A stretch of DNA of 64,000 nt from Eubacteriales bacterium. GTDB taxonomy: Bacteria; Bacillota; Clostridia; Oscillospirales; CAG-272. Of this stretch, positions 1-64,000 are shown one piece after another (the stretch's first letter is position 1; each line of letters starts with the position of its first letter). The translations under genes and the position numbers were made by a program. Where the stretch lies: assembly GCA_045657205.1 (NCBI GenBank), contig JAZOSS010000057.1, positions 2,666 through 66,665 on the forward strand. Direction: 5' to 3'. The notes beneath the pieces were generated by a model. It was not told where the DNA came from. It saw nothing but the letters and a program-made list of their open reading frames with translations, and ran no database searches.

Positions 1-2040
1 TCTTGCAGATCCGCCCGTATATGAACCGCCTGCGTTGATTATCTGACCGTCAAGGGTGACTATTCTTATTTTGTGGTCGTATTTCTTTGCAAACACGGAT
101 GCTTTATCCATATTTTCAAAAACGACCGTTCTGCCGAGCAGATTTCCTATTATCCCTTTGAATTTTTCATCACAGCTTACCAAAGAGGATGCTACCCCGA
201 CGTAGCCGTCGTTTGATGAAAGCTCCTTTTCATTATACGAAAGGTACATAGGGCGTATCGTCGATACGGGGTAGAACGTCGCACGTCCCGCACCGCTTTT
301 CTGCAAATGGCGTATTGCGTCCTTTGCCGCATTATCGTCCTTTACGACGATATTCTGCATAGACGCACCGAGTGCCGTTTCGATCGCCGTCGTGTACGCT
401 CCTTCAACCTTTATAAGTCTTGAAACGGGGCCGTACACTTCACCGCACACAGAGCCGTCCTTCGATCTTATATTGCCCTTTTTGTACTCTTCGACAACGA
501 ACCTTACGCTGTGCGAATAGCCTTCGAGAAGCTCCTCCATTCGTTTGAGGTTGTCAACCCTGTGATTTTTTGAGGATATATCTATATACACCTCGTTTAT
601 TTTTTCACGGAGCTTTGATGCTTCGTTTTCGGCTGCAGCTTCTTTTTCTCTTATTTTTCTTGCAGAGTCGGCGCTTGTTGCAAGCTTTTCTTCGTATCCT
701 GCTATTACACTTTCCGCCTTTTGCGCTCTTGCGCTTATGATGTCAAGGCTCTCTTGTCTTTGCGCTATTTCAGAGTCGAGCGCGCTATCCTTTGCATCGT
801 CCTCGCCGCCGCCCGTTTCGGAAACGGAGAGCTTTATGCGGATATCCGTTATTTCTTCTTTTATGCGCTCTGTTTTTTCGTTTATTTCGTCAGCTTCAAG
901 GCTTTTTTCTTCGATGTTCTTCGTCGTACTTTCGTAGTCGGCAAACACCTCCGCACGTTCTTTTTTAAGTGCCTGTGCCTTTTGTTCAAGCTCTTCCGCC
1001 GTCTTCAGCTTTTCTTTTATCCTGAGGCAAAGCTCGCCGTATTCTTCACTTGCCAGACGTCTGTTTTCCTCGGTCTGCGCCTTATCGGAGGCGATATGCT
1101 CAAGCTCCTTGAGAGCTACTGTTGCCGCGTTGCTCTTTTTGAATTTTTCCTCCGTAAGAGCTGAAAGTCTTGCGTTTTCTTCCTCTGTTTGGCGCTTGAT
1201 CTTCGTGGTTTCAAGCATCAGCTCTTCCGTTTTTTCTTCAAGGGAGGAAAGCTCGCCTTCGGCAAGCTCAAGCTCCGTTTTATAAAGCTCGTACGTGCCG
1301 CGGAACTTCTTTATCTCCTCGGCAAGCTGTGTCATATCGTACAGCCACAAAGCGATATCAAGCTCTTTTTTCTCCTCGTGAAGCACGAGATATTTTTTAG
1401 CCTTTTCCGCTTCCTTTTCAAGCGGTCCGACGCGTCCTTCAAGCTCACCGAGTATGTCAAGCACGCGCGAGAGGTTGTCCTCTGTTGCGGCAAGCTTTTT
1501 GGCACTTTCGTTCTTTGAGAATTTATACTTTGAAATTCCCGCCGCTTCTTCGAATACACTTCGTCTTTCTTCGCTTTTTCTCGATACTATTTCCGCGATC
1601 TTTCCCTGACCGATGACGGAATAGCCTTCACGGCCGATACCCGTGTTCATAAATAATTTATGTATATCTTTAAGACGGCACGCTTTTCCGTTTATAAGAT
1701 AGTCGCTGTCCCCGCCTCGGAAATATCTTCTCGTCACGGTGACGGTATCGTAGTCGATATTGAGCCGTCCGACCGGGGATGAGTTATCAAGGCACAGCGT
1801 TACCTGTGCAAACGTACCCGGCTTTCTGCTTTCGCATCCGCCGAATATGACGTCCTCCATCTTCGTACCGCGTATGTTTCGTGACGATACTTCACCGAGT
1901 ACCCAGCGCATAGCGTCGGCAATATTTGATTTTCCGCTTCCGTTAGGGCCGATTATTACAGTTATTCCTTCGTTAAACGAAAGAGTCGTTTTTTCGGGGA
2001 AGGATTTAAACCCCTGAAGCTCTATTGATTTTAAATACAC
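1..2040 (-). CDS. smc: Chromosome segregation protein SMC, N-terminal ~680 codons (3' end lies beyond window start)
   Basis: The minus-strand frame is open from the window edge to a GTG at 2040, preceded by GGAGGTGA. Translation begins VYLKSIELQGFKSFPEKTTLSFNEGITVIIGPNGSGKSNIADA (Walker A). The middle is long and coiled-coil-like. An in-frame hinge-like segment MQNIVVKDDNAAKDAIRHLQKSGAGRATFYP starts at 360. It is absent from the ORF track because there is no stop inside the window. Confidence 0.93.
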   Translation of the reverse strand, partial: MYLKSIELQGFKSFPEKTTLSFNEGITVIIGPNGSGKSNIADAMRWVLGEVSSRNIRGTKMEDVIFGGCESRKPGTFAQVTLCLDNSSPVGRLNIDYDTVTVTRRYFRGGDSDYLINGKACRLKDIHKLFMNTGIGREGYSVIGQGKIAEIVSRKSEERRSVFEEAAGISKYKFSKNESAKKLAATEDNLSRVLDILGELEGRVGPLEKEAEKAKKYLVLHEEKKELDIALWLYDMTQLAEEIKKFRGTYELYKTELELAEGELSSLEEKTEELMLETTKIKRQTEEENARLSALTEEKFKKSNAATVALKELEHIASDKAQTEENRRLASEEYGELCLRIKEKLKTAEELEQKAQALKKERAEVFADYESTTKNIEEKSLEADEINEKTERIKEEITDIRIKLSVSETGGGEDDAKDSALDSEIAQRQESLDIISARAQKAESVIAGYEEKLATSADSARKIREKEAAAENEASKLREKINEVYIDISSKNHRVDNLKRMEELLEGYSHSVRFVVEEYKKGNIRSKDGSVCGEVYGPVSRLIKVEGAYTTAIETALGASMQNIVVKDDNAAKDAIRHLQKSGAGRATFYPVSTIRPMYLSYNEKELSSNDGYVGVASSLVSCDEKFKGIIGNLLGRTVVFENMDKASVFAKKYDHKIRIVTLDGQIINAGGSYTGGSAR

Positions 2041-2044
2041 GCAG

Positions 2045-3076
2045 TCACCTCCTCGTATCGGGTACTACTTTTACGTTTATTTCGTAGGGGATGATGCTTT
2101 CATCCTCTATGACTTTTAATCTGTACAAGCCGTATTTTTCACAAAGCTTTTCTTTGTTTTCGCACCTTATTCCGACGGCTTGCGAGGTATGTTTTTTTGA
2201 AACGTACACGGTTACAAATGAATTTTTCAAAATCTCGGGTGTGTACTTTTCAAGCTCTTTTTCAATTTTTTCAAGATATATCGCACCGTCTGCGGAAAGT
2301 CCTATTGACGGGTCGTAGACTCCTGCAAAAATATCCCCTTCGTCCGTAAGGTTATCCTGTGCCTGAAGTCCGAGTCTTATGACGGGGACGTTATTTTCTA
2401 TAAATATTTTTTTGACTTCTTTTGCCCTTAATACCGTTTCTTCGTGCGTAGGCGGTACGTATACGCCGTTTTCCGTCATTTCGGCAAGAGCCGTTTCCTT
2501 AAAAACGACCGTCGGGTATATACGTGCGCCGTCAGCTTTGCGGTCGCATATATCCTTTGCGGTTTTTATTTCGGAGTCAAGCGAGGCACCCGGCAACGAC
2601 GTCATCATCTGACCTATGAGCTTAAAGCCTCTTTGCTTTACCGCATTCATTGCCGAAATCGACTCTTGTGCTGTATGCCCTCTTTTACAAAGCTTCAAGA
2701 CCTTATCGTCCGTGCTTTGTATGCCGAGCTCGACCGTCGTCATACCGTAAAAGGAAAGTATGTCGAGTATTTCGCCGTTTATATAGTCGGGGCGTGTTGA
2801 ACAGCGCAAGGATGCAACATCTCCGCTTTTCACGTATCCGTGTCCTATTTCAAGCAGTTTTATCATAAGGCGTCTGTCGATACCCGTAAAGGAACCGCCG
2901 AAAAACGCAATTTCACGCTGTGCGCCCTGCGTTGTTGCAAGCACGGCTTCTATTTCGGGAATTATGGAATCTGCGTTGAAGGAAGGAGTGTTCGTTATCT
3001 TTCTCTGATTGCAGAATACACAGTCATTCGGGCATCCGAGATGCGGAATAAATATCGGTATATTTACGTGTTTCAT
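2045..3076 (-). CDS. Radical SAM protein (ELP3/MiaB-like family, unknown substrate)
   Basis: 343-aa ORF with an N-terminal CPNDCVFC (CxxxCxxC) iron-sulfur motif. Its start overlaps the rnc stop by 4 nt. The rnc / radical-SAM / smc order is common in Firmicutes. Confidence 0.8.
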   Translation of the reverse strand: MKHVNIPIFIPHLGCPNDCVFCNQRKITNTPSFNADSIIPEIEAVLATTQGAQREIAFFGGSFTGIDRRLMIKLLEIGHGYVKSGDVASLRCSTRPDYINGEILDILSFYGMTTVELGIQSTDDKVLKLCKRGHTAQESISAMNAVKQRGFKLIGQMMTSLPGASLDSEIKTAKDICDRKADGARIYPTVVFKETALAEMTENGVYVPPTHEETVLRAKEVKKIFIENNVPVIRLGLQAQDNLTDEGDIFAGVYDPSIGLSADGAIYLEKIEKELEKYTPEILKNSFVTVYVSKKHTSQAVGIRCENKEKLCEKYGLYRLKVIEDESIIPYEINVKVVPDTRR

Positions 3077-3777
3077 TCTTTTATAACACCGAAAAGAATG
3101 AGTGCGCTGTGCGCCGCCTGCTGTTCGGCACGTCTTTTCGACTTACCCTGTCCTTTGCCGACGACTGCTCCGTCAAGCACGGCATCGACAGAAAAAACCC
3201 TGTCGTGGTGCGGTCCTTCTTCGCCCGTTACGACGTATTCAAGCACCGCCTCGGGGGATTCCTGCACGAACTGCTGCAATACCGTTTTATAATCGACGTT
3301 GCTTCCCGGTTCTATGTGCTTTTCTATTTCGGGAATTATAAGGGGGTACAAAAACTTTTCCGCGGCACTTCTTCCGCCGTCTATATAGACGGTTGCCAGA
3401 AAAGCCTCAAAAGCATCTGCAAGTATTGATTTACGCTTGCGCCCGCCGTTTTGCTCCTCGCCCTTGCCGAGCTTTATGTGTGAGCCGAGGTCTATTTTCT
3501 CGGCAAGTGTAAACAGTGTTTCTTCGCACACGACAGCCGCTCTCGTTCTCGTCAACTCCCCCTCGGGAAGATTGGGATATTTGAAAAACATATATTCGCT
3601 TACGAGGATACTGAGCACGGAATCACCGAAAAACTCAAGTCTTTCGTTACATTCGTTCTTCGTTTTTCTGTTTTCGTTTGCGTATGATGAATGTGTAAGG
3701 GCAAGTGTGAGATAATCCGTATTTTTGAACGTGTACCCGCACGTTTTATAAAGATCGTTTAAATTTTCGTTGTACAT
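3073..3777 (-). CDS. rnc: Ribonuclease III
   Basis: 234 aa with the RNase III signature ERLEFFGDSVL and a C-terminal dsRNA-binding-like region ending KSKRRAEQQAAHSAL. Confidence 0.93.
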   Translation of the reverse strand: MYNENLNDLYKTCGYTFKNTDYLTLALTHSSYANENRKTKNECNERLEFFGDSVLSILVSEYMFFKYPNLPEGELTRTRAAVVCEETLFTLAEKIDLGSHIKLGKGEEQNGGRKRKSILADAFEAFLATVYIDGGRSAAEKFLYPLIIPEIEKHIEPGSNVDYKTVLQQFVQESPEAVLEYVVTGEEGPHHDRVFSVDAVLDGAVVGKGQGKSKRRAEQQAAHSALILFGVIKE

Positions 3778-3834
3778 AATTTTATTAAATACATTCCGTT
3801 TATTCGTTTTATGTTGGATCTGCTATTTCGACTG

Positions 3835-5154
3835 TCAGACAAGGTCCTTTACAGAGTCTATATATTCAAGCGCACGCACGGCGTAATAATCGTATCTGCC
3901 GCGTTTGCCGCCTTTTACTTTTCTGTCGGGGGGTGCTATCAGACCGAAATTTGCATTCATCGGCTGAAAATCCGCACCGTTATACGATGAAACGTATTTC
4001 ACCATAGCGCCCGTTATACAGACGTCTGAAAATATCATAGGTTCTTTTTCTTCGGCAAACCGCGCGGCGTTTATTCCGCAGACAAGCCCCGAGGATGCCG
4101 ACTCAACGTAGCCTTCAACACCCGTCATCTGCCCTGCGAAAAACAATCCGGGGATGTTTTTCACCATATACGCACCATCAAGAAATCCCGGGGAATTCAA
4201 GTACGTATTTCTGTGCATAACTCCGTAGCGGAGAAATTCCGCATTTTCAAGTCCGGGTATCATCGAAAACACTTTTTTCTGTTCAGGAAACGTCAGATGC
4301 GTCTGAAATCCGACTATGTTATACATCGTCTTTTCAAGGTTTTCCGCACGGAGCTGTACTGCCGCATACGGCTCACGTCCCGTTTTGGGATCTGTAAGTC
4401 CGACGGGTTTCATAGGTCCGTACAAAAGCGTTTCAAAGCCTCTTTTCGCCATTACCTCGACGGGCATGCAGCCTTCAAAAACGGCGGGATCTTTTTCAAA
4501 GCCGTGAAGGTTTGCACATTCCGCGTTTATAAGTGAGTTATAAAACGCTTCGTATTCTTCCTTTGTCATCGGGCAGTTTATATAAGCCGCCTCGCCCTTA
4601 TCGTAACGTGACTGTTCAAAGACCTTTTCGCGGTCGATGCTTTCTGCAGACACTATCGGTGCTGCGGCATCGAAAAAGTGAAGTCCGTCACCCGCCAAAG
4701 CCATTATTTTTTCGCTGAGTGAATCGGATGTAAGCGGTCCTGTTGCGATAACGGTTATCTCCCCTTCGGGAATACTCGTGACCTCTTCTGATATTATTTC
4801 GATATTTTCGTTATTTCTTATTTCATCGGTTATGAATTTTGAAAATTTTTCTCTGTCGACTGCAAGGGATGCACCTGCCGGCACGCTCGTGCTGTCAGCG
4901 GCACGCATTATCAGAGAATCAAGTCGGCGCATTTCCTCTTTCAAAAGTCCCACGGCGTTGAATATCTGCAAGGATCTTAAAGAGTTTGAGCACACAAGCT
5001 CAGCGAACGTATCGCTTTTATGAGCAGGCGTTTTCTTATTCGGCTTCATTTCAAAAAGCCTTACTTTATGCCCTCTTTTGGCGCATTGATACGCCGCCTC
5101 GCATCCTGCAAGACCTGCGCCTATTACGTTTATATATGAATTTTTCATTTGCAT
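3835..5154 (-). CDS. trmFO: Methylenetetrahydrofolate--tRNA-(uracil-5-)-methyltransferase TrmFO
   Basis: 439 aa with an N-terminal FAD-binding motif [14 protein letters not shown]. The dprA-topA-trmFO order is conserved. Its start overlaps the topA stop by 10 nt. Confidence 0.9.
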
Positions 5155-7361
5155 TTTTCGTTAAGGCATACGTATTCGTCGGGCTTTTTGGCAAACATCG
5201 TCATACCGCATTTCGGGCATTTTTCCTTTGTGGGTGCGTAGGACGTCGTAAACTCGCATTTCGGTGCGTTTGCACATGCGTAATATTCACGTCTGCCGTG
5301 TTTCTTCTTTACTATATTGCCGCCGCATTTCGGGCAGGGTGCGCCCGTCGGTTCTGCCTTCTGGACTGTGTTTCTGCACGTCGGGAATCTTTCGCAAGCG
5401 TAAAATTCTCCGTACGGACCGCTTCTTATGACCATCATAGCACCGCATTTTTCGCAGACCATATCAGTCTTTACAGGTTCTTTCTTTTCCTTTTCGGGAA
5501 CGACGTTTCCGTTTTTATCTATCTTCTTCGTATTTTTGCACGCAGGGTAGTTCGGGCAGGCGGCAAAATCGCCGAATCTTCCCGATTTTATAACCATTTT
5601 CGCACCGCATTTTTCACACGTGATGTCCGTTTCTTCGTCAGCGTATTTATACTTTTTGCCGTTGACGGTCTTCTCGGCTTTCTCAAGCGTTACGCTGAAA
5701 TCTCCCCAGAACTTCTGAAGAACGTCCTGATACGTTTCCGTTCCGTGGGATATATTATCAAGCGAATCTTCCATATTTGCGGTAAATTTATAATCGACTA
5801 TACCGGGGAAGAAATCCGTCATAAGCTGCGTTGTGACTTCACCGAGTGAAGTAGGTGCCAGCGACTTTCCGACACGTTTTACGTAGTTTCTTGCAACGAT
5901 CGTCGTGATGATAGGCGTAAACGTACTCGGACGGCCTATTCCCATTTCTTCAAGCTGTTTGATAAGCGATGCTTCCGTAAATCTTGACGGGGGTTCTGTG
6001 AAGTGCTGTTTTTTCGTAAGGCTCAAAAGCTTCAGCACGTCGCCTTCGTTCACCTCGGGAAGCTTGACGCCTCTTTCTTCGTCAACGCTGTCCTCCGTTT
6101 CCTCATAGACCGCCATATATCCCTTGAATTTTACCGTGTATCCGCTTGCTCTGTAGTTGTATATCTGTGCTGTAATATCAAGACTTACCGTATCAAGCTC
6201 CGCAGGTGCCATCTGGCTTGCAACGAATCTGTCCCAGATGAGCTTATACAGCTTATACTGATCGGACGAAAGCTTATCTTTTATGAGCTTCGGAGGAAAT
6301 TCAAGCGACGACGGACGGATAGCTTCGTGTGCGTCCTGCGCTCCCGCCTTTGCTTTGAAAACTCTCGCTTTGCCCGGGAGATACTTTTTACCGTATTCGC
6401 GGTCGATATATTCTCTGAGATTTGACAAAGCGGAATCGGATATACGCAAGGAGTCCGTTCTCATATACGTGATAACACCCTGCGTTCCGCCAAGCTCAGA
6501 CCCGAGATTTATACCTTCGTAAAGCTCCTGTGCGACCTTCATCGTTCTTTGCGAACGGAAGTTGAGCTTTTTCGCCGCCTCCTGCTGTAATGTGGAAGTT
6601 ATGAACGGAGGCTGGGGATTTTTATATTTGAGAGTCTTCTTTACCGACGTTACGGTGAACGGCTCACGGCTTCCCTGTTCAACGGACAGCGCTTCTTCTT
6701 CGCTCGTCACTTCCGTTTTCGTGCCGTTTATACCGACGAAACGTGCGGTGAACACTTCGTTTTTCGCCGTCTGAAGCTCACTTTCGATAGTCCAGTATTC
6801 CTTGGGAATAAACGCTCTTATTTCGTTTTCTCTGTCAACTATTATCTTCGTTGCAACGGACTGCACTCTGCCTGCGGAAAGTCCGCTTTTTACGGTCTTC
6901 CACAAAAACGGACTGAGCTTGTAGCCGACTATTCTGTCAAGAATACGGCGTGCCTGCTGTGAATCGACAAGATCCATATTTATCTTACCGGGATTTTCGA
7001 TAGCACGGCACACGGCTTCCTTCGTCAGCTCGTTATACGTGACTCTGTGCGTTTTTTCCTCGTCACAGTCAAGTGCCGTTGCAAGATGCCACGCTATTGC
7101 CTCTCCCTCGCGGTCAGGGTCCGTTGCCAAAAATATTTCGTCAGCCTGCTTCACTTCTTTTTTCAAAGAGTTTATAAGCTCGCTTTTATCTCTTATATAG
7201 ACGTATTTTGCTTTGTAGCCGTTTTCTATATCAACTCCGAGTGTGCTTTTCGGAAGGTCCTTGACGTGGCCGACGGATGCGACCACCTTATATCCCGAAC
7301 CGAGATATCCTTTTATCGTTCCCGCCTTACCGGGTGATTCTATTATAACAAGTTTTGACAT
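5145..7361 (-). CDS. topA: DNA topoisomerase I
   Basis: 738 aa with a Toprim N-terminus ([27 protein letters not shown]) and four C-terminal CxxC...CxxC zinc ribbons. Confidence 0.95.
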
Positions 7362-7390
7362 TTACGCCATTCCTTTCTTATTTTCGATCT

Positions 7391-8581
7391 TCATTTTATC
7401 GAATATATACCGCCTGCGCTGACGGTAACGTATCCGAGCATTTCAAGCTGAGTCAGCGTAAAAAGCACGTCAGCAAGCAATAATTTATCCGAAACGAGTG
7501 CATCAGCCGATGCAGGTCCCGTATCCATAAGTTTTATATATACTTCCTTACTTACCCCTATAAGCTCATCGCTTCTGTCGATAGGCTCGGGGTATCTTCC
7601 AAAGCTGTTCGGGTTTATCTTTTCCGTCGTTACCGGTTCAAATTCCGCAATGTTCGACGGCATTTTATACGGTCTGCTTTTCATCTTTTCCAAAGCCACC
7701 GTTTCGGGAAACGCGCTTTCAAAATTTGCAAGTGCATCGTACGCTTCCGTCATCGGAAACACACCCGTTTTCAGCATATAATTACTGCCCTCGGCACACG
7801 GATTTGCAACCGATCCCGGTACTGCGTAAACACGTCTGTTGAGCTTTCTTGCGATATCCGCAGTTATCAGAGCACCGCTTCCTATCGGTGCTTCGACAAC
7901 GGCAAGTGCCTGTGACATCGCCGCTATAAGTCTGTTTCTTGTAGGAAAATTGTCCGCCATCGGCTGAGTTCCGGGAAAAAATTCCGTCACGACCGCACCT
8001 GCGCCGTTTTCTATACGGTCAAATAAAGGTGCGTTTTCGGAAGGATACTGCACGTCGATACCCGAACCCATAACGGCGACCGTTTTACCGCCTCCGTCAA
8101 TAGCACCCGTATGCGCCATAGCATCTATCCCTCTTGCAATACCGCTTACGACAACACCGCCGCCCGATACCGTTTCATATGCAAGCCTGTGTGCCGAGCG
8201 TGCGCCGTCACCGCTCATTTTCCTCGTACCGACTATCCCAATGTAAGGAAACGATGATGCGTTCGGAAGCTTTCCTTTGCAGAACAGCACGACGGGGGAA
8301 TTTTCAAGATCGTGAAGTCCAACGGGGTATTCATCACTTTCGCACGTTAAAATATTTATGCGCTTATTCAGGCAGTATTCACAGACCTTTTCGGAATATT
8401 CGAGAGATTTTCCGAGAAGCGGTGATATCTCACTTACCGTAAAGCCTTTTTCTATATAATCGTTTTTTGATGCACTGTATATCTTTTCCACACCGCCGAA
8501 AGCGGAAATAAGTCTTTTAGGCAGAGTATGTCCCGCTTTATACTTTCCCGCAAGCCATACGGCAAGTAAAATGTCATCCAT
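7391..8581 (-). CDS. dprA: DNA processing protein DprA (Smf)
   Basis: 396 aa with a Rossmann-like core (GIVGTRKMSGDG, VVSGIARGIDAMAH). It lies immediately upstream of topA. Confidence 0.88.
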   Translation of the reverse strand: MDDILLAVWLAGKYKAGHTLPKRLISAFGGVEKIYSASKNDYIEKGFTVSEISPLLGKSLEYSEKVCEYCLNKRINILTCESDEYPVGLHDLENSPVVLFCKGKLPNASSFPYIGIVGTRKMSGDGARSAHRLAYETVSGGGVVVSGIARGIDAMAHTGAIDGGGKTVAVMGSGIDVQYPSENAPLFDRIENGAGAVVTEFFPGTQPMADNFPTRNRLIAAMSQALAVVEAPIGSGALITADIARKLNRRVYAVPGSVANPCAEGSNYMLKTGVFPMTEAYDALANFESAFPETVALEKMKSRPYKMPSNIAEFEPVTTEKINPNSFGRYPEPIDRSDELIGVSKEVYIKLMDTGPASADALVSDKLLLADVLFTLTQLEMLGYVTVSAGGIYSIK

Positions 8582-8592
8582 AAATATTCCTC

Positions 8593-9414
8593 TTAACCGA
8601 AGCTTTTACCCATTTCCCACATTATTATCGAGGCGGCGACTGCCGCATTCAACGATTCGGAGTGTTCTTTTATCGGAATGATAACGCATCCGCTGCACAG
8701 AGATATAACGTCGGAAGAAAGTCCCGAGCCTTCGTTCCCTATAACGAATGCCGTTTTTTCATCTATCTTTACGTCGGTTATATCCGCGCTGTTCTGATGC
8801 AGAGCGGCGGCATATACCGAAAAGCCTGAATCTTTCAGCTCTTTTATCGTTTTTTTTGTATCTTGTACCATAACGCTCTGACCGAATGATGCGCCCATTG
8901 CCCCTCTTTGAACCTTCGGGGAATATATATCGGCGCAGTCAGGCGAGGCAATTACAAGTCCTATTCCGAATGCGTAAGCGCTTCTTATTGCAGTTCCCAT
9001 ATTTCCGGGATCTCTTACGCTGTCAAGGATGACGATACCGCCTTTAATTCCGTTGCATAATGAATTACTGTATACACTTGAGATCTTTTCAGAATTATCG
9101 GTGCATTTAAAAACACAGAGTATGCCGTCGGGGGACTCTTCCCCGCTCATTTTTTTCATAACCTCACAGCTTGTTTTATAAATCTCTGCATTTTCTCCGA
9201 CCGTTTTGAATATATCGCGGCAGAACGCACCGTTTTTTTCAAAAAAGATATCGGTTACGAAAATACTTTCGGCTTTCATATTCGCAAGTGAAGCTTCCTC
9301 TGTAAGCTTCTTTCCGCAAACGATATATTCGCCGTATTCTCCGCGGTATTTCTTTTGCAAAAGCTTTGATACGCGGACAACCTTCGGATTGTTTTTGCTC
9401 GTTATCAGTTCCAT
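8593..9414 (-). CDS. TrmH/SpoU-family RNA 2'-O-methyltransferase
   Basis: SpoU C-terminal motifs are present (DPGNMGTAIRSA, FVIGNEGSGLS, ESLNAAVAASI). I placed the start at ATG 9414 (MELITSKNNPK), which follows an AGGGG RBS. The track extension to 9456 runs over a TATAAT box. Confidence 0.82.
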   Translation of the reverse strand: MELITSKNNPKVVRVSKLLQKKYRGEYGEYIVCGKKLTEEASLANMKAESIFVTDIFFEKNGAFCRDIFKTVGENAEIYKTSCEVMKKMSGEESPDGILCVFKCTDNSEKISSVYSNSLCNGIKGGIVILDSVRDPGNMGTAIRSAYAFGIGLVIASPDCADIYSPKVQRGAMGASFGQSVMVQDTKKTIKELKDSGFSVYAAALHQNSADITDVKIDEKTAFVIGNEGSGLSSDVISLCSGCVIIPIKEHSESLNAAVAASIIMWEMGKSFG

Positions 9415-9560
9415 AACTACCCCTGTGACATTATAGAATAAGTAATATAATATCATACATAAAATATTTTTTCAAGTGCAAACTAAATTTTTACATATTG
9501 CACATAAAAATTTTTCTTTTGAACACCTTCCATTTTTTTACTTAAAGCCTAAAAAAACGC

Positions 9561-9589
9561 TTGACAAGAGCATAATTGTATGGTAGAAT
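9561..9589 (+). promoter_or_regulatory. Sigma-A-type promoter for the ABC-F gene
   Basis: TTGACA (9561-9566), a 17-nt spacer, then TAGAAT (9584-9589) with TG at -15/-14. Confidence 0.6.
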
Positions 9590-9636
9590 AGTATGAATTA
9601 TAATTTTATAATACAAGCAAGAGGTTATTTATATAG

Positions 9637-11220
9637 ATGATATCAACTAACGACGTTTCTTTGCAATACGGCGGCAGAGTGCTTTTTTCAGGTGCGGATC
9701 TCGTATTCACAAAAGGCAACTGCTACGGTATTATCGGCGCAAACGGTGCCGGAAAATCCACGTTTTTAAAAATACTTTCAGGGGAAGTTGAGCCTTCAAG
9801 CGGTACTGTAACGGTATCACCCGGCGAAAGAATTTCCATTCTCAAGCAGGACCACTTTGCTTTTGACGAATACACCGTAATAAGAACGGTGCTTATGGGA
9901 AATCCCGAGCTTTGCGAGATCGAAGACGAAAAGGAAGCCCTCTATTCAAAGGAAGAAATGACCGACGAAGACGGTATGCGTCTTTGCGAGCTTGAAACGA
10001 GATACGCCGAGCTTGACGGATATTCCGCAGAAAGCGAAGCGGAAATACTGCTCAACGCTCTCGGTATCCCCAATGACCTTCACTACTCTTTAATGAAGGA
10101 CTTAAACGGTGATCAGAAAGTGAAAATATTGCTTGCACAGGCACTTTTCGGCTCACCCGATATACTTCTTATGGACGAGCCGACGAACCATCTTGATTTG
10201 AAAACGATATCCTGGCTTGAAGATTTTCTCGTCGATCTGCACAGCGTCGTCATCGTCGTATCGCACGACCGTCACTTTTTGAACAACGTCTGCACGCACA
10301 CAGTTGACGTTGACTTCGGCAAGATAACGATGACCGTCGGCGGCTACGACTTCTGGTATGAATATACCCAGATACGCCAAAGGCAGATGAGGGAGCAAAA
10401 CAAGAAAGCGGAGCTTAAAGCAGCCGAGCTTAAAGAATTTATCGCACGCTTCTCTGCAAACGCTTCGAAATCAAAGCAGGCGACCAGCAGAAAGAAGCTT
10501 CTCGACTCGCTTGATTTTGCACAGATGCCCGTATCTTCAAGACGTTTCCCGTACGTTGCCTTCAAGCCCGAAAGAGAAGCAGGCAAGGATATGCTTACGG
10601 TTGACGGCATCACGGCGGAAGTCGGCGGAAAGACGGTTCTTGACAACGTAAGCTTCACTCTCCGTCCGTGTGAAAAAGTCGCATTTGTCGGCGATCCCGT
10701 TTCCATAACGACATTTTTCAAGATAATAAGCGGTGAGCTTACGCCGTCGGCAGGTACATACAAATGGGGTGTTACGACGTCGCAGTCATATATGCCGTCG
10801 GACAACTCCGAATACTTCGACGGACACACCGAAAATCTGATAGATTGGATAAGAAACTGCAGCGATCTTATTTACGAAGCGGACGTAAGAAGCTGGCTCG
10901 GCAGAATGCTTTTCTCGGGCGATGAGGCTCTGAAGAGTGTCGGCGTTCTTTCCGGAGGAGAAAGGGTGCGCTGTATGCTTTGCAAAATGATGCTTTCGGG
11001 CGCTAACGTACTCATACTCGACGAGCCGACGAACCACCTTGATCTCGAATCCATTGCAGCTCTCAACGACGGACTTATCCGTTATCCTCAAACAGTTCTG
11101 TTCACATCACACGACCATCAGTTTGTACAGACGATAGCAAACAGAATAATTGATCTTACTCCCGGCAGCTTCTACGACAAAGCAACGACATACGACGAAT
11201 ACGCCGCCGAAATGCTGTAA
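9637..11220 (+). CDS. ABC-F family ATPase (two ABC domains, no membrane domain; YbiT-like)
   Basis: 527 aa with two Walker A sites (GANGAGKST and a degenerate GDPVSITT), two LSGG-type signatures (LNGDQKV, LSGGERV) and two Walker B sites (LLMDEPTNHLD, LILDEPTNHLD). Confidence 0.85.
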   Translation: MISTNDVSLQYGGRVLFSGADLVFTKGNCYGIIGANGAGKSTFLKILSGEVEPSSGTVTVSPGERISILKQDHFAFDEYTVIRTVLMGNPELCEIEDEKEALYSKEEMTDEDGMRLCELETRYAELDGYSAESEAEILLNALGIPNDLHYSLMKDLNGDQKVKILLAQALFGSPDILLMDEPTNHLDLKTISWLEDFLVDLHSVVIVVSHDRHFLNNVCTHTVDVDFGKITMTVGGYDFWYEYTQIRQRQMREQNKKAELKAAELKEFIARFSANASKSKQATSRKKLLDSLDFAQMPVSSRRFPYVAFKPEREAGKDMLTVDGITAEVGGKTVLDNVSFTLRPCEKVAFVGDPVSITTFFKIISGELTPSAGTYKWGVTTSQSYMPSDNSEYFDGHTENLIDWIRNCSDLIYEADVRSWLGRMLFSGDEALKSVGVLSGGERVRCMLCKMMLSGANVLILDEPTNHLDLESIAALNDGLIRYPQTVLFTSHDHQFVQTIANRIIDLTPGSFYDKATTYDEYAAEML

Positions 11221-11271
11221 AAAAGATATTACAAGACATTATTTCACAAATATTTGAACTTGGAGAAAGAA

Positions 11272-12081
11272 ATGTACAGTATCAGAGAATTTATAGACCA
11301 CGCCGTATCACTTGAAACGACCATAAAACTTTGTGACGAATTATTTTCGGAAATGAAAAACAGCTTCAGCAGGATCCCCGAAGAACGCGAGCCGAGGCTT
11401 TCGGATTTTTCGAAAAAGACTTATTTTTACCGCACTGAAAGCTATAAGTTTTCGATAGTCGGCATAATCGCCGCCGTTATAATATCGACGGTGCTGTATT
11501 TCACAAGTGAAATGTACGATTTTGATCCTCAGCTTCCATGCCTTTTGGTGTTACTGCTCGGCGCTTCCCTCGGACTTATTGTTATGGCTTTCCGCAGAAA
11601 CAAAGAAAAACTGGTGGAAAAAAAAGCAATGAGTATGTACAAAAACGCACTTGACGATTATTACGCAAAACACAAGCTTGACACCTTTACAGCTTCAATG
11701 AGAAGCGCGAACATACTTTCCGACTGTGAAAACAAGCTGCTTCAGCTCAAAAATGAAACTTTTGCACTGCTCGGCAAGTTTTACGAAAAAGAAGCTGTGC
11801 CTATGAGAGGACGAAATTTCAGGATAATGTGCGCTGCGCTCGTGCGTTCTTCAAAAAATCCCGAATGCGTAACGATAAAAGAAATCTTGCATCTGATCGA
11901 CGATGACGATTACAAGCTTTCAAAATATGATTCGCTTTGCGAGAATGTAAAAAAACTTGCGCAACAAACGTGTTCCAATATGAATTCTGACGACCGTTAC
12001 GAGGAAATGGCAGAAACCATAGACGAAATAATCAAAAATTGTTCAGAACAAAATAATAAAATAAAAATATTTTTAAATTAA
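11272..12081 (+). CDS. Hypothetical membrane protein (two predicted TM helices, helical C-terminal half)
   Basis: ORF with a GGAGAAAG RBS 3 nt upstream of ATG 11272. Hydrophobic segments are FSIVGIIAAVIISTVLYF and LPCLLVLLLGASLGLIVMAF. I recognise no family. Confidence 0.6.
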   Translation: MYSIREFIDHAVSLETTIKLCDELFSEMKNSFSRIPEEREPRLSDFSKKTYFYRTESYKFSIVGIIAAVIISTVLYFTSEMYDFDPQLPCLLVLLLGASLGLIVMAFRRNKEKLVEKKAMSMYKNALDDYYAKHKLDTFTASMRSANILSDCENKLLQLKNETFALLGKFYEKEAVPMRGRNFRIMCAALVRSSKNPECVTIKEILHLIDDDDYKLSKYDSLCENVKKLAQQTCSNMNSDDRYEEMAETIDEIIKNCSEQNNKIKIFLN

Positions 12082-12099
12082 GAAAGGTAGTATTATTCT

Positions 12100-13329
12100 A
12101 TGAAAAGACTCATCTTCAAAGCAACATCGCTTCTGATCGTTGCAACACTCATTTTATGTGCGCTTCCTCTTTCTGCATTTGCAGCAGAAGAAGATTGTCC
12201 CATCATCTTTCTTCCCGGTGTAATGGGAAGCCGTCTTTACAACTCAGACAAGACGTTTAACGATTTCACACGCGTTTGGGAACCTTCCGTCTTCTTTATC
12301 ACAAGCTTCGCCGATCTCATCGAAAACGAAACACTTTATGTAGCTCCCCCTGTAAACGCAAACGAACCCGGTGTTAAGAGAGAATACGGTGCTTTGGACA
12401 CTTACAAAAACACTATCGACGCGCTTTGCGAAGCTTTCCCCGAAAGAGAGATATACTTCTTCTCATACGATTTCAGACAGAGCAATAAAGATTCTGCCGA
12501 AAAACTCAATGCTTTCATTACGGAATCCGGCTTTGACAAGGTTGATTTTGTAGCTCACAGCATGGGCGGTCTCGTAGTTGCAAACTACGTTGATATGTTC
12601 GGTTTTGACTGTGTCAACAAAATGATCACCTGCGGAACACCTTATATGGGCTCTGCTCAGATGCTCAACGTTGCTTTCGGCGACGATCTGCTTGCGACAA
12701 AATATTCAACAGGTATCGAGGGAATATTACTTCAGATAGCTGACCGCATCGTTTCCGGTCCTTTGGGCGTTGACAAAGCACTTCGCACATCATTCCGCGC
12801 TTGTGCTGAGCTTCTTCCCTACCAGGCAAGCGTCAAAGAAGTGCCGATGATGAAATACATAGGCAAATCGACCGACTTTATAAAACCGACGTTCCTCTAT
12901 CTGCCCACAAGCATCAACACGTACAAAGCTCTTTGCACAGATCTTTTCGGTGAAGAAATGTACGCAGATGCTTCCAAGATACAGAACAATCTTTACAAAA
13001 ACGTATACGCAGATATCCTCGGATACGACAACGCTTTCTTCGTTATCGGTGCAAACCAGACGACTATAAAAACAGTATTCTACAGCGGAGAGGGCGACAC
13101 GCTTAACGCTGATGTACTCAGACACACCTCCGGTGACGACACCGTAACGTTTGAGTCTGCAACGATGCTCGGAGCAATGCTCGACGTTGATTCAGCACGT
13201 TACTGCGTACAGTCTACAACTCACACAGGCACGTCAGGTGCCGAAAACACGGATGCTTCCGCGCTCTGCCTTGAATATATCATCGACATTCTTGCAGACG
13301 GCGTATCCGACGTTGCTTCCGCGGCATAA
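12100..13329 (+). CDS. Secreted alpha/beta-hydrolase (lipase/esterase, LCAT/PGAP1-like)
   Basis: 409 aa with a signal peptide (LLIVATLILCALPLSAFAAEE) and the nucleophile elbow AHSMGG. The GVMGS..LY N-terminal region is typical of LCAT-like lipases. It starts 19 nt after the previous gene. Confidence 0.7.
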   Translation: MKRLIFKATSLLIVATLILCALPLSAFAAEEDCPIIFLPGVMGSRLYNSDKTFNDFTRVWEPSVFFITSFADLIENETLYVAPPVNANEPGVKREYGALDTYKNTIDALCEAFPEREIYFFSYDFRQSNKDSAEKLNAFITESGFDKVDFVAHSMGGLVVANYVDMFGFDCVNKMITCGTPYMGSAQMLNVAFGDDLLATKYSTGIEGILLQIADRIVSGPLGVDKALRTSFRACAELLPYQASVKEVPMMKYIGKSTDFIKPTFLYLPTSINTYKALCTDLFGEEMYADASKIQNNLYKNVYADILGYDNAFFVIGANQTTIKTVFYSGEGDTLNADVLRHTSGDDTVTFESATMLGAMLDVDSARYCVQSTTHTGTSGAENTDASALCLEYIIDILADGVSDVASAA

Positions 13330-13352
13330 TAAATTGAGTATATAAAAATAGC

Positions 13353-13397
13353 GGGATCGGCTCAAGTTAAAGAATTGAGCCGATCCCGTCTTTTTTT
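13353..13397 (+). terminator. Rho-independent terminator (possibly bidirectional)
   Basis: Perfect 13-bp stem GGGATCGGCTCAA / TTGAGCCGATCCC with a 9-nt loop, followed by a T7 run. It lies between the convergent lipase and tagD genes. Confidence 0.85.
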
Positions 13398-13431
13398 GTT
13401 TTGATCGGAATTTTCACGAAATCCCTTTGCA

Positions 13432-13848
13432 TCATTTCGTCAGTTCTGCAAGTGTTTTTTTCAAAAGTGTTGATGAGGTGCCCGTCGTATAAGGAAAATA
13501 AACTATTTCAACGCCGAACGGCTTGAATTTTTCTTCAAGCTCATTGAAAAGAGGTGAGCCTTTCCAATCGTCCCCGACGAACATACGGTCGAATTTATGC
13601 TCCTGCCAAGCGGCAAATTTATCCCTATGGGTCTGAGGCACTACACGGTCCACGTACTTTATCGCCTCAACTATCTGCACTCTCTCCTCGTAGCATATTA
13701 CAGGTGTCTTGTTTTTATACTGTTTTACAAGCTCGTCCGTGCTTACGCCGACGATAAGATAGTCGCACATTTCTTTTGCTCTTTTTAAAATATTGAGATG
13801 TCCTATATGAAATAAGTCAAATACGCCTGTTGTGTAACCGATAACCAT
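13432..13848 (-). CDS. tagD: Glycerol-3-phosphate cytidylyltransferase
   Basis: 138 aa. The N-terminus GYTTGVFDLFHIGHLNILKRAK carries the cytidylyltransferase HxGH motif, and the length fits TagD/TarD. Confidence 0.9.
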   Translation of the reverse strand: MVIGYTTGVFDLFHIGHLNILKRAKEMCDYLIVGVSTDELVKQYKNKTPVICYEERVQIVEAIKYVDRVVPQTHRDKFAAWQEHKFDRMFVGDDWKGSPLFNELEEKFKPFGVEIVYFPYTTGTSSTLLKKTLAELTK

Positions 13849-13862
13849 ATCAACTTTTTCCT

Positions 13863-15017
13863 TTACTTCGTTATTTTTTCTATAATTTCAGCAACTCTTT
13901 CACATGCTCGTCCGTCTTCAAAGCTACCGATATTTTCAAGAAATTTTTCTGTTTTCATTTCATATTCTTCAGTTTTCATATTCAAAATGCCGTCTGCAAG
14001 AGCATCGTTTGTAAGTGCGTACGGAAACGGCAGATCCTTTATATCGAAATAGAACCCTCTTTCGGAGGAAAGATACTTTTCCATATCGGGCACGTACAGC
14101 ACACACGGCATTTTACGTACCGCCATATCGAACATACACGAAGAATAATCCGTTATGAGCATATCACAGGAAGCGACAAGCTCCTGCATATCGGGATAAA
14201 ACGTAGCGTCGTATGCACCGTCGCAAGGAGGTGTTACAGCCTTTGCGACGTTCGGATGAAGTCTGTACATAAACGCCCATTTTTCGTTTGTCTTTTTTTC
14301 AAGGGCATCAAGAATAGCCGCCGCATCTATTCCGTGAAGCTCATCGCAGTCACCGTCACGGAAAGTTGGAGCGTACAAAACGGTCTTTTTTTTCTTATCA
14401 AAGCCGAAAAACGACGACACTTTTTCTCTTATTGGCAAAGTATCCTTGAAAAATATGTCGCTTCTCGGCGTACCGCTGTCAAGCACGTCACCGTCATACC
14501 AGAACGAATTTTTGAATATATCGCTGCTGAATTTGCAACCCGAGATTATAAGATCGCACTTTTCGGAGTCTTCCTTTGAATTTTGAACGTATTCCTCACC
14601 AAGTGCTTCAGCGGCATCGCCCTCGATCTTTTTAAGGCGCAAAGAGCTGTGCCATGTCTGCAAATAAAACTGCCCTTTTCTTTTATTGAAGTAATGAACC
14701 TTTCCCGTTCTTATATTTGAAATAATGATTTTTGCCGTCGAAATTTCCTTAAGATACTGTACCGAAAAGTACGGGACGCATCTTACACCGTCGGGAAGCC
14801 CTTCAGGCTTTTTCTTCTGTGCATCGTACACCCATACGATATCGTATTTGCCGGGATACTTTTCACAAAGATATTCTGCAATATATTTCGGACTGTCGCC
14901 AAAACCTTTAAAAACGCTGTTCCAAGCAATTATTTTATTCTTTTTTATCGGGTGCAGGCGGTAAAGTCCCATATAAAATTTATGACGTAATTTTTTTATT
15001 TCCGCAAGCATATTCAT
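13863..15017 (-). CDS. CDP-glycerol glycerophosphotransferase (TagB/TagF family)
   Basis: 384 aa with the family motifs LYAPTFRD and ITDYSSCMFD. It is adjacent to tagD. Confidence 0.85.
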   Translation of the reverse strand: MNMLAEIKKLRHKFYMGLYRLHPIKKNKIIAWNSVFKGFGDSPKYIAEYLCEKYPGKYDIVWVYDAQKKKPEGLPDGVRCVPYFSVQYLKEISTAKIIISNIRTGKVHYFNKRKGQFYLQTWHSSLRLKKIEGDAAEALGEEYVQNSKEDSEKCDLIISGCKFSSDIFKNSFWYDGDVLDSGTPRSDIFFKDTLPIREKVSSFFGFDKKKKTVLYAPTFRDGDCDELHGIDAAAILDALEKKTNEKWAFMYRLHPNVAKAVTPPCDGAYDATFYPDMQELVASCDMLITDYSSCMFDMAVRKMPCVLYVPDMEKYLSSERGFYFDIKDLPFPYALTNDALADGILNMKTEEYEMKTEKFLENIGSFEDGRACERVAEIIEKITK

Positions 15018-16051
15018 CTTTCGTATTTGATAAGATACGCAGCCTTTCTGAAAATTCTTATGAAAATATTGTATTTATGAGTCGAAACAAACGACGAAAG
15101 CTTCGGTGATATCATCGTAAGGTCGAAATAATATCTTTCATCCGGTGACATAGAATCTTTATATGCTTTTGTTTTTTTATAATCGGGTATGCGCTGTTTT
15201 ACGCTTTTTTTCACATCGTAGAGCCTGCATATTTCTTCTTTTTCAAAATCGGAAAGACAAGTGTACAAAATGTTTGCTCCGCTCATACCCAAAAACTTAC
15301 AATCGACTGCGTACTTGAATTTTTCGTAAAGTCCTTTTTTTACGCAGTCGTCAAAAATTCTGTCGGTAAGCGGTATACGCTCGTACCTTCTTTTATCATT
15401 TTTATTTCGCGTTGTTGAATTCGGACTCTGATAATAATAGTAAAACGCGCCTTTTGTCTTGCTTATTTTCTTTGCACAGAGTGCTGAAACAAAGTTGAAA
15501 TGTGCATCCTCAAAGAAAAGCTTTTCGGGGAAAAAGAGGTCGTTTTCCAAGAGGAATGAGCGTTTGTATATCCTCGTCCAGAACATACCGTACTTTCTTA
15601 AAAACGCTGACGTCTTTTCTTCGTTCATTACCCCGACGTCATCCTGCGTATACGGCAAAAAAACTTCCTTTTCGACACCGTCGTCGGTAAAAATACAGAA
15701 GTCACCGCCCGAAAGATCTGCCCCGTTTGCGTTTTCATAAAGAGCACGGCACATATCTTTATGTATGAAATCGTCGCTGTCAACGAATGCGATATATTCG
15801 CCCTTTGCTTCTCTTATTCCAACGTTTCGCGCACCGCCCTGGCGGAGGTTTTCCGGCAAATATATGCCGCGGAATTTACCGGGATATTTTTCAGCGTACT
15901 GTTTTATTATTTCCGGACTGTTGTCCGTTGATTTGTCATCTATCGCAATGATCTCTGTTTCTGTTAATGTTTGTGATATACAACTGTCGAAGCATCGGTG
16001 CAAATACGCCGACGTATTGTGTACCGGGATAACAATACTTACTTTTATCAT
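15014..16051 (-). CDS. Glycosyltransferase family 2
   Basis: 345 aa. The N-terminus VSIVIPVHNTSAYLHRCFDSCISQT...IIAIDDKSTDNS plus DSDD is typical of GT2. It overlaps the downstream gene by 4 nt. Confidence 0.85.
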   Translation of the reverse strand: MIKVSIVIPVHNTSAYLHRCFDSCISQTLTETEIIAIDDKSTDNSPEIIKQYAEKYPGKFRGIYLPENLRQGGARNVGIREAKGEYIAFVDSDDFIHKDMCRALYENANGADLSGGDFCIFTDDGVEKEVFLPYTQDDVGVMNEEKTSAFLRKYGMFWTRIYKRSFLLENDLFFPEKLFFEDAHFNFVSALCAKKISKTKGAFYYYYQSPNSTTRNKNDKRRYERIPLTDRIFDDCVKKGLYEKFKYAVDCKFLGMSGANILYTCLSDFEKEEICRLYDVKKSVKQRIPDYKKTKAYKDSMSPDERYYFDLTMISPKLSSFVSTHKYNIFIRIFRKAAYLIKYER

Positions 16052-16143
16052 TTTCCCTCCAAAATGCAGTTATCATATTTATTTTACCATATAATCATAA
16101 AATAAGCAACAATATTTTGTAAAATGCCGAAAAATAAAAAAAC

Positions 16144-16172
16144 TTGACTTCATCACCGCTGTATGCTATAAT
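16144..16172 (+). promoter_or_regulatory. Sigma-A-type promoter for the GT4 gene
   Basis: TTGACT (16144-16149), a 17-nt spacer, then TATAAT (16167-16172). Confidence 0.6.
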
Positions 16173-16203
16173 TCATTATACGTAACGATAAGGAGTCGTA
16201 AAT

Positions 16204-17328
16204 ATGAAAATATTGATACTTAATCACGGACTTCACATTTCAGGCGTCTCACGTGCACTTGTAAACTTTGCAAACGAACTCTGCCGCCACGGTCACGATG
16301 TAACTATCAAGATCGAAATAAACGATTTTACACTTGCAAATGAGCTTGATCCGCGTATAAAAACATCTCTTTTTCTGAAAGAACCGACATTTTTCGGAAA
16401 ACGGATAAAAGGCTTTTTAAGGTTCTATCCGATATGGCTCAAAAACATACTTGGGCGCAATGCAAGATCGCAGTACAAGGCAGTGGTGCGTGAAAAGTAC
16501 GATATTGAAATAGCCTTCAACAGAGGTGCAGGTGCAAAAATAATCTCAGGATCATCTAAAAAGCACAGTAAATACGTATTTGCACACAGTGATTACTTAA
16601 AATGTTCCAACCCTCTTGCAGGTTTTTCATCACAAGAAGAAGCAGCAGCAGCTTACAAAAAATTTGATAAGGTGATCTGCGTATCTAAAAAGGCAAAAGA
16701 ATCCTTTGATAAACTTTTCGATACATCGAATACCACAGTTGCCTATAATATCTATGATACACACAGAATACAAAAATTAAGCAAAGATGTCTCATTTGAA
16801 AAGAAAAAGTTTACCATTTGCGCAGTCGGACGGCTGTGCGAAGCAAAAAATTATTCTCTACTTCTCAATGTTTGTCGTGAGCTTAACAACAGAGGTCTCG
16901 ATTTCGAGTGTTACATCGTAGGCAAAGGAGAAGACATTGAAATGATGTTGAAAAAGAAAAAAGAGCTTGATCTGAAAAATGTAATTCTCGTCGGTGCAAC
17001 TCCTAATCCTTATTCATATATGGCACAAAGTGACGTATATGTAAGCACGTCAATCTATGAAGGACTTTCAACTACTACTATAGAAGCTCTGATATTGAAC
17101 AAGCCCTGTGTCGTAACAAACTGCACGGGAATGGAAGAAATACTTTGCGACGGTGAAAAAACCTACGGCATAATCGTTCCCATTGATAAGACCGCCGTAG
17201 CCGATGCCATAGAGGATCTGTATAAGAATCCGAAAAAACTCGAAGAACTGAAAAAGCTTGCCTCAATCCGCGCTGAAAGCTTTGAAAGTGAAACGCTGTA
17301 CGGTCGCATAATGTCCGTGATCAAATAA
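16204..17328 (+). CDS. Glycosyltransferase family 4 (GT-B fold)
   Basis: 374 aa with a C-terminal EGLSTTTIEALILNKP (E-x7-E) motif. It is divergent from the tagD cluster. Confidence 0.8.
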   Translation: MKILILNHGLHISGVSRALVNFANELCRHGHDVTIKIEINDFTLANELDPRIKTSLFLKEPTFFGKRIKGFLRFYPIWLKNILGRNARSQYKAVVREKYDIEIAFNRGAGAKIISGSSKKHSKYVFAHSDYLKCSNPLAGFSSQEEAAAAYKKFDKVICVSKKAKESFDKLFDTSNTTVAYNIYDTHRIQKLSKDVSFEKKKFTICAVGRLCEAKNYSLLLNVCRELNNRGLDFECYIVGKGEDIEMMLKKKKELDLKNVILVGATPNPYSYMAQSDVYVSTSIYEGLSTTTIEALILNKPCVVTNCTGMEEILCDGEKTYGIIVPIDKTAVADAIEDLYKNPKKLEELKKLASIRAESFESETLYGRIMSVIK

Positions 17329-17368
17329 TTATAAAAAACGCACGAAACTCATAAAGAATTTTGTGCGT

Positions 17369-17596
17369 TTATTTTATGTATCGTCTTCTCATCAATATAT
17401 ACAGTGTGATTATCGCCGTAAGAGCACCTACGACGAACAGACCGAAAAGAATATCGCCCGTATGCGGATTTTGTACGTTTTCCGATACGCTTTCAACGTA
17501 TTCACCGGGAGCACTCTCCGTTGCAAGCGCCGTTACGGAAGCAAACAAAGTGAAGAGCAGCGAAAGAACTGTCAAAATTAATATTAATTTCTTCAT
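17369..17596 (-). CDS. 75-aa secreted mini-protein with a sortase-type C-terminal sorting signal (NPHTG + TM + RRR)
   Basis: Strong RBS AGGAGGA about 8 nt before the ATG. The signal peptide ends in ALA. An NPHTG motif at residues 43-47 is followed by a 21-residue hydrophobic helix and an RRRYIK tail. A hairpin terminator lies at about 17335-17372. Confidence 0.7.
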   Translation of the reverse strand: MKKLILILTVLSLLFTLFASVTALATESAPGEYVESVSENVQNPHTGDILFGLFVVGALTAIITLYILMRRRYIK

Positions 17597-17809
17597 ATCT
17601 TGTTTTCCTCCTTTTTTCTTCTTGTTTCATTTTAGCACATTTTTTCGTCATTGTCAATATCTTTTTAAAATTTTATCAAAATTGGTTAAAAAATATGTAA
17701 TTTTTACTTTCATCAAAGTTTATTTTACTAAATATTTGATTGATTTTTTGTCAACATAAATAACGCAAAGACTGATATAATATATTCAACTATAATATTG
17801 GAGAAGCTT

Positions 17810-18538
17810 ATGAAAACAGTTCTCATTACAGGTGCATCGGGTGGAATAGGAAGCTGTGCCGCCTCGCTGTTTGCAAAAAACGGTTACAACGTATTTATAC
17901 AGTATAACAAAAATGAAAAATCAGCCCTTGAGCTTTGTGAAAAAATAAAAAGCGAAGGTGTGGGCGTCTATGCCTGCCGAGCCGATATAACAAATGAGGA
18001 AGATATACGGCGTATGGTAAGCCTTTGCGAATACAAATTCGGCTCCATTGATATTCTTATCAACAATGCGGGAATATCCGAATTTGCCGTTTTGGAAAAC
18101 ATAACGTCTGAAATGTGGGACAGAATGATGAACGTCAACGTCAAGGGTATGTTTTTGCTGACACGCGCCGCACTCCCCCTTTTGCGTGAAAGCCGCGGGA
18201 AAATAATAAACATATCGTCGATGTGGGGCATATCGGGTGCTTCCTGCGAGGTGCATTATTCATCGTCAAAAGCCGCCGTTATCGGCTTTACGAAGGCACT
18301 TGCAAAAGAGGAAGCTCCGTCGGGAATAACGGTAAACTGTATTGCCCCCGGCTTTATAGAAACCGATATGAACGCATCCCTTTCTGAGGACGCCGTAAAC
18401 GAGATCATAGAAAAAACCCCCCTCGGCAGAGCGGGTACCCCGTACGACGTAGCTTCTGCTATGCTGTTTTTAGCCTCTGACGGTGCAGATTTCATAACAG
18501 GTCAAACTCTGTGCGTTGACGGCGGATTTATACTTTAA
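17810..18538 (+). CDS. SDR-family oxidoreductase (FabG-like 3-oxoacyl reductase)
   Basis: TGASGGIG cofactor motif, NNAG, and the catalytic YSSSK (YxxxK). The start is set at ATG 17810, 7 nt after GGAG. Confidence 0.85.
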   Translation: MKTVLITGASGGIGSCAASLFAKNGYNVFIQYNKNEKSALELCEKIKSEGVGVYACRADITNEEDIRRMVSLCEYKFGSIDILINNAGISEFAVLENITSEMWDRMMNVNVKGMFLLTRAALPLLRESRGKIINISSMWGISGASCEVHYSSSKAAVIGFTKALAKEEAPSGITVNCIAPGFIETDMNASLSEDAVNEIIEKTPLGRAGTPYDVASAMLFLASDGADFITGQTLCVDGGFIL

Positions 18539-18551
18539 ACAATACGGTCTT

Positions 18552-18598
18552 CATTGGGAGACACTTCGTAAAGAAGTTCCTCCCAATTTCTTTTTATA
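18552..18598 (+). terminator. Rho-independent terminator of the SDR gene
   Basis: Nested stem ATTGGGAG..ACTTC-GTAAA-GAAGT..CTCCCAAT followed by TTTCTTTTT. Confidence 0.65.
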
Positions 18599-18966
18599 TT
18601 AAATATGACACTTTCGGCTTGAAAGTGTCATATTGGATTACATACTTTAAAATTATACCTATCTCAAAGATAAATGTAATAAGTGATATTGTGAGACAAG
18701 TCTCACAGTTTTATTTTGCCTTACGGCAAAGTGATATTAAAACCTTTGGTTTTAGTTTTATTATATTCGCTCCAAAACTGCCGAAGGCAATATCACTTGG
18801 ACGAAGTCCAAATATAACAGCGAAGCAATATAACTCGCCGATATGCGAATATAACTGAGGCGCACTTCCTTACGAAGTGCGGCTCTTTCGGAGATCTTTT
18901 TGTTTTTTTGTTTCATTTTTTCTTTTTCGGTGAAAGATATAGTATAAAACGAAAGGAGAAAACATA

Positions 18967-19881
18967 ATGAACATTCGCACAGATATGGCGCACGAGCTGC
19001 GCGAGGAATACATGAAGGAATATTCACAAACCCACGAAGGCGAGCCTGACGGAATAGAATGTGACGTTTACGAATCACACGGCATAAAAACCACAAAGAT
19101 CCGTGTGTTTAATCAAAACGGCTCGGATATTCTCGGAAAACCCATGGGAAATTACTATTCTATGGATGTCGGCAAGCTGTGGATGGCTGATTTTGATAAA
19201 TTCAAGCACGCCGCAAACGAGCTTGTAAAAATAATATCATCACTTTGTGACGTACACTCCCCCGTACTTGTGGCAGGCCTTGGAAACAGATATATAACCT
19301 CCGATGCGATAGGCCCGCTTGCCGTGAACAATCTCGTCGTATCCCACCACGTAAAGCAGTACGAAAGAAAGATATACGATTCGGCAGGACTTGGGGACGT
19401 ATCGGCTATAATCCCCGGCGTTCTTGCCCAGACTGGAATAGAGGCGGCAGAACAGATAAAGGGGGCAGTTGAGATGCTGAAGCCGTCAAGCGTGATCCTC
19501 ATAGACGCTCTTGCCTGCAGAAGTCTTTCATCCCTCACAACGACCGTTCAGATAACTGACACGGGAATATCTCCGGGAAGCGGTGTCGGAAACGACAGAG
19601 GCGAGCTTTCCGAAAAGACCTTCGGTGTAAAGACTGTGTGCATCGGAATACCGACCGTAATTGACGCAAGAACGCTCGTACGGGATGCACTTGAAGCCTG
19701 CACCGTTATGAATGATGAGAAAAAGGACTCGGTCATAAAATGCGCTTATCCCGATAAAGGCAGTTACGTCTGTCCGAAGGATACCGACGTTGCGGTAGAT
19801 GAAATGGCACGCCTTGCAGGATACGCCGTAAACAAGGCGTTTCACAGAACGCTTTCATATGAAGAAATGATGTATATGTAG
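18967..19881 (+). CDS. gpr: Germination protease GPR (spore endopeptidase)
   Basis: 304 aa with the N-terminus MNIRTDMAHE. GPR-like core segments are present (VLVAGLGNRYITSDAIGP, ITDTGISPGSGVGN). AAAGGAGAA RBS. The gpr-spoIIP order is conserved. Confidence 0.88.
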   Translation: MNIRTDMAHELREEYMKEYSQTHEGEPDGIECDVYESHGIKTTKIRVFNQNGSDILGKPMGNYYSMDVGKLWMADFDKFKHAANELVKIISSLCDVHSPVLVAGLGNRYITSDAIGPLAVNNLVVSHHVKQYERKIYDSAGLGDVSAIIPGVLAQTGIEAAEQIKGAVEMLKPSSVILIDALACRSLSSLTTTVQITDTGISPGSGVGNDRGELSEKTFGVKTVCIGIPTVIDARTLVRDALEACTVMNDEKKDSVIKCAYPDKGSYVCPKDTDVAVDEMARLAGYAVNKAFHRTLSYEEMMYM

Positions 19882-19937
19882 TCATAAAAATTCCGTATTT
19901 TTCATATAATTAACCGATAATAAAAAGGAGAAAGTAT

Positions 19938-21131
19938 ATGAAAAACACGGAATTTGATTTTGGAAATCTGAAAGAAAACACGGAAGAAAACAGGCAAAAA
20001 GGTGCAAGAAGGCAAGCCGTATACAAAGCTTTCAAAACATACGGGATATATCCCGTAACGCTGTTTTGTCTTTTGTTCGGGCTTATCTTTACACTTGAAG
20101 ACGGAATGAGTATGGTTTTGGGAAATATCTCTGTAACGACGTCGCAAAGTGTGCAAACGTATCCCTTAACAGAAGATGACACGGTTCAGGAAACACTCGG
20201 CGAAAATATCGACGTATTTGAATCTCCCTACGTTATAGGACTTGACGATTCCGAGCCGCTTGCCCTGACGGAATATTATTATCTGAACCGTGACGTTTTA
20301 CCCGACAATATATACGGATTTAATTACAATCTCATACCCGAAGGACATCTCGGAATAATTCCGATATCCCTTGCAAAAGATCACGACGGAGAAAAGCTTT
20401 ATATAAAAAACAGTTCTTCGTACGATATAGACACGGACGATTATACAGACTTTACCCTCCCCGAATACAAAGAAACAGACGAATATACCGTTTTGATAGT
20501 TCATACCCACGGCACGGAAGCGTACACTCCCGACGGGGTACTTTCGGACGATCCCGACGATCCATATTCCACACGGTCAACGGACAACACGGAAAACGTC
20601 GTCTCCGTAGGTGCGATTATGGCTGAAATATTTGAAAAAAACGGTATAAGGACTCTGCACTGTGATATTGCGCTTGACACGACCGTGGATGATTATAAAA
20701 ATGCGTATTCCGCAAGCAAAAAAGTAATAAAGGATGCCCTGAAAGAGCACCCCTCGATAAAATACATTTTTGACGTCCACCGCGACGGACTTATGCTTTC
20801 AAGCGGAGAAAAGGCTAAGGTCATATGCGAAGTTGACGGAAAGCTTGCCGCACAGGTAATGTGCGTTGTCGGCACGGACAGTCTCGGTGCCGACCACAAA
20901 AATTGGGGAGAAAATCTTTCATTCGCCCTGCTTTTGCAAAGAAAGCTTGAAGAAAAATACACGGATCTGTGCCGTCCTTCAAATATCAAAAAAAGCACGT
21001 ACAATCAGCAGTACACACCGTACAGCTTACTGCTTGAAATGGGCACCGACGGCAACACTTTGGAAGAAGCACAGTATACAGCCGAAATAGTGGCAAAAGA
21101 GCTGTGCCTGCTTATAAAGGGAGATCAATAG
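19938..21131 (+). CDS. spoIIP: Stage II sporulation protein P
   Basis: 397 aa with an N-terminal TM segment. The amidase-like core VLIVHTHGTEAY and IFDVHRDG is typical of SpoIIP. It lies directly downstream of gpr. Confidence 0.85.
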   Translation: MKNTEFDFGNLKENTEENRQKGARRQAVYKAFKTYGIYPVTLFCLLFGLIFTLEDGMSMVLGNISVTTSQSVQTYPLTEDDTVQETLGENIDVFESPYVIGLDDSEPLALTEYYYLNRDVLPDNIYGFNYNLIPEGHLGIIPISLAKDHDGEKLYIKNSSSYDIDTDDYTDFTLPEYKETDEYTVLIVHTHGTEAYTPDGVLSDDPDDPYSTRSTDNTENVVSVGAIMAEIFEKNGIRTLHCDIALDTTVDDYKNAYSASKKVIKDALKEHPSIKYIFDVHRDGLMLSSGEKAKVICEVDGKLAAQVMCVVGTDSLGADHKNWGENLSFALLLQRKLEEKYTDLCRPSNIKKSTYNQQYTPYSLLLEMGTDGNTLEEAQYTAEIVAKELCLLIKGDQ

Positions 21132-21646
21132 AGTCCTTCGCCCATTAAGAACGAATATATAAATTTATAAAGATGCTCCGGGTTTTCGGTAAAGTTTTTT
21201 TCCATTCGCTTCGCCTGAAAATCCGTTTCGGCATTTACTGTCACGGAGATGACACGGTTGCCTCTTCTGAATATCTGAAGCTCAAGGTCAACTGTGTCGT
21301 CTTCTCTTGCTTTAAGTGCTGTTTTGATTTTCGTTTTACTTTTGTCAAAAGCCAAAAACTGCATGGCGTGGCGTATTCCGTTTTCACGGACGTAGCCCGA
21401 TATATCACCCTTCAGCGTTCTTGCAATAAATTCACCCGACGGGGTTATCTCATACATATCCCCTTCGGTATTCTTCACAAAGCCCGCTTTTTTAAGTTCT
21501 TCAAATTGGTCTATAAAATCGTAGTTGCTTACAAAATCGTCTTGTAAAACGATATCGTTTATCTGGGAATACTTAAGCGGAAGATCCACGTAATTCATAA
21601 GCGTGAGTATGTAAAGCTTTACGTCAGCCGGTTCTTTAAGTTTCAA
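21125..21646 (-). CDS. Hypothetical protein, DUF4364-like (family recalled from memory)
   Basis: I placed the start at TTG 21646 (MKLKEPADVKLYIL), 8 nt after GAGAGG. The track extension to 21763 is hydrophobic junk running into the divergent promoter. Its 3' end overlaps the spoIIP stop by 7 nt. Confidence 0.6.
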   Translation of the reverse strand: MKLKEPADVKLYILTLMNYVDLPLKYSQINDIVLQDDFVSNYDFIDQFEELKKAGFVKNTEGDMYEITPSGEFIARTLKGDISGYVRENGIRHAMQFLAFDKSKTKIKTALKAREDDTVDLELQIFRRGNRVISVTVNAETDFQAKRMEKNFTENPEHLYKFIYSFLMGEGLY

Positions 21647-21756
21647 TTTGTCTACCTCTCGGAACAATAAATAATGTACGGGAATAATTCTACCACAAAT
21701 TTGGGCAAAAAAACAATATTTTGCTGTAAAAATAGTAAATTTTTTTTGAATATCTA

Positions 21757-21784
21757 TTGACATTGTTAAAAATTATGTTATAAT
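21757..21784 (+). promoter_or_regulatory. Sigma-A-type promoter with extended -10, for the sigma-factor gene
   Basis: TTGACA (21757-21762), a 16-nt spacer, then TGtTATAAT (21776-21784). Confidence 0.65.
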
Positions 21785-21827
21785 GTACATAAAGATATTG
21801 ATAAGATGTGAAAGGGGCGGGAGTAAC

Positions 21828-22385
21828 ATGTGCCAAGAATCTGATGTTACACTTGCCAAAAACGGCGATAAAGATGCGTTTGTAAGGCTTCTTGAAGCCT
21901 ACACTCCGCTTATTTCTTCACTTTCGAGTCAGTTTTACTCCGATGACACGTCGGCAAACGTCGGTATGGACGACCTTATGCAGGAGGCAAGTATTGCTTT
22001 TTATAATGCAGTGCTTTCGTATACAGAAGGAAAAAATACCACGTTCGGTCTTTATGCAAAGATCTGCATAAGAAACCGTCTTGTGTCGTATATGCGCCGT
22101 ATGTGCGTCGGCATTGACGTCAAGACCGAGGATATTGAAAAGCTTATCGACTCATCCGTTGCACCGCAAACGGACGGCCCGCTTGAGCTTCTTATATCAG
22201 AGGAAGAAGTAAAAACGATGCAGGAAAATATACGCTCCGTTCTTACAGATTATGAATACAGCGTATTTTCCCTTTTCGTCCAGGGAACGTCGGTATCCGA
22301 AATAGCATCGGAACTTAATGCAGGAGAAAAGTCTGTGCACAACGCTATTTCAAGAGTCAGAAGCAAGCTTAAAAAAATGTATTAA
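21828..22385 (+). CDS. Sigma-70 family RNA polymerase sigma factor (small, SigH/ECF-like)
   Basis: Region 2-like DDLMQEASIAFYNAVLSY...FGLYAKICIRNRL and region 4 HTH LTDYEYSVFSLFVQGTSVSEIASELNAGEKSVHNAISRVRSKL. The start is set at ATG 21828 after AAAGGGG. Confidence 0.8.
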   Translation: MCQESDVTLAKNGDKDAFVRLLEAYTPLISSLSSQFYSDDTSANVGMDDLMQEASIAFYNAVLSYTEGKNTTFGLYAKICIRNRLVSYMRRMCVGIDVKTEDIEKLIDSSVAPQTDGPLELLISEEEVKTMQENIRSVLTDYEYSVFSLFVQGTSVSEIASELNAGEKSVHNAISRVRSKLKKMY

Positions 22386-22489
22386 TATGTCCTGGTAGCT
22401 TAAGCAGAGCGTTGATTTTCAAAGGTGGCGGTCTGAATCCGTCCGGGGGCAAAAAATATTTTTATCCAAATTAAAGCGAGGTACCAAAA

Positions 22490-22771
22490 ATGTACGAAGA
22501 CAAGAAGTTGGTTTGTAAAGATTGTAACGAAGAATTCATCTTTACAGCAGGTGAGCAGGCTTTCTATGCTGAAAGAGGCTTCCAGAACGAACCCCAAAGA
22601 TGCAAGCGTTGCCGTGATGCAAGAAAAAATGCAGGCAAGCCCCCCAGAGAATACCACACAGCTGTTTGCGCTAAGTGCGGCGGAGAAGCAAAGATTCCCT
22701 TCCAGCCCAGCAACGACAGACCTGTATATTGCAGCGAATGCTTCGCAGCAATGAAGAACGCTGAAGAATAA
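22490..22771 (+). CDS. Zinc-ribbon protein (CxxC-x17-CxxC repeat family)
   Basis: 93 aa with two CxxC pairs per half (CKDC...CKRC and CAKC...CSEC). Confidence 0.75.
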   Translation: MYEDKKLVCKDCNEEFIFTAGEQAFYAERGFQNEPQRCKRCRDARKNAGKPPREYHTAVCAKCGGEAKIPFQPSNDRPVYCSECFAAMKNAEE

Positions 22772-22949
22772 TTCTTTACCGTTCCAAACACCTTTTGCAA
22801 AGTTTTTAATAAAGATGTTTACAAATTTCAGCAGAGATATTGCATCTCTGCCGATTTGTGTTATAATAAGATAGTAAAGATCAACGACTGCCGAAGGTTA
22901 CCCTTTGAAAGCGTCAATAGATATAATTCAACCAAAGGAGATAGCTTAT

Positions 22950-23477
22950 ATGGGAAAAATTCTCGGTTCCTGGAGCGGAATGAGAAAATATCTTGAAGAA
23001 GATATGCTTGCACAGTCATTGCAAGGCAGAATAAGATACGGCTGTACTTCTTACACAGGAATGGATGGATGCCGTTTTTTTGAAGTATGTATTGATAAAA
23101 AGCAGGTAAAGCGTTTCTCCTGGGAGACCGTAAACACATATTTTATCGACAACGGATACAAAAAAAATTCCTCTCCGTACGGCATAGGTGAGTATTGGGA
23201 AGAATTTCATTCTCTGCTGAAAAAATACCCCGTAAGCGAACGTACGGAATATACCGACGAAGAATTTTGCAACGCCTTGGAAACATACCGTAACCAAGAT
23301 ATTCAAGAAAGCATATTTTCGGGCGATCCTATCGTCAGAATGTTTGCAATTCTTGACAGGAGAACAGGAAAAAGAACCCTGCAAAAATTGCAAGCTTCTA
23401 TCGAAGACAGTCCTGAATGGCTTCGTCAATTTTACTTATTAAGGCTAAATGCAGAAACTACATGGCTGGCTCATTAA
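22950..23477 (+). CDS. Conserved hypothetical protein (resembles the Firmicute SF0329-type family, from memory)
   Basis: AAAGGAGA RBS 8 nt before ATG 22950. The N-terminus MGKILGSWSGMRKYLEEDMLAQSLQGRIRYGCTSYTGMDGC matches a recurrent uncharacterised family. Confidence 0.65.
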   Translation: MGKILGSWSGMRKYLEEDMLAQSLQGRIRYGCTSYTGMDGCRFFEVCIDKKQVKRFSWETVNTYFIDNGYKKNSSPYGIGEYWEEFHSLLKKYPVSERTEYTDEEFCNALETYRNQDIQESIFSGDPIVRMFAILDRRTGKRTLQKLQASIEDSPEWLRQFYLLRLNAETTWLAH

Positions 23478-23553
23478 TAGTAAGAAATCGACTCAGAACT
23501 GTTGAAGTTTATTCATCAGAAAATATTAAATTCTTTTTATTATTACACTATAA

Positions 23554-23646
23554 GCGCCCTGTCCGCACCCCCACAGCACGCAGTAGTTCGCTTCACGAAC
23601 TACTGCGTGCTGCCTGCGGACAAGGGGCGCACACCGCAAGCGGTGT
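23554..23646. repeat. GC-rich imperfect palindrome (about 31 bp of stem) plus an adjacent mini-hairpin
   Basis: Outer arms are GCGCCCTGTCCGCA / TGCGGACAAGGGGCGC. A perfect 17-bp inner stem CAGCACGCAGTAGTTCG / CGAACTACTGCGTGCTG closes a CTTCA loop. ACACCGCAAGCGGTGT follows at 23631-23646. Confidence 0.8.
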
Positions 23647-23689
23647 ATTGAGAACCCGTTTTGTTGTTTTATATTCTTTTTTGATGAAA

Positions 23690-23826
23690 CAAAAAAGAAA
23701 TCGGCTCAAGTTTCGTTTTCACCGTATTATTTACAACCTATAAAAAACACTTGCTTATCTTTTTGGATATGCAAGTGTTTTTGTGTAATTGTAACAAGTG
23801 ATTTATCTAAAAATTAACTTGAGCCG
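23690..23826 (-). terminator. Compound (nested) terminator downstream of the tail-fibre-like operon
   Basis: An 11-bp outer stem CGGCTCAAGTT (23702-23712) / AACTTGAGCCG (23816-23826) encloses an 11-bp hairpin AAAACACTTGC / GCAAGTGTTTT (23744-23781). On the minus strand the outer stem is followed by ATTTCTTTTTT. Confidence 0.55.
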
Positions 23827-23879
23827 GCCCCGTTCATTTTTATATAGAAAATTTTATTATAAAAAAGCGATTTTTATAT

Positions 23880-24353
23880 TTAGTTTTCTTTACCCGTTAC
23901 AACAGTAAAATAATTTTCCAAAAGCTCCGACGGCATATTGTAAAGCACGGTACCTTCATTCGTATCGTCACGTATGCACAGATAAAGAGTATCTCCTTCA
24001 AGATAATATTTATCCTTAAAATATCTTAGTCCCGCCTTTGCCTTCACGGGATCAAGCGGTGTTCCCTCAAATTCGGGCGGCAGATATTCCCAAAGCGTAT
24101 GCGCTGCTGACGGTATCCAGGCGGAATTTGACGTATGCGCCTGCAAGCACTTATACACATCGCCCTCATACACCGCCGTACTGCCGAGAGAATACTGTTT
24201 ATTTTCTTCCCAGACAGGAAGAGATGAGCTTATTCTGTTAAGCTCCTTTGCTGTCAAAACCTCGGAGAGCATCTGATTTTCCGATATACAGAGTTTTTCA
24301 AGCACCTTCATTTTTTCGTTATACGCATACACCGCACGTTTAAGTCTTTGCAT
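23880..24353 (-). CDS. CBM5/12-type carbohydrate-binding domain protein (phage tail accessory-like)
   Basis: 157 aa. The segment YSLGSTAVYEGDVYKCLQAHTSNSAWIPSAAHTLWEY closely follows the chitin-binding CBM5/12 pattern (..Y.G..YKCLQ.HTS...W.PS....LW). Its start is coupled to the upstream stop through TAATG. Confidence 0.75.
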   Translation of the reverse strand: MQRLKRAVYAYNEKMKVLEKLCISENQMLSEVLTAKELNRISSSLPVWEENKQYSLGSTAVYEGDVYKCLQAHTSNSAWIPSAAHTLWEYLPPEFEGTPLDPVKAKAGLRYFKDKYYLEGDTLYLCIRDDTNEGTVLYNMPSELLENYFTVVTGKEN

Positions 24354-25726
24354 TATCCCTCACCTCCTTCCGCCAGGAGTGTGAGCTGTGTTTTAAGCTC
24401 TTCTATATCGCTTTTCAGCGAATCTATGACGAGAATCGTGTCGGCGTTGTAAGATATCTCAAACGGCACACGGCGAACGTTTACATTTACCTTTGAAGCA
24501 GTAAAAGTTATTTCAGCCGGTGATACTTTATCCACGAACGGTTCTGCATATTCATAATAAACGGTTATATCCGTACCGTTTTCAATTTCACGGTCAATAA
24601 GCGAATAAAACAGTTCTTTTGCCTCATCGCCGCCAAGCTTTTCATCTCCGTATGTAAAATTCATATTTCCGTCATCGTAATAACAGCCATTTTCACATTC
24701 ATCAAGTGTCCCGCACCTTACAAAATGTGTACAAAGCGCATTTATTCCCTTTTTGCCTCGCGGATACATTTCAGACGTATCCGTAAAAATATTTGTATTT
24801 TTATCCGAAGTATTTACGACGCTCACATTGTAAGGAATACTTCCGCAGTCACCGCTTACAGCATCAACAAGAAACAGTTCACCGTAGAGCTTTTTGAATT
24901 TTGCAACGCCTACTCTGTGAATGACTTCGCCTTTTACGACGTCGTAAGTGTCCTTCACTTCATCGTCAAGAGAATATAAAATTATGTCCTTTCCGGGCGA
25001 TATATTATTTGAACCGACAAGTATTCTCGAAGGTCTTTGACTTGAAAAATACGAAGGGGTATCGGGGGATTTTCCATTCGTTGGAACCGTCTCCTGTGTT
25101 TTTCCCAATAACATAAAATGAAAAAGTTTAGAACCGACGAGTACGTTATCGAGAGTTGTCGATGCCGCCACACCGTCGCTTTTGCAGAACACTCTGTAAA
25201 CATTTGCGTAATTTATTGAATGTTCGTAAAGCTCTTTTGCAAGCTCTTGTCTTTCAAGTTCAGCCAAATTGCGTTTTTCTTCAGCAATTACTCTTTCTTT
25301 TTCCTTTTCGGTTACCGAATTTACTTCTTCAAGAAGCTCCGACTGTTCATTTTCCAACTCATCGTAACGGGAGATAAGCTGTAAATATACGTCCTCTACA
25401 GGTTCTGCAGGTGTGCCGTTCGGTGTAAGTATACTGCTTCGGCACGGTATTTTTGCAGGGGCTGTCGTACGCACTGCCGGTGCGTACACACCGAGATATA
25501 CAGCAGGCGGCGATATTATCTCGCGCGGAATAAGCACCGTATTGCTGTTCGGCAAAATAACGTCAACGTAGTTTTTGCCGTTTGTAAATCTTACCGTTTT
25601 CGTTACACCTTCCCACTCCCCGTCAAAAGTGAAATGGACGGAATAATCCGAATTGTCACATATGGCAGGTGGCAGGTCTTTTATTGACGTAAGTGTTTTG
25701 TTTTCGATTTTAAAATCAAATTGCAT
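24353..25726 (-). CDS. Phage tail-fibre / receptor-binding-like protein
   Basis: About 457 aa from ATG 25726 (MQFDFKIENK), after a GGAAAGGA RBS. The N-terminal beta-rich domain, central coiled coil (EQSELLEEVNSVTEKEKERVIAEEKRNLAELERQELAKEL) and C-terminal globular domain fit siphophage tail-fibre architecture. The track extension to 25819 covers the promoter. Confidence 0.65.
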   Translation of the reverse strand: MQFDFKIENKTLTSIKDLPPAICDNSDYSVHFTFDGEWEGVTKTVRFTNGKNYVDVILPNSNTVLIPREIISPPAVYLGVYAPAVRTTAPAKIPCRSSILTPNGTPAEPVEDVYLQLISRYDELENEQSELLEEVNSVTEKEKERVIAEEKRNLAELERQELAKELYEHSINYANVYRVFCKSDGVAASTTLDNVLVGSKLFHFMLLGKTQETVPTNGKSPDTPSYFSSQRPSRILVGSNNISPGKDIILYSLDDEVKDTYDVVKGEVIHRVGVAKFKKLYGELFLVDAVSGDCGSIPYNVSVVNTSDKNTNIFTDTSEMYPRGKKGINALCTHFVRCGTLDECENGCYYDDGNMNFTYGDEKLGGDEAKELFYSLIDREIENGTDITVYYEYAEPFVDKVSPAEITFTASKVNVNVRRVPFEISYNADTILVIDSLKSDIEELKTQLTLLAEGGEG

Positions 25727-25790
25727 TTGTTCCTTTCCATCGGCAAGTGCCGATTTTTTCGGGCGGAAAGCGAACATATGTTCTTTTTTG

Positions 25791-25819
25791 ATTATACCAC
25801 AAAACTTATTTTTTGTCAA
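25791..25819 (-). promoter_or_regulatory. Sigma-A-type promoter with extended -10 for the tail-fibre-like operon
   Basis: On the minus strand: TTGACA (25819-25814), a 17-nt spacer, then TGgTATAAT (-10 at 25796-25791). Confidence 0.65.
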
Positions 25820-25852
25820 TAGAAATTATTAAAACACATCGTATTGCCCAGC

Positions 25853-26749
25853 TTAATTGCTCGGCAATACGTCCTCATACGCTTTTATTATCTTGTCGTG
25901 CGTTTCGTTTTTGCACCTTATAAGCGGCAGGCGTAATTCATCGGAACACACACCCATATGCGCTAAAAGCGTTTTTATTCCGATAGGATTTGTTTCCTTA
26001 CCGAGTGCGTTTATCAGCGGATATATTTTTTCAAACTCAGCCTTTGCCCCGTCAATATCCCCTAAAGTAAATTTGTCATAAATTTTTTGCACAGCACGCG
26101 GCAAAGCGTTTGAAATAACGCTTACACAGCCCTTTGCCCCCAAAGAAAGAAACGGCAGTATGAGATTATCGTTTCCGCAGTATATATCGCATCCCGAAAG
26201 ACTTGTGAGCTTTTCGGCTATATCGTTTATATCTGTGGATGCTTCCTTCAGTGCGCTTATATTTTCGTGTGCGAACAGAAGCTCTGCCGTTTTGCAGGAG
26301 ATATTAACCCCCGTGCGTGACGGCACGTTATACATCATTAAAGGTATATCGACAGCCTCCGCAACGGAAAGATAATGACGGATAAGTCCCTCCTGCGGAG
26401 GTTTATTATAATACGGCGTTACGGTAAGTATACCGTTTACACCTATCCTTTGTGCGGAAAGTGCTGAATTTACCGCCCCGGTTGTATCGGCACCGCCGCA
26501 GCCCGCTATAACGAACGCCCTGCCGTCTATGCAGTTGACGGCAAAATCAAGTATTTTTTCTCTTTCCGTCGGCGTTATGGCAGGGCTTTCACCCGTTGTA
26601 CCGAGTATAACTATTCCGTCAACTCCCGCTTTTATCTGTCCTTTTATAAGTGACTTGAAAGACGGATAATCCACCTGCATATTTGCAAAAGGCGTGACGA
26701 GTGCGCTTATCACACCGTGCGGAAACCGCTTTTTATCTGTATAGTTCAT
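25853..26749 (-). CDS. dapA: 4-hydroxy-tetrahydrodipicolinate synthase
   Basis: 298 aa. GVISALVTPF...GIVILGTTGESPAIT and the rest of the sequence are typical DapA. Confidence 0.9.
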   Translation of the reverse strand: MNYTDKKRFPHGVISALVTPFANMQVDYPSFKSLIKGQIKAGVDGIVILGTTGESPAITPTEREKILDFAVNCIDGRAFVIAGCGGADTTGAVNSALSAQRIGVNGILTVTPYYNKPPQEGLIRHYLSVAEAVDIPLMMYNVPSRTGVNISCKTAELLFAHENISALKEASTDINDIAEKLTSLSGCDIYCGNDNLILPFLSLGAKGCVSVISNALPRAVQKIYDKFTLGDIDGAKAEFEKIYPLINALGKETNPIGIKTLLAHMGVCSDELRLPLIRCKNETHDKIIKAYEDVLPSN

Positions 26750-26871
26750 TTCGTACCCCGTAATAAATAACAGTTGAAATTTTCACATTATATCAATATA
26801 ATATGAAAATCCCATATATATTTTATTCGGGATGTTTTTAATTGCCAATCTTAATTTTCAAAGGGGAGCAA

Positions 26872-27939
26872 ATGAATAACGACGGACTTTCAACAAAGGA
26901 TTATTTTTACCACCTGCCCGAGGAGCTTATCGCACAGTCACCGGCAGAAAAAAGAGATGCCTCGCGCCTTATGTGCGTTGACAGAAAAACAGGAGAGATA
27001 TCGCACCGCATATTCCACGATATAAAAGAGTTTCTCGTCCCCGGAGACGTACTTGTAATAAACAATTCAAAGGTAATTCCCGCAAGAATACTCGGTGAAA
27101 AAAAGAAAAAAGAAGACAGCGTGTCAGACGGTGCGAAGGTTGAGCTTCTTTTGCTCAGAGCACGCGGAAACGACGTATGGGAATGTATCGTACATCCCGG
27201 AAAACGTCTGAAAAAGGGTGCTGAAATGACTTTTTCGGGAATACTCGAAGCTGTGATAGAAGAAGTGCTTGATAACGGAAACAGAACCGTAAGCTTTAAA
27301 TACGACAAAAAAAAGTACGGAAACATCTTTGCCGTTCTGGACAAGGTCGGAAGTATGCCGACACCGCCGTATATAACGAAAAAGCTTGAAGACAAGAGCA
27401 GATATCAGACGGTCTACGCCGACAAAAACGGCCCGGCGGCTGCCCCCACGGCAGGACTTCACTTTACAAAAGAACTGCTTTCGGAAATTGAAGAAATGGG
27501 CGTCAAGGTCGTGCCCGTAATGCTTCACGTCGGGCTCGGCACGTTCCGTCCCGTAAAGGTCGATAACATAAAAGAGCATAAAATGCACTCGGAATATTTT
27601 GAAATTTCCGAAGAAAGCGCAAACATAATAAACACGGCAAAGAAAAACGGATCGAGAATAATTTCCGTAGGTACGACGTCAACACGTGTACTTGAAAGCG
27701 CATCGGATGATGACGGCACGCTTCACGCAATGAGCAAGGACACGGATATATTTATTTACCCCGGGTACAAATTCAAGGTCGTGGATGGACTTATAACGAA
27801 CTTCCACCTGCCCGAAAGCACCCTGCTTATGCTCGTGTCTGCGTTTTCATCGAGGGATATAATGCTTAACGCATACGACGTTGCGGTAAATGAAAAATAC
27901 CGCTTCTTCTCCTTCGGAGATGCGATGTTTATATGTTGA
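26872..27939 (+). CDS. queA: S-adenosylmethionine:tRNA ribosyltransferase-isomerase
   Basis: [22 protein letters not shown] at the N-terminus, MPTPPYI, and [10 protein letters not shown]. The start is set at ATG 26872 after AAAGGGGA. Confidence 0.9.
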
Positions 27940-27988
27940 AATCCGCACATAAAGCACCCGAAAACAAGAATTTTATACGCATAATATG

Positions 27989-28017
27989 TTGACAATATAA
28001 TCATAGTATGATATAAT
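27989..28017 (+). promoter_or_regulatory. Sigma-A-type promoter with extended -10 for dinJ-yafQ
   Basis: TTGACA (27989-27994), a 17-nt spacer, then TGaTATAAT (-10 at 28012-28017). Confidence 0.7.
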
Positions 28018-28039
28018 ATCATTGAAAGGAGTTGATATT

Positions 28040-28321
28040 ATGCCTAAAGTATCAGCAAATATAAGCATTGATGCCGAAACAAAAGTAAAGGCGCAGGCGA
28101 TGCTTGCCGAATTCGGAATGGATCTGTCTACTGCTGTAAATATTTTTCTTCGTCAGATGATCTACGAGGGCAAGATTCCGTTTTCAATCACCAGAGAAGT
28201 TCCTAACAAGATAACAGTTGATGCAATAAATGAAGCGAAAGAAATATTGAATTTCCCCGAAAAGTATAAAAAGTATGACAGCGTAGACAGTATGATGGAG
28301 GACATTCTGGGTGAAGTATGA
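28040..28321 (+). CDS. dinJ: Type II antitoxin, RelB/DinJ family
   Basis: 93 aa from ATG 28040, after an AAAGGAG RBS. ISIDAETKVKAQAMLAEFGMDLSTAVNIFLRQM is a DinJ-type ribbon-helix-helix. It overlaps the toxin start by 11 nt. Confidence 0.85.
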   Translation: MPKVSANISIDAETKVKAQAMLAEFGMDLSTAVNIFLRQMIYEGKIPFSITREVPNKITVDAINEAKEILNFPEKYKKYDSVDSMMEDILGEV

Positions 28322-28586
28322 GATCGTTCCTTCAAATCAATTCAAAAAGGACTTGAAGACAGCACATAAGCGCGGATATGACCTTGATAAAATCAAAAAA
28401 GTGATCGCCGCACTTGCAAGCGGTGAAACCCTTGATCCCAAATACCGCGATCACTCTTTGGCGGGAAATTACAGCGGTTGCCGGGAATGTCATATTCAGC
28501 CGGATTGGCTGCTCGTATATCAAGTAAATGAAGACCGTCTGATCTTACTTTTGATCAGAACCGGTACGCACAGCGACTTATTTTGA
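28311..28586 (+). CDS. yafQ: Type II toxin, YafQ/RelE-family mRNA interferase
   Basis: 91 aa with a GTG start. FKKDLKTAHKRGYDLDKIKKVI...DHSLAGNYSGCRECHIQPDWLLVY...LLIRTGTHSDLF is a canonical YafQ pattern. Confidence 0.88.
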   Translation: MKYEIVPSNQFKKDLKTAHKRGYDLDKIKKVIAALASGETLDPKYRDHSLAGNYSGCRECHIQPDWLLVYQVNEDRLILLLIRTGTHSDLF

Positions 28587-28783
28587 ATTTAATTCGACTT
28601 ACAAAATTTTGCAAACTTCGACGTTTCGATGTTCATCATATAAAAAATATGAAATTTAATAATACAAGGTATGAAGGTTTTGGCTTTCATATCTTTTTAT
28701 TTTGCTTTCTTTCGGTTTTATGTTTAAAATCGGAATTTTTAAGAAAAAATAATAGCAGAACATAATCAAAAGGAGAGAGCAAA

Positions 28784-29158
28784 GTGATCATAAAAAGAGG
28801 AGATATCTTCTACGCGGATCTCTCCCCCGTTATCGGAAGCGAGCAGGGGGGACTCCGTCCAGTTTTAATAGTACAAAACGACGTCGGAAATAAATTTTCG
28901 CCAACCGTTATTGCCGCCGCAATAACGAGCAGAGTATCAAAAACAAAACTGCCGACGCACATCGGAATATACGCTGACAGCTACGGTCTTGCAAAAGATT
29001 CCGTCGTGTTGCTTGAGCAGATACGCACCCTTGACAAGCAACGCCTTAAAGAAAAGATGGGGCATCTTGACGAGGACGTGATGGAGCAGGTGAACGAAGC
29101 AATATCCGTAAGCTTCGGACTTTCGGAAAACAACCTGAACAACACTGCAATTTCTTAA
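28784..29158 (+). CDS. mazF: MazF/EndoA-type endoribonuclease toxin
   Basis: 124 aa with a GTG start after [55 protein letters not shown]...LPTH is near-collinear with B. subtilis EndoA (NdoA). Confidence 0.9.
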
Positions 29159-29169
29159 GGTGCAAAAAG

Positions 29170-30573
29170 ATGATAAACTCAACATCCATTGATGAAAAAA
29201 TACGTTTTTTTGACGATGCTTTGAGGATTTCCGAAAGCTTTGATACCGTACGCAGAGATATAATATCGTGCAACGTGCGATGCAGTTTTTATTTCGTTGA
29301 CGGTCTTACCAAAGACGAGGTAATGCTGCGTATAATGGATCTGTTTATGAAGCTGAAAGAGTTTGATACCGCCTCCGTATCATCACTTAAAGCCTTTTGC
29401 GACACGTATATACCGTACGTTGAAGTGGAAAGTGCGAAAAACGAACAGCACATGATCACTGGCGTTCTTTCGGGGATGACGGCTATGGTTGCAGACGGTA
29501 TTCCGGGTGCCGTTCTTATCGACTGCCGAACGTACCCCGTACGCGGAATAGAAGAACCGGAAAACGACAAAGTGTTAAGAGGTGCGCGTGTCGGCTTTGT
29601 CGAAACACTTGTTTTTAACGCCGCACTCATTCGCCGCCACATAAGAGATCCGAAGCTTACGATGAAGATAAAAACCGTCGGCACGTCGTCAAAAACGGAT
29701 ATCGTGCTTTGTTATCTTGACGGAAAAGCTGACAAAAAACTGCTTGAAAGTATAGAAAAAAAGCTTGATGAAATAAACGTGCCCGCACTTTCCTTATCAA
29801 GTGAGTCACTTGCGGAATGTCTTATAAAAACACGCTGGTACAACCCTTTCCCGAAAATACGGTACACAGAGCGTCCCGATGCGGCATCGGCAAGCATTAT
29901 GGAAGGAAGCATTATCGTTTTATGCGACAATTCCCCGTCAGCCATGATCCTGCCGACGTGCATATTTGATTTTTTGCAGGAAACGGACGATTACTATTTT
30001 CCTCCCCTCACAGGCACATATCTTCGCTTTGTGCGGTGTTCGGTTTTCTTTTTGACTGTATTTTTATCCCCTCTTTGGTATCTTTTAATAACGCACGACG
30101 AGTATATTCCGCGTTGGCTTGACTTTATCCGTATTGAGGAGGTATCGGGGCTTCCCGTAATAGTACAGCTCTTTTTGCTTGAATTTGCCGTTGACGGCTT
30201 GAAGCTTGCCGCACTTAACACGCCGTCTGTCCTTGCGGGGAGCTTTTCTATAATAGGCGGTCTTATACTCGGTGACTTTGCCGTTAAGGTCGGCTGGTTC
30301 GTACCCGAAACGATACTTTATACAGCCTTCGTCAGCATTGCAAACTTTGCACAGCCGAGCTACGAGCTTGGATACGCGTTCAAATTTATGCGCCTCATCC
30401 TGCTTTTGCTGACAGCTTTGTTTGAAATTTGGGGATTTATTGCAGGAGTCGTTCTGACAGTCGGTCTTATATGCACGAACAAAACGGTACAAGGACAAAG
30501 AAACTATCTTTATCCGCTCATACCGTTTAATAAAAAAGCACTCACACGGCTTTTGATAAGAAAAAAATTATAA
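29170..30573 (+). CDS. Spore germination protein, GerA-A subunit / SpoVAF family
   Basis: 467 aa with a soluble N-terminal domain and 4-5 C-terminal TM helices, as in GerAA/SpoVAF proteins. It starts 12 nt after the mazF stop. No GerB or GerC partner is adjacent. Confidence 0.8.
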   Translation: MINSTSIDEKIRFFDDALRISESFDTVRRDIISCNVRCSFYFVDGLTKDEVMLRIMDLFMKLKEFDTASVSSLKAFCDTYIPYVEVESAKNEQHMITGVLSGMTAMVADGIPGAVLIDCRTYPVRGIEEPENDKVLRGARVGFVETLVFNAALIRRHIRDPKLTMKIKTVGTSSKTDIVLCYLDGKADKKLLESIEKKLDEINVPALSLSSESLAECLIKTRWYNPFPKIRYTERPDAASASIMEGSIIVLCDNSPSAMILPTCIFDFLQETDDYYFPPLTGTYLRFVRCSVFFLTVFLSPLWYLLITHDEYIPRWLDFIRIEEVSGLPVIVQLFLLEFAVDGLKLAALNTPSVLAGSFSIIGGLILGDFAVKVGWFVPETILYTAFVSIANFAQPSYELGYAFKFMRLILLLLTALFEIWGFIAGVVLTVGLICTNKTVQGQRNYLYPLIPFNKKALTRLLIRKKL

Positions 30574-30617
30574 TCAGCACAGCTGTAATGATCGTCATTC
30601 TCGTTTTTGTGCAAAAC

Positions 30618-30657
30618 AAAAAACTTTTCCGAGCTATCGTTCGGAAAAGTTTTTTAT
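30618..30657. terminator. Bidirectional rho-independent terminator
   Basis: AAAACTTTTCCGA / TCGGAAAAGTTTT stem flanked by an A-run and a T-run, between convergent genes. Confidence 0.8.
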
Positions 30658-30658
30658 T

Positions 30659-32542
30659 TTACTGTTTATTGCCGCCGTTATACAAAGTATAATACGTTCC
30701 TTGCTGTGCTATGAGGTCATCGTGCGTTCCTCTTTCGATTATTCTGCCCTTTTCAAGCACCATTATAACGTCGGAGTTTTTGACGGTTGAAAGTCTGTGA
30801 GCTATTACAAAGACCGTTCTTCCCTTCATAAGACTGTCCATACCTGCCGCAACTATTGCTTCGGTTCTCGTGTCGATGCTTGAGGTCGCCTCGTCAAGTA
30901 TCAAAACGGGAGGATCGGCAACTGCCGCACGCGCTATTGCAATAAGCTGTCTTTGTCCCTGTGAAAGGCTCGCGCCGTCTGCCGTAAGCATCGTATTATA
31001 TCCGTCGGGCAAATGGCTTATGAAGTAGTCTGCATTTACAAGCTTTGCGGCTGCCACTACTTCTTCGTCCGTTGCATCGAGTCTGCCGTAACGGATATTA
31101 TCAGCAACGGTACCTGTAAAAAGGTGCGTTTCCTGAAGCACGACGCCGAGCGAACGGCGGAGGTCCGCTTTCTTTATCTTATTGATATTTATTCCGTCGT
31201 AACGTATCTTGCCGTCCTGTATATCGTAAAATCTGTTTATGAGATTCGTTATCGTCGTTTTACCTGCGCCTGTTGCTCCGACGAACGCCACCTTCTGTCC
31301 CGGACGTGCGTAAAGCTTGATATCGTGAAGAACGATCTTTTCGTCGGTATAACCGAAGTCAACGCCGTCGAACACGACGTCACCTGCCAAAGGCGTGTAC
31401 GTAACGCTTCCGTCAGCCTTATGCGGATGGCGCCAAGCCCATTTGCCCGTACGTTCCTTCGTTTCGACGATTTTGCCGTTTTCTTCCTTGCAGTTGACAA
31501 GGGTAACGTATCCGTCATCCTGCTCTGCAGGCTCGTCAAGAAGTGCGAATATTCTTTCAGCACCCGCGACTGCCATAATTATTGAGTTTATCTGCTGTGA
31601 TATCTGCGATATCGGCATATTGAACGTTCTTGTAAACTGCAAAAACGGAACGAGCGAAGCGACACCGAAGCCGCCGACGCCTTTTATCGCCATAACGCCG
31701 CCGACGATAGCAACAAGCACGTAGTTTAAATAACCGAGGTTGCCCATTATCGGCATTACGATATTTGCAAAGCCGTTTGCATTTTTCGTCGTAACGTAAA
31801 GCTCGTCGTTGAGCTTTTCAAACACTTCCGTCGCATCGTCTTCATAGTTGAAGACCTTGACCACCTTCTGTCCGTCCGTCATTTCCTCGATATAGCCGTT
31901 GACGGCACCGAGATTTTTCTGCGTTGCACGGAAAAATTTTGCACTTTTCCCACCGAGGACTCTCGTTATTACGACAGCAAAGAAAACGACGGTAAGTGCG
32001 AGAACTGTCAGAAGCGGTGAAAGGATGAGCATTGATATCACCGAGGATATGATAGTTGCAGTTGATGATATAAGGTTCGGTATACTCTGGCTTATGAGCT
32101 GGCGGAGAGTGTCCGTATCGTTTGTATAAACGCTCATAATATCGCCGTGGGAGTTTTTATCGAAATATCTTATAGGGAGCTTCTGCATATGCTCAAACAA
32201 GTCGTCACGTATCTTTTTAAGCGTACCCTGGCAAATATTTACCATTATTCTGTTTGAGCCGAAGACCGACAAAACGCCGATACCGTACGCCCCTGCGACC
32301 TTTGCAAGCTCTTTTAAAAGATCGTTGAACGTAGGAGCTGTTTCGGGTGTTTTCATCATAGGCTCGATGAAGTCGGCAATGAGCGTTTTGAAGAACATCG
32401 TTCCGTAAGCTGTCGTTACTGCACTTGCGATAAGGCACAAAAACACGAGTAAGCACATCACGGGATAATCGGATATAACGAAGCGCAGCACACGCATCAC
32501 CGTGGGAATGGGATTTCGTTTTTTCATTTTCATATTATTCAT
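30659..32542 (-). CDS. ABC exporter, fused permease/ATPase subunit (type I, multidrug/lipid-like)
   Basis: 627 aa with six N-terminal TM helices, Walker A GATGAGKTT, signature LSQGQRQ and Walker B LILDEATSSID. Confidence 0.88.
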   Translation of the reverse strand: MNNMKMKKRNPIPTVMRVLRFVISDYPVMCLLVFLCLIASAVTTAYGTMFFKTLIADFIEPMMKTPETAPTFNDLLKELAKVAGAYGIGVLSVFGSNRIMVNICQGTLKKIRDDLFEHMQKLPIRYFDKNSHGDIMSVYTNDTDTLRQLISQSIPNLISSTATIISSVISMLILSPLLTVLALTVVFFAVVITRVLGGKSAKFFRATQKNLGAVNGYIEEMTDGQKVVKVFNYEDDATEVFEKLNDELYVTTKNANGFANIVMPIMGNLGYLNYVLVAIVGGVMAIKGVGGFGVASLVPFLQFTRTFNMPISQISQQINSIIMAVAGAERIFALLDEPAEQDDGYVTLVNCKEENGKIVETKERTGKWAWRHPHKADGSVTYTPLAGDVVFDGVDFGYTDEKIVLHDIKLYARPGQKVAFVGATGAGKTTITNLINRFYDIQDGKIRYDGININKIKKADLRRSLGVVLQETHLFTGTVADNIRYGRLDATDEEVVAAAKLVNADYFISHLPDGYNTMLTADGASLSQGQRQLIAIARAAVADPPVLILDEATSSIDTRTEAIVAAGMDSLMKGRTVFVIAHRLSTVKNSDVIMVLEKGRIIERGTHDDLIAQQGTYYTLYNGGNKQ

Positions 32543-34277
32543 CGAAATCAGCTCCCTTCATCTGTGATTCATATACTTCGCGGTAGATATCGTTAGTTTC
32601 AAGAAGCTCGTCGTGCTTGCCGACAGCGTTTATTTTTCCTTCGTCAAGCACGATTATCATATCGGCATCGCACACGGAGGATATACGCTGAGCGATGATT
32701 ATTTTCGTAACATCGGGGATATATTCGGCAAATGCTTTTCTTATCTTTGCATCCGTTGACGTATCGACGGCACTCGTTGAGTCGTCAAGTATGAGCACCT
32801 TGGGGGATTTAAGAAGCGCACGCGCGATGCAAATACGCTGCTTCTGACCGCCCGATACGTTTGTACCGCCTCGGTCGATCATCGTATCGTAGCCGTCGGG
32901 AAAGGACATAATAAAGTCGTGCGCCTGTGCCGATTTACACGCTGATACGATCTGCTCGTCGGTTGCATTTTTATTTCCCCAGCGGAGATTATCCTTTATA
33001 GTACCCGAAAAAAGGACGTTTTTCTGAAGCACCATCGAAACGGCATCGCGCAAGTCTTTTATACTGTAATTTCTTACGTCAACGCCGCCGACTCTGACAC
33101 TTCCGCGTGTTGTGTCGTAGAGTCTTGGAATAAGCTGAACAAGCGTTGTTTTGCCGCTTCCCGTACCGCCGATAACACCGACGACAGCACCCGAGGGAAT
33201 AGTGATGTTTATGTGTTCAAGATTGAGATTTTCTTCGTTTTTGGAATATGAGAAGCAAACGTCGTCAAACACTATTTCGCCGTTTTTGACTTCCGTTACG
33301 GGATTTTCGGGATCTTTTATATCTATTTCTTCGTCAAGCACCTGCATAATACGCTCGGCAGATGACTTTGACATCGTCATCATAACGAACACCATAGATA
33401 TCATCATAAGGTTCATAAGCACGTTTATGGTGTAGGAAAGGAAGCTTGTAAGATCGCCCGTTGACATTTCCGTACCGTTTGAATTTACGATTATATGAGC
33501 ACCGAACCAGCATATGAGTATCATACATACGTTCATCGTAAGGTTCATAACGGGGCCGTTCATTATGACGACCTTTTCGGCGTTTACGAATCCTTTATAT
33601 ATGAAATCGGATGCCTTGTGGAATTTTTTCGTTTCGTAATCTTCTCTTACGTACGATTTTACGACGCGCACGCCCGTCAGGTTTTCCTGCACGCTTTCGT
33701 TGAGCTTGTCGTATTTTTCAAATACGAATCTGAATCGCGGGAAGGCTTTAGTTGCCACTATTATAAGGATGCTTCCCAAAAAGAGTATCGCGCCGATATA
33801 CATAAGGGACAGTCTTTTGTTTATGCGGAACGCCATGATAAGCGCCATTGTGAGCATAAGAGGCGCACGCACGCATATGCGTATCATCATCTGGAAGGAC
33901 ATCTGGACGTTAGTAACGTCCGTCGTCATTCTCGTCACAAGTCCCGACGTTGCAAATTTATCCGTGTTTGCAAACGAAAAGCTCTGTATTTTTTTGAAAA
34001 TATCGAATCTGAGATTTTTTGCAAAGCCTGCGGAGGCTTTCGATGCCGTCATAGCACCCGATGCACCGAAGGCAAGGGACAGCATCGCCATAAGTATCAT
34101 CAGAAGTCCCGTTGTGACTATGTGGTTTATATCGCTTTTTTCAACGCCGTCGTCAATAATTGACGCCATAAGATACGGTATCATTATTTCAAGGGCGACC
34201 TCTCCCATAATGAGCAAGGGTGTTATGAGAGTTACTTTTTTAAATTCCCCGATATATCGGGCAAGCTTTTTTATCAT
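32535..34277 (-). CDS. ABC exporter, fused permease/ATPase subunit (heterodimer partner)
   Basis: 580 aa with Walker A GGTGSGKTT, signature VSGGQKQ and Walker B LILDDSTSAVD. It overlaps the downstream partner by 8 nt. Confidence 0.88.
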   Translation of the reverse strand: MIKKLARYIGEFKKVTLITPLLIMGEVALEIMIPYLMASIIDDGVEKSDINHIVTTGLLMILMAMLSLAFGASGAMTASKASAGFAKNLRFDIFKKIQSFSFANTDKFATSGLVTRMTTDVTNVQMSFQMMIRICVRAPLMLTMALIMAFRINKRLSLMYIGAILFLGSILIIVATKAFPRFRFVFEKYDKLNESVQENLTGVRVVKSYVREDYETKKFHKASDFIYKGFVNAEKVVIMNGPVMNLTMNVCMILICWFGAHIIVNSNGTEMSTGDLTSFLSYTINVLMNLMMISMVFVMMTMSKSSAERIMQVLDEEIDIKDPENPVTEVKNGEIVFDDVCFSYSKNEENLNLEHINITIPSGAVVGVIGGTGSGKTTLVQLIPRLYDTTRGSVRVGGVDVRNYSIKDLRDAVSMVLQKNVLFSGTIKDNLRWGNKNATDEQIVSACKSAQAHDFIMSFPDGYDTMIDRGGTNVSGGQKQRICIARALLKSPKVLILDDSTSAVDTSTDAKIRKAFAEYIPDVTKIIIAQRISSVCDADMIIVLDEGKINAVGKHDELLETNDIYREVYESQMKGADFDE

Positions 34278-34732
34278 ATCGTCTTTTGTTTCCTTTCGTT
34301 GTTTTCAAGTGAGGTAAGACAGCCGTCAAGATTGTCAAGAAGTGAAAAAAGTTCTTTTTTCTGTTCATCCGTTATCGTACGGCAAAGCTCGTTTTCAGCC
34401 TCGTGTATTATATCACGAACACGCAGATGTGCCGTGTATCCTGCGGATGTGAGATGAATACGTTTAAGACGTGCATCTTTTTCGTCTGAACATCTCGTTA
34501 TAAAGCCGTTCTTTTCCATAAGCTGTAATATCGTCGTAACGGAGGAACGGCGGATGCCGAATTCGCACTCGATATCTTTTTGATAGACCGGCTCATCACC
34601 CTTGCGTACCAAAAAATAAATTATCATCGACTGCATATGCGTAACGCCGTATTCCGATATCCTGTTGTCGATATATCTGCGCAGATGATTTGACACGTTA
34701 CTAAGGCGCTTGCCTATGTGCTCTGCATGCAA
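34274..34732 (-). CDS. MarR family transcriptional regulator
   Basis: A winged-HTH core is present (QSMIIYFLVRKGDEPVYQKDIECEFGIRRSSVTTILQLMEKNGFI). The start is set at TTG 34732 after AGAGGGA, because the track start at 34795 coincides with the promoter TTGAAA-17-TAGAAT. It overlaps the ABC gene by 4 nt. Confidence 0.78.
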   Translation of the reverse strand: MHAEHIGKRLSNVSNHLRRYIDNRISEYGVTHMQSMIIYFLVRKGDEPVYQKDIECEFGIRRSSVTTILQLMEKNGFITRCSDEKDARLKRIHLTSAGYTAHLRVRDIIHEAENELCRTITDEQKKELFSLLDNLDGCLTSLENNERKQKTI

Positions 34733-34929
34733 AAATATCCCTCTTTCTTTTGTTAGTTTTCTAATTATTCTACCGCAATTATTTTTTCGTTTCAATATAT
34801 TATAATGGTAATATTTGTGAACAAAGAAAAGTTTTATTAAATATTTTATGTATATAAAAAAGTCACGTCTTGACTTTTTCCGCCGTTTGATATATCATAT
34901 AGCCGTGGTTTTAAAAAGGAGTATCAAAA

Positions 34930-36009
34930 ATGGCTAAAAAAACAAAAAAGACCCCCTGGGGACTTATAAAAGCATATCTTAACAGAGTTTTTATTGATGG
35001 GCTTTCGGGAATGGCTCTCGGACTTTTTGCAACGCTTATCGTCGGTACGATATTAAAACAGCTCGGAGAATATATTCCGGGTGATATCGGCATCATACTT
35101 GAAAAAACGGGTGCTGTTGCACAGATAGCAACGGGTGCCGGTATCGGCTGCGGAGTTGCAACGAAGCTTTCGGCAAAACCGCTCGTCGTTTTTTCATCTG
35201 CCGTGTGCGGACTCGTCGGTGCATTTGCCGCAAAGCTTCCGTATATGAACGGTGTGTCGCTTTCGGGCCCGGGCGATCCTCTCAACGCATTTATCGCCGC
35301 ATACGTTTGTGTTGAAATAGGCGCACTTATAGCGGGAAAAACGAAGATAGATATAATCCTCACCCCCGTCGTATCCGTCTTTTGCGGAAGCTTCATCGGT
35401 TTTGTAACGGGTGATGAAATAGCGGAATTTAACGCCTTTTTGGGAGGACTTGTCGAATACGGAGTCGAATCGCGTCCGATCCTTGCAGGTATCATCGTTT
35501 CCGTACTTATGGGAATGTTTCTGACTCTTCCGATAAGCTCGGCGGCGATCGGTGTCATTCTCGGTCTTTCGGGGATCGCCGCAGGTGCGGCAACGGTCGG
35601 CTGCTGTGCCAATATGATAGGTTTTGCAGTTATAAGCTACCGTGAAAATAAAATGGGCGGACTTCTTGCCCAGGGACTCGGCACAAGTATGCTCCAGATG
35701 CCGAATATATTGAAAAGGCCCCTGATATGGCTGCCGCCTATAATCACAAGCGCCATACTCGGACCTTTGTCAACTGTCGTATTCAAAATGACGAACTCCC
35801 CCGCAGGCTCGGGAATGGGTACGGCAGGTCTTGTAGGACCGTTGCTTTCGTTTGCGGATATGACGTCCCACGGAGGATCCACAGTATCCGTACTTATAAA
35901 AATAGCCTTGATGTACTTTATCCTCCCCGCTGTTTTAAGCCTTGCCATATCCGAAGGAATGAGAAAAGCAGGCTTTATAAAGCAGGGAGATATGAAGCTC
36001 GATTTATAA
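34930..36009 (+). CDS. PTS EIIC-like integral membrane protein (PfoR family)
   Basis: 359 aa, polytopic and glycine-rich. N-terminus KAYLNRVFIDGLSGMALGLFATLIVGTILKQLG. AAAGGAG RBS. Confidence 0.7.
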   Translation: MAKKTKKTPWGLIKAYLNRVFIDGLSGMALGLFATLIVGTILKQLGEYIPGDIGIILEKTGAVAQIATGAGIGCGVATKLSAKPLVVFSSAVCGLVGAFAAKLPYMNGVSLSGPGDPLNAFIAAYVCVEIGALIAGKTKIDIILTPVVSVFCGSFIGFVTGDEIAEFNAFLGGLVEYGVESRPILAGIIVSVLMGMFLTLPISSAAIGVILGLSGIAAGAATVGCCANMIGFAVISYRENKMGGLLAQGLGTSMLQMPNILKRPLIWLPPIITSAILGPLSTVVFKMTNSPAGSGMGTAGLVGPLLSFADMTSHGGSTVSVLIKIALMYFILPAVLSLAISEGMRKAGFIKQGDMKLDL

Positions 36010-36034
36010 CAGACCGCATTGACGTTGTGCATAT

Positions 36035-36074
36035 AAAAATCCACCGTTGTCTTTTGGCAAAGGTGGATTTTTTA
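36035..36074. terminator. Bidirectional rho-independent terminator
   Basis: AAATCCACC / GGTGGATTT stem with an A-run upstream and a T-run downstream, between convergent genes. Confidence 0.75.
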
Positions 36075-36075
36075 T

Positions 36076-37461
36076 TTAACCGTTCTTTTTGCGCTTCATC
36101 ATAGCAACCGCCATAACAATTGAAAATATAATTGCTATCGCTGATAATACGATAGATACTACTGCGATTATAATTATTACAATGTTTTTATTTGAAGAAG
36201 ATTCTTCATTTTTTTCATCATCATCTTTATTTTCATATTTATCGTTTTCTTCGTCTTCATTTTCATCCATTTCAAAAATATTTTCGTCGGAGGTGTCTTC
36301 GTCATCTTCCGTTGCAAAGTCATCAGTCGTAATCTCCGGTATAAAACCTTCCGTTACAGCAGGATATGTTACCGGTGCATCCGTTACGTAAGGATCTGAC
36401 ACCGGAGGATTTGTCGCCGGGGGATTTGTCACCGGAGGATTTGTCACCGGAGGATTTGTCACGGGCGGTTGCGTTTCCTGTGACGATGTTGTCGGAGGCT
36501 TCATTCCATGTTCTTTATCCCACTCGCTCCAATCGACATTTTTGAAGATCGTCTTCAGCTCGTCTACAGTATATTTCGTAACCGTTTTATTGTTTGTATT
36601 TTCGCCTTTCTTGAAAAATTTAAAAATGATATCGTGAGAGGCGGTCGTCCAGTCGTCGTGATCACCATCGGCCGTGAGCGTTTTGGCTGTTTTTGGGAAT
36701 GTGTCGTCCACCCATCTGTTATCAACATACATGATCATAGCTTCCACAAATGCTTTTGTTCTGTCTGCACTATAAGGATCGAACACAGAGCAGAAGCCTG
36801 CTTCTGTATAATAATCGATTATATCGTATACTCTGTCCTTTGTAGCAATAAGACTCCAGGGAAGGATAACTTCCATATCCCAGCCGTTTTCCGTTACTTT
36901 ATATGCGCCCTTATAACCCGCTTCTGTGATACGTGTCTGGTCGTCGTTAATACCGTCCTGCCAGTTGTGCTTACGGGCCTGAACTTCACCTATATCACCT
37001 ACAGCAGGAGTTGTGCCTTCGGTGCAAACGGGATAGAAGGAGAAGAAGAGACCGGCAGCTTTGTCATATATAAGTCCGCAAGGATTGAAAGCAATCTGGA
37101 ATCTGTCCTGATATACGCCTATATCGTCCGGATCATCTGCCTTGAGTGTTGTGAACGTGAGCGTGTTATCAATAATTCTTGCAGCCATATAAAATCCATC
37201 ATTGCCCCAAGAACAGAAAAACTGAATTTCACCGGGATATTCTGTCGTCCACGTTACCATGTTCGTTTTGCAACTGAGCAAAAGGCTGTTTGTTTCGCTC
37301 CATTCGGAGGAGTTGATGTTGCCGTCGATCTTGATCTTATTCGATTCGGTGTACGTAACCGGAACAAAACCGATACCGAGGTTTGAGGGGGCTGCATACG
37401 CTGTGACGGTTGCAGTAAGTATCATTACCGCAACGATGATGAATAAAACTGTTTTTTTCAT
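36076..37461 (-). CDS. Secreted, C-terminally membrane-anchored protein with a Pro/Thr repeat linker (possible CBM9-like sugar-binding domain)
   Basis: The start is at ATG 37461 (MKKTVLFIIVAVMILTATVTAYA signal peptide) after AAGGAGA. Features in order are PPVTN x4, an acidic Asp/Glu/Asn run, and a terminal TM helix plus KRKKNG. The IDGNINSSEWSE segment recalls CBM9/DOMON folds, but the match is weak. Confidence 0.7.
   Translation of the reverse strand: MKKTVLFIIVAVMILTATVTAYAAPSNLGIGFVPVTYTESNKIKIDGNINSSEWSETNSLLLSCKTNMVTWTTEYPGEIQFFCSWGNDGFYMAARIIDNTLTFTTLKADDPDDIGVYQDRFQIAFNPCGLIYDKAAGLFFSFYPVCTEGTTPAVGDIGEVQARKHNWQDGINDDQTRITEAGYKGAYKVTENGWDMEVILPWSLIATKDRVYDIIDYYTEAGFCSVFDPYSADRTKAFVEAMIMYVDNRWVDDTFPKTAKTLTADGDHDDWTTASHDIIFKFFKKGENTNNKTVTKYTVDELKTIFKNVDWSEWDKEHGMKPPTTSSQETQPPVTNPPVTNPPVTNPPATNPPVSDPYVTDAPVTYPAVTEGFIPEITTDDFATEDDEDTSDENIFEMDENEDEENDKYENKDDDEKNEESSSNKNIVIIIIAVVSIVLSAIAIIFSIVMAVAMMKRKKNG
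36401..36460. repeat. 15-bp tandem repeat x4 (encodes PPVTN units)
   Basis: ACCGGAGGATTTGTC repeated at 36401, 36416 (2-3 mismatches), 36431 and 36446. It lies in frame inside the CDS. Confidence 0.9.
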
Positions 37462-37512
37462 TGATTTCTCCTTGAAATCTAAATATTTTCCGCACAATTA
37501 ATATTATAAAAT

Positions 37513-38424
37513 TCAGTGCGTTAATTTCAAATGAATACGTGCCGTATCGGCTATCACGTTAAGATCGTACGCTTTGTCTTGCCAACCGCCGAATGTAAGG
37601 GTAACTTCCTTAGGCTTGCCCTTTTCAAGCGTTACGGTCTTATTTGACGTTTTGGCAAACTCACCGTTTTCGTTTTGCGGCACTGCCTCTATTTTAATCG
37701 TCGTATCCTCTTGTGAGGTAACGGTGACAGTTATCGAATTTACACCGTTTTCAGGTGTGGCGTCGCTGCTTGTTTCAACACTTTTTATATCGAGGGAAAG
37801 CATCCCTTCGTCTTCAAACACACGTTTAAGCTCGACGTTCGTTCCCGAATACGTACCGTATAGGGTGTTTCTGGGATAGTATGTCCAAAGCTCGTTTAAA
37901 AGCTGTACAAGCTCCTCGCTGTAGGAAAGCACGTCACCCTCCGTGTAATGCCCTTCGACTGTACATATTTCCTTTTTTTCGGGTGATATACGGTATATTT
38001 TGCCTTCCGTTTCTATCCAGAACGTACCTTCGGGTGCTTTGCATATCTCAGACGGCATAAAGCTGAACGCCTCGTCTGTGATCTTTTCGCTTTTTTCGTT
38101 TGTCGGTGTAAGTGAAAAAAGCATATCTTCAAATATTTTACCGTACTGTCCCTTTATTTCCTTCTTGCTGACCGGCAAAGATTTTTTCGTACAGCACAGA
38201 AGAAGAAACGATGCTTCTTCCGTTTCCTCATCTTCCTTTGATGACGTATCCGTATCCTTATTTTCAGCAGTGGTATCTGTGGGTCTGCTTACGGCCTCAT
38301 CCTCTTTGTAGTATATATTTTCTTCCGTTTCGTTCGTGTTTTGTTCAGTTTTGACGTTTGTGCAGGAGGAAAGTGACACGGCAATTGCCAGAAGAAACAA
38401 AAAAATTCTTACGTATTTTTTCAT
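37513..38424 (-). CDS. Hypothetical lipoprotein
   Basis: 303 aa with a signal peptide and lipobox (LAIAVSLSSC), followed by an acidic Thr/Glu-rich linker. Confidence 0.7.
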   Translation of the reverse strand: MKKYVRIFLFLLAIAVSLSSCTNVKTEQNTNETEENIYYKEDEAVSRPTDTTAENKDTDTSSKEDEETEEASFLLLCCTKKSLPVSKKEIKGQYGKIFEDMLFSLTPTNEKSEKITDEAFSFMPSEICKAPEGTFWIETEGKIYRISPEKKEICTVEGHYTEGDVLSYSEELVQLLNELWTYYPRNTLYGTYSGTNVELKRVFEDEGMLSLDIKSVETSSDATPENGVNSITVTVTSQEDTTIKIEAVPQNENGEFAKTSNKTVTLEKGKPKEVTLTFGGWQDKAYDLNVIADTARIHLKLTH

Positions 38425-38533
38425 AAAAGCTCCATTTATATTTTGTATTATATAATATACATCATTGATTTCATTTTGTCAAGTCACGGTACGCACCGTG
38501 TAAAATCGGTAATTTTTGTTAAATAAATGTTAA

Positions 38534-38941
<408 letters not shown>

Positions 38942-38954
38942 CACATCCACATAA

Positions 38955-40601
<1,647 letters not shown>

Positions 40602-40631
40602 TAAGCCCAAAAGGCAACCGCGTAACTGAAT

Positions 40632-40674
40632 AAAAAACGGGTGCTGTCCGCAAAGCGAACGGCACCCGTTTAAA
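40632..40674. terminator. Bidirectional rho-independent terminator
   Basis: AAACGGGTGC / GCACCCGTTT stem preceded by an A-run and followed by TTT, between groEL and the convergent peptidase gene. Confidence 0.8.
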
Positions 40675-40687
40675 GTAAATATAAAGA

Positions 40688-41434
40688 TTATTCTGTCAGT
40701 TCCGCATTCGTTTCTTTCAATGCGGAAAGGTATTCGCAAGGGTCAACTGCATCCCCGTCTTTTCTGACTTCAAAATGCAAGTGGGGTGCGTCGGAAAGCT
40801 CAACGAGCGTCGTTTCACCGACACAGCCGAGAGCACGTCCCGCATCGACCTTGACACCCTCTTTTATGCCTTCGGCAAGCTGTTCGTTAAGGTTCTGATA
40901 ATACGAAACGAGTCCGTCGCCGTGGTCAACCTTCACGGTCATTCCCATCATAGGATCGTTATATATCTTCGACACCACCCCGTCGGTAAAGCTGTATACG
41001 GGCATACCGGGTTCAGCGTATATATCAACACCCGTATGAACTCTGTAATCGTTCATCGTTGCCGAATACACGGGCAGATCTTCCGAAAAACTTTTTACAA
41101 CGCTTCCGTCAGTCGGCATAACGAATATTTTGGGAGTTGAAACGGGTTCGTCTTCCGTCGGGATATCCTCGTTTGCAGGTTCATCCGTGATGACGAGCGT
41201 TTCGGGAGCTTTCGTTTCATCGGGGATAATAACGGGCGGTCTTACCGTTTCCTGCGGTCTTGTCTGCACGCTTTGCTGTGTAGTTACAGGTGTGTCCGTA
41301 TCAACGGGCGGTTTGTTTTTATCCTTGCGCTTGTTTATTGCCGTTATTACGGATATCACCATAATAATGACAAGCATTGCCGCAAGCACCGTGTACAGGA
41401 TCCTTGCCTGCTTTTCAGAATTTCTTTTTTCCAT
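40688..41434 (-). CDS. M23 family peptidoglycan metalloendopeptidase, membrane anchored
   Basis: An N-terminal TM helix and Pro/Thr linker precede the C-terminal LytM motifs HTGVDI and APHLHFEV. The start is set at the second ATG (41434), 8 nt after GGAGA. Confidence 0.85.
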   Translation of the reverse strand: MEKRNSEKQARILYTVLAAMLVIIMVISVITAINKRKDKNKPPVDTDTPVTTQQSVQTRPQETVRPPVIIPDETKAPETLVITDEPANEDIPTEDEPVSTPKIFVMPTDGSVVKSFSEDLPVYSATMNDYRVHTGVDIYAEPGMPVYSFTDGVVSKIYNDPMMGMTVKVDHGDGLVSYYQNLNEQLAEGIKEGVKVDAGRALGCVGETTLVELSDAPHLHFEVRKDGDAVDPCEYLSALKETNAELTE

Positions 41435-41551
41435 ATGCAACATCTCCGTTTTTTTGATTTACCCGTACGGGTTGTATGAAATATTTTCACCACATAACGA
41501 GGTTTTATACACCCGATTGCTAAATAACAGTAAAAGAAAGGATGTTTTAAA

Positions 41552-43387
41552 ATGAGTGAAGATGTAAAAAAAGGCGGTATATCCGTCGATATCGAACATA
41601 TTTTCCCCATAATCAAAAAATGGCTCTATTCCGAAAAGGAAATATTTCTCCGTGAGATAGTATCAAACGCAACGGATGCCGTAACGAAGCTTAAAAGACT
41701 TTCTTCCCTCGGAGAAGCCGATTTCGGAGGCGAAGAATATAAAATAACCGTAACACTTGACAAGGGCGAAGGAACGCTCACCGTTTCCGATAACGGTATC
41801 GGTATGACGAAGGACGAGCTTGAAAGATATCTCTGCCGCATCGCTTTGTCGGGTGCTGTTGAATTTATACAAAAGTATGAAAACTCCGAAAAGGATTCTT
41901 CAAGTGAGGGTATCATCGGCCATTTCGGTCTCGGATTTTATTCATCATTTATGGTAAGTGACACGGTAACGGTTCAGACAAGATCATATACCAACTCTCC
42001 TGCCGTAAGGTGGATATGCACAAGCGACGGTGAGTACGAAATATTCGACGGCGACCGTGAAGGACACGGAACAGACGTAATAATGAAGATAACCTCCGAG
42101 GAAGCGGAATATTTAAACGAAGGCAAAATAAGAGAAATACTTTCAAAATACTGCTCATTTATGCCCGTGCCGATATATTTCGCCGTCGAAGGTGAAGAAA
42201 AAGAAGAAAACGGGCCTGTAAACGACCCCCACCCCCTCTGGCAGAGATCCGCTTCGGAGTGTACCGAAGAAGAATACAAGCAGTTCTACACAAAGGTATT
42301 CAACGATTACAAAGAGCCGCTTTTCCACATTCACATAAACGCCGATTATCCGCTTAATTTCAAGGGAATACTGTATTTCCCCAAGCTGAACCACGAATAC
42401 GACTCCCTCGAAGGTCAGGTAAAGCTTTATTACAATCAGGTATTCGTTGCGGATAATATCAAGGAAGTAATCCCCGAATATATGCTTATGCTCAAGGGTG
42501 TGCTTGACTGTCCCGAGCTTCCTTTGAACGTTTCAAGAAGCTATTTGCAAAACAGCGGTTACGTTTCAAAAATATCGGCACATATCGTAAAGAAGGTTGC
42601 CGACAAGCTCAATTCGATGTTCAACACCGAAAGAGAGAGTTACGAAAAGCTCTGGGATGATCTCAAGACGTTCGTCGAATACAGCTCCATAAGAGATAAA
42701 AAATTCCACGACAGGGTTAAGAAGTGCGTTATTTTCAAGTCCGCAACGGAGGACGGAAAGTATTATACACTTGAAGAATATCTCAGTGAGGCAAAAGAAA
42801 AGCACGAAAACACCGTTTACTACGCAACGGACGTAACGACGCAGGCGCAGTATATTTCGATGTTCTCAAACGAGGGAATAAATATAATCCTCCTCGACCG
42901 TATACTTGACACGCAGTACATCCACACGATCGAAACAGACAACACGGACGTAAAATTCGTAAGAATAGACGCAGACGTTGCCGCAGCTCTCAAGGGCGAG
43001 GGCGAGGCTGTGGAAAATGAGAGCATCACAGCCGTTTTCCGCAAGATAAGCGGTAAAGACGATCTTAAAGTTACCTACGAGTGCCTTAAAGACGAAAAGA
43101 CTCCCGCGCTCATCAATATAAACGAGCAGTCACGCCGTTTTGAGGATATGATGAGAATGTACAAAATGGACGGTATGCCCGATATGCCGTCTGATATGAC
43201 GCTCATTATAAACACGAACAGCTCGCTTACAGATAAGCTTGCGAAAGTCATAACAGAGGATGAAGTGAAAGCCGAAAAGCTTGCAAAGCAGATATATACG
43301 CTTTCTCTCATCGCACAGCGTCAGCTTACCGCAGAAGAACTTAAACAGTTCCTCGACGAAAGCTTCGATATGCTTCTCAACATATAA
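41552..43387 (+). CDS. htpG: Molecular chaperone HtpG (Hsp90)
   Basis: 611 aa with GHKL ATPase motifs (LYSEKEIFLREIVSNATDA, DNGIGMT, IGHFGLGFYS). Confidence 0.93.
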   Translation: MSEDVKKGGISVDIEHIFPIIKKWLYSEKEIFLREIVSNATDAVTKLKRLSSLGEADFGGEEYKITVTLDKGEGTLTVSDNGIGMTKDELERYLCRIALSGAVEFIQKYENSEKDSSSEGIIGHFGLGFYSSFMVSDTVTVQTRSYTNSPAVRWICTSDGEYEIFDGDREGHGTDVIMKITSEEAEYLNEGKIREILSKYCSFMPVPIYFAVEGEEKEENGPVNDPHPLWQRSASECTEEEYKQFYTKVFNDYKEPLFHIHINADYPLNFKGILYFPKLNHEYDSLEGQVKLYYNQVFVADNIKEVIPEYMLMLKGVLDCPELPLNVSRSYLQNSGYVSKISAHIVKKVADKLNSMFNTERESYEKLWDDLKTFVEYSSIRDKKFHDRVKKCVIFKSATEDGKYYTLEEYLSEAKEKHENTVYYATDVTTQAQYISMFSNEGINIILLDRILDTQYIHTIETDNTDVKFVRIDADVAAALKGEGEAVENESITAVFRKISGKDDLKVTYECLKDEKTPALININEQSRRFEDMMRMYKMDGMPDMPSDMTLIINTNSSLTDKLAKVITEDEVKAEKLAKQIYTLSLIAQRQLTAEELKQFLDESFDMLLNI

Positions 43388-43388
43388 C

Positions 43389-43417
43389 AAAAACCCCTTC
43401 CTCGGAAGGGGGTTTTT
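43389..43417 (+). terminator. Rho-independent terminator of htpG
   Basis: AAAACCCCTTCC / GGAAGGGGGTTTT hairpin followed by a T-run. Confidence 0.85.
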
Positions 43418-43506
43418 ACCTTATATTCGGAAGGAGCAAGCCCTATGTGCGGCACATGATAATATGCACCGCTCTGTTTTAAATTCATTACAACTGCAGA
43501 GAAGGG

Positions 43507-44772
43507 TTATTTTTTCTCTTTGATCTTATCCCAATATGCCTTTGCGGCTTGCTCCGTTTTGTTCGTTCCGTACGTGTAGTACGTTTTGTTTTTGATATCG
43601 TCGGGAAGGTACTGCTGGGGGATATAGTCATTTTCGTATGCGTGCGGATATTTATACCCTTGTCCGTGTCCGAGAACTCCCGCACCTGCATAATGGCTGT
43701 CGAGAAGGTGGGAGGGGATGTTTTTGCCAAGTCCTTTTGCGATATCCGCCGATGCCATATCGTACGCTTCAAGTGCCGTTACGGATTTCGGTGACGTTGC
43801 AAGCATTATAACGCAGTTTGCAAGCGGTATGCGCGCCTCGGGCAATCCGAGCGACAGCGCCTGCTGACAGCAGGCGTACGTTATTGATGCTGCCTGCGGA
43901 TATGCCGCACCTATGTCCTCGGAGGCTATTACAGAAAGACGGCGCACGACGCTCAAAAGCTCACCTGCACCGAGCAATTTTGCAAGATAAAAAACAGACG
44001 CGTCGGGATCGGAGCCTCTTATCGACTTCTGAAATGCCGAAAGCAGATCGTAATGTCCGTCACCGTCTTTTGCAAAAGCGCCTTGCCCTCTCATCGTGTC
44101 GGGAATGAATTTGTCGGTAAGCTCTTTCGTTATCTCACCGTCCGCGGCGTATCTTACGTACTCAAGCATACCGATAGAACGCCTCACGTCGCCTCCGCAA
44201 ACGGAGGCTATGTATTCAAGCACGCCGTCCGTGCAGGAAACGTCACATCCTATATCGCCGTTTAGCACGTCGAGAGCTTTTCTGAGTCTTTTTACACATT
44301 CCTTCGGTCTTACAGGCTTGAATTCAAACACCGCACTTCGTGAAATAACGGCGCTGTATACGGAAAAGAAAGGGTTTTCGGCGGTCGATGCGATGAGAGT
44401 TATTCTGCCGTCTTCGATATATTCAAGCAGTGACTGCTGCTGTTTTTTGTTGAAATACTGTATCTCGTCGAGGTACAGAAGTATTCCGCCTTCGCCGAGT
44501 GCCGTTGACGTTTGCTCTGCAATTTCTTTGACGTCTGCAAGCGATGCCGTCGTTGCGTTGAGCTTGTACATCGTCATATTTGATTTTTTTGCAATTATGT
44601 TCGCGCTCGTTGTTTTGCCCGTTCCGGGAGGACCGTAAAATATCATATTCGTTATGTATCCCGATCGGATCATATTGCGAAGCGAACCGTTTTCACCGAA
44701 CAGATGCTCCTGACCTACTATATCGTCAAAATCCTCCGGGCGCATTCTGTCAGCTAAAGGACGTACCATCAT
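43507..44772 (-). CDS. rarA: Replication-associated recombination protein A (AAA+ ATPase RarA/MgsA)
   Basis: RPLADRMRPEDFDDIVGQEHL, Walker A GPPGTGKTT and Walker B LYLDEIQYFNK. The start is set at ATG 44772, since the track N-terminal extension has no homolog-like sequence. Confidence 0.88.
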   Translation of the reverse strand: MMVRPLADRMRPEDFDDIVGQEHLFGENGSLRNMIRSGYITNMIFYGPPGTGKTTSANIIAKKSNMTMYKLNATTASLADVKEIAEQTSTALGEGGILLYLDEIQYFNKKQQQSLLEYIEDGRITLIASTAENPFFSVYSAVISRSAVFEFKPVRPKECVKRLRKALDVLNGDIGCDVSCTDGVLEYIASVCGGDVRRSIGMLEYVRYAADGEITKELTDKFIPDTMRGQGAFAKDGDGHYDLLSAFQKSIRGSDPDASVFYLAKLLGAGELLSVVRRLSVIASEDIGAAYPQAASITYACCQQALSLGLPEARIPLANCVIMLATSPKSVTALEAYDMASADIAKGLGKNIPSHLLDSHYAGAGVLGHGQGYKYPHAYENDYIPQQYLPDDIKNKTYYTYGTNKTEQAAKAYWDKIKEKK

Positions 44773-44853
44773 AATTTTATACCGTTCTCTTTTATTATTT
44801 AAATTCATTATACATCCCGGGGGGAAGTAAGTCAAGATTATTTTTTAAAAGTA

Positions 44854-44882
44854 TTGACAAAATCGTATCTCGGGTGTATAAT
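44854..44882 (+). promoter_or_regulatory. Sigma-A-type promoter of the Trp T-box operon
   Basis: TTGACA (44854-44859), a 17-nt spacer, then TATAAT (44877-44882). Confidence 0.7.
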
Positions 44883-44889
44883 ATCGATA

Positions 44890-45151
44890 ATAGGCGAAAC
44901 CTTTGATTAAGAATAGTAGTCAGGCAGTGTAGCTTGCAGAGAGCGGCAGTGTGGTGAAATGCCGCAGCGAAACGGTTGGCGAATGGGCTTATGAGGGCAG
45001 CAGGAAAACGAAAGTGAGTAATGGCTGACGGTAACCTACCGTTAAAAGGGTGCGTACATAACGGTGTACGGCAGAGAGAACGAAATTTTCGTTAATTTAG
45101 GTGGTACCGCAGGAAGTTATTCTTGTCCTATTTCGGACAGGAATTTTTTTG
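44890..45151 (+). ncRNA. T-box riboswitch leader, probable tRNA-Trp specificity
   Basis: Elements found are an AGAGAG bulge, a GGTGAAA distal-loop motif, the T-box sequence AATTTAGGTGGTACCGCAGG (45094-45113), and the terminator TTCTTGTCC-TATTTC-GGACAGGAA plus T7. The candidate specifier GAA-TGG-G is at 44984-44986 (UGG = Trp), which fits trpB downstream. Confidence 0.85.
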
Positions 45152-45250
45152 TTTGGGAGGATATATGTTTATTTTTTCAAAACGATGGCGTGTGCAGTTA
45201 CATTAAAATATCGAAAACGTAATACTTAAATAAAACAGGAGAAGAATATC

Positions 45251-46495
45251 ATGGAAAACAAGAAAACTTATAAAGATTTCGTAACGTATTCAAAGGAATT
45301 TCCTACACCCGACGGCAGATTCGGCAGATACGGCGGTGCGTATCTGCCCGCTGAGCTTGAGCCTGCATTTAAAGAAATAAGCGATGCTTATCAGGCTATC
45401 TGCCACAGCGCAAAGTTCATAAACGAGCTTCGCCGCATACGTAAGGAATTCCAGGGCAGACCTACACCCGTTTACCACTGCGAAAGACTTTCAAATAAGA
45501 TCGGTAACTGCCAGATATACTTAAAGCGTGAAGACCTCAACCACACGGGCGCGCATAAGCTCAACCACTGTATGGGTGAAGGACTTTTGGCAAAATATAT
45601 GGGCAAAAAGAAGATAATTGCCGAAACGGGCGCAGGCCAGCACGGTGTTGCTCTGGCAACTGCGGCGGCATATTTCGGACTTGAATGTGATATTTATATG
45701 GGTGAGGTCGATATCGCAAAGCAGGCACCCAACGTAACGAGAATGAAGATGCTCGGTGCAAGAGTCGTTCCCGTAACTCACGGCCTTAAAACGCTTAAAG
45801 AGGCTGTCGATGCGGCGTTTGATGCGTATATGAGAGAATACAAGGATGCAATTTACTGTATCGGCTCCGTTTTAGGTCCGCATCCGTTCCCGCTTATGGT
45901 ACGTGATTTCCAGTCAGTTATCGGATACGAAGCAAGAGAACAGTTCTTTGAAATGACGGGTATTATGCCCGATGCCGTTGCGGCGTGCGTCGGCGGCGGA
46001 TCAAACTCAATAGGTACGTTTACGGGATTTTTGGCTGATCCCGTTGATATATACGGAATTGAGCCTCTCGGAAAAGGTGCAGGCTTCGGTGATCATGCGG
46101 CATCAATGACGTACGGCGAGCCCGGTATCATGCACGGATTTGAAAGCATTATGCTCAAGGATGAAAACGGCGATCCTGCTCCCGTTTACTCAATAGCAAG
46201 CGGACTTGATTACCCCTCCGTAGGGCCCGAACACGCATATCTGCACGACTGCGGACGCGTAAAGTATGTAACGGTTGACGATGAAGAAGCTGTAAAGGCG
46301 TTCTTTGCACTGTCACGCTACGAGGGTATCATCCCCGCACTTGAAAGCTCGCACGCGGTTGCTTTTGCAATGAGATACGCAAAGGAACACGCAAAGACGG
46401 GCGGATCTATTCTTGCAACGCTCTCCGGCAGAGGCGACAAGGACGTAGACTACGTTGCAGAACACTACGGATACGGCGAAGGATTTGAGCTTTGA
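45251..46495 (+). CDS. trpB: Tryptophan synthase beta chain (stand-alone, divergent TrpB)
   Basis: 414 aa with the PLP lysine motif [23 protein letters not shown] and SGRGDKD. No trpA or other trp genes are adjacent. Confidence 0.88.
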
Positions 46496-46496
46496 T

Positions 46497-47933
46497 ATGA
46501 AATACACGGGCGAACTTGAATTTATAACCGAAAAGATACGTTCGGCTTATGAAAAATACGCGTCGGGCGGTGCCGAAGCGGTGATGCAGAAATCACATTT
46601 CGACCTCGTTACAAATATCGACATAAGCATCGAAAAGTATCTTTCCGAGGAAATACTTAAAAAATACGAAGGCGATAAAATACACGGCGAGGAAACGTCG
46701 TCAGATCAGGAGCTTGTCGGAAGAGTCTGGGTGATAGATCCTATCGACGGCACGTGCAATATGGCAAGAAACGTGTGCTTGCACGGTGTTCAGTGTGCTT
46801 TGTTCGTTGATAAAGAGCCTGTTCTGGGTGTGATTTATCTGCCGCATACAAACGAGCTGTTTTATGCCGAAAAGGACTGCGGTGCGTACAGAAACGGTGA
46901 AAAAATACACGTAAACTCAACGGTTACGCTGAATAACGTCATAGCAAGCATGGGCGACTATTCGCATATGGACTCCGCCGTTGCAAAAAGACAGCATGAT
47001 TCGATGGGATTTTTGTATCCCAAAATAGCCAAAATAAGAATGTTCGGCGCGGCTTGCTTTGATTTTGCGTACGCCGCAATGGGCAAAACGGACTGCACGG
47101 TCGTTATAACGAGAAATCTCTGGGATATAGCACCCGGAGTTATCATATGCAAAGAGGCGGGGGCTGTCATAACGAACCTCGAAGGGGAGGAATATTCCTT
47201 CGGGGACGAAGGCGTTGTCGCTTCGGCAAACCTTGAAATCGCACGCCTCGTTGAAGAAAGCTATAAAAAACGCGTGCGTATAAAGGATAAAAGCGGTGAT
47301 ATTCACGATTTCAAATGCTGTATTTTCGATTTTGACGGTGTCGTTGTGGATACCGAAAAGTATCATCTCATAGCCTGGAATAAAGGCGGCGAGCCTTACG
47401 GCGTTCATATAGGTGACGAAGAATATCTGCCCTTGAAAAGCACGGGCCGTGATTATATCGTAAACTATATTGCTGAAAAATCGGAAATGACACTCACCGA
47501 CGAGGACAGAAAAATTGTCGGCGATACGAAAGAAAACACGTACGTTGAAATAACGAAAGACCTTTCGGAAAACGATATCGTCGGCGGTATCGTGCCTTTT
47601 CTGAATTACGCAAACGACAGATGCGTACCGTGCGGTGTCGGCTCTTCAAGCATATTTGCACCGAAAATAGCAAAAGATCTTTCCCTTGATAAGCATTTCA
47701 AGGTGATATGCGACGGTTCTTTGCCGCTTGCCAAAAAGCCTGCGCCCGACCTGTTTTTATTGGTGGCGAAGCTTTGCGGCTTTGATCCTTCCGAATGTGT
47801 TGTGTTTGAGGATTCTATGGCGGGGATAAATGCCGCGCTCAATGCAGGTATGAAGGTCGTAGCCATAAGCGGAATAAAACATCCCGATGCAATGCTTTGC
47901 ATAAAGGATTTTACGGAGCTTGAATACATTTAA
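46497..47933 (+). CDS. Fusion protein: inositol-monophosphatase-family domain + HAD-IA (beta-phosphoglucomutase-like) phosphatase domain
   Basis: The N-terminal half carries HGEE, WVIDPIDGT and WDIAPG (IMPase motifs). The C-terminal half carries FDFDGVVVDTE, GVGSSS, KKPAPD and FEDSMAGINAA (HAD motifs I-IV). ATG 46497 lies 1 nt after the trpB stop. Confidence 0.8.
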   Translation: MKYTGELEFITEKIRSAYEKYASGGAEAVMQKSHFDLVTNIDISIEKYLSEEILKKYEGDKIHGEETSSDQELVGRVWVIDPIDGTCNMARNVCLHGVQCALFVDKEPVLGVIYLPHTNELFYAEKDCGAYRNGEKIHVNSTVTLNNVIASMGDYSHMDSAVAKRQHDSMGFLYPKIAKIRMFGAACFDFAYAAMGKTDCTVVITRNLWDIAPGVIICKEAGAVITNLEGEEYSFGDEGVVASANLEIARLVEESYKKRVRIKDKSGDIHDFKCCIFDFDGVVVDTEKYHLIAWNKGGEPYGVHIGDEEYLPLKSTGRDYIVNYIAEKSEMTLTDEDRKIVGDTKENTYVEITKDLSENDIVGGIVPFLNYANDRCVPCGVGSSSIFAPKIAKDLSLDKHFKVICDGSLPLAKKPAPDLFLLVAKLCGFDPSECVVFEDSMAGINAALNAGMKVVAISGIKHPDAMLCIKDFTELEYI

Positions 47934-47957
47934 TAAAATATTTGCGGAGGATCAAGG

Positions 47958-48830
47958 GTGAAAGAAAGAAAACTGAAGCTTGCAAACATTTTGATGCTGA
48001 CAGTTGCAGGCATTGTAAATGCTTTTGGTATAACGGTGTTTCTGATGCCGGTAAATCTGTACGACAGCGGAATTTCGGGTACGTCTATGCTTTTGGACCG
48101 TCTGACACCCGAATACCTGACACTTTCCGTATTTTTGATCCTGCTTAATATACCTCTGTTTTTGTTCGGACTTAAAAGGCAGGGCTGGCAGTTTACGGTG
48201 TACGCTATATATACAGTGTGTATATACTCAATTTCATCCTGGCTCATTACTGATGTTTTGCCTGTTGACGTAAGCGTTGCATCTCCGTTTGCAGGTGAGG
48301 ATCTGCTTTTGTGCGCTTTGTTCGGCGGTGTGATATCGGGTATCGGAAGCGGTCTTGCGATACGCTACGGCGGTGCTATGGACGGCGTTGAAGTTATGGC
48401 GGTTATTTTTGCAAAAAGGCTCGGCATAACGGTCGGCACGTTCGTTATGATATATAACGTGGTGCTTTACATAGCTTGCGGAATCATACTCAAAAGCTGG
48501 GTGTTGCCGCTTTATTCGATCGTTGCGTATACGGCGGCACTCAAAGCCGTTGACTTTATAGTTGACGGTATAGACAGGGCAAAATGCGCCATTATCATCA
48601 CCGAAAAACCGAAAGAGGTCTGCGAAAAGCTGACGGAAACATTCGGAAGCGGTGTAACGTACCTTGATGCGAAGGGCGGTTATTCAAACAGAGATAAGAC
48701 GATGATATATTTTATCGTCAACCGTTATCAGGTCGTAAGAATGAAGGAGCTTGTCCACGACATCGACCACCACGCCTATATCACGATAAGCGAAGTGGCA
48801 GACGTATTTTCCAACAATAATACGAAATAA
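47958..48830 (+). CDS. YitT family membrane protein (DUF2179 C-terminal domain)
   Basis: 290 aa with a GTG start 24 nt after the previous stop. N-terminus LMLTVAGIVNAFGITVFLMPVNLYDSGISG, with a C-terminal soluble domain. Confidence 0.8.
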   Translation: MKERKLKLANILMLTVAGIVNAFGITVFLMPVNLYDSGISGTSMLLDRLTPEYLTLSVFLILLNIPLFLFGLKRQGWQFTVYAIYTVCIYSISSWLITDVLPVDVSVASPFAGEDLLLCALFGGVISGIGSGLAIRYGGAMDGVEVMAVIFAKRLGITVGTFVMIYNVVLYIACGIILKSWVLPLYSIVAYTAALKAVDFIVDGIDRAKCAIIITEKPKEVCEKLTETFGSGVTYLDAKGGYSNRDKTMIYFIVNRYQVVRMKELVHDIDHHAYITISEVADVFSNNNTK

Positions 48831-48835
48831 ATAAA

Positions 48836-48858
48836 AAATCCGCTCATCGGGCGGATTT
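48836..48858 (+). terminator. Hairpin terminator after yitT
   Basis: AAATCCGC-TCATCGG-GCGGATTT. The T tract is short. Confidence 0.55.
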
Positions 48859-49021
48859 CAGATCTATGATAACCCCTGTTCGAAAATATGTGTTCATCAT
48901 TTTTCACAAGCATAGGATTCCTTCCGTGAAGGAGCTAAAATCAGAAATGAGAAATGTAGGTACCGGAATCTTCGACGCCCCTATTAATGTAGTGGTGATT
49001 ATAGGGAAAATTGATAAATTG

Positions 49022-49060
49022 AAAATCTCCCGCAGGCCGTTTGGCTTGCGGGAGATCGTT
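49022..49060 (-). terminator. Rho-independent terminator after jag
   Basis: ATCTCCCGCA / TGCGGGAGAT stem, followed on the minus strand by ATTTTCAATTT. Confidence 0.65.
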
Positions 49061-49067
49061 TTATAAG

Positions 49068-49715
49068 TTATGCCTGTGCTTTTTTGTCGATAGCAACGAC
49101 TACCTTGCGGTTGGATTCCTGACCGACGGAGAAGGTCGTTATACCTTCAATATCCTGTATTTCGGAATGGATGATACGTCTTTCCTGAGCGGACATAGGC
49201 TCAAGAGTTACGTTTCTTCTCGTTCTTCTTACTCTGTCGGCTGTTCTTCTTGCAAGTGTGCGGAGCGTTTCTTCACGCTTTGCGCGGTAATTTTCGATAT
49301 CGACCGTAATTCTTGCGTATACGCGTTCATCATCTGCACCGTCTTTTTTGTTTGCGGCAAGATTCGTAAGGTACTGCAGAGAATCGAGCGTGTCGCCGTG
49401 GTGGCCGATGAGCACGCCGGCATCGTCGCCGCTTATGCTGATCATTGCACCGTCTTCGTTTTCTTCTACCTTTACTTCGGCAGTGAGGTTCATATTTTCG
49501 ATGAGCGTTTTAATAAATTCCGCCGCTGTTTTAACGGGGGATACGGCGTAGACGACTTTGACCTTTGCAGGTGTTGCACCCATGCCGAGGAAGCCCTTTT
49601 TCGCTTCTTCTATAACCTCATATGTTACGTCGGACAATTCAACGCCGAGCTGTGCGCATGCGTCCGCAACAGCAGCTTCCGTCGTTTTTCCGACTGCAAT
49701 AAGTTCCTTTTTCAT
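49068..49715 (-). CDS. jag: RNA-binding protein Jag/KhpB (Jag-N, KH, R3H domains)
   Basis: 215 aa. The C-terminal LEPMSAQERRIIHSEIQDIEGITTFSVGQESNRKVVV is an R3H domain. It follows yidC. Confidence 0.88.
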   Translation of the reverse strand: MKKELIAVGKTTEAAVADACAQLGVELSDVTYEVIEEAKKGFLGMGATPAKVKVVYAVSPVKTAAEFIKTLIENMNLTAEVKVEENEDGAMISISGDDAGVLIGHHGDTLDSLQYLTNLAANKKDGADDERVYARITVDIENYRAKREETLRTLARRTADRVRRTRRNVTLEPMSAQERRIIHSEIQDIEGITTFSVGQESNRKVVVAIDKKAQA

Positions 49716-49743
49716 TAAATTTCTCCAATATATGGACTAAAAA

Positions 49744-50958
49744 TTATTCCTCGCTGTCAGAATCTTTTTTATCGTCTTTAAGCTCTGCTTTGCTTATTTT
49801 TTTGTTTTTCTCTTTATTTTTGATGAATACGGAGTCGTCCTCCATACTGTCATCGCCTTTACGTCTGGGAATATCTTCCTCATCGTCGTCTATGTGATGT
49901 AACGAACGCTTCGGATTTGTCTTTTTCTCAGCCGCCTGAGCTTTACGTGCCGCTGCCGCTTCTTTTTCGGCTTCCTTTTGCATCTGTCTTATTTCCTCGT
50001 CGGAAAGCTTCGGAACGGGGAACATCTTTGAAAGTACGATCTGCTGTGCAAGACCGAGCACGTTCTGATATACCCAGTAAAGAGCAAGTGCCGTAGGCAA
50101 GCTGTAGCTCAAAAATGCCGAAAGTGCGGGCATCATTATATCCATCATCTTCATGGATATGTTCGGCGTACCTTCTGCCGCCATAGGCTGATAGGTAAAC
50201 TTCTTCTGTATCTTCATCGTTGCAAACATTGCCAAAAATACGACGACGGGAACGAGAAGATATATGCCCGATGCGACGTTCGGTGCTTTGCCGAGGTCGA
50301 ATATTCCGAACAGATTGAAGTTGGGAAGATCGGGAGAGGAAAGTCTTTCGGCGATATCCGCACAGAAAGTGCTCCAATCCGTAATTGCCGCACCGCCTGC
50401 GCTGACAGCACCATCCGGAACGATACCGTCCTTGGGAAGATGGTCGATTATCGGCTGTGCGCCGTTTTTGTTTACGTAGCTCAATACGTTGATGGCGGCG
50501 GTATAAGTTGAGTTTGCAACTCCGCTTATATAGCCCGTAGCGCGGTTATACGCTTCAGTTATCGTTTCTATCTGAGCTGTTGAAAAACGGCAGACGTAAT
50601 AAAGAGGATTTTGAATAATGGCATAAAGTGAATAAAGCACGGGAAGCTGTATCAGCAAGGGCAGACAACCGCCAAACTGGTTGTAGCCTTCCTTTTGATA
50701 CATTTCCTGTATCTCCATTGTCATTTTTTGCTGTGTCTGCTGATCCGTACGGCCCTTGTACTTTTTACGTATCGCCAATTCCTTCGGGCGGAGCTGTGCG
50801 GATTTTACCGTGTTTTTCTGTTGCTTTATACTGAACGGGAAAAGAATTATTTTGACTATCAAAGCAAACAGAAAAAGCGCGAGCGCATAGTTATGAAACG
50901 ATATTTTATCGCAAAATATCATTACATATTTAAGTATTTCGGCAACCCAATCGAACAT
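49744..50958 (-). CDS. yidC: Membrane protein insertase YidC (long form with a Lys/Glu-rich C-terminal tail)
   Basis: 404 aa with YidC core motifs (KSAQLRPKELAIRKKY, GGCLPLLIQLPVLYSLY) and the conserved rnpA-yidD-yidC-jag context. Confidence 0.9.
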   Translation of the reverse strand: MFDWVAEILKYVMIFCDKISFHNYALALFLFALIVKIILFPFSIKQQKNTVKSAQLRPKELAIRKKYKGRTDQQTQQKMTMEIQEMYQKEGYNQFGGCLPLLIQLPVLYSLYAIIQNPLYYVCRFSTAQIETITEAYNRATGYISGVANSTYTAAINVLSYVNKNGAQPIIDHLPKDGIVPDGAVSAGGAAITDWSTFCADIAERLSSPDLPNFNLFGIFDLGKAPNVASGIYLLVPVVVFLAMFATMKIQKKFTYQPMAAEGTPNISMKMMDIMMPALSAFLSYSLPTALALYWVYQNVLGLAQQIVLSKMFPVPKLSDEEIRQMQKEAEKEAAAARKAQAAEKKTNPKRSLHHIDDDEEDIPRRKGDDSMEDDSVFIKNKEKNKKISKAELKDDKKDSDSEE

Positions 50959-50966
50959 TTAATGCC

Positions 50967-51215
50967 TTACTCCTCATTTTTCTTCGCTGTTGTGGTCCTG
51001 CCTTTTTCGGGTACGGGATCGTAACCGCCTTTACAGAAAGGGTTACATCTCAATATCCGCCAAACACTTAAGCATAAGCCCACAAAAAAACCTCGTTTGG
51101 AAAAAGCCTCATACGCGTATTGCGAGCATGAGGGCGTGAACCGACAGCATTGCGGCTTCAGTGGTGAAATAAAGCGACGGTACAGTTTTATTATGAACAT
51201 ACAAACGTATTTCAT
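50967..51215 (-). CDS. yidD: Membrane protein insertion efficiency factor YidD
   Basis: 82 aa with [26 protein letters not shown] and [14 protein letters not shown]. Confidence 0.92.
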
Positions 51216-51587
51216 TTATATAAGTCCCGTTTTTTCAAACGCACAGACAAGATCTTTGAACACCTCGTCCGTCTTCGCTGTTGTTGCCGCCTGTCTTGCG
51301 GCGACGACGATAAGCTTCCCCGTTTTGATGTTATATAATTTTTGAGCCTTATAATAGGCTTCACGCATTACCCTTTTCGCCCTGTTGCGAGAAGGTGCCG
51401 ATCCGAGCTTCTTCGTGACGGTAAATCCGACACGGTTGATCCTCAATTTTAATGGATGCGCCCGCTGTAAGCGTGCTGCGTGATAATCGGGCAGTGTATA
51501 AACACAAACGGTATGCGTTACGGCTTTTTTGCCTTTTGCATATGTTTTTGAAAACAAATGGTTTTCTTTGATGGCGTACAGCTTCAT
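51216..51587 (-). CDS. rnpA: Ribonuclease P protein component
   Basis: 123 aa and basic, with GFTVTKKLGSAPSRNRAKRVMREAY (RNR motif). It lies downstream of rpmH. Confidence 0.9.
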   Translation of the reverse strand: MKLYAIKENHLFSKTYAKGKKAVTHTVCVYTLPDYHAARLQRAHPLKLRINRVGFTVTKKLGSAPSRNRAKRVMREAYYKAQKLYNIKTGKLIVVAARQAATTAKTDEVFKDLVCAFEKTGLI

Positions 51588-51707
51588 TTACCAAGACCTG
51601 CCTCGGTACAAATTTTTATAAAAAAAGTATTCCCCCGTTCTGAAGAACGAGGGGAGGGCTATTGACAAAGTGCCAACAGCCCCGAAAAGCAACTTTTCAA
51701 GCAAGAA

Positions 51708-51842
51708 TTAATAAGTAAGTCTTGCTCTGCCCTTAGCGCGACGACGCTTGAGGACTTTTCTGCCGTTAGCGGTTTTCATTCTTTTTCTGAAACCGTGTTC
51801 TTTTTTTCTTTGGCGTTTCTTAGGCTGATATGTTCTGAGCAT
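51708..51842 (-). CDS. rpmH: 50S ribosomal protein L34
   Basis: Hand translation of the minus strand gives [44 protein letters not shown] (44 aa), preceded by AAAGGAGG. It is too short for the ORF track. Confidence 0.95.
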
Positions 51843-51940
51843 TTTGGAACCTCCTTTGTAATAAGCGGAATAATTATATACAGATGCCCCGATTACAGCA
51901 CCGACATAATCAATTATTTGCCCATATAAGGCAAGCGGAT

Positions 51941-51975
51941 TTATTATAATCCAATGATGGGTGTTTTGTCAATAC
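51941..51975 (-). promoter_or_regulatory. Candidate sigma-A promoter of the rpmH operon
   Basis: On the minus strand: TTGACA, a 17/18-nt spacer, then TTATAAT. Confidence 0.5.
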
Positions 51976-52125
51976 CTATCGCCAATTTATTTTGTAAATT
52001 TTTTTTAAAAAAGAAAAATACCCTTGATTTTCCAATAAAAAATACGCATATGAGGACTTTTTTAGGCAAAACTATCTTCGGCGCAGTAAAAGACACTGCG
52101 CTTCGGAAAGGAAATCAATTTAAAA

Positions 52126-52410
52126 ATGAAAAAACTTTATTTGATATTTCTCGCTGCCGCAGTGTCGCTTTCGGTCTGCGCCTGCGGAAAAGACGAAAAA
52201 GACAGTACGACGACGAAAACGCCCGCAACAGCACCCGTAACCGACAGAGTGACCGATAAAGTGACGGATAAGGCAACGGACAGAGTTACCGAAAAAGAAA
52301 CGTCAAAGGAAAGCGATACGGTTAACGACGGAGAAGGCGGCGGTCTTCCTGAAATAGTTACCGATGCAATAAGCGATGCGCGCCACTTTTTCGATAAGGA
52401 AATGAGATAA
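52126..52410 (+). CDS. Small lipoprotein with VTD[RK] tetrapeptide repeats
   Basis: 94 aa with a signal peptide and lipobox-like LSVCAC, then VTDR-VTDK-VTDK-ATDR-VTEK repeats. Confidence 0.65.
   Translation: MKKLYLIFLAAAVSLSVCACGKDEKDSTTTKTPATAPVTDRVTDKVTDKATDRVTEKETSKESDTVNDGEGGGLPEIVTDAISDARHFFDKEMR
52237..52296. repeat. 12-bp tandem repeat x5 inside the lipoprotein CDS
   Basis: The units are GTAACCGACAGA, GTGACCGATAAA, GTGACGGATAAG, GCAACGGACAGA and GTTACCGAAAAA. Confidence 0.85.
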
Positions 52411-52415
52411 ACTCA

Positions 52416-52449
52416 AAAACCGCCCCTGCCGATCTGCAGGGGCGGTTTT
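52416..52449 (+). terminator. Rho-independent terminator
   Basis: AAAACCGCCCCTGC / GCAGGGGCGGTTTT hairpin followed by a T-run. Confidence 0.85.
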
Positions 52450-52605
52450 GTGTTACTCTTATCGGTGGAATCGCTTATATGGGTGCAAATAACATTTTCC
52501 GATACTTCGTACATATCGTTGCAAAATATACGTGCAGTGCCATGATCGTAATTCTTTACTCTTGCGTTTTTTCTTTTTGGAAATTATTTTTACATATTCG
52601 CTTCT

Positions 52606-53754
52606 TTATTTGAGTTCTGCTTTTGAAAATTTTTCATAAGCCAACTGCATAAGCGTGCGTTCCGTTTTGATATCGGCTTCGTAGGGATAGTGTTTTGCAC
52701 ATTTTTCAAATTGAGCCTTTATTTTCTCCGCTTTTTCTTCATCCTCATTACAAAGCAATGCGTATGCGTACTCCGTTCTCATAACGGTCGGGTACGTTTT
52801 CATTGATTTCATAAAGTTTTTCTCCTCTTTTGTCAGAAAAGCATCAACTGCGTCTTTTCTGTTTTCGGAAATAAGCTCTATATATAATCTGTCGCATATC
52901 ATAAGATTTTTATGAAGACCTACTATACCGCTTTCCATTTCCAAAAGGCGCTTCATAAGGGCGTCCGCTTCTTCAAAGCGGTGCTGTTCTGTATAGCGGT
53001 TTGAAGCAAAAACAGCGATGGGGGCTATCATTGTATTTTTCATCTGCTCGTCTGTGGGTACTGTGAAAAACTCCTCGGGCATATCCTTCAGGGCAACACC
53101 GTCCGATGAAAGCGAATTTATCATAAGCTGCAGCCAAAGTCCGCGCAGTGCGTCTTTATCACGTCCAAGGCTTAAAGCGTTATATCCGTCGTTTGATATA
53201 AGCGTTCCTTTAAACGGTATACCGTTTGCAAGTGCAAAGCTTATACCGATCACCGTTAAATACAGAAAAAACGGCGACAAAAACTCAATATGCGGCATAA
53301 AAAGATAGAGGCAAAGCGACACGGCGGAAAGTATAAGGTTTAAAAAAGCTCCGCCGTAATTGTATATGAAAACGGGTATTTTACCGTCTTTCATTTCAGG
53401 CGGTGTCATAAGGCACTGTCCGCCCATACCTGCTATATTTTCACGGCAAAATCTTATTTTTCCGTTCGTTTTCAGAATAACGAAGCCGAAAACATTGAAC
53501 GATTTGAACTTATATCCCGACAAAAGACCGAAAACGAGGTGTCCTGCTTCGTGTACTATCAACTGCACAGTCAATGCAAGATACATAACGGCTAAAAGCA
53601 GTATGAATTTTATAAACGAATCTTTTGCCGAAAGTCCTTCCGTTTCGGATGCCATAAGCGCACCGCACACGGCAAAAGCTATGATATAGATGAAACCGAG
53701 CAAAATATCAGCAATTTTACCCTTCTTTTTTTGTTTTTCTTTTTTCATTTCCAA
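52606..53754 (-). CDS. M50/site-2-protease-like membrane metalloprotease with a C-terminal helical domain
   Basis: 382 aa with HEAGH inside a TM helix and a second motif NGIPFKGTLISNDG (N..P......DG). The C-terminal ~190 aa are soluble, helical and repeat-like. Confidence 0.7.
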   Translation of the reverse strand: MEMKKEKQKKKGKIADILLGFIYIIAFAVCGALMASETEGLSAKDSFIKFILLLAVMYLALTVQLIVHEAGHLVFGLLSGYKFKSFNVFGFVILKTNGKIRFCRENIAGMGGQCLMTPPEMKDGKIPVFIYNYGGAFLNLILSAVSLCLYLFMPHIEFLSPFFLYLTVIGISFALANGIPFKGTLISNDGYNALSLGRDKDALRGLWLQLMINSLSSDGVALKDMPEEFFTVPTDEQMKNTMIAPIAVFASNRYTEQHRFEEADALMKRLLEMESGIVGLHKNLMICDRLYIELISENRKDAVDAFLTKEEKNFMKSMKTYPTVMRTEYAYALLCNEDEEKAEKIKAQFEKCAKHYPYEADIKTERTLMQLAYEKFSKAELK

Positions 53755-53876
53755 TTCCTTAAAAAATTATATTTATTGCATTATATACTTTTAATATTAA
53801 CATTTCAAGGTTTTAACTTGTTTTTTCGTCTTGTCTGTGATATAATCGTTACAGTAAATGTCAAGGAGTGAATATT

Positions 53877-54944
53877 TTGAAAAAAATTATTGCATTTTTA
53901 CTTATGACGTCTTTTCTCTTTACGTGCGGATGTTCGAACAATTCATCCGACACCTCGCAAAATACGGAAAAAGACACAGACAGCGAAACGATTTTCACCG
54001 AAACTTCACCGGAAACGGTAATTGAAACCGAAACAGAAAAAGGAGATGATAATATGCCAAGAGAAAACCCCGTACTTTATCAGATAGCACCCGACAAAAA
54101 TATGCTTCTCAACTGCTACGTAATAAAAACGGCAACCGGCAAGCTTATAGTCATAGACGGAGGCGGTGCGGGTTCTGATATAAACAGCGGCTATTTATAC
54201 AAAAAGCTTCAGGAAATAAGCGGCGAGAAAGAACCCGTTATCGAAGCGTGGTTTTTATCCCATATGCACGACGACCACGTAAGAGAATTTACCCTCATCG
54301 GCACGAACAAGCGCAAAAAGATGACGGTAAACAACGTCTATTTCAATTTCCCTTCAAGAGAATTTATGAATACGTCGGAGGGCGGAAAATACGCTTTTCT
54401 TTATGACGAGCTTGAACAGTCGTACGACAGATTTATGGGCAAGGGTGAATTTGCAAAGACAAACGGCAAAACCGCCTTTGAAGGGGACGTAATCGACATC
54501 GACGGTATAAAATTTGAAATACTTTTGACAGTTACCGACGAAGAAAAAGAAACGAACATCAACGACACCTCAATGATATTCAGAGTAACGATTGAAGGAC
54601 AGACCATTCTGTTTTTGGGTGATGCGTACCTTTTCCAAAGCCAAAAACTTATTGACAAATACGGTGACGACCTCAAGAGCGATATGGTGCAAATGGCGCA
54701 CCACGGGCAGAACGGCGTAACGAAGGAAGCATACGAAAAGATCTCACCGACACTTTGTTTGTGGCCTATCCCGATCTGGGTATATCAGAACGCGCAGGGC
54801 GTTTATCAGACGACCGAGGTGCGTAACTGGATGAAAGATATGGGCGTTAAGTACCACCTCGTTGCAGGAGTCGATCTTACGCAGTCGCTCACCTTCCCCG
54901 TTGATTTTTCCACCCTTGAAGAATTTGATATAGAACCGAAATAG
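53877..54944 (+). CDS. MBL-fold metallo-hydrolase lipoprotein
   Basis: Lipobox LFTCGC, metallo-beta-lactamase motif SHMHDDH, and later LGDA and AHHG. The start is set at TTG 53877, 8 nt after AAGGAG. The track GTG at 53868 overlaps the RBS. Confidence 0.75.
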   Translation: MKKIIAFLLMTSFLFTCGCSNNSSDTSQNTEKDTDSETIFTETSPETVIETETEKGDDNMPRENPVLYQIAPDKNMLLNCYVIKTATGKLIVIDGGGAGSDINSGYLYKKLQEISGEKEPVIEAWFLSHMHDDHVREFTLIGTNKRKKMTVNNVYFNFPSREFMNTSEGGKYAFLYDELEQSYDRFMGKGEFAKTNGKTAFEGDVIDIDGIKFEILLTVTDEEKETNINDTSMIFRVTIEGQTILFLGDAYLFQSQKLIDKYGDDLKSDMVQMAHHGQNGVTKEAYEKISPTLCLWPIPIWVYQNAQGVYQTTEVRNWMKDMGVKYHLVAGVDLTQSLTFPVDFSTLEEFDIEPK

Positions 54945-54948
54945 TATT

Positions 54949-54978
54949 AAAAATCCGAGTCGGCTGACTCGGATTTTT
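54949..54978. terminator. Bidirectional rho-independent terminator
   Basis: AAAATCCGAGTC-GGCT-GACTCGGATTTT between convergent genes. Confidence 0.85.
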
Positions 54979-54981
54979 GAT

Positions 54982-56916
54982 TTATTTTATAACTTTCTTT
55001 ACGTTTTCTTCTACTGCTCTTGTGAGGAATTCTTCGATCGTCATCGTGCCGATATCGCCTGCCGCTCTTTCACGGACGGCAACGGAGCCTGACTGCATTT
55101 CCTTTTCACCTATAACGAGCATATAGGGTATCTTTTCGAGCTGTGCGGCTCTTATCTTATATCCTATCTTTTCGTTACGCGTATCGCACTTTACGCGGAT
55201 GCCCGATGCGGCAAGCGTTTTTCTTACTTTTTCTGCGTATTCTGCCTGATCGTCGCCTATCGGGAGTATTCTTACCTGCTCGGGTGACAGCCACAGCGGA
55301 AGTGCGCCTGCATACTTTTCAAGCAAATAAGCGATCGTTCTTTCGTAGCAGCCGAGTGACGTTCTGTGAATGATATAAGGATACTGCTGCTGACCGTTTG
55401 AATCCGTATACGTCATATTGAACTGGCGTGCAAGCATAAGGTCTACCTGGATAGTTACGACCGTATCCTCTTTACCGTGTACGTTCTTCATCTGAACGTC
55501 GAGCTTCGGTCCGTAGAATGCCGCTTCACCGACAGCCTCGGTAAATTCGAGTCCGATATTGTTAAGGATGTTTCTCATAAGGTTTTCGGACATATCCCAT
55601 TCCTCGGGCGTACCGATATATTTTTCACGGTCGTTGGGGTCCCACTTGGAAAGGCGGTACGAAAGGTCGCCTATAAGTCCTACGTCCGTCATAACCTCTT
55701 TGAGAAGCTTTACGCAGTTTTTAAATTCTTCTTCAAGCTGGTCGGGGCGGAGTACGAGGTGTCCTTCGGAGATCGTGAACTGACGAACACGGATAAGTCC
55801 GTGCATTTCGCCCGAATCCTCGTTACGGAAAAGCGTTGACGTTTCGGCGTATCTTATGGGAAGATCCTTATACGAGTGCTTTTCTGCAAGATATACCTGG
55901 TACTGGAAGGGGCAAGTCATAGGACGGAGTGCACGCACCTCGCCTTCAGCTTCGGGATCGCCCAAAACGAACATACCGTCACGGTAATGGCCCCAGTGTC
56001 CCGATATCTTATAAAGGTCGGATTTAGCCATAAGAGGGGTTTTCGTCATAACGTAGCCGTACTCATATTCCTCTTTATCCTGAACGTAGCGGTTGAGTAT
56101 CTGGAAGAGCTTCGTTCCCTTCGGCATAAGGCAAGGAAGTCCCTGGCCTATATATTCGCTCGTTGTGAAGTAGCCAAGCTCTCTGCCTATTTTATTATGA
56201 TCGCGCTTCTTTGCTTCTTCGACTGCCGTAAGATAGTCGTTAAGTTCCTGCTTTGAGGGGAATGCAACGCCGTTTATACGCTGAAGCATCTTTTTGTTTC
56301 TGTCGTTGTCGTGGTATGCACCCGTACACTGTATAAGCTTTACAGCCTTTACAGCACCCGTTGAAAAGAGGTGCGGGCCCGTACACATATCGACGAATTC
56401 GCCCTGGCGGTAGAAGGAAAGAACAGCGTCATCGGGTAAAGAATTGATCTTTTCAACCTTATACGGCTGATCTTTCATAAGCTCAAGCGCGTCTGCACGC
56501 GAAAGAACGGAGCGTTCGATCTTGAGATTTTCTTTAATGATCTTGTTCATCTCGCCCTCTATCTGCTTGAGTATATCGGGTGTAAATGACGTTTCGCAGT
56601 CAATATCGTAGAAAAATCCGTTTTCCGTGGACGGACCTTTATCAAGCTTTGCATCGGGGAAAAGGCGGAGGACTGCCTGTGCTAAAATGTGCGATGCCGT
56701 GTGGCGGAATATAAGCTTACCTTCTTTATCGGCAAACGTGAGAAGCTGAATTTCGCAGTCTTCCTCGATAGGCTGTGTAAGCTCTGCAGGCGTGCCGTTG
56801 CAAAGTGCGGCGAACACCGTTTTGTCGATAAGTTCCGATGCTTTTGCCGCATCGTAGATCGTTACGGGAACGTCCGAGGAGAACGTCTTTCCGTTTGAAA
56901 ATTTTACGTTTATCAT
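54982..56916 (-). CDS. thrS: Threonine--tRNA ligase
   Basis: 644 aa with a TGS N-terminus, an editing-domain HTASHILAQA, class II core motifs and a C-terminal anticodon-binding domain. AAGGAGA RBS. Confidence 0.95.
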   Translation of the reverse strand: MINVKFSNGKTFSSDVPVTIYDAAKASELIDKTVFAALCNGTPAELTQPIEEDCEIQLLTFADKEGKLIFRHTASHILAQAVLRLFPDAKLDKGPSTENGFFYDIDCETSFTPDILKQIEGEMNKIIKENLKIERSVLSRADALELMKDQPYKVEKINSLPDDAVLSFYRQGEFVDMCTGPHLFSTGAVKAVKLIQCTGAYHDNDRNKKMLQRINGVAFPSKQELNDYLTAVEEAKKRDHNKIGRELGYFTTSEYIGQGLPCLMPKGTKLFQILNRYVQDKEEYEYGYVMTKTPLMAKSDLYKISGHWGHYRDGMFVLGDPEAEGEVRALRPMTCPFQYQVYLAEKHSYKDLPIRYAETSTLFRNEDSGEMHGLIRVRQFTISEGHLVLRPDQLEEEFKNCVKLLKEVMTDVGLIGDLSYRLSKWDPNDREKYIGTPEEWDMSENLMRNILNNIGLEFTEAVGEAAFYGPKLDVQMKNVHGKEDTVVTIQVDLMLARQFNMTYTDSNGQQQYPYIIHRTSLGCYERTIAYLLEKYAGALPLWLSPEQVRILPIGDDQAEYAEKVRKTLAASGIRVKCDTRNEKIGYKIRAAQLEKIPYMLVIGEKEMQSGSVAVRERAAGDIGTMTIEEFLTRAVEENVKKVIK

Positions 56917-56928
56917 TTTTTATCTCCT

Positions 56929-57489
56929 TTACTTATTCTTTTCTTTATATATGTTATAAGTGTCGGCAAATACGGAATTTAAAAATTCATCCTCCGTATA
57001 TTCCCTTAAATAATAACCGTCGCTTGTGGTAAGATACACCTTTATCGTTTCGCTGTTTCTCGGTATATCGTACTGAAATTTATTGCTTATTTTTGAAAAA
57101 GTATCAAACTCACCGTACGCATCTTCAATACATTTTCCGTTAAGTGCAACGTCTGCTTTGAGCTTGCGTTTTTTTGCATTTGACGAAAAAGATACTATTT
57201 CGTTTTTATCTGCATCAAACGAGTAAAAATATGCAATACCGTCCGTTTTTTCGTAGTCGGCTTCTTCAACCGTTACGATATATATTTCAAAAGGCACTTT
57301 CCCGTCTTCGAGCGTTTCAGTGCTTTCGTAATATTCATAATAAGAAAATATGCGTGCTGCTTTTTTTTCCGTGTACACTTGCTCCGGCGGTGCGGGAAGG
57401 GGCTTTACGAACTGTACGTACAAAAGTCCGCCCGTTAAAATAAGCACTGCCAGAATACATATCAAAAGTGGCTTTATTGCCGATTTCAT
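56929..57489 (-). CDS. Hypothetical membrane-anchored protein (first gene after the T-box leader)
   Basis: 186 aa from ATG 57489 (MKSAIKPLLICILAVLILTGGLLYV), after a GGAGATAA RBS. The track extension to 57618 translates the T-box leader and terminator. Confidence 0.65.
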   Translation of the reverse strand: MKSAIKPLLICILAVLILTGGLLYVQFVKPLPAPPEQVYTEKKAARIFSYYEYYESTETLEDGKVPFEIYIVTVEEADYEKTDGIAYFYSFDADKNEIVSFSSNAKKRKLKADVALNGKCIEDAYGEFDTFSKISNKFQYDIPRNSETIKVYLTTSDGYYLREYTEDEFLNSVFADTYNIYKEKNK

Positions 57490-57516
57490 ATTATCTCCGT
57501 TTCTGCCTTTCGGCTG

Positions 57517-57725
57517 AAAAAACAAAACGCCCCGAGGAAAATCCCTCGGGGCGGTAATTCCGCGGTTCCACCCGAATTTGTTGCTCTTTACCGTATAACG
57601 GCGGTGCCGTGCCGTCATTTCCTACGGCATTAAAGTAAAGCGGTATCCCTTTTGTTTTACCCCAAGCGCTCCTCTCAGCTATAGAGCTTCTCTGTACATG
57701 GAATATAACGGGCTTCTTTACCGAA
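57517..57725 (-). ncRNA. T-box riboswitch leader (expected tRNA-Thr; specifier not resolved)
   Basis: The minus strand shows AGAGAAG and GAGAGG bulge-like motifs and the T-box sequence AAATTCGGGTGGAACCGCGG (57561-57579). The terminator CGCCCCGAGG-GATTTT-CCTCGGGGCG plus TTTTGTTTTTT spans 57517-57553. ACG and ACC triplets lie at about 57604-57615. Confidence 0.8.
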
Positions 57726-57730
57726 AAAGA

Positions 57731-58156
57731 TTATTTTCTTTTATTGAGATTATACTGCGATCGGGGATTTACTATTTCTCTCCAATCAAGGTCGCCTCTT
57801 TCAAGGGCGCATATAAGTACCTCCGCCGTCGCTATATTCGTTGCAACGGGGACGTTGTGGATATCACAGAGTCTTATAAGATCAAACGACTCTTCCGTAT
57901 TTGCTTCGGGCTTCGTATCTCTGAAATAAAGCAAAATGTCTATTTCGTTATACGCTATACGGGATGCTATCTGCTGTTCTCCCCCGTGCTCGCCGGAAAG
58001 CAGTCTTTCTATCTGCAAACCCGTGGCGTCTGCTATATATTTACCCGTGATGCCCGTGGCACAAAGATTGTGTTTACTTAAAATTCCGCAGTACGCAATG
58101 CAGAACTGCGCCATAAGCTCTTTTTTTCTGTCGTGTGCGATAATTGCTATTTCCAT
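57731..58156 (-). CDS. mgsA: Methylglyoxal synthase
   Basis: 141 aa from ATG 58156 (MEIAIIAHDRKKELMAQF...LCATGITG) with GGEQQI, a typical MgsA pattern. Confidence 0.88.
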   Translation of the reverse strand: MEIAIIAHDRKKELMAQFCIAYCGILSKHNLCATGITGKYIADATGLQIERLLSGEHGGEQQIASRIAYNEIDILLYFRDTKPEANTEESFDLIRLCDIHNVPVATNIATAEVLICALERGDLDWREIVNPRSQYNLNKRK

Positions 58157-58197
58157 TGGAATTCCTGCCTTTCTTTGCTTATAGGCAAACTGATGGA

Positions 58198-59007
58198 TCA
58201 CACTGTCAAAACTTTTTTTCTTTTTATCTTTTTAACTCCCTTTAGTATGGGAACGTATCTTTCTCCGGTTCTTTCAGCCATCATACGCTGAGCGATGTTT
58301 TTGAAAGCTCTGTACGATATAAATTCGTCATTTGACGCAAGTATTCCGCGTTCTTGTGCGTATACTAACTTGATGTCGTAAGGAACGACACCTAAAAGCG
58401 GTACCTTTGCCGAATCTATTATATCAAGCATACCTGCACGCTTGCCGCCAACGACCGCCGAATAGTCAAAATTATTTACAATAAGGCGCGGAGATACGTT
58501 TGCATCTTCACACATACGTGCACTTTTCTGTGCTCCTCGCAAAGATGCGGGAGTGTGCGATGCTATGACCATTGCCTCATCCGATGCTTTAAGCGCGCAT
58601 TCAAGTGCAAACGAGTCAGCACCCGCCGTATCAAGAATGACATAATTAAGCTTTTCGTCCTTGGCAAGCTGTCTTAATTTTTGTGCAAATTCATCCGACG
58701 TAAATGAATCGGAAAACTCATACGGCGCACCGAGAAAATACAAATTATCCGAACGCTTATCCGTTATTTTTGCGTCTTTATACTGCCGTCTGCCCGAAAG
58801 CACATCGCATATATCGAACAATACGGAGTTTTCATATCCCATAATAAGATCGAGAGATCGCACTTCAAAGTCAAGATCGCACAAAAGCACACGGTATCCG
58901 TACAGCGAAAGCTGATATGCTACGTTTGCGGCAACAGTTGACTTACCGACTCCGCCTTTTAAGGATGTTGAAAGAATTATTTTTGGTTTGTTCATATGAT
59001 CACCCAT
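58198..59007 (-). CDS. MinD/ParA-family P-loop ATPase (divergent MinD paralog)
   Basis: Deviant Walker A SLKGGVGKST, then LLCDLD and ILDTAG. The basic C-terminal tail is KGVKKIKRKKVLTV. The start is either ATG 59007 or ATG 58995. Confidence 0.75.
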   Translation of the reverse strand: MGDHMNKPKIILSTSLKGGVGKSTVAANVAYQLSLYGYRVLLCDLDFEVRSLDLIMGYENSVLFDICDVLSGRRQYKDAKITDKRSDNLYFLGAPYEFSDSFTSDEFAQKLRQLAKDEKLNYVILDTAGADSFALECALKASDEAMVIASHTPASLRGAQKSARMCEDANVSPRLIVNNFDYSAVVGGKRAGMLDIIDSAKVPLLGVVPYDIKLVYAQERGILASNDEFISYRAFKNIAQRMMAERTGERYVPILKGVKKIKRKKVLTV

Positions 59008-59069
59008 CTTTACGTACGATTATTTTACCACATACAGACTCGTTTTGTCAATAACATTTTTTCAAAACG

Positions 59070-59387
59070 CTAAAAATCACGGTTTACGGTAAGCGCTATG
59101 AGAAGATCCGTGCTGTCATCCGCTGCCGACTTATTGTTTATAACCTTTCCGCATTTGTCACACTTATGCGTTATGACAAAGCCCTTTTTGGCATCGGGAG
59201 TTGCAAAAACGGGGCGCATAACACCCTTACAGTCTGATGCTCTGTCACCGGGGTTTATATCGAGATGAAGCGAGCATAAGCACTTAGGGCAGTGATTTCT
59301 CGACGTATAGCCGAGCGGCGGCACTTCGCTTTTGCAGTTTACGCACACAAAGCCCGAATCGTTTTTTGAAAATCGTTTAGTTTGCAT
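59070..59387 (-). CDS. RNHCP domain-containing zinc-binding protein
   Basis: 105 aa with the literal RNHCPKC motif plus CVNC and CDKC pairs. Confidence 0.75.
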   Translation of the reverse strand: MQTKRFSKNDSGFVCVNCKSEVPPLGYTSRNHCPKCLCSLHLDINPGDRASDCKGVMRPVFATPDAKKGFVITHKCDKCGKVINNKSAADDSTDLLIALTVNRDF

Positions 59388-59588
59388 AAATCAGACCCTT
59401 TTGCATTAAAATAATGTTACCTTGTTTTATTTATATCAAAGATGATCTTTAATAATTTACCGAAAATATTAATTTTTACCGAGCAGTCACCTTATTCTGT
59501 GCCGATAATACTGACGGTTCTCGGAATATTTTGTGCCGTTTTTGCTCTTGTTCTGACTCTTTCATTTATAGGAAAGCTCCGAAAATGA

Positions 59589-60704
59589 TCAAAGCAGAGC
59601 TTTATTCATAAGCGGAAGAGCTTTGAACGATGTAATATCGAACACGGATACGTTTTCAACGTCTATCTTTGAAAAAAGTTCTTTTTTCTTGATTTTTATT
59701 ATTTCCGAATCAAGCTCGGAGAAGAAATTTTTATTTATTTCTTTTTCATAGCCCTTGTCATCAAGGGCGTATTTTTTTATTATGTGTATTCCGTAAGCAC
59801 TTTCGACGGTGCGTACTTCCCCTTCCTTCATATCGAAGGAAGCGTTAAGGAAGTTTTCTTCGTACGCTGAATCCTTCGTAAGGAAATAACCGTCGGTATA
59901 GTACGTCATTCCGTCGTCTTCGTTATACTTTTCGATAAGCTTTTCAAAATCGTCACCTGATTGAGCCTTGTCGTATATTTCCTTTGCAAGTGCTTTTTTT
60001 TCTTCCTTTTCTTTATCGGTGAGCTTTTCCGTTTTGTAATAACCGGTAGACGTGTCAACGATGCGTTCGCCGTCTTCGTCAAGCACGTATTTATCAACCG
60101 TGTTTACAAGCACGTGCTTTACTCTTACGTAATTTTCTTTATAATACTCTTCTCTTTCGTCCTCTGTCACTTTATGCGTGCCGTTTTCGCCGAAAAGATA
60201 GTCTTCAACCATTGATTTTTTTATTTCGAGCTCGTATATTTTTGAAAGAGCTTTTACGTTGAGCTTGTACTTTGCAAGCTCCGTATTGAGTGCCGAGCGT
60301 GAGCCTATTTCCTTTATATCGTCATCAATAAACGAATCGACCGATTCCTTTATCTGCTCTTCTGCTCCCTCTATATCACCCAAAGAATTTTCGTTATATA
60401 TATGAAGATACGCAACAAGCTCCGTTATATACTCCTCTGCCTGTACTTTCGTAAGCTCGTAAAGAGTCTTGCCGTCCACGTCCGTATCCCAGAAGTCTTC
60501 CGTGTACGTTTCAGCACTTACACTTCCGTAGCCGATGAACGTATTTAAAAATTTCGTTTTGTAGTACGCCATCCAATACGCGTACTGCTTCTGCGTTACA
60601 CCGACGTCGTTACAAAAAACGACGTTTTGTGCCTCTTTTTCACCGCAAGAGCAAAGGCAGAGCAAAAAAGCTATGGCAATGAATACCGAAAAAAGTTTTT
60701 TCAT
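59589..60704 (-). CDS. PrsA/SurA-like lipoprotein with a parvulin-type PPIase domain
   Basis: 371 aa with lipobox LCLCSC. Parvulin-like segments are VRVKHVLV ... GYF ... YGIHIIKK. Confidence 0.75.
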   Translation of the reverse strand: MKKLFSVFIAIAFLLCLCSCGEKEAQNVVFCNDVGVTQKQYAYWMAYYKTKFLNTFIGYGSVSAETYTEDFWDTDVDGKTLYELTKVQAEEYITELVAYLHIYNENSLGDIEGAEEQIKESVDSFIDDDIKEIGSRSALNTELAKYKLNVKALSKIYELEIKKSMVEDYLFGENGTHKVTEDEREEYYKENYVRVKHVLVNTVDKYVLDEDGERIVDTSTGYYKTEKLTDKEKEEKKALAKEIYDKAQSGDDFEKLIEKYNEDDGMTYYTDGYFLTKDSAYEENFLNASFDMKEGEVRTVESAYGIHIIKKYALDDKGYEKEINKNFFSELDSEIIKIKKKELFSKIDVENVSVFDITSFKALPLMNKALL

Positions 60705-60719
60705 ATGTTTCTCCGTTTA

Positions 60720-61850
60720 TCAGAACAGGTACGTCCAGGATTCGCTGTATATTACCTCGTCGATGGGGTATTTGCTTATGACCTTGTCGTTTACGGATAT
60801 CTTGTCAAAATAGCTCATAAGCTTCTTTTTGAGCTTTTCTTCTTCGACAAGCTCATTGAAATTGACAAAATCGTCTTTGTTTTCCGTATGGTCGTAGCCG
60901 TTTTCATCAAGCTCGATACGGCTTATAAGATGCAAGCCGTAATCTGATTTTATAAGTCGGTATTCACCGATCTGCATATCCTTGACAGCGTTGAGAATAT
61001 CGGGGAAGTAATTGTCTTTTGACGTCGTGAGCTTGTTGAAATAGTGACCGTAGGGATATTTGTCGTATGAAAGCTCCTCTGTATATTCTATCAGAAGATC
61101 GTCAAAGTTCTCTCCGCTTTCGGCACGCTGCAAAAGCGACTGTGCGAGTGAAAATTTTTCCTCCCATCTTTCGTCGCTTATTTCTTCGGTAACGGCGTAT
61201 CCGTCCTTGTCAAACTTTATTTTCCCATTTTCGTCACGGACGAAATCGACGTCCATTATGTATATCTGCTTATAACGGCAGTAATTTTCATTGTAATATG
61301 CGTTTCTGTCCTCGGCGTTTACAACTTCCTTTCCGCTTTCACCGTACAGATAATCCTGTACCGCTTCCGCTTTTGCGTTTGAAAGGAATATCTCGTACAT
61401 ATCGTCAACGGTAAGACCAAGCTCTTTCATAAGCTCGTCTTTTTCAAATTCTTCCTCGCCGCCTATACCCAGAAGCAGACCGTCTATCATCGACTGAGCC
61501 TCCGTTTTTTTCGCATCCGTCAGGGTGAGATGATATTCATCAAACAAATATTCGGCAACGAGCTTCGTTTTTATAGCCGTCAATGTCACGTCCTGAAGAT
61601 AATCGGCAACGGTGACACCGTTTGACGATGAATTCCAGAATTCTTCCGTATCGTCCTCCCCGAAGGTGTATATCCAATACGGGCGGTAGCAGGACATATA
61701 GTAAGCAAATATCTCCTCTTCCATAGTGACGGAACCTATCTGCAAGGCGTAATCTCCGACCAACTTTTTTATTTTGGCGCACGATACGCAGGAAAAAAGC
61801 ATAACGGCAGAAAGTATGGTACAAACAGCTTTTATAATAATTTTCTTCAT
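60720..61850 (-). CDS. PrsA/SurA-like lipoprotein paralog (parvulin domain with a substituted first His)
   Basis: 376 aa with lipobox LFSCVSC. It is collinear with the neighbouring gene, but YKQIYI replaces VKHVLV. YGLHLISR is retained. Confidence 0.7.
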   Translation of the reverse strand: MKKIIIKAVCTILSAVMLFSCVSCAKIKKLVGDYALQIGSVTMEEEIFAYYMSCYRPYWIYTFGEDDTEEFWNSSSNGVTVADYLQDVTLTAIKTKLVAEYLFDEYHLTLTDAKKTEAQSMIDGLLLGIGGEEEFEKDELMKELGLTVDDMYEIFLSNAKAEAVQDYLYGESGKEVVNAEDRNAYYNENYCRYKQIYIMDVDFVRDENGKIKFDKDGYAVTEEISDERWEEKFSLAQSLLQRAESGENFDDLLIEYTEELSYDKYPYGHYFNKLTTSKDNYFPDILNAVKDMQIGEYRLIKSDYGLHLISRIELDENGYDHTENKDDFVNFNELVEEEKLKKKLMSYFDKISVNDKVISKYPIDEVIYSESWTYLF

Positions 61851-61974
61851 TTATGAAGCCTCCGGATCTGATTATAACTTTTTACATTATATCACATTAA
61901 AACAATTATTTCTATATATAGCTGATAATTTTTTTTGAACTGTTTAAATATGTGAAAACAACGAAAAAGTCGTA

Positions 61975-62003
61975 TTGACAAACATTTTTACCTGTGATAT
62001 ACT
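61975..62003 (+). promoter_or_regulatory. Sigma-A-type promoter with extended -10 for the glycosidase gene
   Basis: TTGACA (61975-61980), a 17-nt spacer, then TGaTATACT (-10 at 61998-62003). Confidence 0.65.
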
Positions 62004-62037
62004 TGAAGTACAATATTTGTAAATGAGGTACAGATCT

Positions 62038-63891
62038 ATGATAAAACCGCAGTTTTCGTTTTTATACGACGGTAAACCTTACGATCCCGAGGTAAACAAG
62101 GATATAAAAACAACGCTTGAAGTTAAAAAATACGATGAATTTGACGCTGTTGAATGGACAGTCTGGTACGAAAACGTATCTGACAAAAACAGCGGCACGC
62201 TTTCCGAAATAAAGGATATCGACGCCGTTCTTACTCTGCCCGAATACGTTCACGAATTTATGGGAAACAGATACACAGAGGAAGCACCGAAGGTCATCTG
62301 GACACAGGGACTCGTTGAGGGTGAAGCATATTCGTACGACGATGCACGTTCTGCCGAAGAATTTTCATATCACACAAAGTATTTCTTCAACAAGGGCGTT
62401 ACGTACAGCTTTGAAAACGGTGAGGGCAGATGCTCTGACGAGGTTATGCCGTTTTTCGAGGTCGCTTGCAAAAACGCAGGTTATATCGTCGCACTCGGCT
62501 GGACGGGAAGCTGGATCGCAACGCTTTCAAAGGAAGATGAAGGCATCCGCTTCAAGGCAGGTCTTCACTATGCGGAATACTATCTCAAGCCCGGTGAAAA
62601 GGTAAGAGGTGCGTCCGTTCTCGTTATGCAGTATTCCGAAAATGACGATCAGTATAACAAATTCCGTGATCTTATGTGGCAGCAGTACACGCCCAAATGT
62701 CTTACGAAGGAAAACCCCGGACTTCTTGCAAACCTTTTCTGGGGAAGCCTTCCCAGCGACGAGATGATAAACCGCATAAAGCGTTTCCGCGAAAACGGTG
62801 TTGAGTTCGATCAGTACTGGATAGATGCGGCTTGGAACGGTAAAAAGGCAAAGAGTGACTGCAACTTCGACAGTATCTGGGCTGACGAAGTAGGCGACTG
62901 GGAAGTAAAGCCCGACGCTCACCCCGATAAATTCCTTGACGTCGTTGCCGAAGCGAAAAAGAGCAACGCAGGCTTTATGCTTTGGTTTGATACGGAAAAG
63001 GCGGCTAAGGTCGCACCGATAGCATCCGAACACCCCGAATATTTCATAGACGCGGGCGAAAGCTATCTGCTTGCAAACTTCGCAAAGAAAGAAGTAAGAG
63101 ATTATTATTACAATATACTCAGAGAGCATATAAAAACGCTCGACATCCGTTGCTACAGACAGGACTTCAACTGCACACCCGATATTTTCTGGAAAGCAGC
63201 TGACGAAGAAGGCAGACGCGGTATTACGGAAATATACCACATTCTCGGTATGTACGAGCTGTGGGATAAGCTCATTGCGGAATTCCCCCACCTTATAATC
63301 GACAACTGTGCATCGGGCGGAAGAAGAATAGATATAGAAACCCTGAAGCGTTCGCTTATGCTTTACAAAACGGACTATCAGTGCATATTCAACCCCAACC
63401 CCGACGTAACGAACGTACACAACACAAACGCATCCCGTCTTTTCCCCGTTACGGGTTGTTCAACGAAAAGAAAGATGGATACGTATGCGGCAAGAAGCAC
63501 GTATTCGGCAACGTGGGGCATAGGCTCGTATGCAACTATCTTCCACTCCATGTCGGATGAAGAAATGAAATGGCTTTCGGGTGTCGTTAAAGAATTCAGA
63601 TCCATCCGCAGATTCTTCCCCTGCCACTTCCACAACTTCGGTTCTGACAGTCTCGACCTTACTTCATGGGTGATCTGGCAGTACCACGACGTTGAAACGA
63701 ACGAAGGAATGATAATGGCGTTCAGACGTGAAAAATCTCCCTGCTGTACGGCAAAAATATCCCTTAAAGAGCTTGACGGCGAATACACCTTCACAAGCCT
63801 TGACACGGGCGCATCATTTGTCGGCGGAGCAGATCTTACAATAGAACTTCCCGAACAGTATTCCTCAACTATCATTACGTATAAGAAATAA
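62038..63891 (+). CDS. Clan GH-D glycoside hydrolase, alpha-galactosidase-like (GH36-like)
   Basis: About 617 aa from ATG 62038 (MIKPQFSFLYDGKPY). CYRQDFN and IIDNCASGGRRIDIE resemble the catalytic-barrel motifs of GH36/GH27 enzymes. There is no signal peptide. Confidence 0.65.
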   Translation: MIKPQFSFLYDGKPYDPEVNKDIKTTLEVKKYDEFDAVEWTVWYENVSDKNSGTLSEIKDIDAVLTLPEYVHEFMGNRYTEEAPKVIWTQGLVEGEAYSYDDARSAEEFSYHTKYFFNKGVTYSFENGEGRCSDEVMPFFEVACKNAGYIVALGWTGSWIATLSKEDEGIRFKAGLHYAEYYLKPGEKVRGASVLVMQYSENDDQYNKFRDLMWQQYTPKCLTKENPGLLANLFWGSLPSDEMINRIKRFRENGVEFDQYWIDAAWNGKKAKSDCNFDSIWADEVGDWEVKPDAHPDKFLDVVAEAKKSNAGFMLWFDTEKAAKVAPIASEHPEYFIDAGESYLLANFAKKEVRDYYYNILREHIKTLDIRCYRQDFNCTPDIFWKAADEEGRRGITEIYHILGMYELWDKLIAEFPHLIIDNCASGGRRIDIETLKRSLMLYKTDYQCIFNPNPDVTNVHNTNASRLFPVTGCSTKRKMDTYAARSTYSATWGIGSYATIFHSMSDEEMKWLSGVVKEFRSIRRFFPCHFHNFGSDSLDLTSWVIWQYHDVETNEGMIMAFRREKSPCCTAKISLKELDGEYTFTSLDTGASFVGGADLTIELPEQYSSTIITYKK

Positions 63892-63905
63892 TCAAATAGT
63901 CATAA

Positions 63906-63998
63906 CCACCGGCTAAGCCGGTGGCTTGCTCAGCCCTATAAGGGCATGTTACTGGCGGGGCTGAAAGCCCACCGAAAGATCTGCCAACCGCAAGCGGT
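63906..63998. repeat. Cluster of four short GC-rich hairpins, cut by the window end
   Basis: CCACCGGC-TAA-GCCGGTGG (63906-63924), GCCC-TATAA-GGGC (63933-63945), GGGC-TGAAA-GCCC (63958-63970) and ACCG-CAAG-CGGT (63987-63998). Confidence 0.7.
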
Positions 63999-64000
63999 CT

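Follow-up and report, generated by a model that had tools for sequence, protein, structure and literature searches.

A Gut-1 copy upstream of gpr: a modular intergenic repeat of hairpins and boxes in gut Clostridia

Introduction

Repeats with strong secondary structure are represented in bacterial intergenic regions by several well-described systems. REP elements are rare between divergent genes and have known terminator and 3'-end effects, and the RAYTs are single-copy. The pneumococcal BOX and RUP elements and the Correia elements of Neisseria, likewise intergenic, are built from a varying number of modules, are predicted to fold strongly, and are bordered by promoters or terminators. At the RNA level, the protein-sponge RNAs CsrB and RsmZ carry repeated short single-stranded motifs (GGA).

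The described system closest to the locus studied here is Gut-1, which was rated certainly RNA by Weinberg et al. in 2010 (PMC2864571). In the literature that we searched it is mentioned by no other paper.

Here we analyze a hairpin-dense block upstream of gpr in a 64,000-nucleotide stretch of DNA (hereafter, the window). It is close to certain that this block belongs to Gut-1, an intergenic repeat of gut Clostridia with a modular structure of hairpins and boxes, and represents a single copy of it. The kind has been known since 2010 and the window copy, which is slightly worn, is an additional member.

Results

Identity of the block

An E-value scan of positions 18450-19050 detected the Rfam family Gut-1 (RF01706) with 39.1 bits and E 3.7e-6, and besides it only weak chance matches to other Rfam families. 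The score lies below the RF01706 gathering score of 50 bits, so that at the gathering threshold the model has no match in the window and the copy is not a member by that cutoff. The RF01706 model spans 77 nt and covers the first half only; the unit seen here and at the related loci has four to five times that length. An extended covariance model (R1) was built from 28 elements, with the window excluded; eight of these (L099, L001, L006, L017, L027, L032, L045, and L087) were shown to pass the Rfam threshold. R1 matched the window with 164.5 bits (E 1e-29) at 18682-18857 on the minus strand, along its whole length (model positions 1-174 of 174), and detected a single copy within 64 kb.

Thirteen related loci pass the RF01706 gathering score, namely the close relative L067 with 50.5 bits, and 12 others with 51.8-64.4 bits. 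In the published Gut-1 seeds taken with their flanks, H0, the boxes, the centre, and the AATATCAC half all recur; for instance, BAAZ01000095 and BAAZ01025322 have the H0 hairpin, the GUUAUAUUCGCC...GGCGAAUAUAAU pair, and a downstream AAUAUCAC-plus-hairpin half in the flanks. The block thus shares with accepted members both the motif and sequence beyond it, and consists, as they do, of consecutive hairpins with a repeated conserved linker between them, supported by covariation. An earlier note on this DNA had named an unclassified structured sRNA or leader among the candidates for the block. The block is indeed conserved, structured, and non-coding, with real covariation, but it can no longer be called unclassified, since its core is homologous to Rfam Gut-1.

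Architecture of the unit

The core consists of four modules, each an AGTKATATT box with a short GC hairpin, followed by a centre that pairs back to the first box and by mirror-image modules of hairpin plus AATATCACT (Table 1). Its ends are the inverted 9-mers AGTTATATT...AATATCACT, the spacing of the boxes is irregular (15-26 nt), and the whole is bracketed by two terminator-type hairpins. Alignments delimit the unit in the window at 18554-18907 (L074) and 18554-18901 (L067).

The terminal hairpin at 18553-18587, which begins 14 nt past the stop codon of the SDR gene, resembles a terminator when read on the + strand. It was previously regarded as a separate SDR terminator; alignment demonstrates that it is kept as the end of the unit in L074, L067, L104, and L066, and it thus belongs to the conserved unit. 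All hairpins and repeats listed in the earlier note are present in the sequence, including GTGATATT at 18683 and 18731 with its complement at 18789, and the direct AATATAAC copies at 18811, 18827, and 18848; the hairpin given there as a perfect 12-bp one is perfect, but 14 bp long. As regards the suggested long-range pairing, TATATTCGC/GCGAATATA form a perfect 10-nt inverted repeat (18761-18770/18845-18854) with pairing backed by covariation, whereas the variable box positions of GTGATATT/AATATCAC do not covary (89.1% of cells paired versus 88.8% in shuffles), and this pairing is not supported.

The fold of the block is more stable than that of shuffled controls on both strands (z -7.1 minus, -5.6 plus; 0 of 200 shuffles as stable). 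Nevertheless, it is not far more structured than the other intergenic DNA of the window, as had been supposed, for the z-scores of 23478-23837, 51588-51767, and 52350-52529 are equal or stronger. In the first of these stretches the structure is that of a long convergent-terminator hairpin. The features of the block nonetheless go well beyond chance: of the ten GTKATATT sites found in 64 kb, six crowd into 175 nt, and terminator-like sites come to five versus 0.6 expected. The overlapping open reading frames were correctly dismissed as genes: the coding candidate of 79 aa at 18619-18858 is broken by two 1-nt indels, and hence frameshifted, between the window and L161, a relative with 95% Gpr identity.

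Table 1. Features of the Gut-1 copy in the window (a point stands where no strand is assigned)
Feature	Position	Strand	Remarks
Whole conserved unit, ~350 nt	18553..18907	.	Sole stretch of the 64-kb window in common with L074 and L067, whose flanking genes differ
Terminal hairpin + T tract TTTCTTTTTATAT	18553..18599	+	Arms 18553-18567/18573-18587, 15 nt, 87% complementary
Perfect 14-bp hairpin	18602..18634	.	Arms 18602-18615/18621-18634, 100% complementary; kept within the window-type subfamily
Sigma-70-like site TTGAAA-16-CATACT, aimed into core	18619..18646	+	Predicted; -10 in 6/6 subfamily members, -35 in 4/6
Core, box-and-hairpin array (G1-G4, centre, A1-A4)	18682..18857	-	R1 match
Box A4, AATATCAC on minus	18683..18690	-	
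Hairpin h7, TGTGAGA-CAAG-TCTCACA	18690..18707	.	6/6 pairs covary
Box A3, variant AATAAAAC on minus	18708..18715	-	
Hairpin h6, TTTGCC-TTAC-GGCAAA	18715..18730	.	6/6 pairs covary
Box A2, AATATCAC on minus	18731..18738	-	
Promoter-like site TTAAAA(18737)-16-TATTAT(18759-18764)	18737..18764	+	Predicted, at centre
Hairpin h5, TAAAACC-TTT-GGTTTTA	18738..18754	.	6/7 pairs covary
Box A1, variant AATAAAAC on minus	18755..18762	-	
Centre, TTATATTCGC on +	18761..18770	.	Complementary to 18845-18854; -10-like hexamers on both strands
Hairpin h4, TGCC-GAA-GGCA	18779..18789	.	Invariant in the set, which was selected by the same motif
Stretch matched by RF01706	18785..18857	-	39.1 bits
Box G4, GTGATATT	18789..18796	-	
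Hairpin h3, TTGGAC-GAA-GTCCAA	18797..18811	.	3/3 counted pairs covary in family
Box G3, GTTATATT	18811..18818	-	
Hairpin h2, GCGAAGC on +	18820..18826	.	
Box G2, GTTATATT	18827..18834	-	
Hairpin h1, CGCC-GATAT-GCG on +	18836..18847	.	Weakened here; rivals long-range helix
Box G1, GTTATATT	18848..18855	-	With adjacent CGC complementary to centre
Hairpin H0, 12-nt arms, with CGCACTTC..GAAGTGCG inside	18857..18885	.	One C-C mismatch here
T-rich tract past H0	18895..18912	+	Within conserved unit to about 18907

Covariation and terminator-type hairpins

In the family alignment 97% of the cells are paired, versus 81% in shuffles, and changes on both sides of a pair affect 23 pairs and 191 cells, a level reached by 0 of 500 shuffles. 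One pair of the G1-centre helix covaries, being A-U in 17 and U-A in 15 of 33. The seven hairpins differ from each other, yet each holds its position across genera. Two further pairing schemes were rejected: nested-register pairing of boxes (G4:A1, G3:A2, G2:A3, G1:A4) shows no covariation and clashes at variable positions, and complementarity between the loops of left and right hairpins showed no correlation by eye in alignment A2.

The stems contain about 1% G-U and about 1.3% A-C pairs, compared with 7.3% G-U in tRNAs at the same loci. In the left half, 28 of 89 distinct loops are of the GNRA or c-GNA-g type when read on the bottom strand and none when read on the Rfam strand; in the right half, 27 of 88 are so on the top strand and one on the other. 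Neither wobble pairs nor loop types single out one strand. Since the stems are nearly all Watson-Crick and the loop bias flips at the centre, these data fit either strand and either molecule (RNA or single-stranded DNA).

In the family, H0 is a terminator-type hairpin with a median stem of 13 bp located directly 5' of G1. At least five T in the 10 nt past it were observed on the Rfam strand in 60 of 63 distinct members, and this T-rich tail includes box G1. A GC-rich hairpin followed by a U tract, the form of an intrinsic terminator, is found in the H0 of the family and, in the window, at 18553-18587 with TTTCTTTTTATAT on the + strand. A simple terminator scan omitted both window hairpins because of mismatches or offset tails.

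Distribution and genomic placement

The census of the family comprises at least 80 true members. The approximately 80 related loci come from human and ruminant MAGs of Acutalibacteraceae, Oscillospiraceae, Ruminococcus, Faecousia, and Christensenellaceae, and the architecture persists in several families of Clostridia. At least six assemblies have two or more matches, and a second box cluster lies in the same 8-kb chunk at about nine loci. Among the matches listed, a real contig end lies 300 nt or less from 21 of 80 elements, versus 3.3 expected, and assemblies often break at the element. Units similar to that of the window (L074, about 94.6-96.1% identity; L067, about 89.4-90.1%; L104/L066, 81%) lie between unrelated genes, and nothing else there is common with the window.

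The element is extragenic, follows gene 3' ends, and almost never lies between divergent genes, a placement like that of REPs. Among the matches listed the upstream neighbour is co-oriented in the case of 49 protein genes and 11 tRNAs, versus 12 opposed; the 40 loci with both neighbours fully resolved are divided into 19 of the type ->E->, 13 of ->E<-, seven of <-E<-, and one of <-E->. A tRNA is found upstream at 11 of 80 loci among the matches listed, or 13 after manual curation, and the contexts also include ends of rRNA operons and 6S RNA. BLAST with 5S, 23S, 6S, and SRP queries gave only already-known loci. The link to stable-RNA genes is real, but concerns a minority of the loci.

Clustering of 439 neighbouring ORFs gave no general partner gene; PF05635 (10 loci and also MT835815) and HTH_3 (nine loci) were the sole recurring families, and no transposase-like one recurred. 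At the few junctions that were looked at no target-site duplication appeared, and neither a transposase nor an empty site was found; at L017, homology between two copies begins exactly at G1. A phage or plasmid origin was rejected, as none of 41 pattern matches in viral contigs is a true element and PLSDB yielded no match. The single 'phage' match, MT835815, is an unverified record of bacterial appearance.

Discussion

A terminator-linked repeat as the proposed explanation

With a rough probability of 0.45, we propose that Gut-1 is a REP/BIME-like self-contained unit that serves as a 3'-end or insulator module, its boxes being recognition sites of a factor. Such a unit would be placed just past gene 3' ends with terminator-type hairpins at its borders, and a single strand of it would fold into short GC-clamped hairpins that hold the 8-9-nt box (AGTKATATT or its complement) unpaired. 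Four modules point in one direction and three to four in the opposite one, so that the same syntax, a strong hairpin followed by box-hairpin-box-hairpin, would confront a polymerase or strand-specific factor from whichever side it came. The factor that reads the boxes may exploit the element or spread it. In the window, the outer hairpin at 18553-18587 with its T tract most likely ends SDR transcription, and H0 with its T tract would stand between the unit and the gpr promoter.

Insulation alone leaves the conservation of the boxes unexplained, because GTGATATT is a poor U tract; in addition, the stem of h2 has 3 bp and would not serve as a terminator hairpin. Other observations, too, argue against the REP-like reading. 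The position-specific and mutually different hairpins resemble one structured RNA more than copied palindromes, and among the variants that contain the first half only (G-only) one type (L103/L095) has a stop codon on one side and a strong terminator on the other, which argues for transcription of the Rfam strand.

Tentatively, the family may further be described as a dyad-symmetric mobile intergenic module of Oscillospirales-type Clostridia, with hairpins that form on both strands or in single-stranded DNA and a factor that reads the 9-nt boxes. Gut-1 would then be a Gram-positive counterpart of REPIN/RAYT or BIME, or a bidirectional insulator after rRNA, tRNA, 6S, and other units, and not a conventional one-strand small RNA.

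Alternative explanations

The main alternative, possible though doubtful, is that the boxes are displayed as a multivalent platform or sponge by a structured RNA of small size, or by two such RNAs in divergent arrangement. Such an RNA could start in or beside the unit and end at the terminal hairpins, which here would mean the + strand from 18619-18646 or 18737-18764 to H0 and the T tract, the reverse complement of the Rfam orientation; or it could be produced in the Rfam orientation by read-through of H0. The strong covariation and the rating of Gut-1 by Weinberg et al. (PMC2864571) favour an RNA, as do the G-only variants in 3' UTRs before a strong terminator, and the purine-rich GNRA/GNA loops would lie on the RNA-sense strand if transcription diverged from the centre. 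Family-wide, sigma-70-like matches within the core concentrate at the centre alone, where 31 of 65 members have TTGAAA-17-TATTTT/TATTAT on the bottom strand and 15 of 65 have TTGCCT-18-TAAAAT on the top strand, although the central -35 is lost where h5 covaries. The window-type subfamily retains the outer + strand -10 throughout, with the T tract past H0 inside the unit, and in the window the putative RNA would run in the same direction as the SDR gene and gpr. In contrast, the promoter-like site ATTACA-17-TATAAT past box A4 on the minus strand does not keep its -10 in the subfamily. The near absence of G-U pairs on either strand, set against their frequency in the tRNAs, also speaks against an RNA. 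On the Rfam strand the element begins right past a terminator in 60 of 63 members, leaving no space for a promoter; when the opposite strand is read, a terminator stands 11 nt from the last box in several groups, and the type I H0 has no adjacent U tract. Finally, an independent sRNA gene has no cause to shun divergent intergenic regions.

It is rather improbable that the element acts at the DNA level only, with boxes for a DNA-binding or ssDNA-processing protein (for example, HUH/RAYT-like, a roadblock, or an organizer), hairpins formed in single-stranded DNA at replication, and terminators on both sides barring transcription. The c-GNA-g loops such as GCGAAGC are hyper-stable DNA mini-hairpins, and 3-nt loops of this type are numerous in Gut-1, including that of h2. 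Watson-Crick-only stems on both strands, the dyad symmetry of the boxes, and borders with terminator-type hairpins or outward promoters agree with this possibility, for which we also counted that Y1 HUH transposases are well represented in Clostridia (PMC6006769). However, stems as short as these (3-7 bp) will not form by extrusion from a DNA duplex, the irregular box spacing is unlike that of phased operator arrays, and the strand-specific loop bias contradicts plain recognition of double-stranded DNA. Moreover, the only recurrent neighbours, PF05635 and HTH_3, are each present at a minority of loci, and the element is missing from the phage contigs and plasmids searched.

We consider it very unlikely that the window copy is a dead remnant of a selfish MITE without present function. 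The family is multi-copy in differing contexts, and in the window h1 and h2 are weakened, H0 has a C-C mismatch, and the Rfam score is below threshold. On the other hand, the window and L161 show 95.6% identity in the intergenic region, compared with 86-92% in the flanking genes, compensatory changes preserve every hairpin family-wide, and the architecture has been retained across several families of Clostridia. The earlier note had considered a decayed MITE, and had taken many scattered copies as the mark of a generic repeat; scattered copies were found, but they are under structural constraint and not merely decaying.

We give practically no credence to a cis-regulatory leader or operator array of the forespore gene gpr, also suggested earlier: its argument is the position 60-410 nt upstream of the start codon, whereas the element precedes gpr only in L161/L162 (95% Gpr identity), the 80%, 72%, and 66% identical orthologues (in the set L167, L164, L165) have other upstream genes and no element, and like units elsewhere adjoin unrelated genes, the members following gene 3' ends and being untied to any downstream gene family. 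The SDR-gpr synteny occurs only in the closest relative, L161, which itself carries the element. Since Gut-1 copies are scattered through the chromosomes of gut Clostridia, control specific to gpr is not what the element is for; it is not gpr regulation as such, and the region is not to be annotated as gpr regulatory DNA.

Comparison with known systems

Gut-1, an orphan since 2010 and then seen in human-gut metagenome reads only, is now placed in named lineages and is given a number of properties: a link to terminators, mirror-image modules, few wobble pairs, a strand-flipping loop bias, multi-copy occurrence, and PF05635/HTH_3 neighbours. If the REP-like or insulator system is real, it would represent an additional class of genome-organizing repeats in abundant gut Firmicutes and would explain a recurrent cause of MAG fragmentation.

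The elements described here agree with the Gut-1 of Weinberg et al. (PMC2864571) in their consecutive short hairpins with GUGAAAU/GUGAUAUU-type linkers between them and in their habitat in gut Clostridia. That paper describes neither a unit of ~350 nt nor a mirror-image half, and it mentions no link to terminators, no multi-copy behaviour, and no scarcity of wobble pairs.

With the REP/BIME/REPIN elements of proteobacteria (PMC2817692, PMC3116915, PMC3337134) Gut-1 shares an extragenic location after gene 3' ends, a short conserved box 5' of a palindrome with a varying stem, and direct and inverted units in what appear to be several copies per genome. It differs from them in the box (AGTKATATT versus GTAG of REP), in the seven palindromes, which are mutually different and position-specific rather than near-identical copies, in its copy number, which appears to be tens at most versus over 100 per genome for REP, and in belonging to a different phylum.

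The modular intergenic design, strong predicted fold, and promoters or terminators at the ends are common to Gut-1 and the BOX, RUP, and Correia elements, to which it has no sequence relation; the latter are near-identical within one species, without cross-genus conservation of a compensatory structure. Like CsrB and RsmZ, Gut-1 shows repeated single-stranded motifs between hairpins, but its motif contains no GGA and is located in linkers rather than in loops, and its mirror-image half has no counterpart in these RNAs. Finally, H0 and the right-hand hairpin resemble bidirectional intrinsic terminators in their GC-rich stems, T/A-rich flanks, position at gene 3' ends, and Watson-Crick pairing on both strands, whereas such terminators need neither seven further hairpins nor a conserved 8-9-nt box.

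Identification of the Gut-1 element

The hairpin-dense block in the 428-nt gap between the SDR gene and gpr matches no Rfam family at curated thresholds. A permissive Rfam scan placed Gut-1 (RF01706) on its minus strand, below the family threshold (see the table). The Gut-1 seed alignment, printed with its flanks (Weinberg et al. 2010, PMC2864571, supplementary file 95), agrees with the window far outside the 77-nt Rfam model: common to both are a 5' hairpin GCGCAC..GUGCGC, GUUAUAUUCGCC and, further on, GGCGAAUAUAAU, as well as GUGAUAUUGCCnnnGGCAGUU and a downstream run of AAUAUCAC boxes with hairpins between them. The extended covariance model R1, built from 28 elements with the window copy and its closest relatives left out, matched the core of the block at full length, and therefore its assignment to the Gut-1 family by homology is close to certain. 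Thus, the structured element called unclassified in the earlier note belongs, as a new and slightly degenerate copy, to a family that was known but uncharacterised; its low Rfam score results from weakened hairpins h1 and h2 and from boxes GUUAUAUU instead of GUGAAAU. R1 detected no second copy in the 64-kb window, where one further weak match is probably due to chance; the sole Rfam family above its gathering score there is a T-box leader.

Scanning one genome per species by pattern yielded at least 119 stretches, with 80 true elements among the matches listed. Hosts of the elements listed are gut MAGs, all labelled Acutalibacteraceae, Oscillospiraceae, Ruminococcus, Faecousia, Ruminiclostridium, Christensenellaceae, Eubacteriales or Clostridia. 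The Rfam threshold was passed by 13 of the 18 loci tested. Neither 2.9 million viral contigs nor PLSDB yielded a true element. The sole "phage" match, MT835815.1 (L169, 2578-7701, 'UNVERIFIED: Bacteriophage sp.'), was rejected as an indication of phage origin, since the record is unverified and its gene content bacterial; this fecal contig, with tRNA-Arg, a Gut-1 element, PF05635 and housekeeping-type genes, looks like a bacterial one.

Features of the Gut-1 block and of the surrounding window; parts of the element follow the Rfam orientation (window minus strand)
Feature	Position	Strand	Description
75-aa ORF	17369-17596	-	hydrophobic N- and C-terminus; between glycosyltransferase and SDR genes; no Pfam match
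SDR gene	17798-18538	+	upstream neighbour of the block
Conserved unit	18553 to about 18905		aligned in five genomes
14-bp hairpin	18602-18615, 18621-18634		perfectly paired arms
Promoter-like site	18619-18646	+	TTGAAA-16-CATACT
Mini-ORF MTLSSRKCHI	18630-18662	-	10 codons, ATG...TAA
R1 match (core)	18682-18857	-	all 174 positions, 164.5 bits, E 1e-29
Gut-1 match	18785-18857	-	39.1 bits (threshold 50), E 3.7e-6
H0			hairpin, first element
G1-h1 to G4-h4			after H0; four modules "AGTKATATT + short hairpin"
GTT + short linker			after G4-h4
Centre GGCGAATATAAT	18761-18770		after linker; complementary to G1 plus CGCC
h5-h7 and A1-A4			after centre; three to four mirror-image modules "hairpin + AATATCACT"
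gpr	18967-19881	+	downstream neighbour of the block
Intergenic stretch	23478-23837		17-bp perfect hairpin nested within a longer stem, convergent genes either side; probably a bidirectional terminator
Weak R1 match	24479-24613	-	14 bits, E 0.43
T-box leader RF00230	44894-45133	+	123.5 bits
Intergenic stretches	51588-51767, 52350-52529		

Structure and covariation

All hairpins and repeats listed for the gap in the earlier note were recovered, shifted by at most 1-2 nt, and the perfect hairpin described as 12-bp proved to be 14 bp long. The latter coincides with a mini-ORF, kept in L074 and L067 and longer in L104 (alignment judged by eye), and the palindrome itself probably gives rise to this reading frame. 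For the 231-nt core, the folding z-score is -7.1 (minus strand) and -5.6 (plus strand), and none of 200 shuffled controls was equally stable. The block is thus strongly structured, as proposed, but its superiority over any other intergenic DNA of the window was overstated: the three intergenic stretches in the table have similar or stronger z-scores (-8 to -11.6). A simple scan found five terminator-like sites in the block versus 0.6 expected, and of the ten GTKATATT sites in the whole 64-kb window, six are packed into 175 nt of the block.

In an alignment of 33 sequences, the local hairpins and the G1:centre helix are 97% paired versus 81% in shuffles, and changes on both sides affect 23 pairs (191 cells), a level reached by 0 of 500 shuffles. 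The suggested covariation analysis revealed compensatory changes in h3 (3 of 3 pairs counted), h5 (6 of 7), h6 and h7 (6 of 6 each). Of the long-range pairings envisaged earlier, G1:centre holds, with one two-state compensatory pair (A-U in 17 sequences, U-A in 15), whereas pairing of the GTGATATT/AATATCAC boxes was rejected (89.1% paired versus 88.8% in shuffles, with clashes at variable positions). In "type I" elements G1 is GTTTTATT, compensated in the centre by AATAAAAT. The H0 stem has a median of 13 bp and is followed on the Rfam strand by a T-rich tail including box G1 in 60 of 63 distinct members listed.

The number of modules differs between family members: L104 misses two, and L103 and L095 have boxes GTGAAAT and no mirror half. 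A MAG labelled Bacteroidaceae (L013, reverse strand, ~1364-1385) carries seven first-type modules without the mirror half, and L084 (1-240) at least five tandem 19-nt modules of identical sequence (GTGATATTGCCTGACGGCA). A divergent variant in Christensenellaceae (L094, L025, L005) has other sequences and the same topology; there the partner of AAATAAATCC is either a nearby GGATTT or a distal GGATTTATTT, and ATATAAC boxes come next. This supports the view that competition between local and long-range pairing is characteristic of the family.

Strand and molecule

The usual cues favour neither strand. Stems are nearly all Watson-Crick: on the Rfam strand they comprise 1580 Watson-Crick pairs, 16 G-U, 21 A-C (G-U if read from the opposite strand) and 38 further mismatches. 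In tRNAs from these loci, G-U makes up 7.3%. GNRA or c-GNA-g purine-rich loops occur in h1-h4 on the bottom strand only (28 of 89 distinct loops versus 0) and in h5-h7 on the top strand (27 of 88 versus 1). Within the core, sigma-70-like matches concentrate only at the AT-rich centre: of the 65 members listed, 31 have TTGAAA-17-TATTTT/TATTAT on the bottom strand and 15 have TTGCCT-18-TAAAAT on the top strand. A strong outward promoter-like site directly follows the last box in about 13 members listed, and the -10 of the plus-strand site in the table is kept in all six members of the window-type subfamily.

One or two small RNAs presenting the boxes as a multivalent platform, possibly opposite to the Rfam-annotated strand, are a tentative alternative. 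Against a bottom-strand RNA are a terminator that several groups have 11 nt away from their last box and the type I H0 without an adjacent A tract; G-only variants with a stop codon on one side and a strong terminator on the other argue for a top-strand RNA, but the element starts directly after a terminator. An element acting purely at the level of DNA or single-stranded DNA seems unlikely.

Genomic placement

Among the elements listed, 49 protein genes and 11 tRNAs of many anticodons (13 in a hand-curated set) lie upstream in the orientation of the Rfam strand, versus 12 upstream neighbours opposed to it; downstream neighbours have no preference (25 versus 27). Divergent genes flank one of the 40 loci with both neighbours resolved. 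The order 23S-5S-tRNA-Asn-H0-element ends rRNA operons in L011 (2035-2853) and L099 (7-515), another element follows 6S RNA (L049, 5600-6001), and one element among these loci and L032 (2222-2533) is divergent from SRP RNA.

A true contig end lies within 300 nt of 21 of the 80 elements listed, versus 3.3 expected. In about nine loci another box cluster occurs inside the same 8 kb, and at least six assemblies have at least two matches. Scattered copies, taken beforehand as the mark of a generic repeat, were indeed observed, apparently several per genome and with unrelated flanks.

A small PF05635 gene (23S_rRNA_IVP, four-helix-bundle) lies directly 3' of the element in L113, L118, L028, L090, L083, L073, L009, L100, L117, L046, L110 and L169 (2734-3099); in most of these loci a TTGAAA-17-TATAAT promoter adjoins the last box. 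In nine other loci the recurrent downstream neighbour is an HTH_3 (XRE-type) gene.

Extent of the unit and its relation to gpr

Five genomes align to the window over the conserved unit and nowhere else, with identities of 96.1% (L074), 90.1% (L067) and 81% (L104 and L066). The genes on either side bear no relation to SDR and gpr: they are quinone reductase and AraC in L104 and, judged from N-terminal sequences, GlgC-like and efflux-pump-like genes in L074. Therefore the "SDR terminator" hairpin, previously set apart from the block, forms one unit of ~350 nt with the 14-bp hairpin, the core, H0 and part of the T tract.

The SDR-element-gpr order is retained only in L161 (95% Gpr identity) and L162, whose contig begins within the element; in relatives with 80%, 72% and 66% Gpr identity, the genes upstream of gpr differ and the element is absent. 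Identity of the window to L161 is 95.6% in the intergenic region, compared with 91.6% for SDR, 90.6% for gpr and 86.4% for spoIIP, and two 1-nt indels destroy the 79-aa ORF, in keeping with the earlier view that the overlapping ORFs are not genes. These data indicate that the unit is constrained, non-coding and not a gpr leader. A functionless MITE remnant is improbable for such a unit, and the operator or cis-regulatory leader of gpr proposed earlier is the least probable reading, the unit elsewhere standing beside unrelated genes.

Proposed role and comparison with known repeats

We favour, with a probability of about 45%, a REP/BIME-like, self-contained, terminator-linked intergenic repeat. 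The element folds single-stranded into GC-clamped hairpins, keeps a conserved 8-9-nt box between them and is placed behind the 3' ends of genes, apparently with several copies to a genome. It may serve as a 3'-end or insulator module with the same reading from either side, its boxes being sites for a putative factor. In the window, the outer hairpin would end SDR transcription, and H0 with the T tract would separate the unit from the gpr promoter.

The closest known entity to the window element is Gut-1 itself, whose extended architecture and genomic behaviour, judged from sequence, appear to exceed the 2010 description. As a single instance the window copy is unsurprising; the orphan Gut-1 motif becomes experimentally approachable. 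In behaviour, the closest known systems are REP, BIME and REPIN, but Gut-1 lacks the REP-defining GTAG box and uniform palindromes, and thus it works like a REP rather than being a member of that class.

Follow-up and report, generated by a model that had tools for sequence, protein, structure and literature searches.

A mazF gene without a linked antitoxin gene, and its predicted early-forespore promoter, in uncultured gut Clostridia

How does a bacterium keep an intact gene for a MazF endoribonuclease when no antitoxin gene stands beside it? EndoA-type MazF is among the most conserved proteins of the Bacillota, and its physiological role is disputed. The initial annotation of the locus studied here held that a MazE gene always precedes a mazF gene of this type, which is incorrect: ~25% of MazF-encoding Bacillota have no adjacent antitoxin, a fact that has been posed as an open question (Frenkel et al., 2026 preprint). 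We analyzed such a gene in a 64-kb stretch of clostridial DNA (the window, whose first nucleotide is position 1) and compared it with 80 species-level mazF relatives at 72 to 98% identity. The relatives are metagenome-assembled genomes (MAGs) labelled Eubacteriales, Oscillospiraceae or Clostridia and represent uncultured gut Clostridia.

An intact mazF gene and its neighbors

The central part of the locus contains the following features.

27989-28017, + strand: consensus sigma-A-type promoter of dinJ-yafQ, TTGACA-17-TATAAT, TG-extended (12/12 in the promoter scan)
28040-28321, + strand: dinJ (RelB/DinJ antitoxin), 93 aa from the ATG at 28040; PF04221, E=1e-13; TIGR02384, E=3e-18
28311-28586, + strand: yafQ (RelE/YafQ toxin), 91 aa; PF15738, E=9e-37
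28666-28705, + strand: terminator-like hairpin and T-run after yafQ (hairpin 28666-28695, 13-bp stem, tail TTTATTTTGC), ending the dinJ-yafQ transcript
28769-28777, + strand: mazF ribosome binding site AAAGGAGAG, read from the sequence
28784-29158, + strand: mazF, GTG start, 124 aa; EndoA-type PemK/MazF endoribonuclease gene without a cognate antitoxin gene
29170-30573, + strand: lone gene for a GerA-family A-subunit/SpoVAF-like membrane protein, 467 aa; PF03323 over its full length, E=4e-138
30618-30655, + strand: strong terminator-like hairpin ending the mazF-gerA-like unit (17-bp stem and T-run), common to the convergent ABC-transporter gene

The mazF product matches PF02452 (PemK_toxin) from end to end in Pfam (E=3e-37) and is collinear with the solved EndoA/MoxT structures (E~1e-48). 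It is 65% identical to B. anthracis MoxT over 114 residues with no gaps and, being collinear with B. subtilis EndoA and related enzymes at more than 60% identity, belongs to the EndoA subgroup. The catalytic residues R25 and T48 are present in the window protein and in 80/80 relatives; inactivating substitutions, named beforehand as a possible objection, are absent at both positions. Between the window gene and that of the sister lineage L013, dN is 0.06 and dS is 1.8; the clade-wide medians are pN 0.17 and pS 0.83, and dN/dS is ~0.03 to 0.09. In L172, the one sister genome that allows both comparisons, MazF is 87% identical to the window protein, versus 72% for the germination protease Gpr. 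These data show an intact nuclease gene evolving under purifying selection. The AAAGGAG of its ribosome binding site is also invariant in a four-sequence alignment.

EndoA-type MazF enzymes recognize UACAU(A) and cut U^ACAU(A) (2026 preprint), and from its conservation the window MazF probably has the same specificity. We found no depletion of TACATA in the window (38 occurrences, compared with a median of 30 for composition-matched hexamers). The hexamer is absent from the mazF-gerA and gpr-spoIIP stretches, which are too short for this to be significant. The window protein carries a C-terminal tail that extends past ..SFGL; across the relatives this tail is variable and disordered and often ends in -(V/F/A)-I-G. 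Apparent N-terminal "fusions" in longer database homologues turned out to be mis-called starts or C-terminal tails, and there were no MazE-MazF fusions among them.

There is no antitoxin ORF in the 197-nt spacer 5' of the window mazF (28587-28783). As the initial annotation had described, the final 80 nt ahead of the start codon have stop codons in all three forward frames and the sole ORF in the spacer (28583-28765) is not a recognizable antitoxin gene: it has no family match in Pfam or NCBIfam and is unconserved in the sister species. A conserved ORF upstream of mazF was found in 0/80 species-level relatives. To look for a hidden mazE, every ORF of at least 30 to 35 aa within ~600 nt upstream of mazF at 80 loci was clustered all against all, which yielded no clusters other than alternative frames of mazF or unrelated neighbors (DUF378, sigK, an S1-domain protein and a ~240-aa ORF without an NCBIfam match). 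When downstream ORFs were included, no cross-locus cluster appeared around mazF at these 80 loci except unrelated neighbors, and the few ORFs that abut mazF in relatives are of low complexity and mutually unrelated. A tblastn search with an EndoAI query detected nothing similar, either in the window or across the related loci (1.1 Mb). One half of a mazEF module, a PemK/MazF-fold toxin with intact catalytic Arg and Thr, is present, and the other half, an adjacent, co-transcribed RHH or AbrB/SpoVT-fold antitoxin gene that usually overlaps the toxin start, is not. The same antitoxin-less arrangement is seen in independent assemblies of the window species (L001-L004, L092). An intact EndoA-type mazF without an antitoxin ORF, as first annotated, is thus confirmed, and a small antitoxin ORF in the gap, which could have been conserved in close relatives, was found in none of the 80 species. 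We conclude that the antitoxin ORF is absent across the clade and that this solo mazF is one of many such genes forming a large clade among uncultured gut Clostridia.

Immediately upstream is a complete dinJ-yafQ pair with its consensus promoter, in agreement with the initial annotation; the dinJ gene overlaps yafQ by 11 nt, as expected for this sigma-A-driven module. The annotated yafQ terminator-like hairpin also lies in the spacer as described, followed by its T-run, and is retained in the conspecific L012. We considered whether DinJ could be a surrogate antitoxin for MazF. Since dinJ-yafQ occurs only in the window species (conspecific MAG L001/L012) and is absent from all other loci, including those of the sisters L013 and L172, DinJ is unlikely to be a general MazF partner, and we rejected it as a general solution. 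The pair is a species-specific neighbor that lies outside the mazF unit. Read-through from the sigma-A-driven dinJ-yafQ operon across the AT-rich hairpin could nevertheless give some vegetative mazF expression in the window species.

On the other side, the gerA-like gene does lie close behind mazF and without partners, as annotated, although the gap is 11 nt rather than 12. There is no terminator in this gap, and the two genes are probably co-transcribed in the lineage of the window. There is no GerB or GerC partner, because the next genes are convergent ABC transporters; instead of the A, B and C genes of a GerA receptor operon there is an A-type gene only, and no spoVA genes are adjacent to it. 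The pairing of mazF with a gerA-like gene is confined to three close lineages, the window species, L013 and L172. Two independent scans found it absent from 78/80 mazF loci and from 79/79 non-conspecific gerA-like loci, and both reject it as a conserved system. A check of related Clostridia, which had been suggested as a test of the pairing, therefore supports it in the two sister lineages and fails to do so almost everywhere else. The gene downstream of mazF differs in most species, and the gerA-like orthologues elsewhere are stand-alone genes behind sigG-type promoters (GAATA-N17/18-CATACTA). The position of the gerA-like gene behind mazF is a local rearrangement and is not the basis of the system.

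A conserved promoter motif ahead of mazF

The sole conserved flanking element of mazF is a bipartite motif, G(T/A)TTA-N15/16-GGnAAnAATA, and in comparison with the sister species L013 and L172 the conserved upstream sequence starts exactly at its -35 element. Its occurrence in the window, and that of a similar element that we used as an internal positive control, are as follows.

28722-28751, + strand: predicted forespore promoter of mazF; -35 GTTTA at 28722-28726, 15-nt spacer, -10 AGAAAAAATA at 28742-28751
18910-18939, + strand: gpr promoter, GTTTC-N15-GTGAAAGATA, read from the sequence
18967-21131, + strand: gpr and spoIIP, a forespore germination-protease operon; gpr 18967-19881 (PF03418, E=2e-58), spoIIP 19938-21131 (PF07454, E=7e-58)

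The window promoter lies 32 nt before the GTG start, with a putative transcription start near 28758, and its -10 has A in place of the first consensus G. It can alternatively be read as a weak sigma-A promoter (TTAAAA-18-AATAAT, 9/12). Depending on the method, 53 to 70 of ~80 species carry the motif, the window species included, and 10 to 27 of ~80 loci have no clear copy. A strict regular expression, for which the background rate is 0.006 per 260 nt, finds it at 56/82 loci. A position weight matrix (PWM), trained on the mazF upstream regions themselves, finds it at ~68/81 loci, with only 3 other matches of at least 18 bits on both strands of 637 kb of flanking DNA; in the 64-kb window, the mazF promoter is the single match at this threshold (28.4 bits, with 0.2 matches expected in shuffled sequence). 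The motif is 30 to 146 nt from the mazF start codon (median, 50). Its -35 element is GTTTA at 34 loci, GATTA at 10, GACTA at 4, GAATA at 3, GTTTT at 3 and GTATA at 2, and of the 56 motif loci, 50 have a spacer of 15 to 16 nt and 6 have one of 14 nt. In the -10 element, G1, G2, A4, A5, A7 and T9 are each conserved in at least 95%, and the 3' AATA is conserved in 80 to 100%. A relaxed scan of 1.14 Mb with the core of the PWM, which is over-fitted to mazF, gave almost exclusively mazF upstream regions, 58 of them, with 22 weak matches elsewhere. These results show that the motif is conserved and specific to the regions upstream of mazF.

The class of the promoter was assessed against the table of mapped C. 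difficile promoters and the B. subtilis consensus. The motif matches experimentally mapped forespore promoters of C. difficile, among them those of spoVT (...GGTAAAAATA), CD2841 (GGCAACAATA), CD3220.1 (GACAAAAATA) and the sigF-dependent CD0347 (CGATTAAA...GGTAAATACTA). The conserved G upstream of the -10 is the stated hallmark of sigF promoters, and the mapped sigF promoters of C. difficile include that of gpr. The gpr promoters of the window and of six relatives (L172-L177) conform to G[TC][AT]T.-N14-16-G[GT]nAAnAAT[AC], which is the same architecture as that of the mazF motif. The predicted mazF promoter fits the sigma-F/G form G(y/n)(w)TA-N15-GGnrAnAnTw, is suitably spaced from the gene, is conserved in orthologues, and is of a type common to bona fide members of the regulon such as gpr. 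The sigF-type motif is present in 53/80 mazF upstreams versus 3/53 gerA-like upstreams (p=3e-13), and the sigG-type motif in 2/80 versus 16/53 (p=6e-6); these p-values, and the motif counts given above, overstate independence because the loci are phylogenetically related. At the level of sequence, the comparisons show that the mazF motif resembles both the gpr promoters and the mapped C. difficile sigF/G promoters, from which we infer that it would be read by sigma-F, possibly also by sigma-G. The neighborhoods of mazF contain sporulation genes as well. The gene order in L172 is gpr-mazF-(232-aa ORF)-gerA-like, and mazF has its own motif there; sigK is two genes upstream of mazF in five species; and spoIIP is 1.3 kb downstream of mazF in L005-L008.

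Proposed forespore confinement and its alternatives

The explanation that we favor, and that we regard as probable though well short of certain, is that transcription of mazF takes place in the early forespore, a confinement that replaces a linked antitoxin. An ancestral EndoA-type MazF would have lost its linked MazE, and control would have become transcriptional, exerted through the conserved early-forespore-class promoter in place of a co-transcribed antitoxin. Behind such a promoter, mazF would stay off during growth and would be expressed only once the cell has divided asymmetrically, and then in the forespore alone. Since growth arrest is the goal in that compartment, an antidote may not be needed. 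We infer the restriction to the forespore from the promoter class. The forespore enzyme would then cut a narrow set of mRNAs, which would reshape the transcriptome of the compartment, and in the window species and the two sister lineages the gerA-like gene would use the mazF promoter, making a small forespore operon. The initial annotation had proposed recruitment of the RNase to sporulation or germination; the forespore-type promoter before mazF agrees with the direction of that proposal, but the reason given, the gerA-like neighbor, does not hold, since the pairing occurs in three lineages only.

The likeliest alternative is that a conventional antitoxin encoded elsewhere, either MazE/RHH/AbrB-type or a recruited regulator like MrpC, neutralizes MazF in trans, alongside forespore restriction or instead of it. 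M. xanthus MazF-mx is neutralized by MrpC, whose gene lies at a distance of 4.4 Mb; solo toxins with regulation in trans were proposed by Makarova et al. (2009); the 2026 preprint allows for this in antitoxin-less Bacillota MazF; and the portion of the genome covered here is 64 kb. Against this, dinJ is the only RHH/AbrB/MazE-type gene among 52 window ORFs searched with Pfam, a scan that took in most ORFs of at least 120 aa before 55 kb. The negative tblastn result extends to the related loci, and DinJ, limited to one species, cannot be a clade-wide partner. An antitoxin in trans also leaves unexplained why a non-sigma-A promoter is the one conserved element beside mazF, and we regard this alternative as less likely than not. 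An antitoxin of a non-canonical kind encoded at the locus itself is very unlikely, whether it is the GerA-like protein encoded downstream, an RNA from the spacer (28587-28783) or an RNA made in antisense. The spacer does fold better than shuffled sequence (z=-3.3), the gerA-like gene is tightly linked, and an Rfam scan gave only sub-threshold matches, among them a weak one to a C. difficile sRNA (E=0.21). However, that match scores 21 bits versus a gathering score of 128, and the fold is dominated by the yafQ terminator hairpin, the rest of the signal coming from an inverted repeat private to the window species. Conservation with the sister lineages starts at the -35 and does not include the spacer upstream of it, and there is no clade-wide RNA overlapping mazF because synonymous sites are saturated. 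The gerA-like gene is missing next to mazF in 78/80 species. The earlier suggestion of an RNA antitoxin or a downstream product is unsupported, and the comparative data already largely refute it.

Two further alternatives question the promoter class and the integrity of the gene. If the promoter were read by a sigma-B-like general-stress factor, the solo MazF would be an RNase that vegetative or stationary cells induce under stress. The majority -35, (T)G(T/A)TTAA, does equal GTTTAA, the classical sigma-B -35 in Bacillus, Listeria and Staphylococcus, and the mazF -10 begins with GG, as sigma-B -10 elements do. In addition, C. difficile has SigB, some cellulolytic Clostridia are listed as encoding it, and the rsb-sigB operon of Bacilli directly follows mazEF (2026 preprint). 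We nevertheless consider a sigma-B-like reading unlikely. The -35 variants GTATA, GAATA and GACTA are forespore-type and not sigma-B-type, the fourth base of the -10 is A without exception and not the T of GGGTAT, and the conserved 3' AATA is diagnostic of sigF/G promoters. Moreover, gpr, a forespore gene not known to depend on sigma-B, has a promoter of the same architecture in these genomes, and the gene contexts of mazF are those of sporulation genes. The idea that deserves the least credence is that the locus is a decaying or mis-assembled mazEF remnant, with an inactive toxin or a mazE lost through sequencing error. In the general literature on toxin-antitoxin systems, solo toxin genes often prove to be degenerate remnants, but here the arrangement recurs in the conspecific assemblies and in 80 other species, dN/dS is at most 0.1, the catalytic residues are invariant, and in L172 MazF is better conserved than Gpr.

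Forespore confinement can be extended to a more detailed proposal, which we offer tentatively, as a serious possibility rather than the expected outcome: MazF may be an antitoxin-free, forespore-confined developmental RNase for which the inactivity of sigma-F until septation substitutes for an antitoxin. The enzyme would shut down or reprogram the forespore transcriptome, and its C-terminal tail could time its activity, acting as a degron or as a pseudo-antitoxin that inhibits in cis. If forespore confinement is correct, it gives a concrete answer to the question of antitoxin-less MazF, namely, that transcription of the toxin is confined to a terminally differentiating compartment in which an antidote is unneeded. 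It would also add an RNase to the early-forespore program of abundant, mostly uncultured gut spore-formers and would show that endospore formers, too, can domesticate a toxin-antitoxin module and use it as a regulator of development. For metagenomes, GTTTA-N15/16-GGnAAnAATA ahead of a solo mazF could serve as a signature of rewired toxins.

Comparison with known systems

The window protein is like the toxins of B. subtilis EndoAI/EndoA (ndoAI-ndoA, MazEF-bs) and B. anthracis MoxXT in being collinear with them, with ~65% identity and with Arg25 and Thr48. In contrast with those systems, the window locus has no overlapping RHH antitoxin gene and no alr or rsb-sigB neighborhood, its promoter is not sigma-A-like, and its protein has the extra C-terminal tail. 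B. subtilis MazF is a narrow, non-lethal regulator of Spo0A- and sporulation-related mRNAs. The C. difficile pair mazE-mazF (CD3462-CD3461) also encodes a clostridial EndoA-type MazF, and its expression is linked to sporulation, with mazEF down 10- to 20-fold in a sigE mutant. However, C. difficile keeps mazE and an alr2 neighbor, its mapped mazEF promoter is sigma-A-type, and the link to sporulation is through the mother cell (sigE) and not the forespore. A forespore role for the window MazF would extend this sigma-E dependence and would parallel the Myxococcus case.

M. xanthus MazF-mx likewise has no linked antitoxin and is wired into a developmental and sporulation program, and the promoter class suggests developmental control of the window MazF as well. 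Myxococcus belongs to an unrelated phylum and sporulates in an unrelated way, and the phenotype of MazF-mx is strain-dependent. In Myxococcus, the transcription factor MrpC both activates mazF and binds the toxin, whereas no such partner is known for the window MazF.

The gerA-like protein resembles SpoVAF (5AF)/FigP and the GerA A subunits in its full-length PF03323 match and, like 5AF, has no B or C subunits. Unlike 5AF, its gene lies outside a spoVA operon, and its orthologues, as described above, stand alone with sigG-type promoters; FigP has been reported mostly in Bacilli. The gpr gene and other early-forespore genes have the same promoter architecture as mazF in the same genomes, with gpr and mazF adjacent in one relative. 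The product of gpr is a protease of spore SASPs, unrelated to toxin-antitoxin systems, while membership of mazF in the forespore regulon is predicted. Antitoxin-less MazF also occurs in other Bacillota such as enterococci (Frenkel et al., 2026 preprint), as a highly conserved EndoA-type enzyme with no putative antitoxin encoded upstream. Enterococci are non-sporulating, and no promoter-level explanation was proposed for them, whereas the clade described here has a conserved promoter of predicted forespore type.

The mazF gene and its neighbours

The sequence-level claims of the initial annotation were all borne out, with small corrections. The features concerned are as follows.

28040-28321, dinJ, complete, with a perfect TG-extended sigma-A promoter in front of the dinJ-yafQ pair
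28311-28586, yafQ, complete
28583-28765, the sole ORF of the 197-nt spacer 3' of yafQ, without a match in family searches
28666-28695, terminator-like hairpin in this spacer, followed by a T-run
28769-28777, good mazF ribosome-binding site, AAAGGAGAG
28784-29158, mazF, GTG start, 124 aa
29170-30573, gerA-like gene, 467 aa (PF03323, E=4e-138)
30618-30655, strong hairpin that closes the mazF-gerA-like pair, with two convergent ABC-transporter genes opposite

The mazF product matches Pfam PemK_toxin end to end (E=3e-37); its alignment with solved EndoA/MoxT structures is gap-free (E~1e-48), and it is 65% identical to B. anthracis MoxT. Stop codons are indeed present in all three forward frames of the last 80 nt before mazF. 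The gerA-like gene is as described, except that its distance from mazF is 11 nt rather than 12, and no terminator was found between the mazF stop codon and this gene. Since the gene arrangement is shared by five assemblies obtained independently for this species (L001-L004 and L092), it is not an assembly artefact. The first ~60 nt past the yafQ stop codon (28587-28650) diverge strongly from the conspecific locus L012 between nearly identical flanks and may be the junction of a dinJ-yafQ insertion. Otherwise the window consists of ordinary housekeeping chromosome (rnc, topA, dprA, groEL, htpG, yidC, and rnpA), probably near the origin of replication; several sizeable ORFs in it (11254-13329, 24353-25819, 34911-35612, and 37513-38952) have no Pfam match.

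The coupling of mazF to the gerA-like gene did not hold up as a conserved pairing. Among 80 mazF loci, the two genes adjoin only in L012 and in the sister lineage L013, and among 80 metagenomic loci retrieved with the GerA-like protein as query, mazF is found only in conspecific L092. In a third lineage, L172, a 232-aa ORF lies between mazF and the gerA-like gene. The remaining orthologues of the gerA-like gene (49-60% identity) stand alone in a variety of housekeeping surroundings. The dinJ-yafQ pair is restricted to this species, and L013 and L172 have other genes upstream of mazF. Therefore, neither neighbour explains a clade-wide solo toxin, and both are local accidents. As read from the window sequence, no sigma-G-type promoter for the gerA-like gene lies inside the 3' end of mazF, so this gene probably depends on the mazF promoter.

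Solo mazF genes across the clade

A one-genome-per-species scan returned 533 relatives, from which the top 80 were taken for analysis; they are 72-98% identical, and all are uncultured MAGs labelled Eubacteriales, Clostridia, or Oscillospiraceae. A conserved ORF family directly upstream or downstream of mazF was found in 0 of these 80 loci. The gap from the preceding gene is often too short for mazE (e.g., 82-100 nt in L009-L011), and ORFs directly abutting mazF are few, basic, low-complexity, and mutually unrelated. An EndoAI query found no similar sequence in 1.1 Mb of related DNA. Neutralization by a trans-acting antitoxin encoded outside the 64 kb of sequence examined is, in our estimation, possible and rather unlikely. 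Decay of mazF is ruled out by the invariance of R25 and T48 in 80/80 relatives, saturated synonymous sites, and low dN (against L013, dN=0.06 and dS=1.8).

The lack of an antitoxin is less unusual than had been claimed, given these 80 loci and a bioRxiv preprint (August 2026) that surveyed ~3300 Bacillota genomes, detected MazF in 80%, and found no putative antitoxin upstream in 25% of the MazF-encoding Bacillota. How MazF is controlled in antitoxin-less species was explicitly left as a question there. Knowledge of solo toxins, among them the solitary Myxococcus MazF, goes back a long way. The window mazF belongs to a class of solo EndoA-type MazF genes that is widespread and came to notice only recently.

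The clade's solo MazFs carry a variable, disordered tail after a conserved ..SFGL, rich in A, G, P, T, E, and S (window 29100-29158; in loci L013-L091, median 22 aa, range 2-112 aa). Its extreme C terminus is recurrent (last residue G in 37/80, penultimate I in 25/80), with endings such as ..FIG, ..VIG, and ..VTA elsewhere and ..AIS in the window; the tail might serve as a degron or as a cis-inhibitory segment. One subclade (L016, L018, L019, L024, L028, L034, L038, L052, and L087) has a 13-16-aa N-terminal extension, MSSTIQSRDPQTA..., before the canonical MazF start, with its own ribosome-binding site and the promoter motif about 90 nt further upstream. The top database match by score, P0001 (200 aa, ENA), is a MazF in which an internal stretch of about 85 residues is duplicated in tandem, probably an assembly artefact.

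The promoter motif before mazF

Lining up mazF upstream regions revealed a bipartite motif. Its -35 element is G(T/A)(T/A/C)TA (GTTTA 34, GATTA 10, GACTA 4, GAATA 3, GTTTT 3, and GTATA 2), and its -10 element is GGnAAnAATA, with 95-100% conservation of G1, G2, A4, A5, A7, and T9. The two elements are 15-16 nt apart in 50/56 motif loci and 14 nt apart in the remaining 6/56, and the motif ends 30-146 nt (median 50 nt) before the mazF start codon. A strict regex detects it in 56/82 loci (background, 0.006 per 260 nt); a PWM, trained on the mazF upstream regions themselves, detects it in about 68/81, and across both strands of 637 kb of flanking DNA only three other matches reach 18 bits or more. 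The single PWM match at this threshold in the 64-kb window is at 28719-28754 (28.4 bits; 0.2 expected from shuffles). When the window, L013, and L172 are aligned, conservation begins exactly at GTTTAAAA, with none upstream of the -35 element, and extends to the -10 element, a short stretch around the inferred start site, and the ribosome-binding site. This conserved, specific promoter signature of solo mazF is what the present analysis adds. An inverted repeat at 28714-28734, CGGTTTTA TGTT TAAAATCGG, overlaps the -35 element; it is restricted to this species and is not kept in L013 or L172.

The B. subtilis sigma-F consensus is GywTA-N15-GgnrAnAnTw, and gpr is a canonical early-forespore gene. 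The mazF motif matches sigma-F/sigma-G promoters that were mapped by experiment in C. difficile (Saujet et al. 2013, Table S6), and gpr is on the C. difficile sigF list in the same study. The window encodes gpr-spoIIP (18967-21131), an internal control for promoter class, and six gpr orthologues of relatives have the pattern G[TC][AT]T.-N14-16-G[GT]nAAnAAT[AC].

Promoters of mapped C. difficile genes (Saujet et al. 2013, Table S6) and of gpr in the window and relatives
C. difficile spoVT: ...GGTAAAAATA
C. difficile CD2841: ...GGCAACAATA
C. difficile CD3220.1: ...GACAAAAATA
C. difficile CD0347 (sigF): CGATTAAA...GGTAAATACTA
C. difficile gapN (sigF): TGTTTA...
Window gpr: GTTTC-N15-GTGAAAGATA
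L172 gpr: GTTTC-N15-GGTTAGAATA
L174 gpr: GCATA-N14-GTCAAAAATC
L175 gpr: GTATA-N15-AGGAAAAATA

Stand-alone gerA-like orthologues have a different, sigma-G-type promoter, GAATA-N17/18-CATACTA. The sigma-F-type pattern is present in 53/80 mazF upstream regions versus 3/53 gerA-like ones (p=3e-13), and the sigma-G-type pattern in 2/80 versus 16/53 (p=6e-6); both p values are optimistic because the loci are related. The likeness to mapped promoters, the gpr control, and the contrast with sigma-G-type promoters all point to forespore sigma factors as the probable readers of the motif. The main rival is sigma-B, whose -35 element is likewise GTTTAA. Its assignment is improbable, however: the variants GTATA, GAATA, and GACTA occur before mazF, the -10 element has an invariant A at the position of a T in GGGTAT, its 3' AATA is conserved, and gpr shares this promoter architecture. 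The motif does not resemble a sigma-A promoter; the best such reading in the window is a weak 9/12 match that does not account for the invariant G residues.

Sporulation context and a proposed forespore role

In L172, mazF lies 96 nt downstream of gpr, where other loci have spoIIP, and retains its own motif, GCGTTTAAAAATCTCCTCTTGATGAAAAAATA. Five species (L043, L055, L064, L071, and L091) have the gene order sigK-DUF378-mazF-S1 protein, and in L005-L008 spoIIP is 1.3 kb downstream of mazF.

Several details accompany these arrangements. The L172 cluster (2543-6013) runs gpr, mazF, 232-aa ORF, gerA-like gene; the stop and start codons on either side of the middle ORF overlap. This ORF, which encodes a signal peptide and a membrane anchor at the C terminus, has no recorded Pfam match and is missing from the window. 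In the five sigK-linked species, sigK belongs to the NCBIfam SigK subfamily (271-275 bits), the DUF378-like protein is a small membrane protein, and the S1-domain protein, encoded downstream of mazF, is RNA-binding. The window (18967-22385) and L174-L177 share a block of gpr, spoIIP, an ORF of about 85 aa (called in L174 and L176 only), and DUF4364 on the opposite strand. This block is followed by a sigma-70-like gene (Sigma70_r2 plus GerE-type HTH) in the window, L174, L176, and L177, and by a zf_Tbcl protein gene in its place in L175. Both the DUF4364 gene and the sigma-like gene are possible members of the sporulation programme.

On the simplest reading, the clade would have inherited an EndoA-type MazF, dispensed with MazE, and brought the toxin under the control of an early-forespore promoter. 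We favour this forespore-expression model with moderate confidence; the sigma factor, compartment, and role that it proposes are all inferred from sequence. The promoter signature turns the question of how an antitoxin-less MazF is tolerated into a testable hypothesis. An early-forespore reading agrees with three published observations from other systems. Expression of C. difficile mazEF drops 10-20-fold when sigE is mutated. B. subtilis MazF acts as a narrow, non-lethal regulator with six-base specificity, and it targets mRNAs connected with Spo0A and sporulation. In Myxococcus, the solitary MazF forms part of the developmental circuitry.
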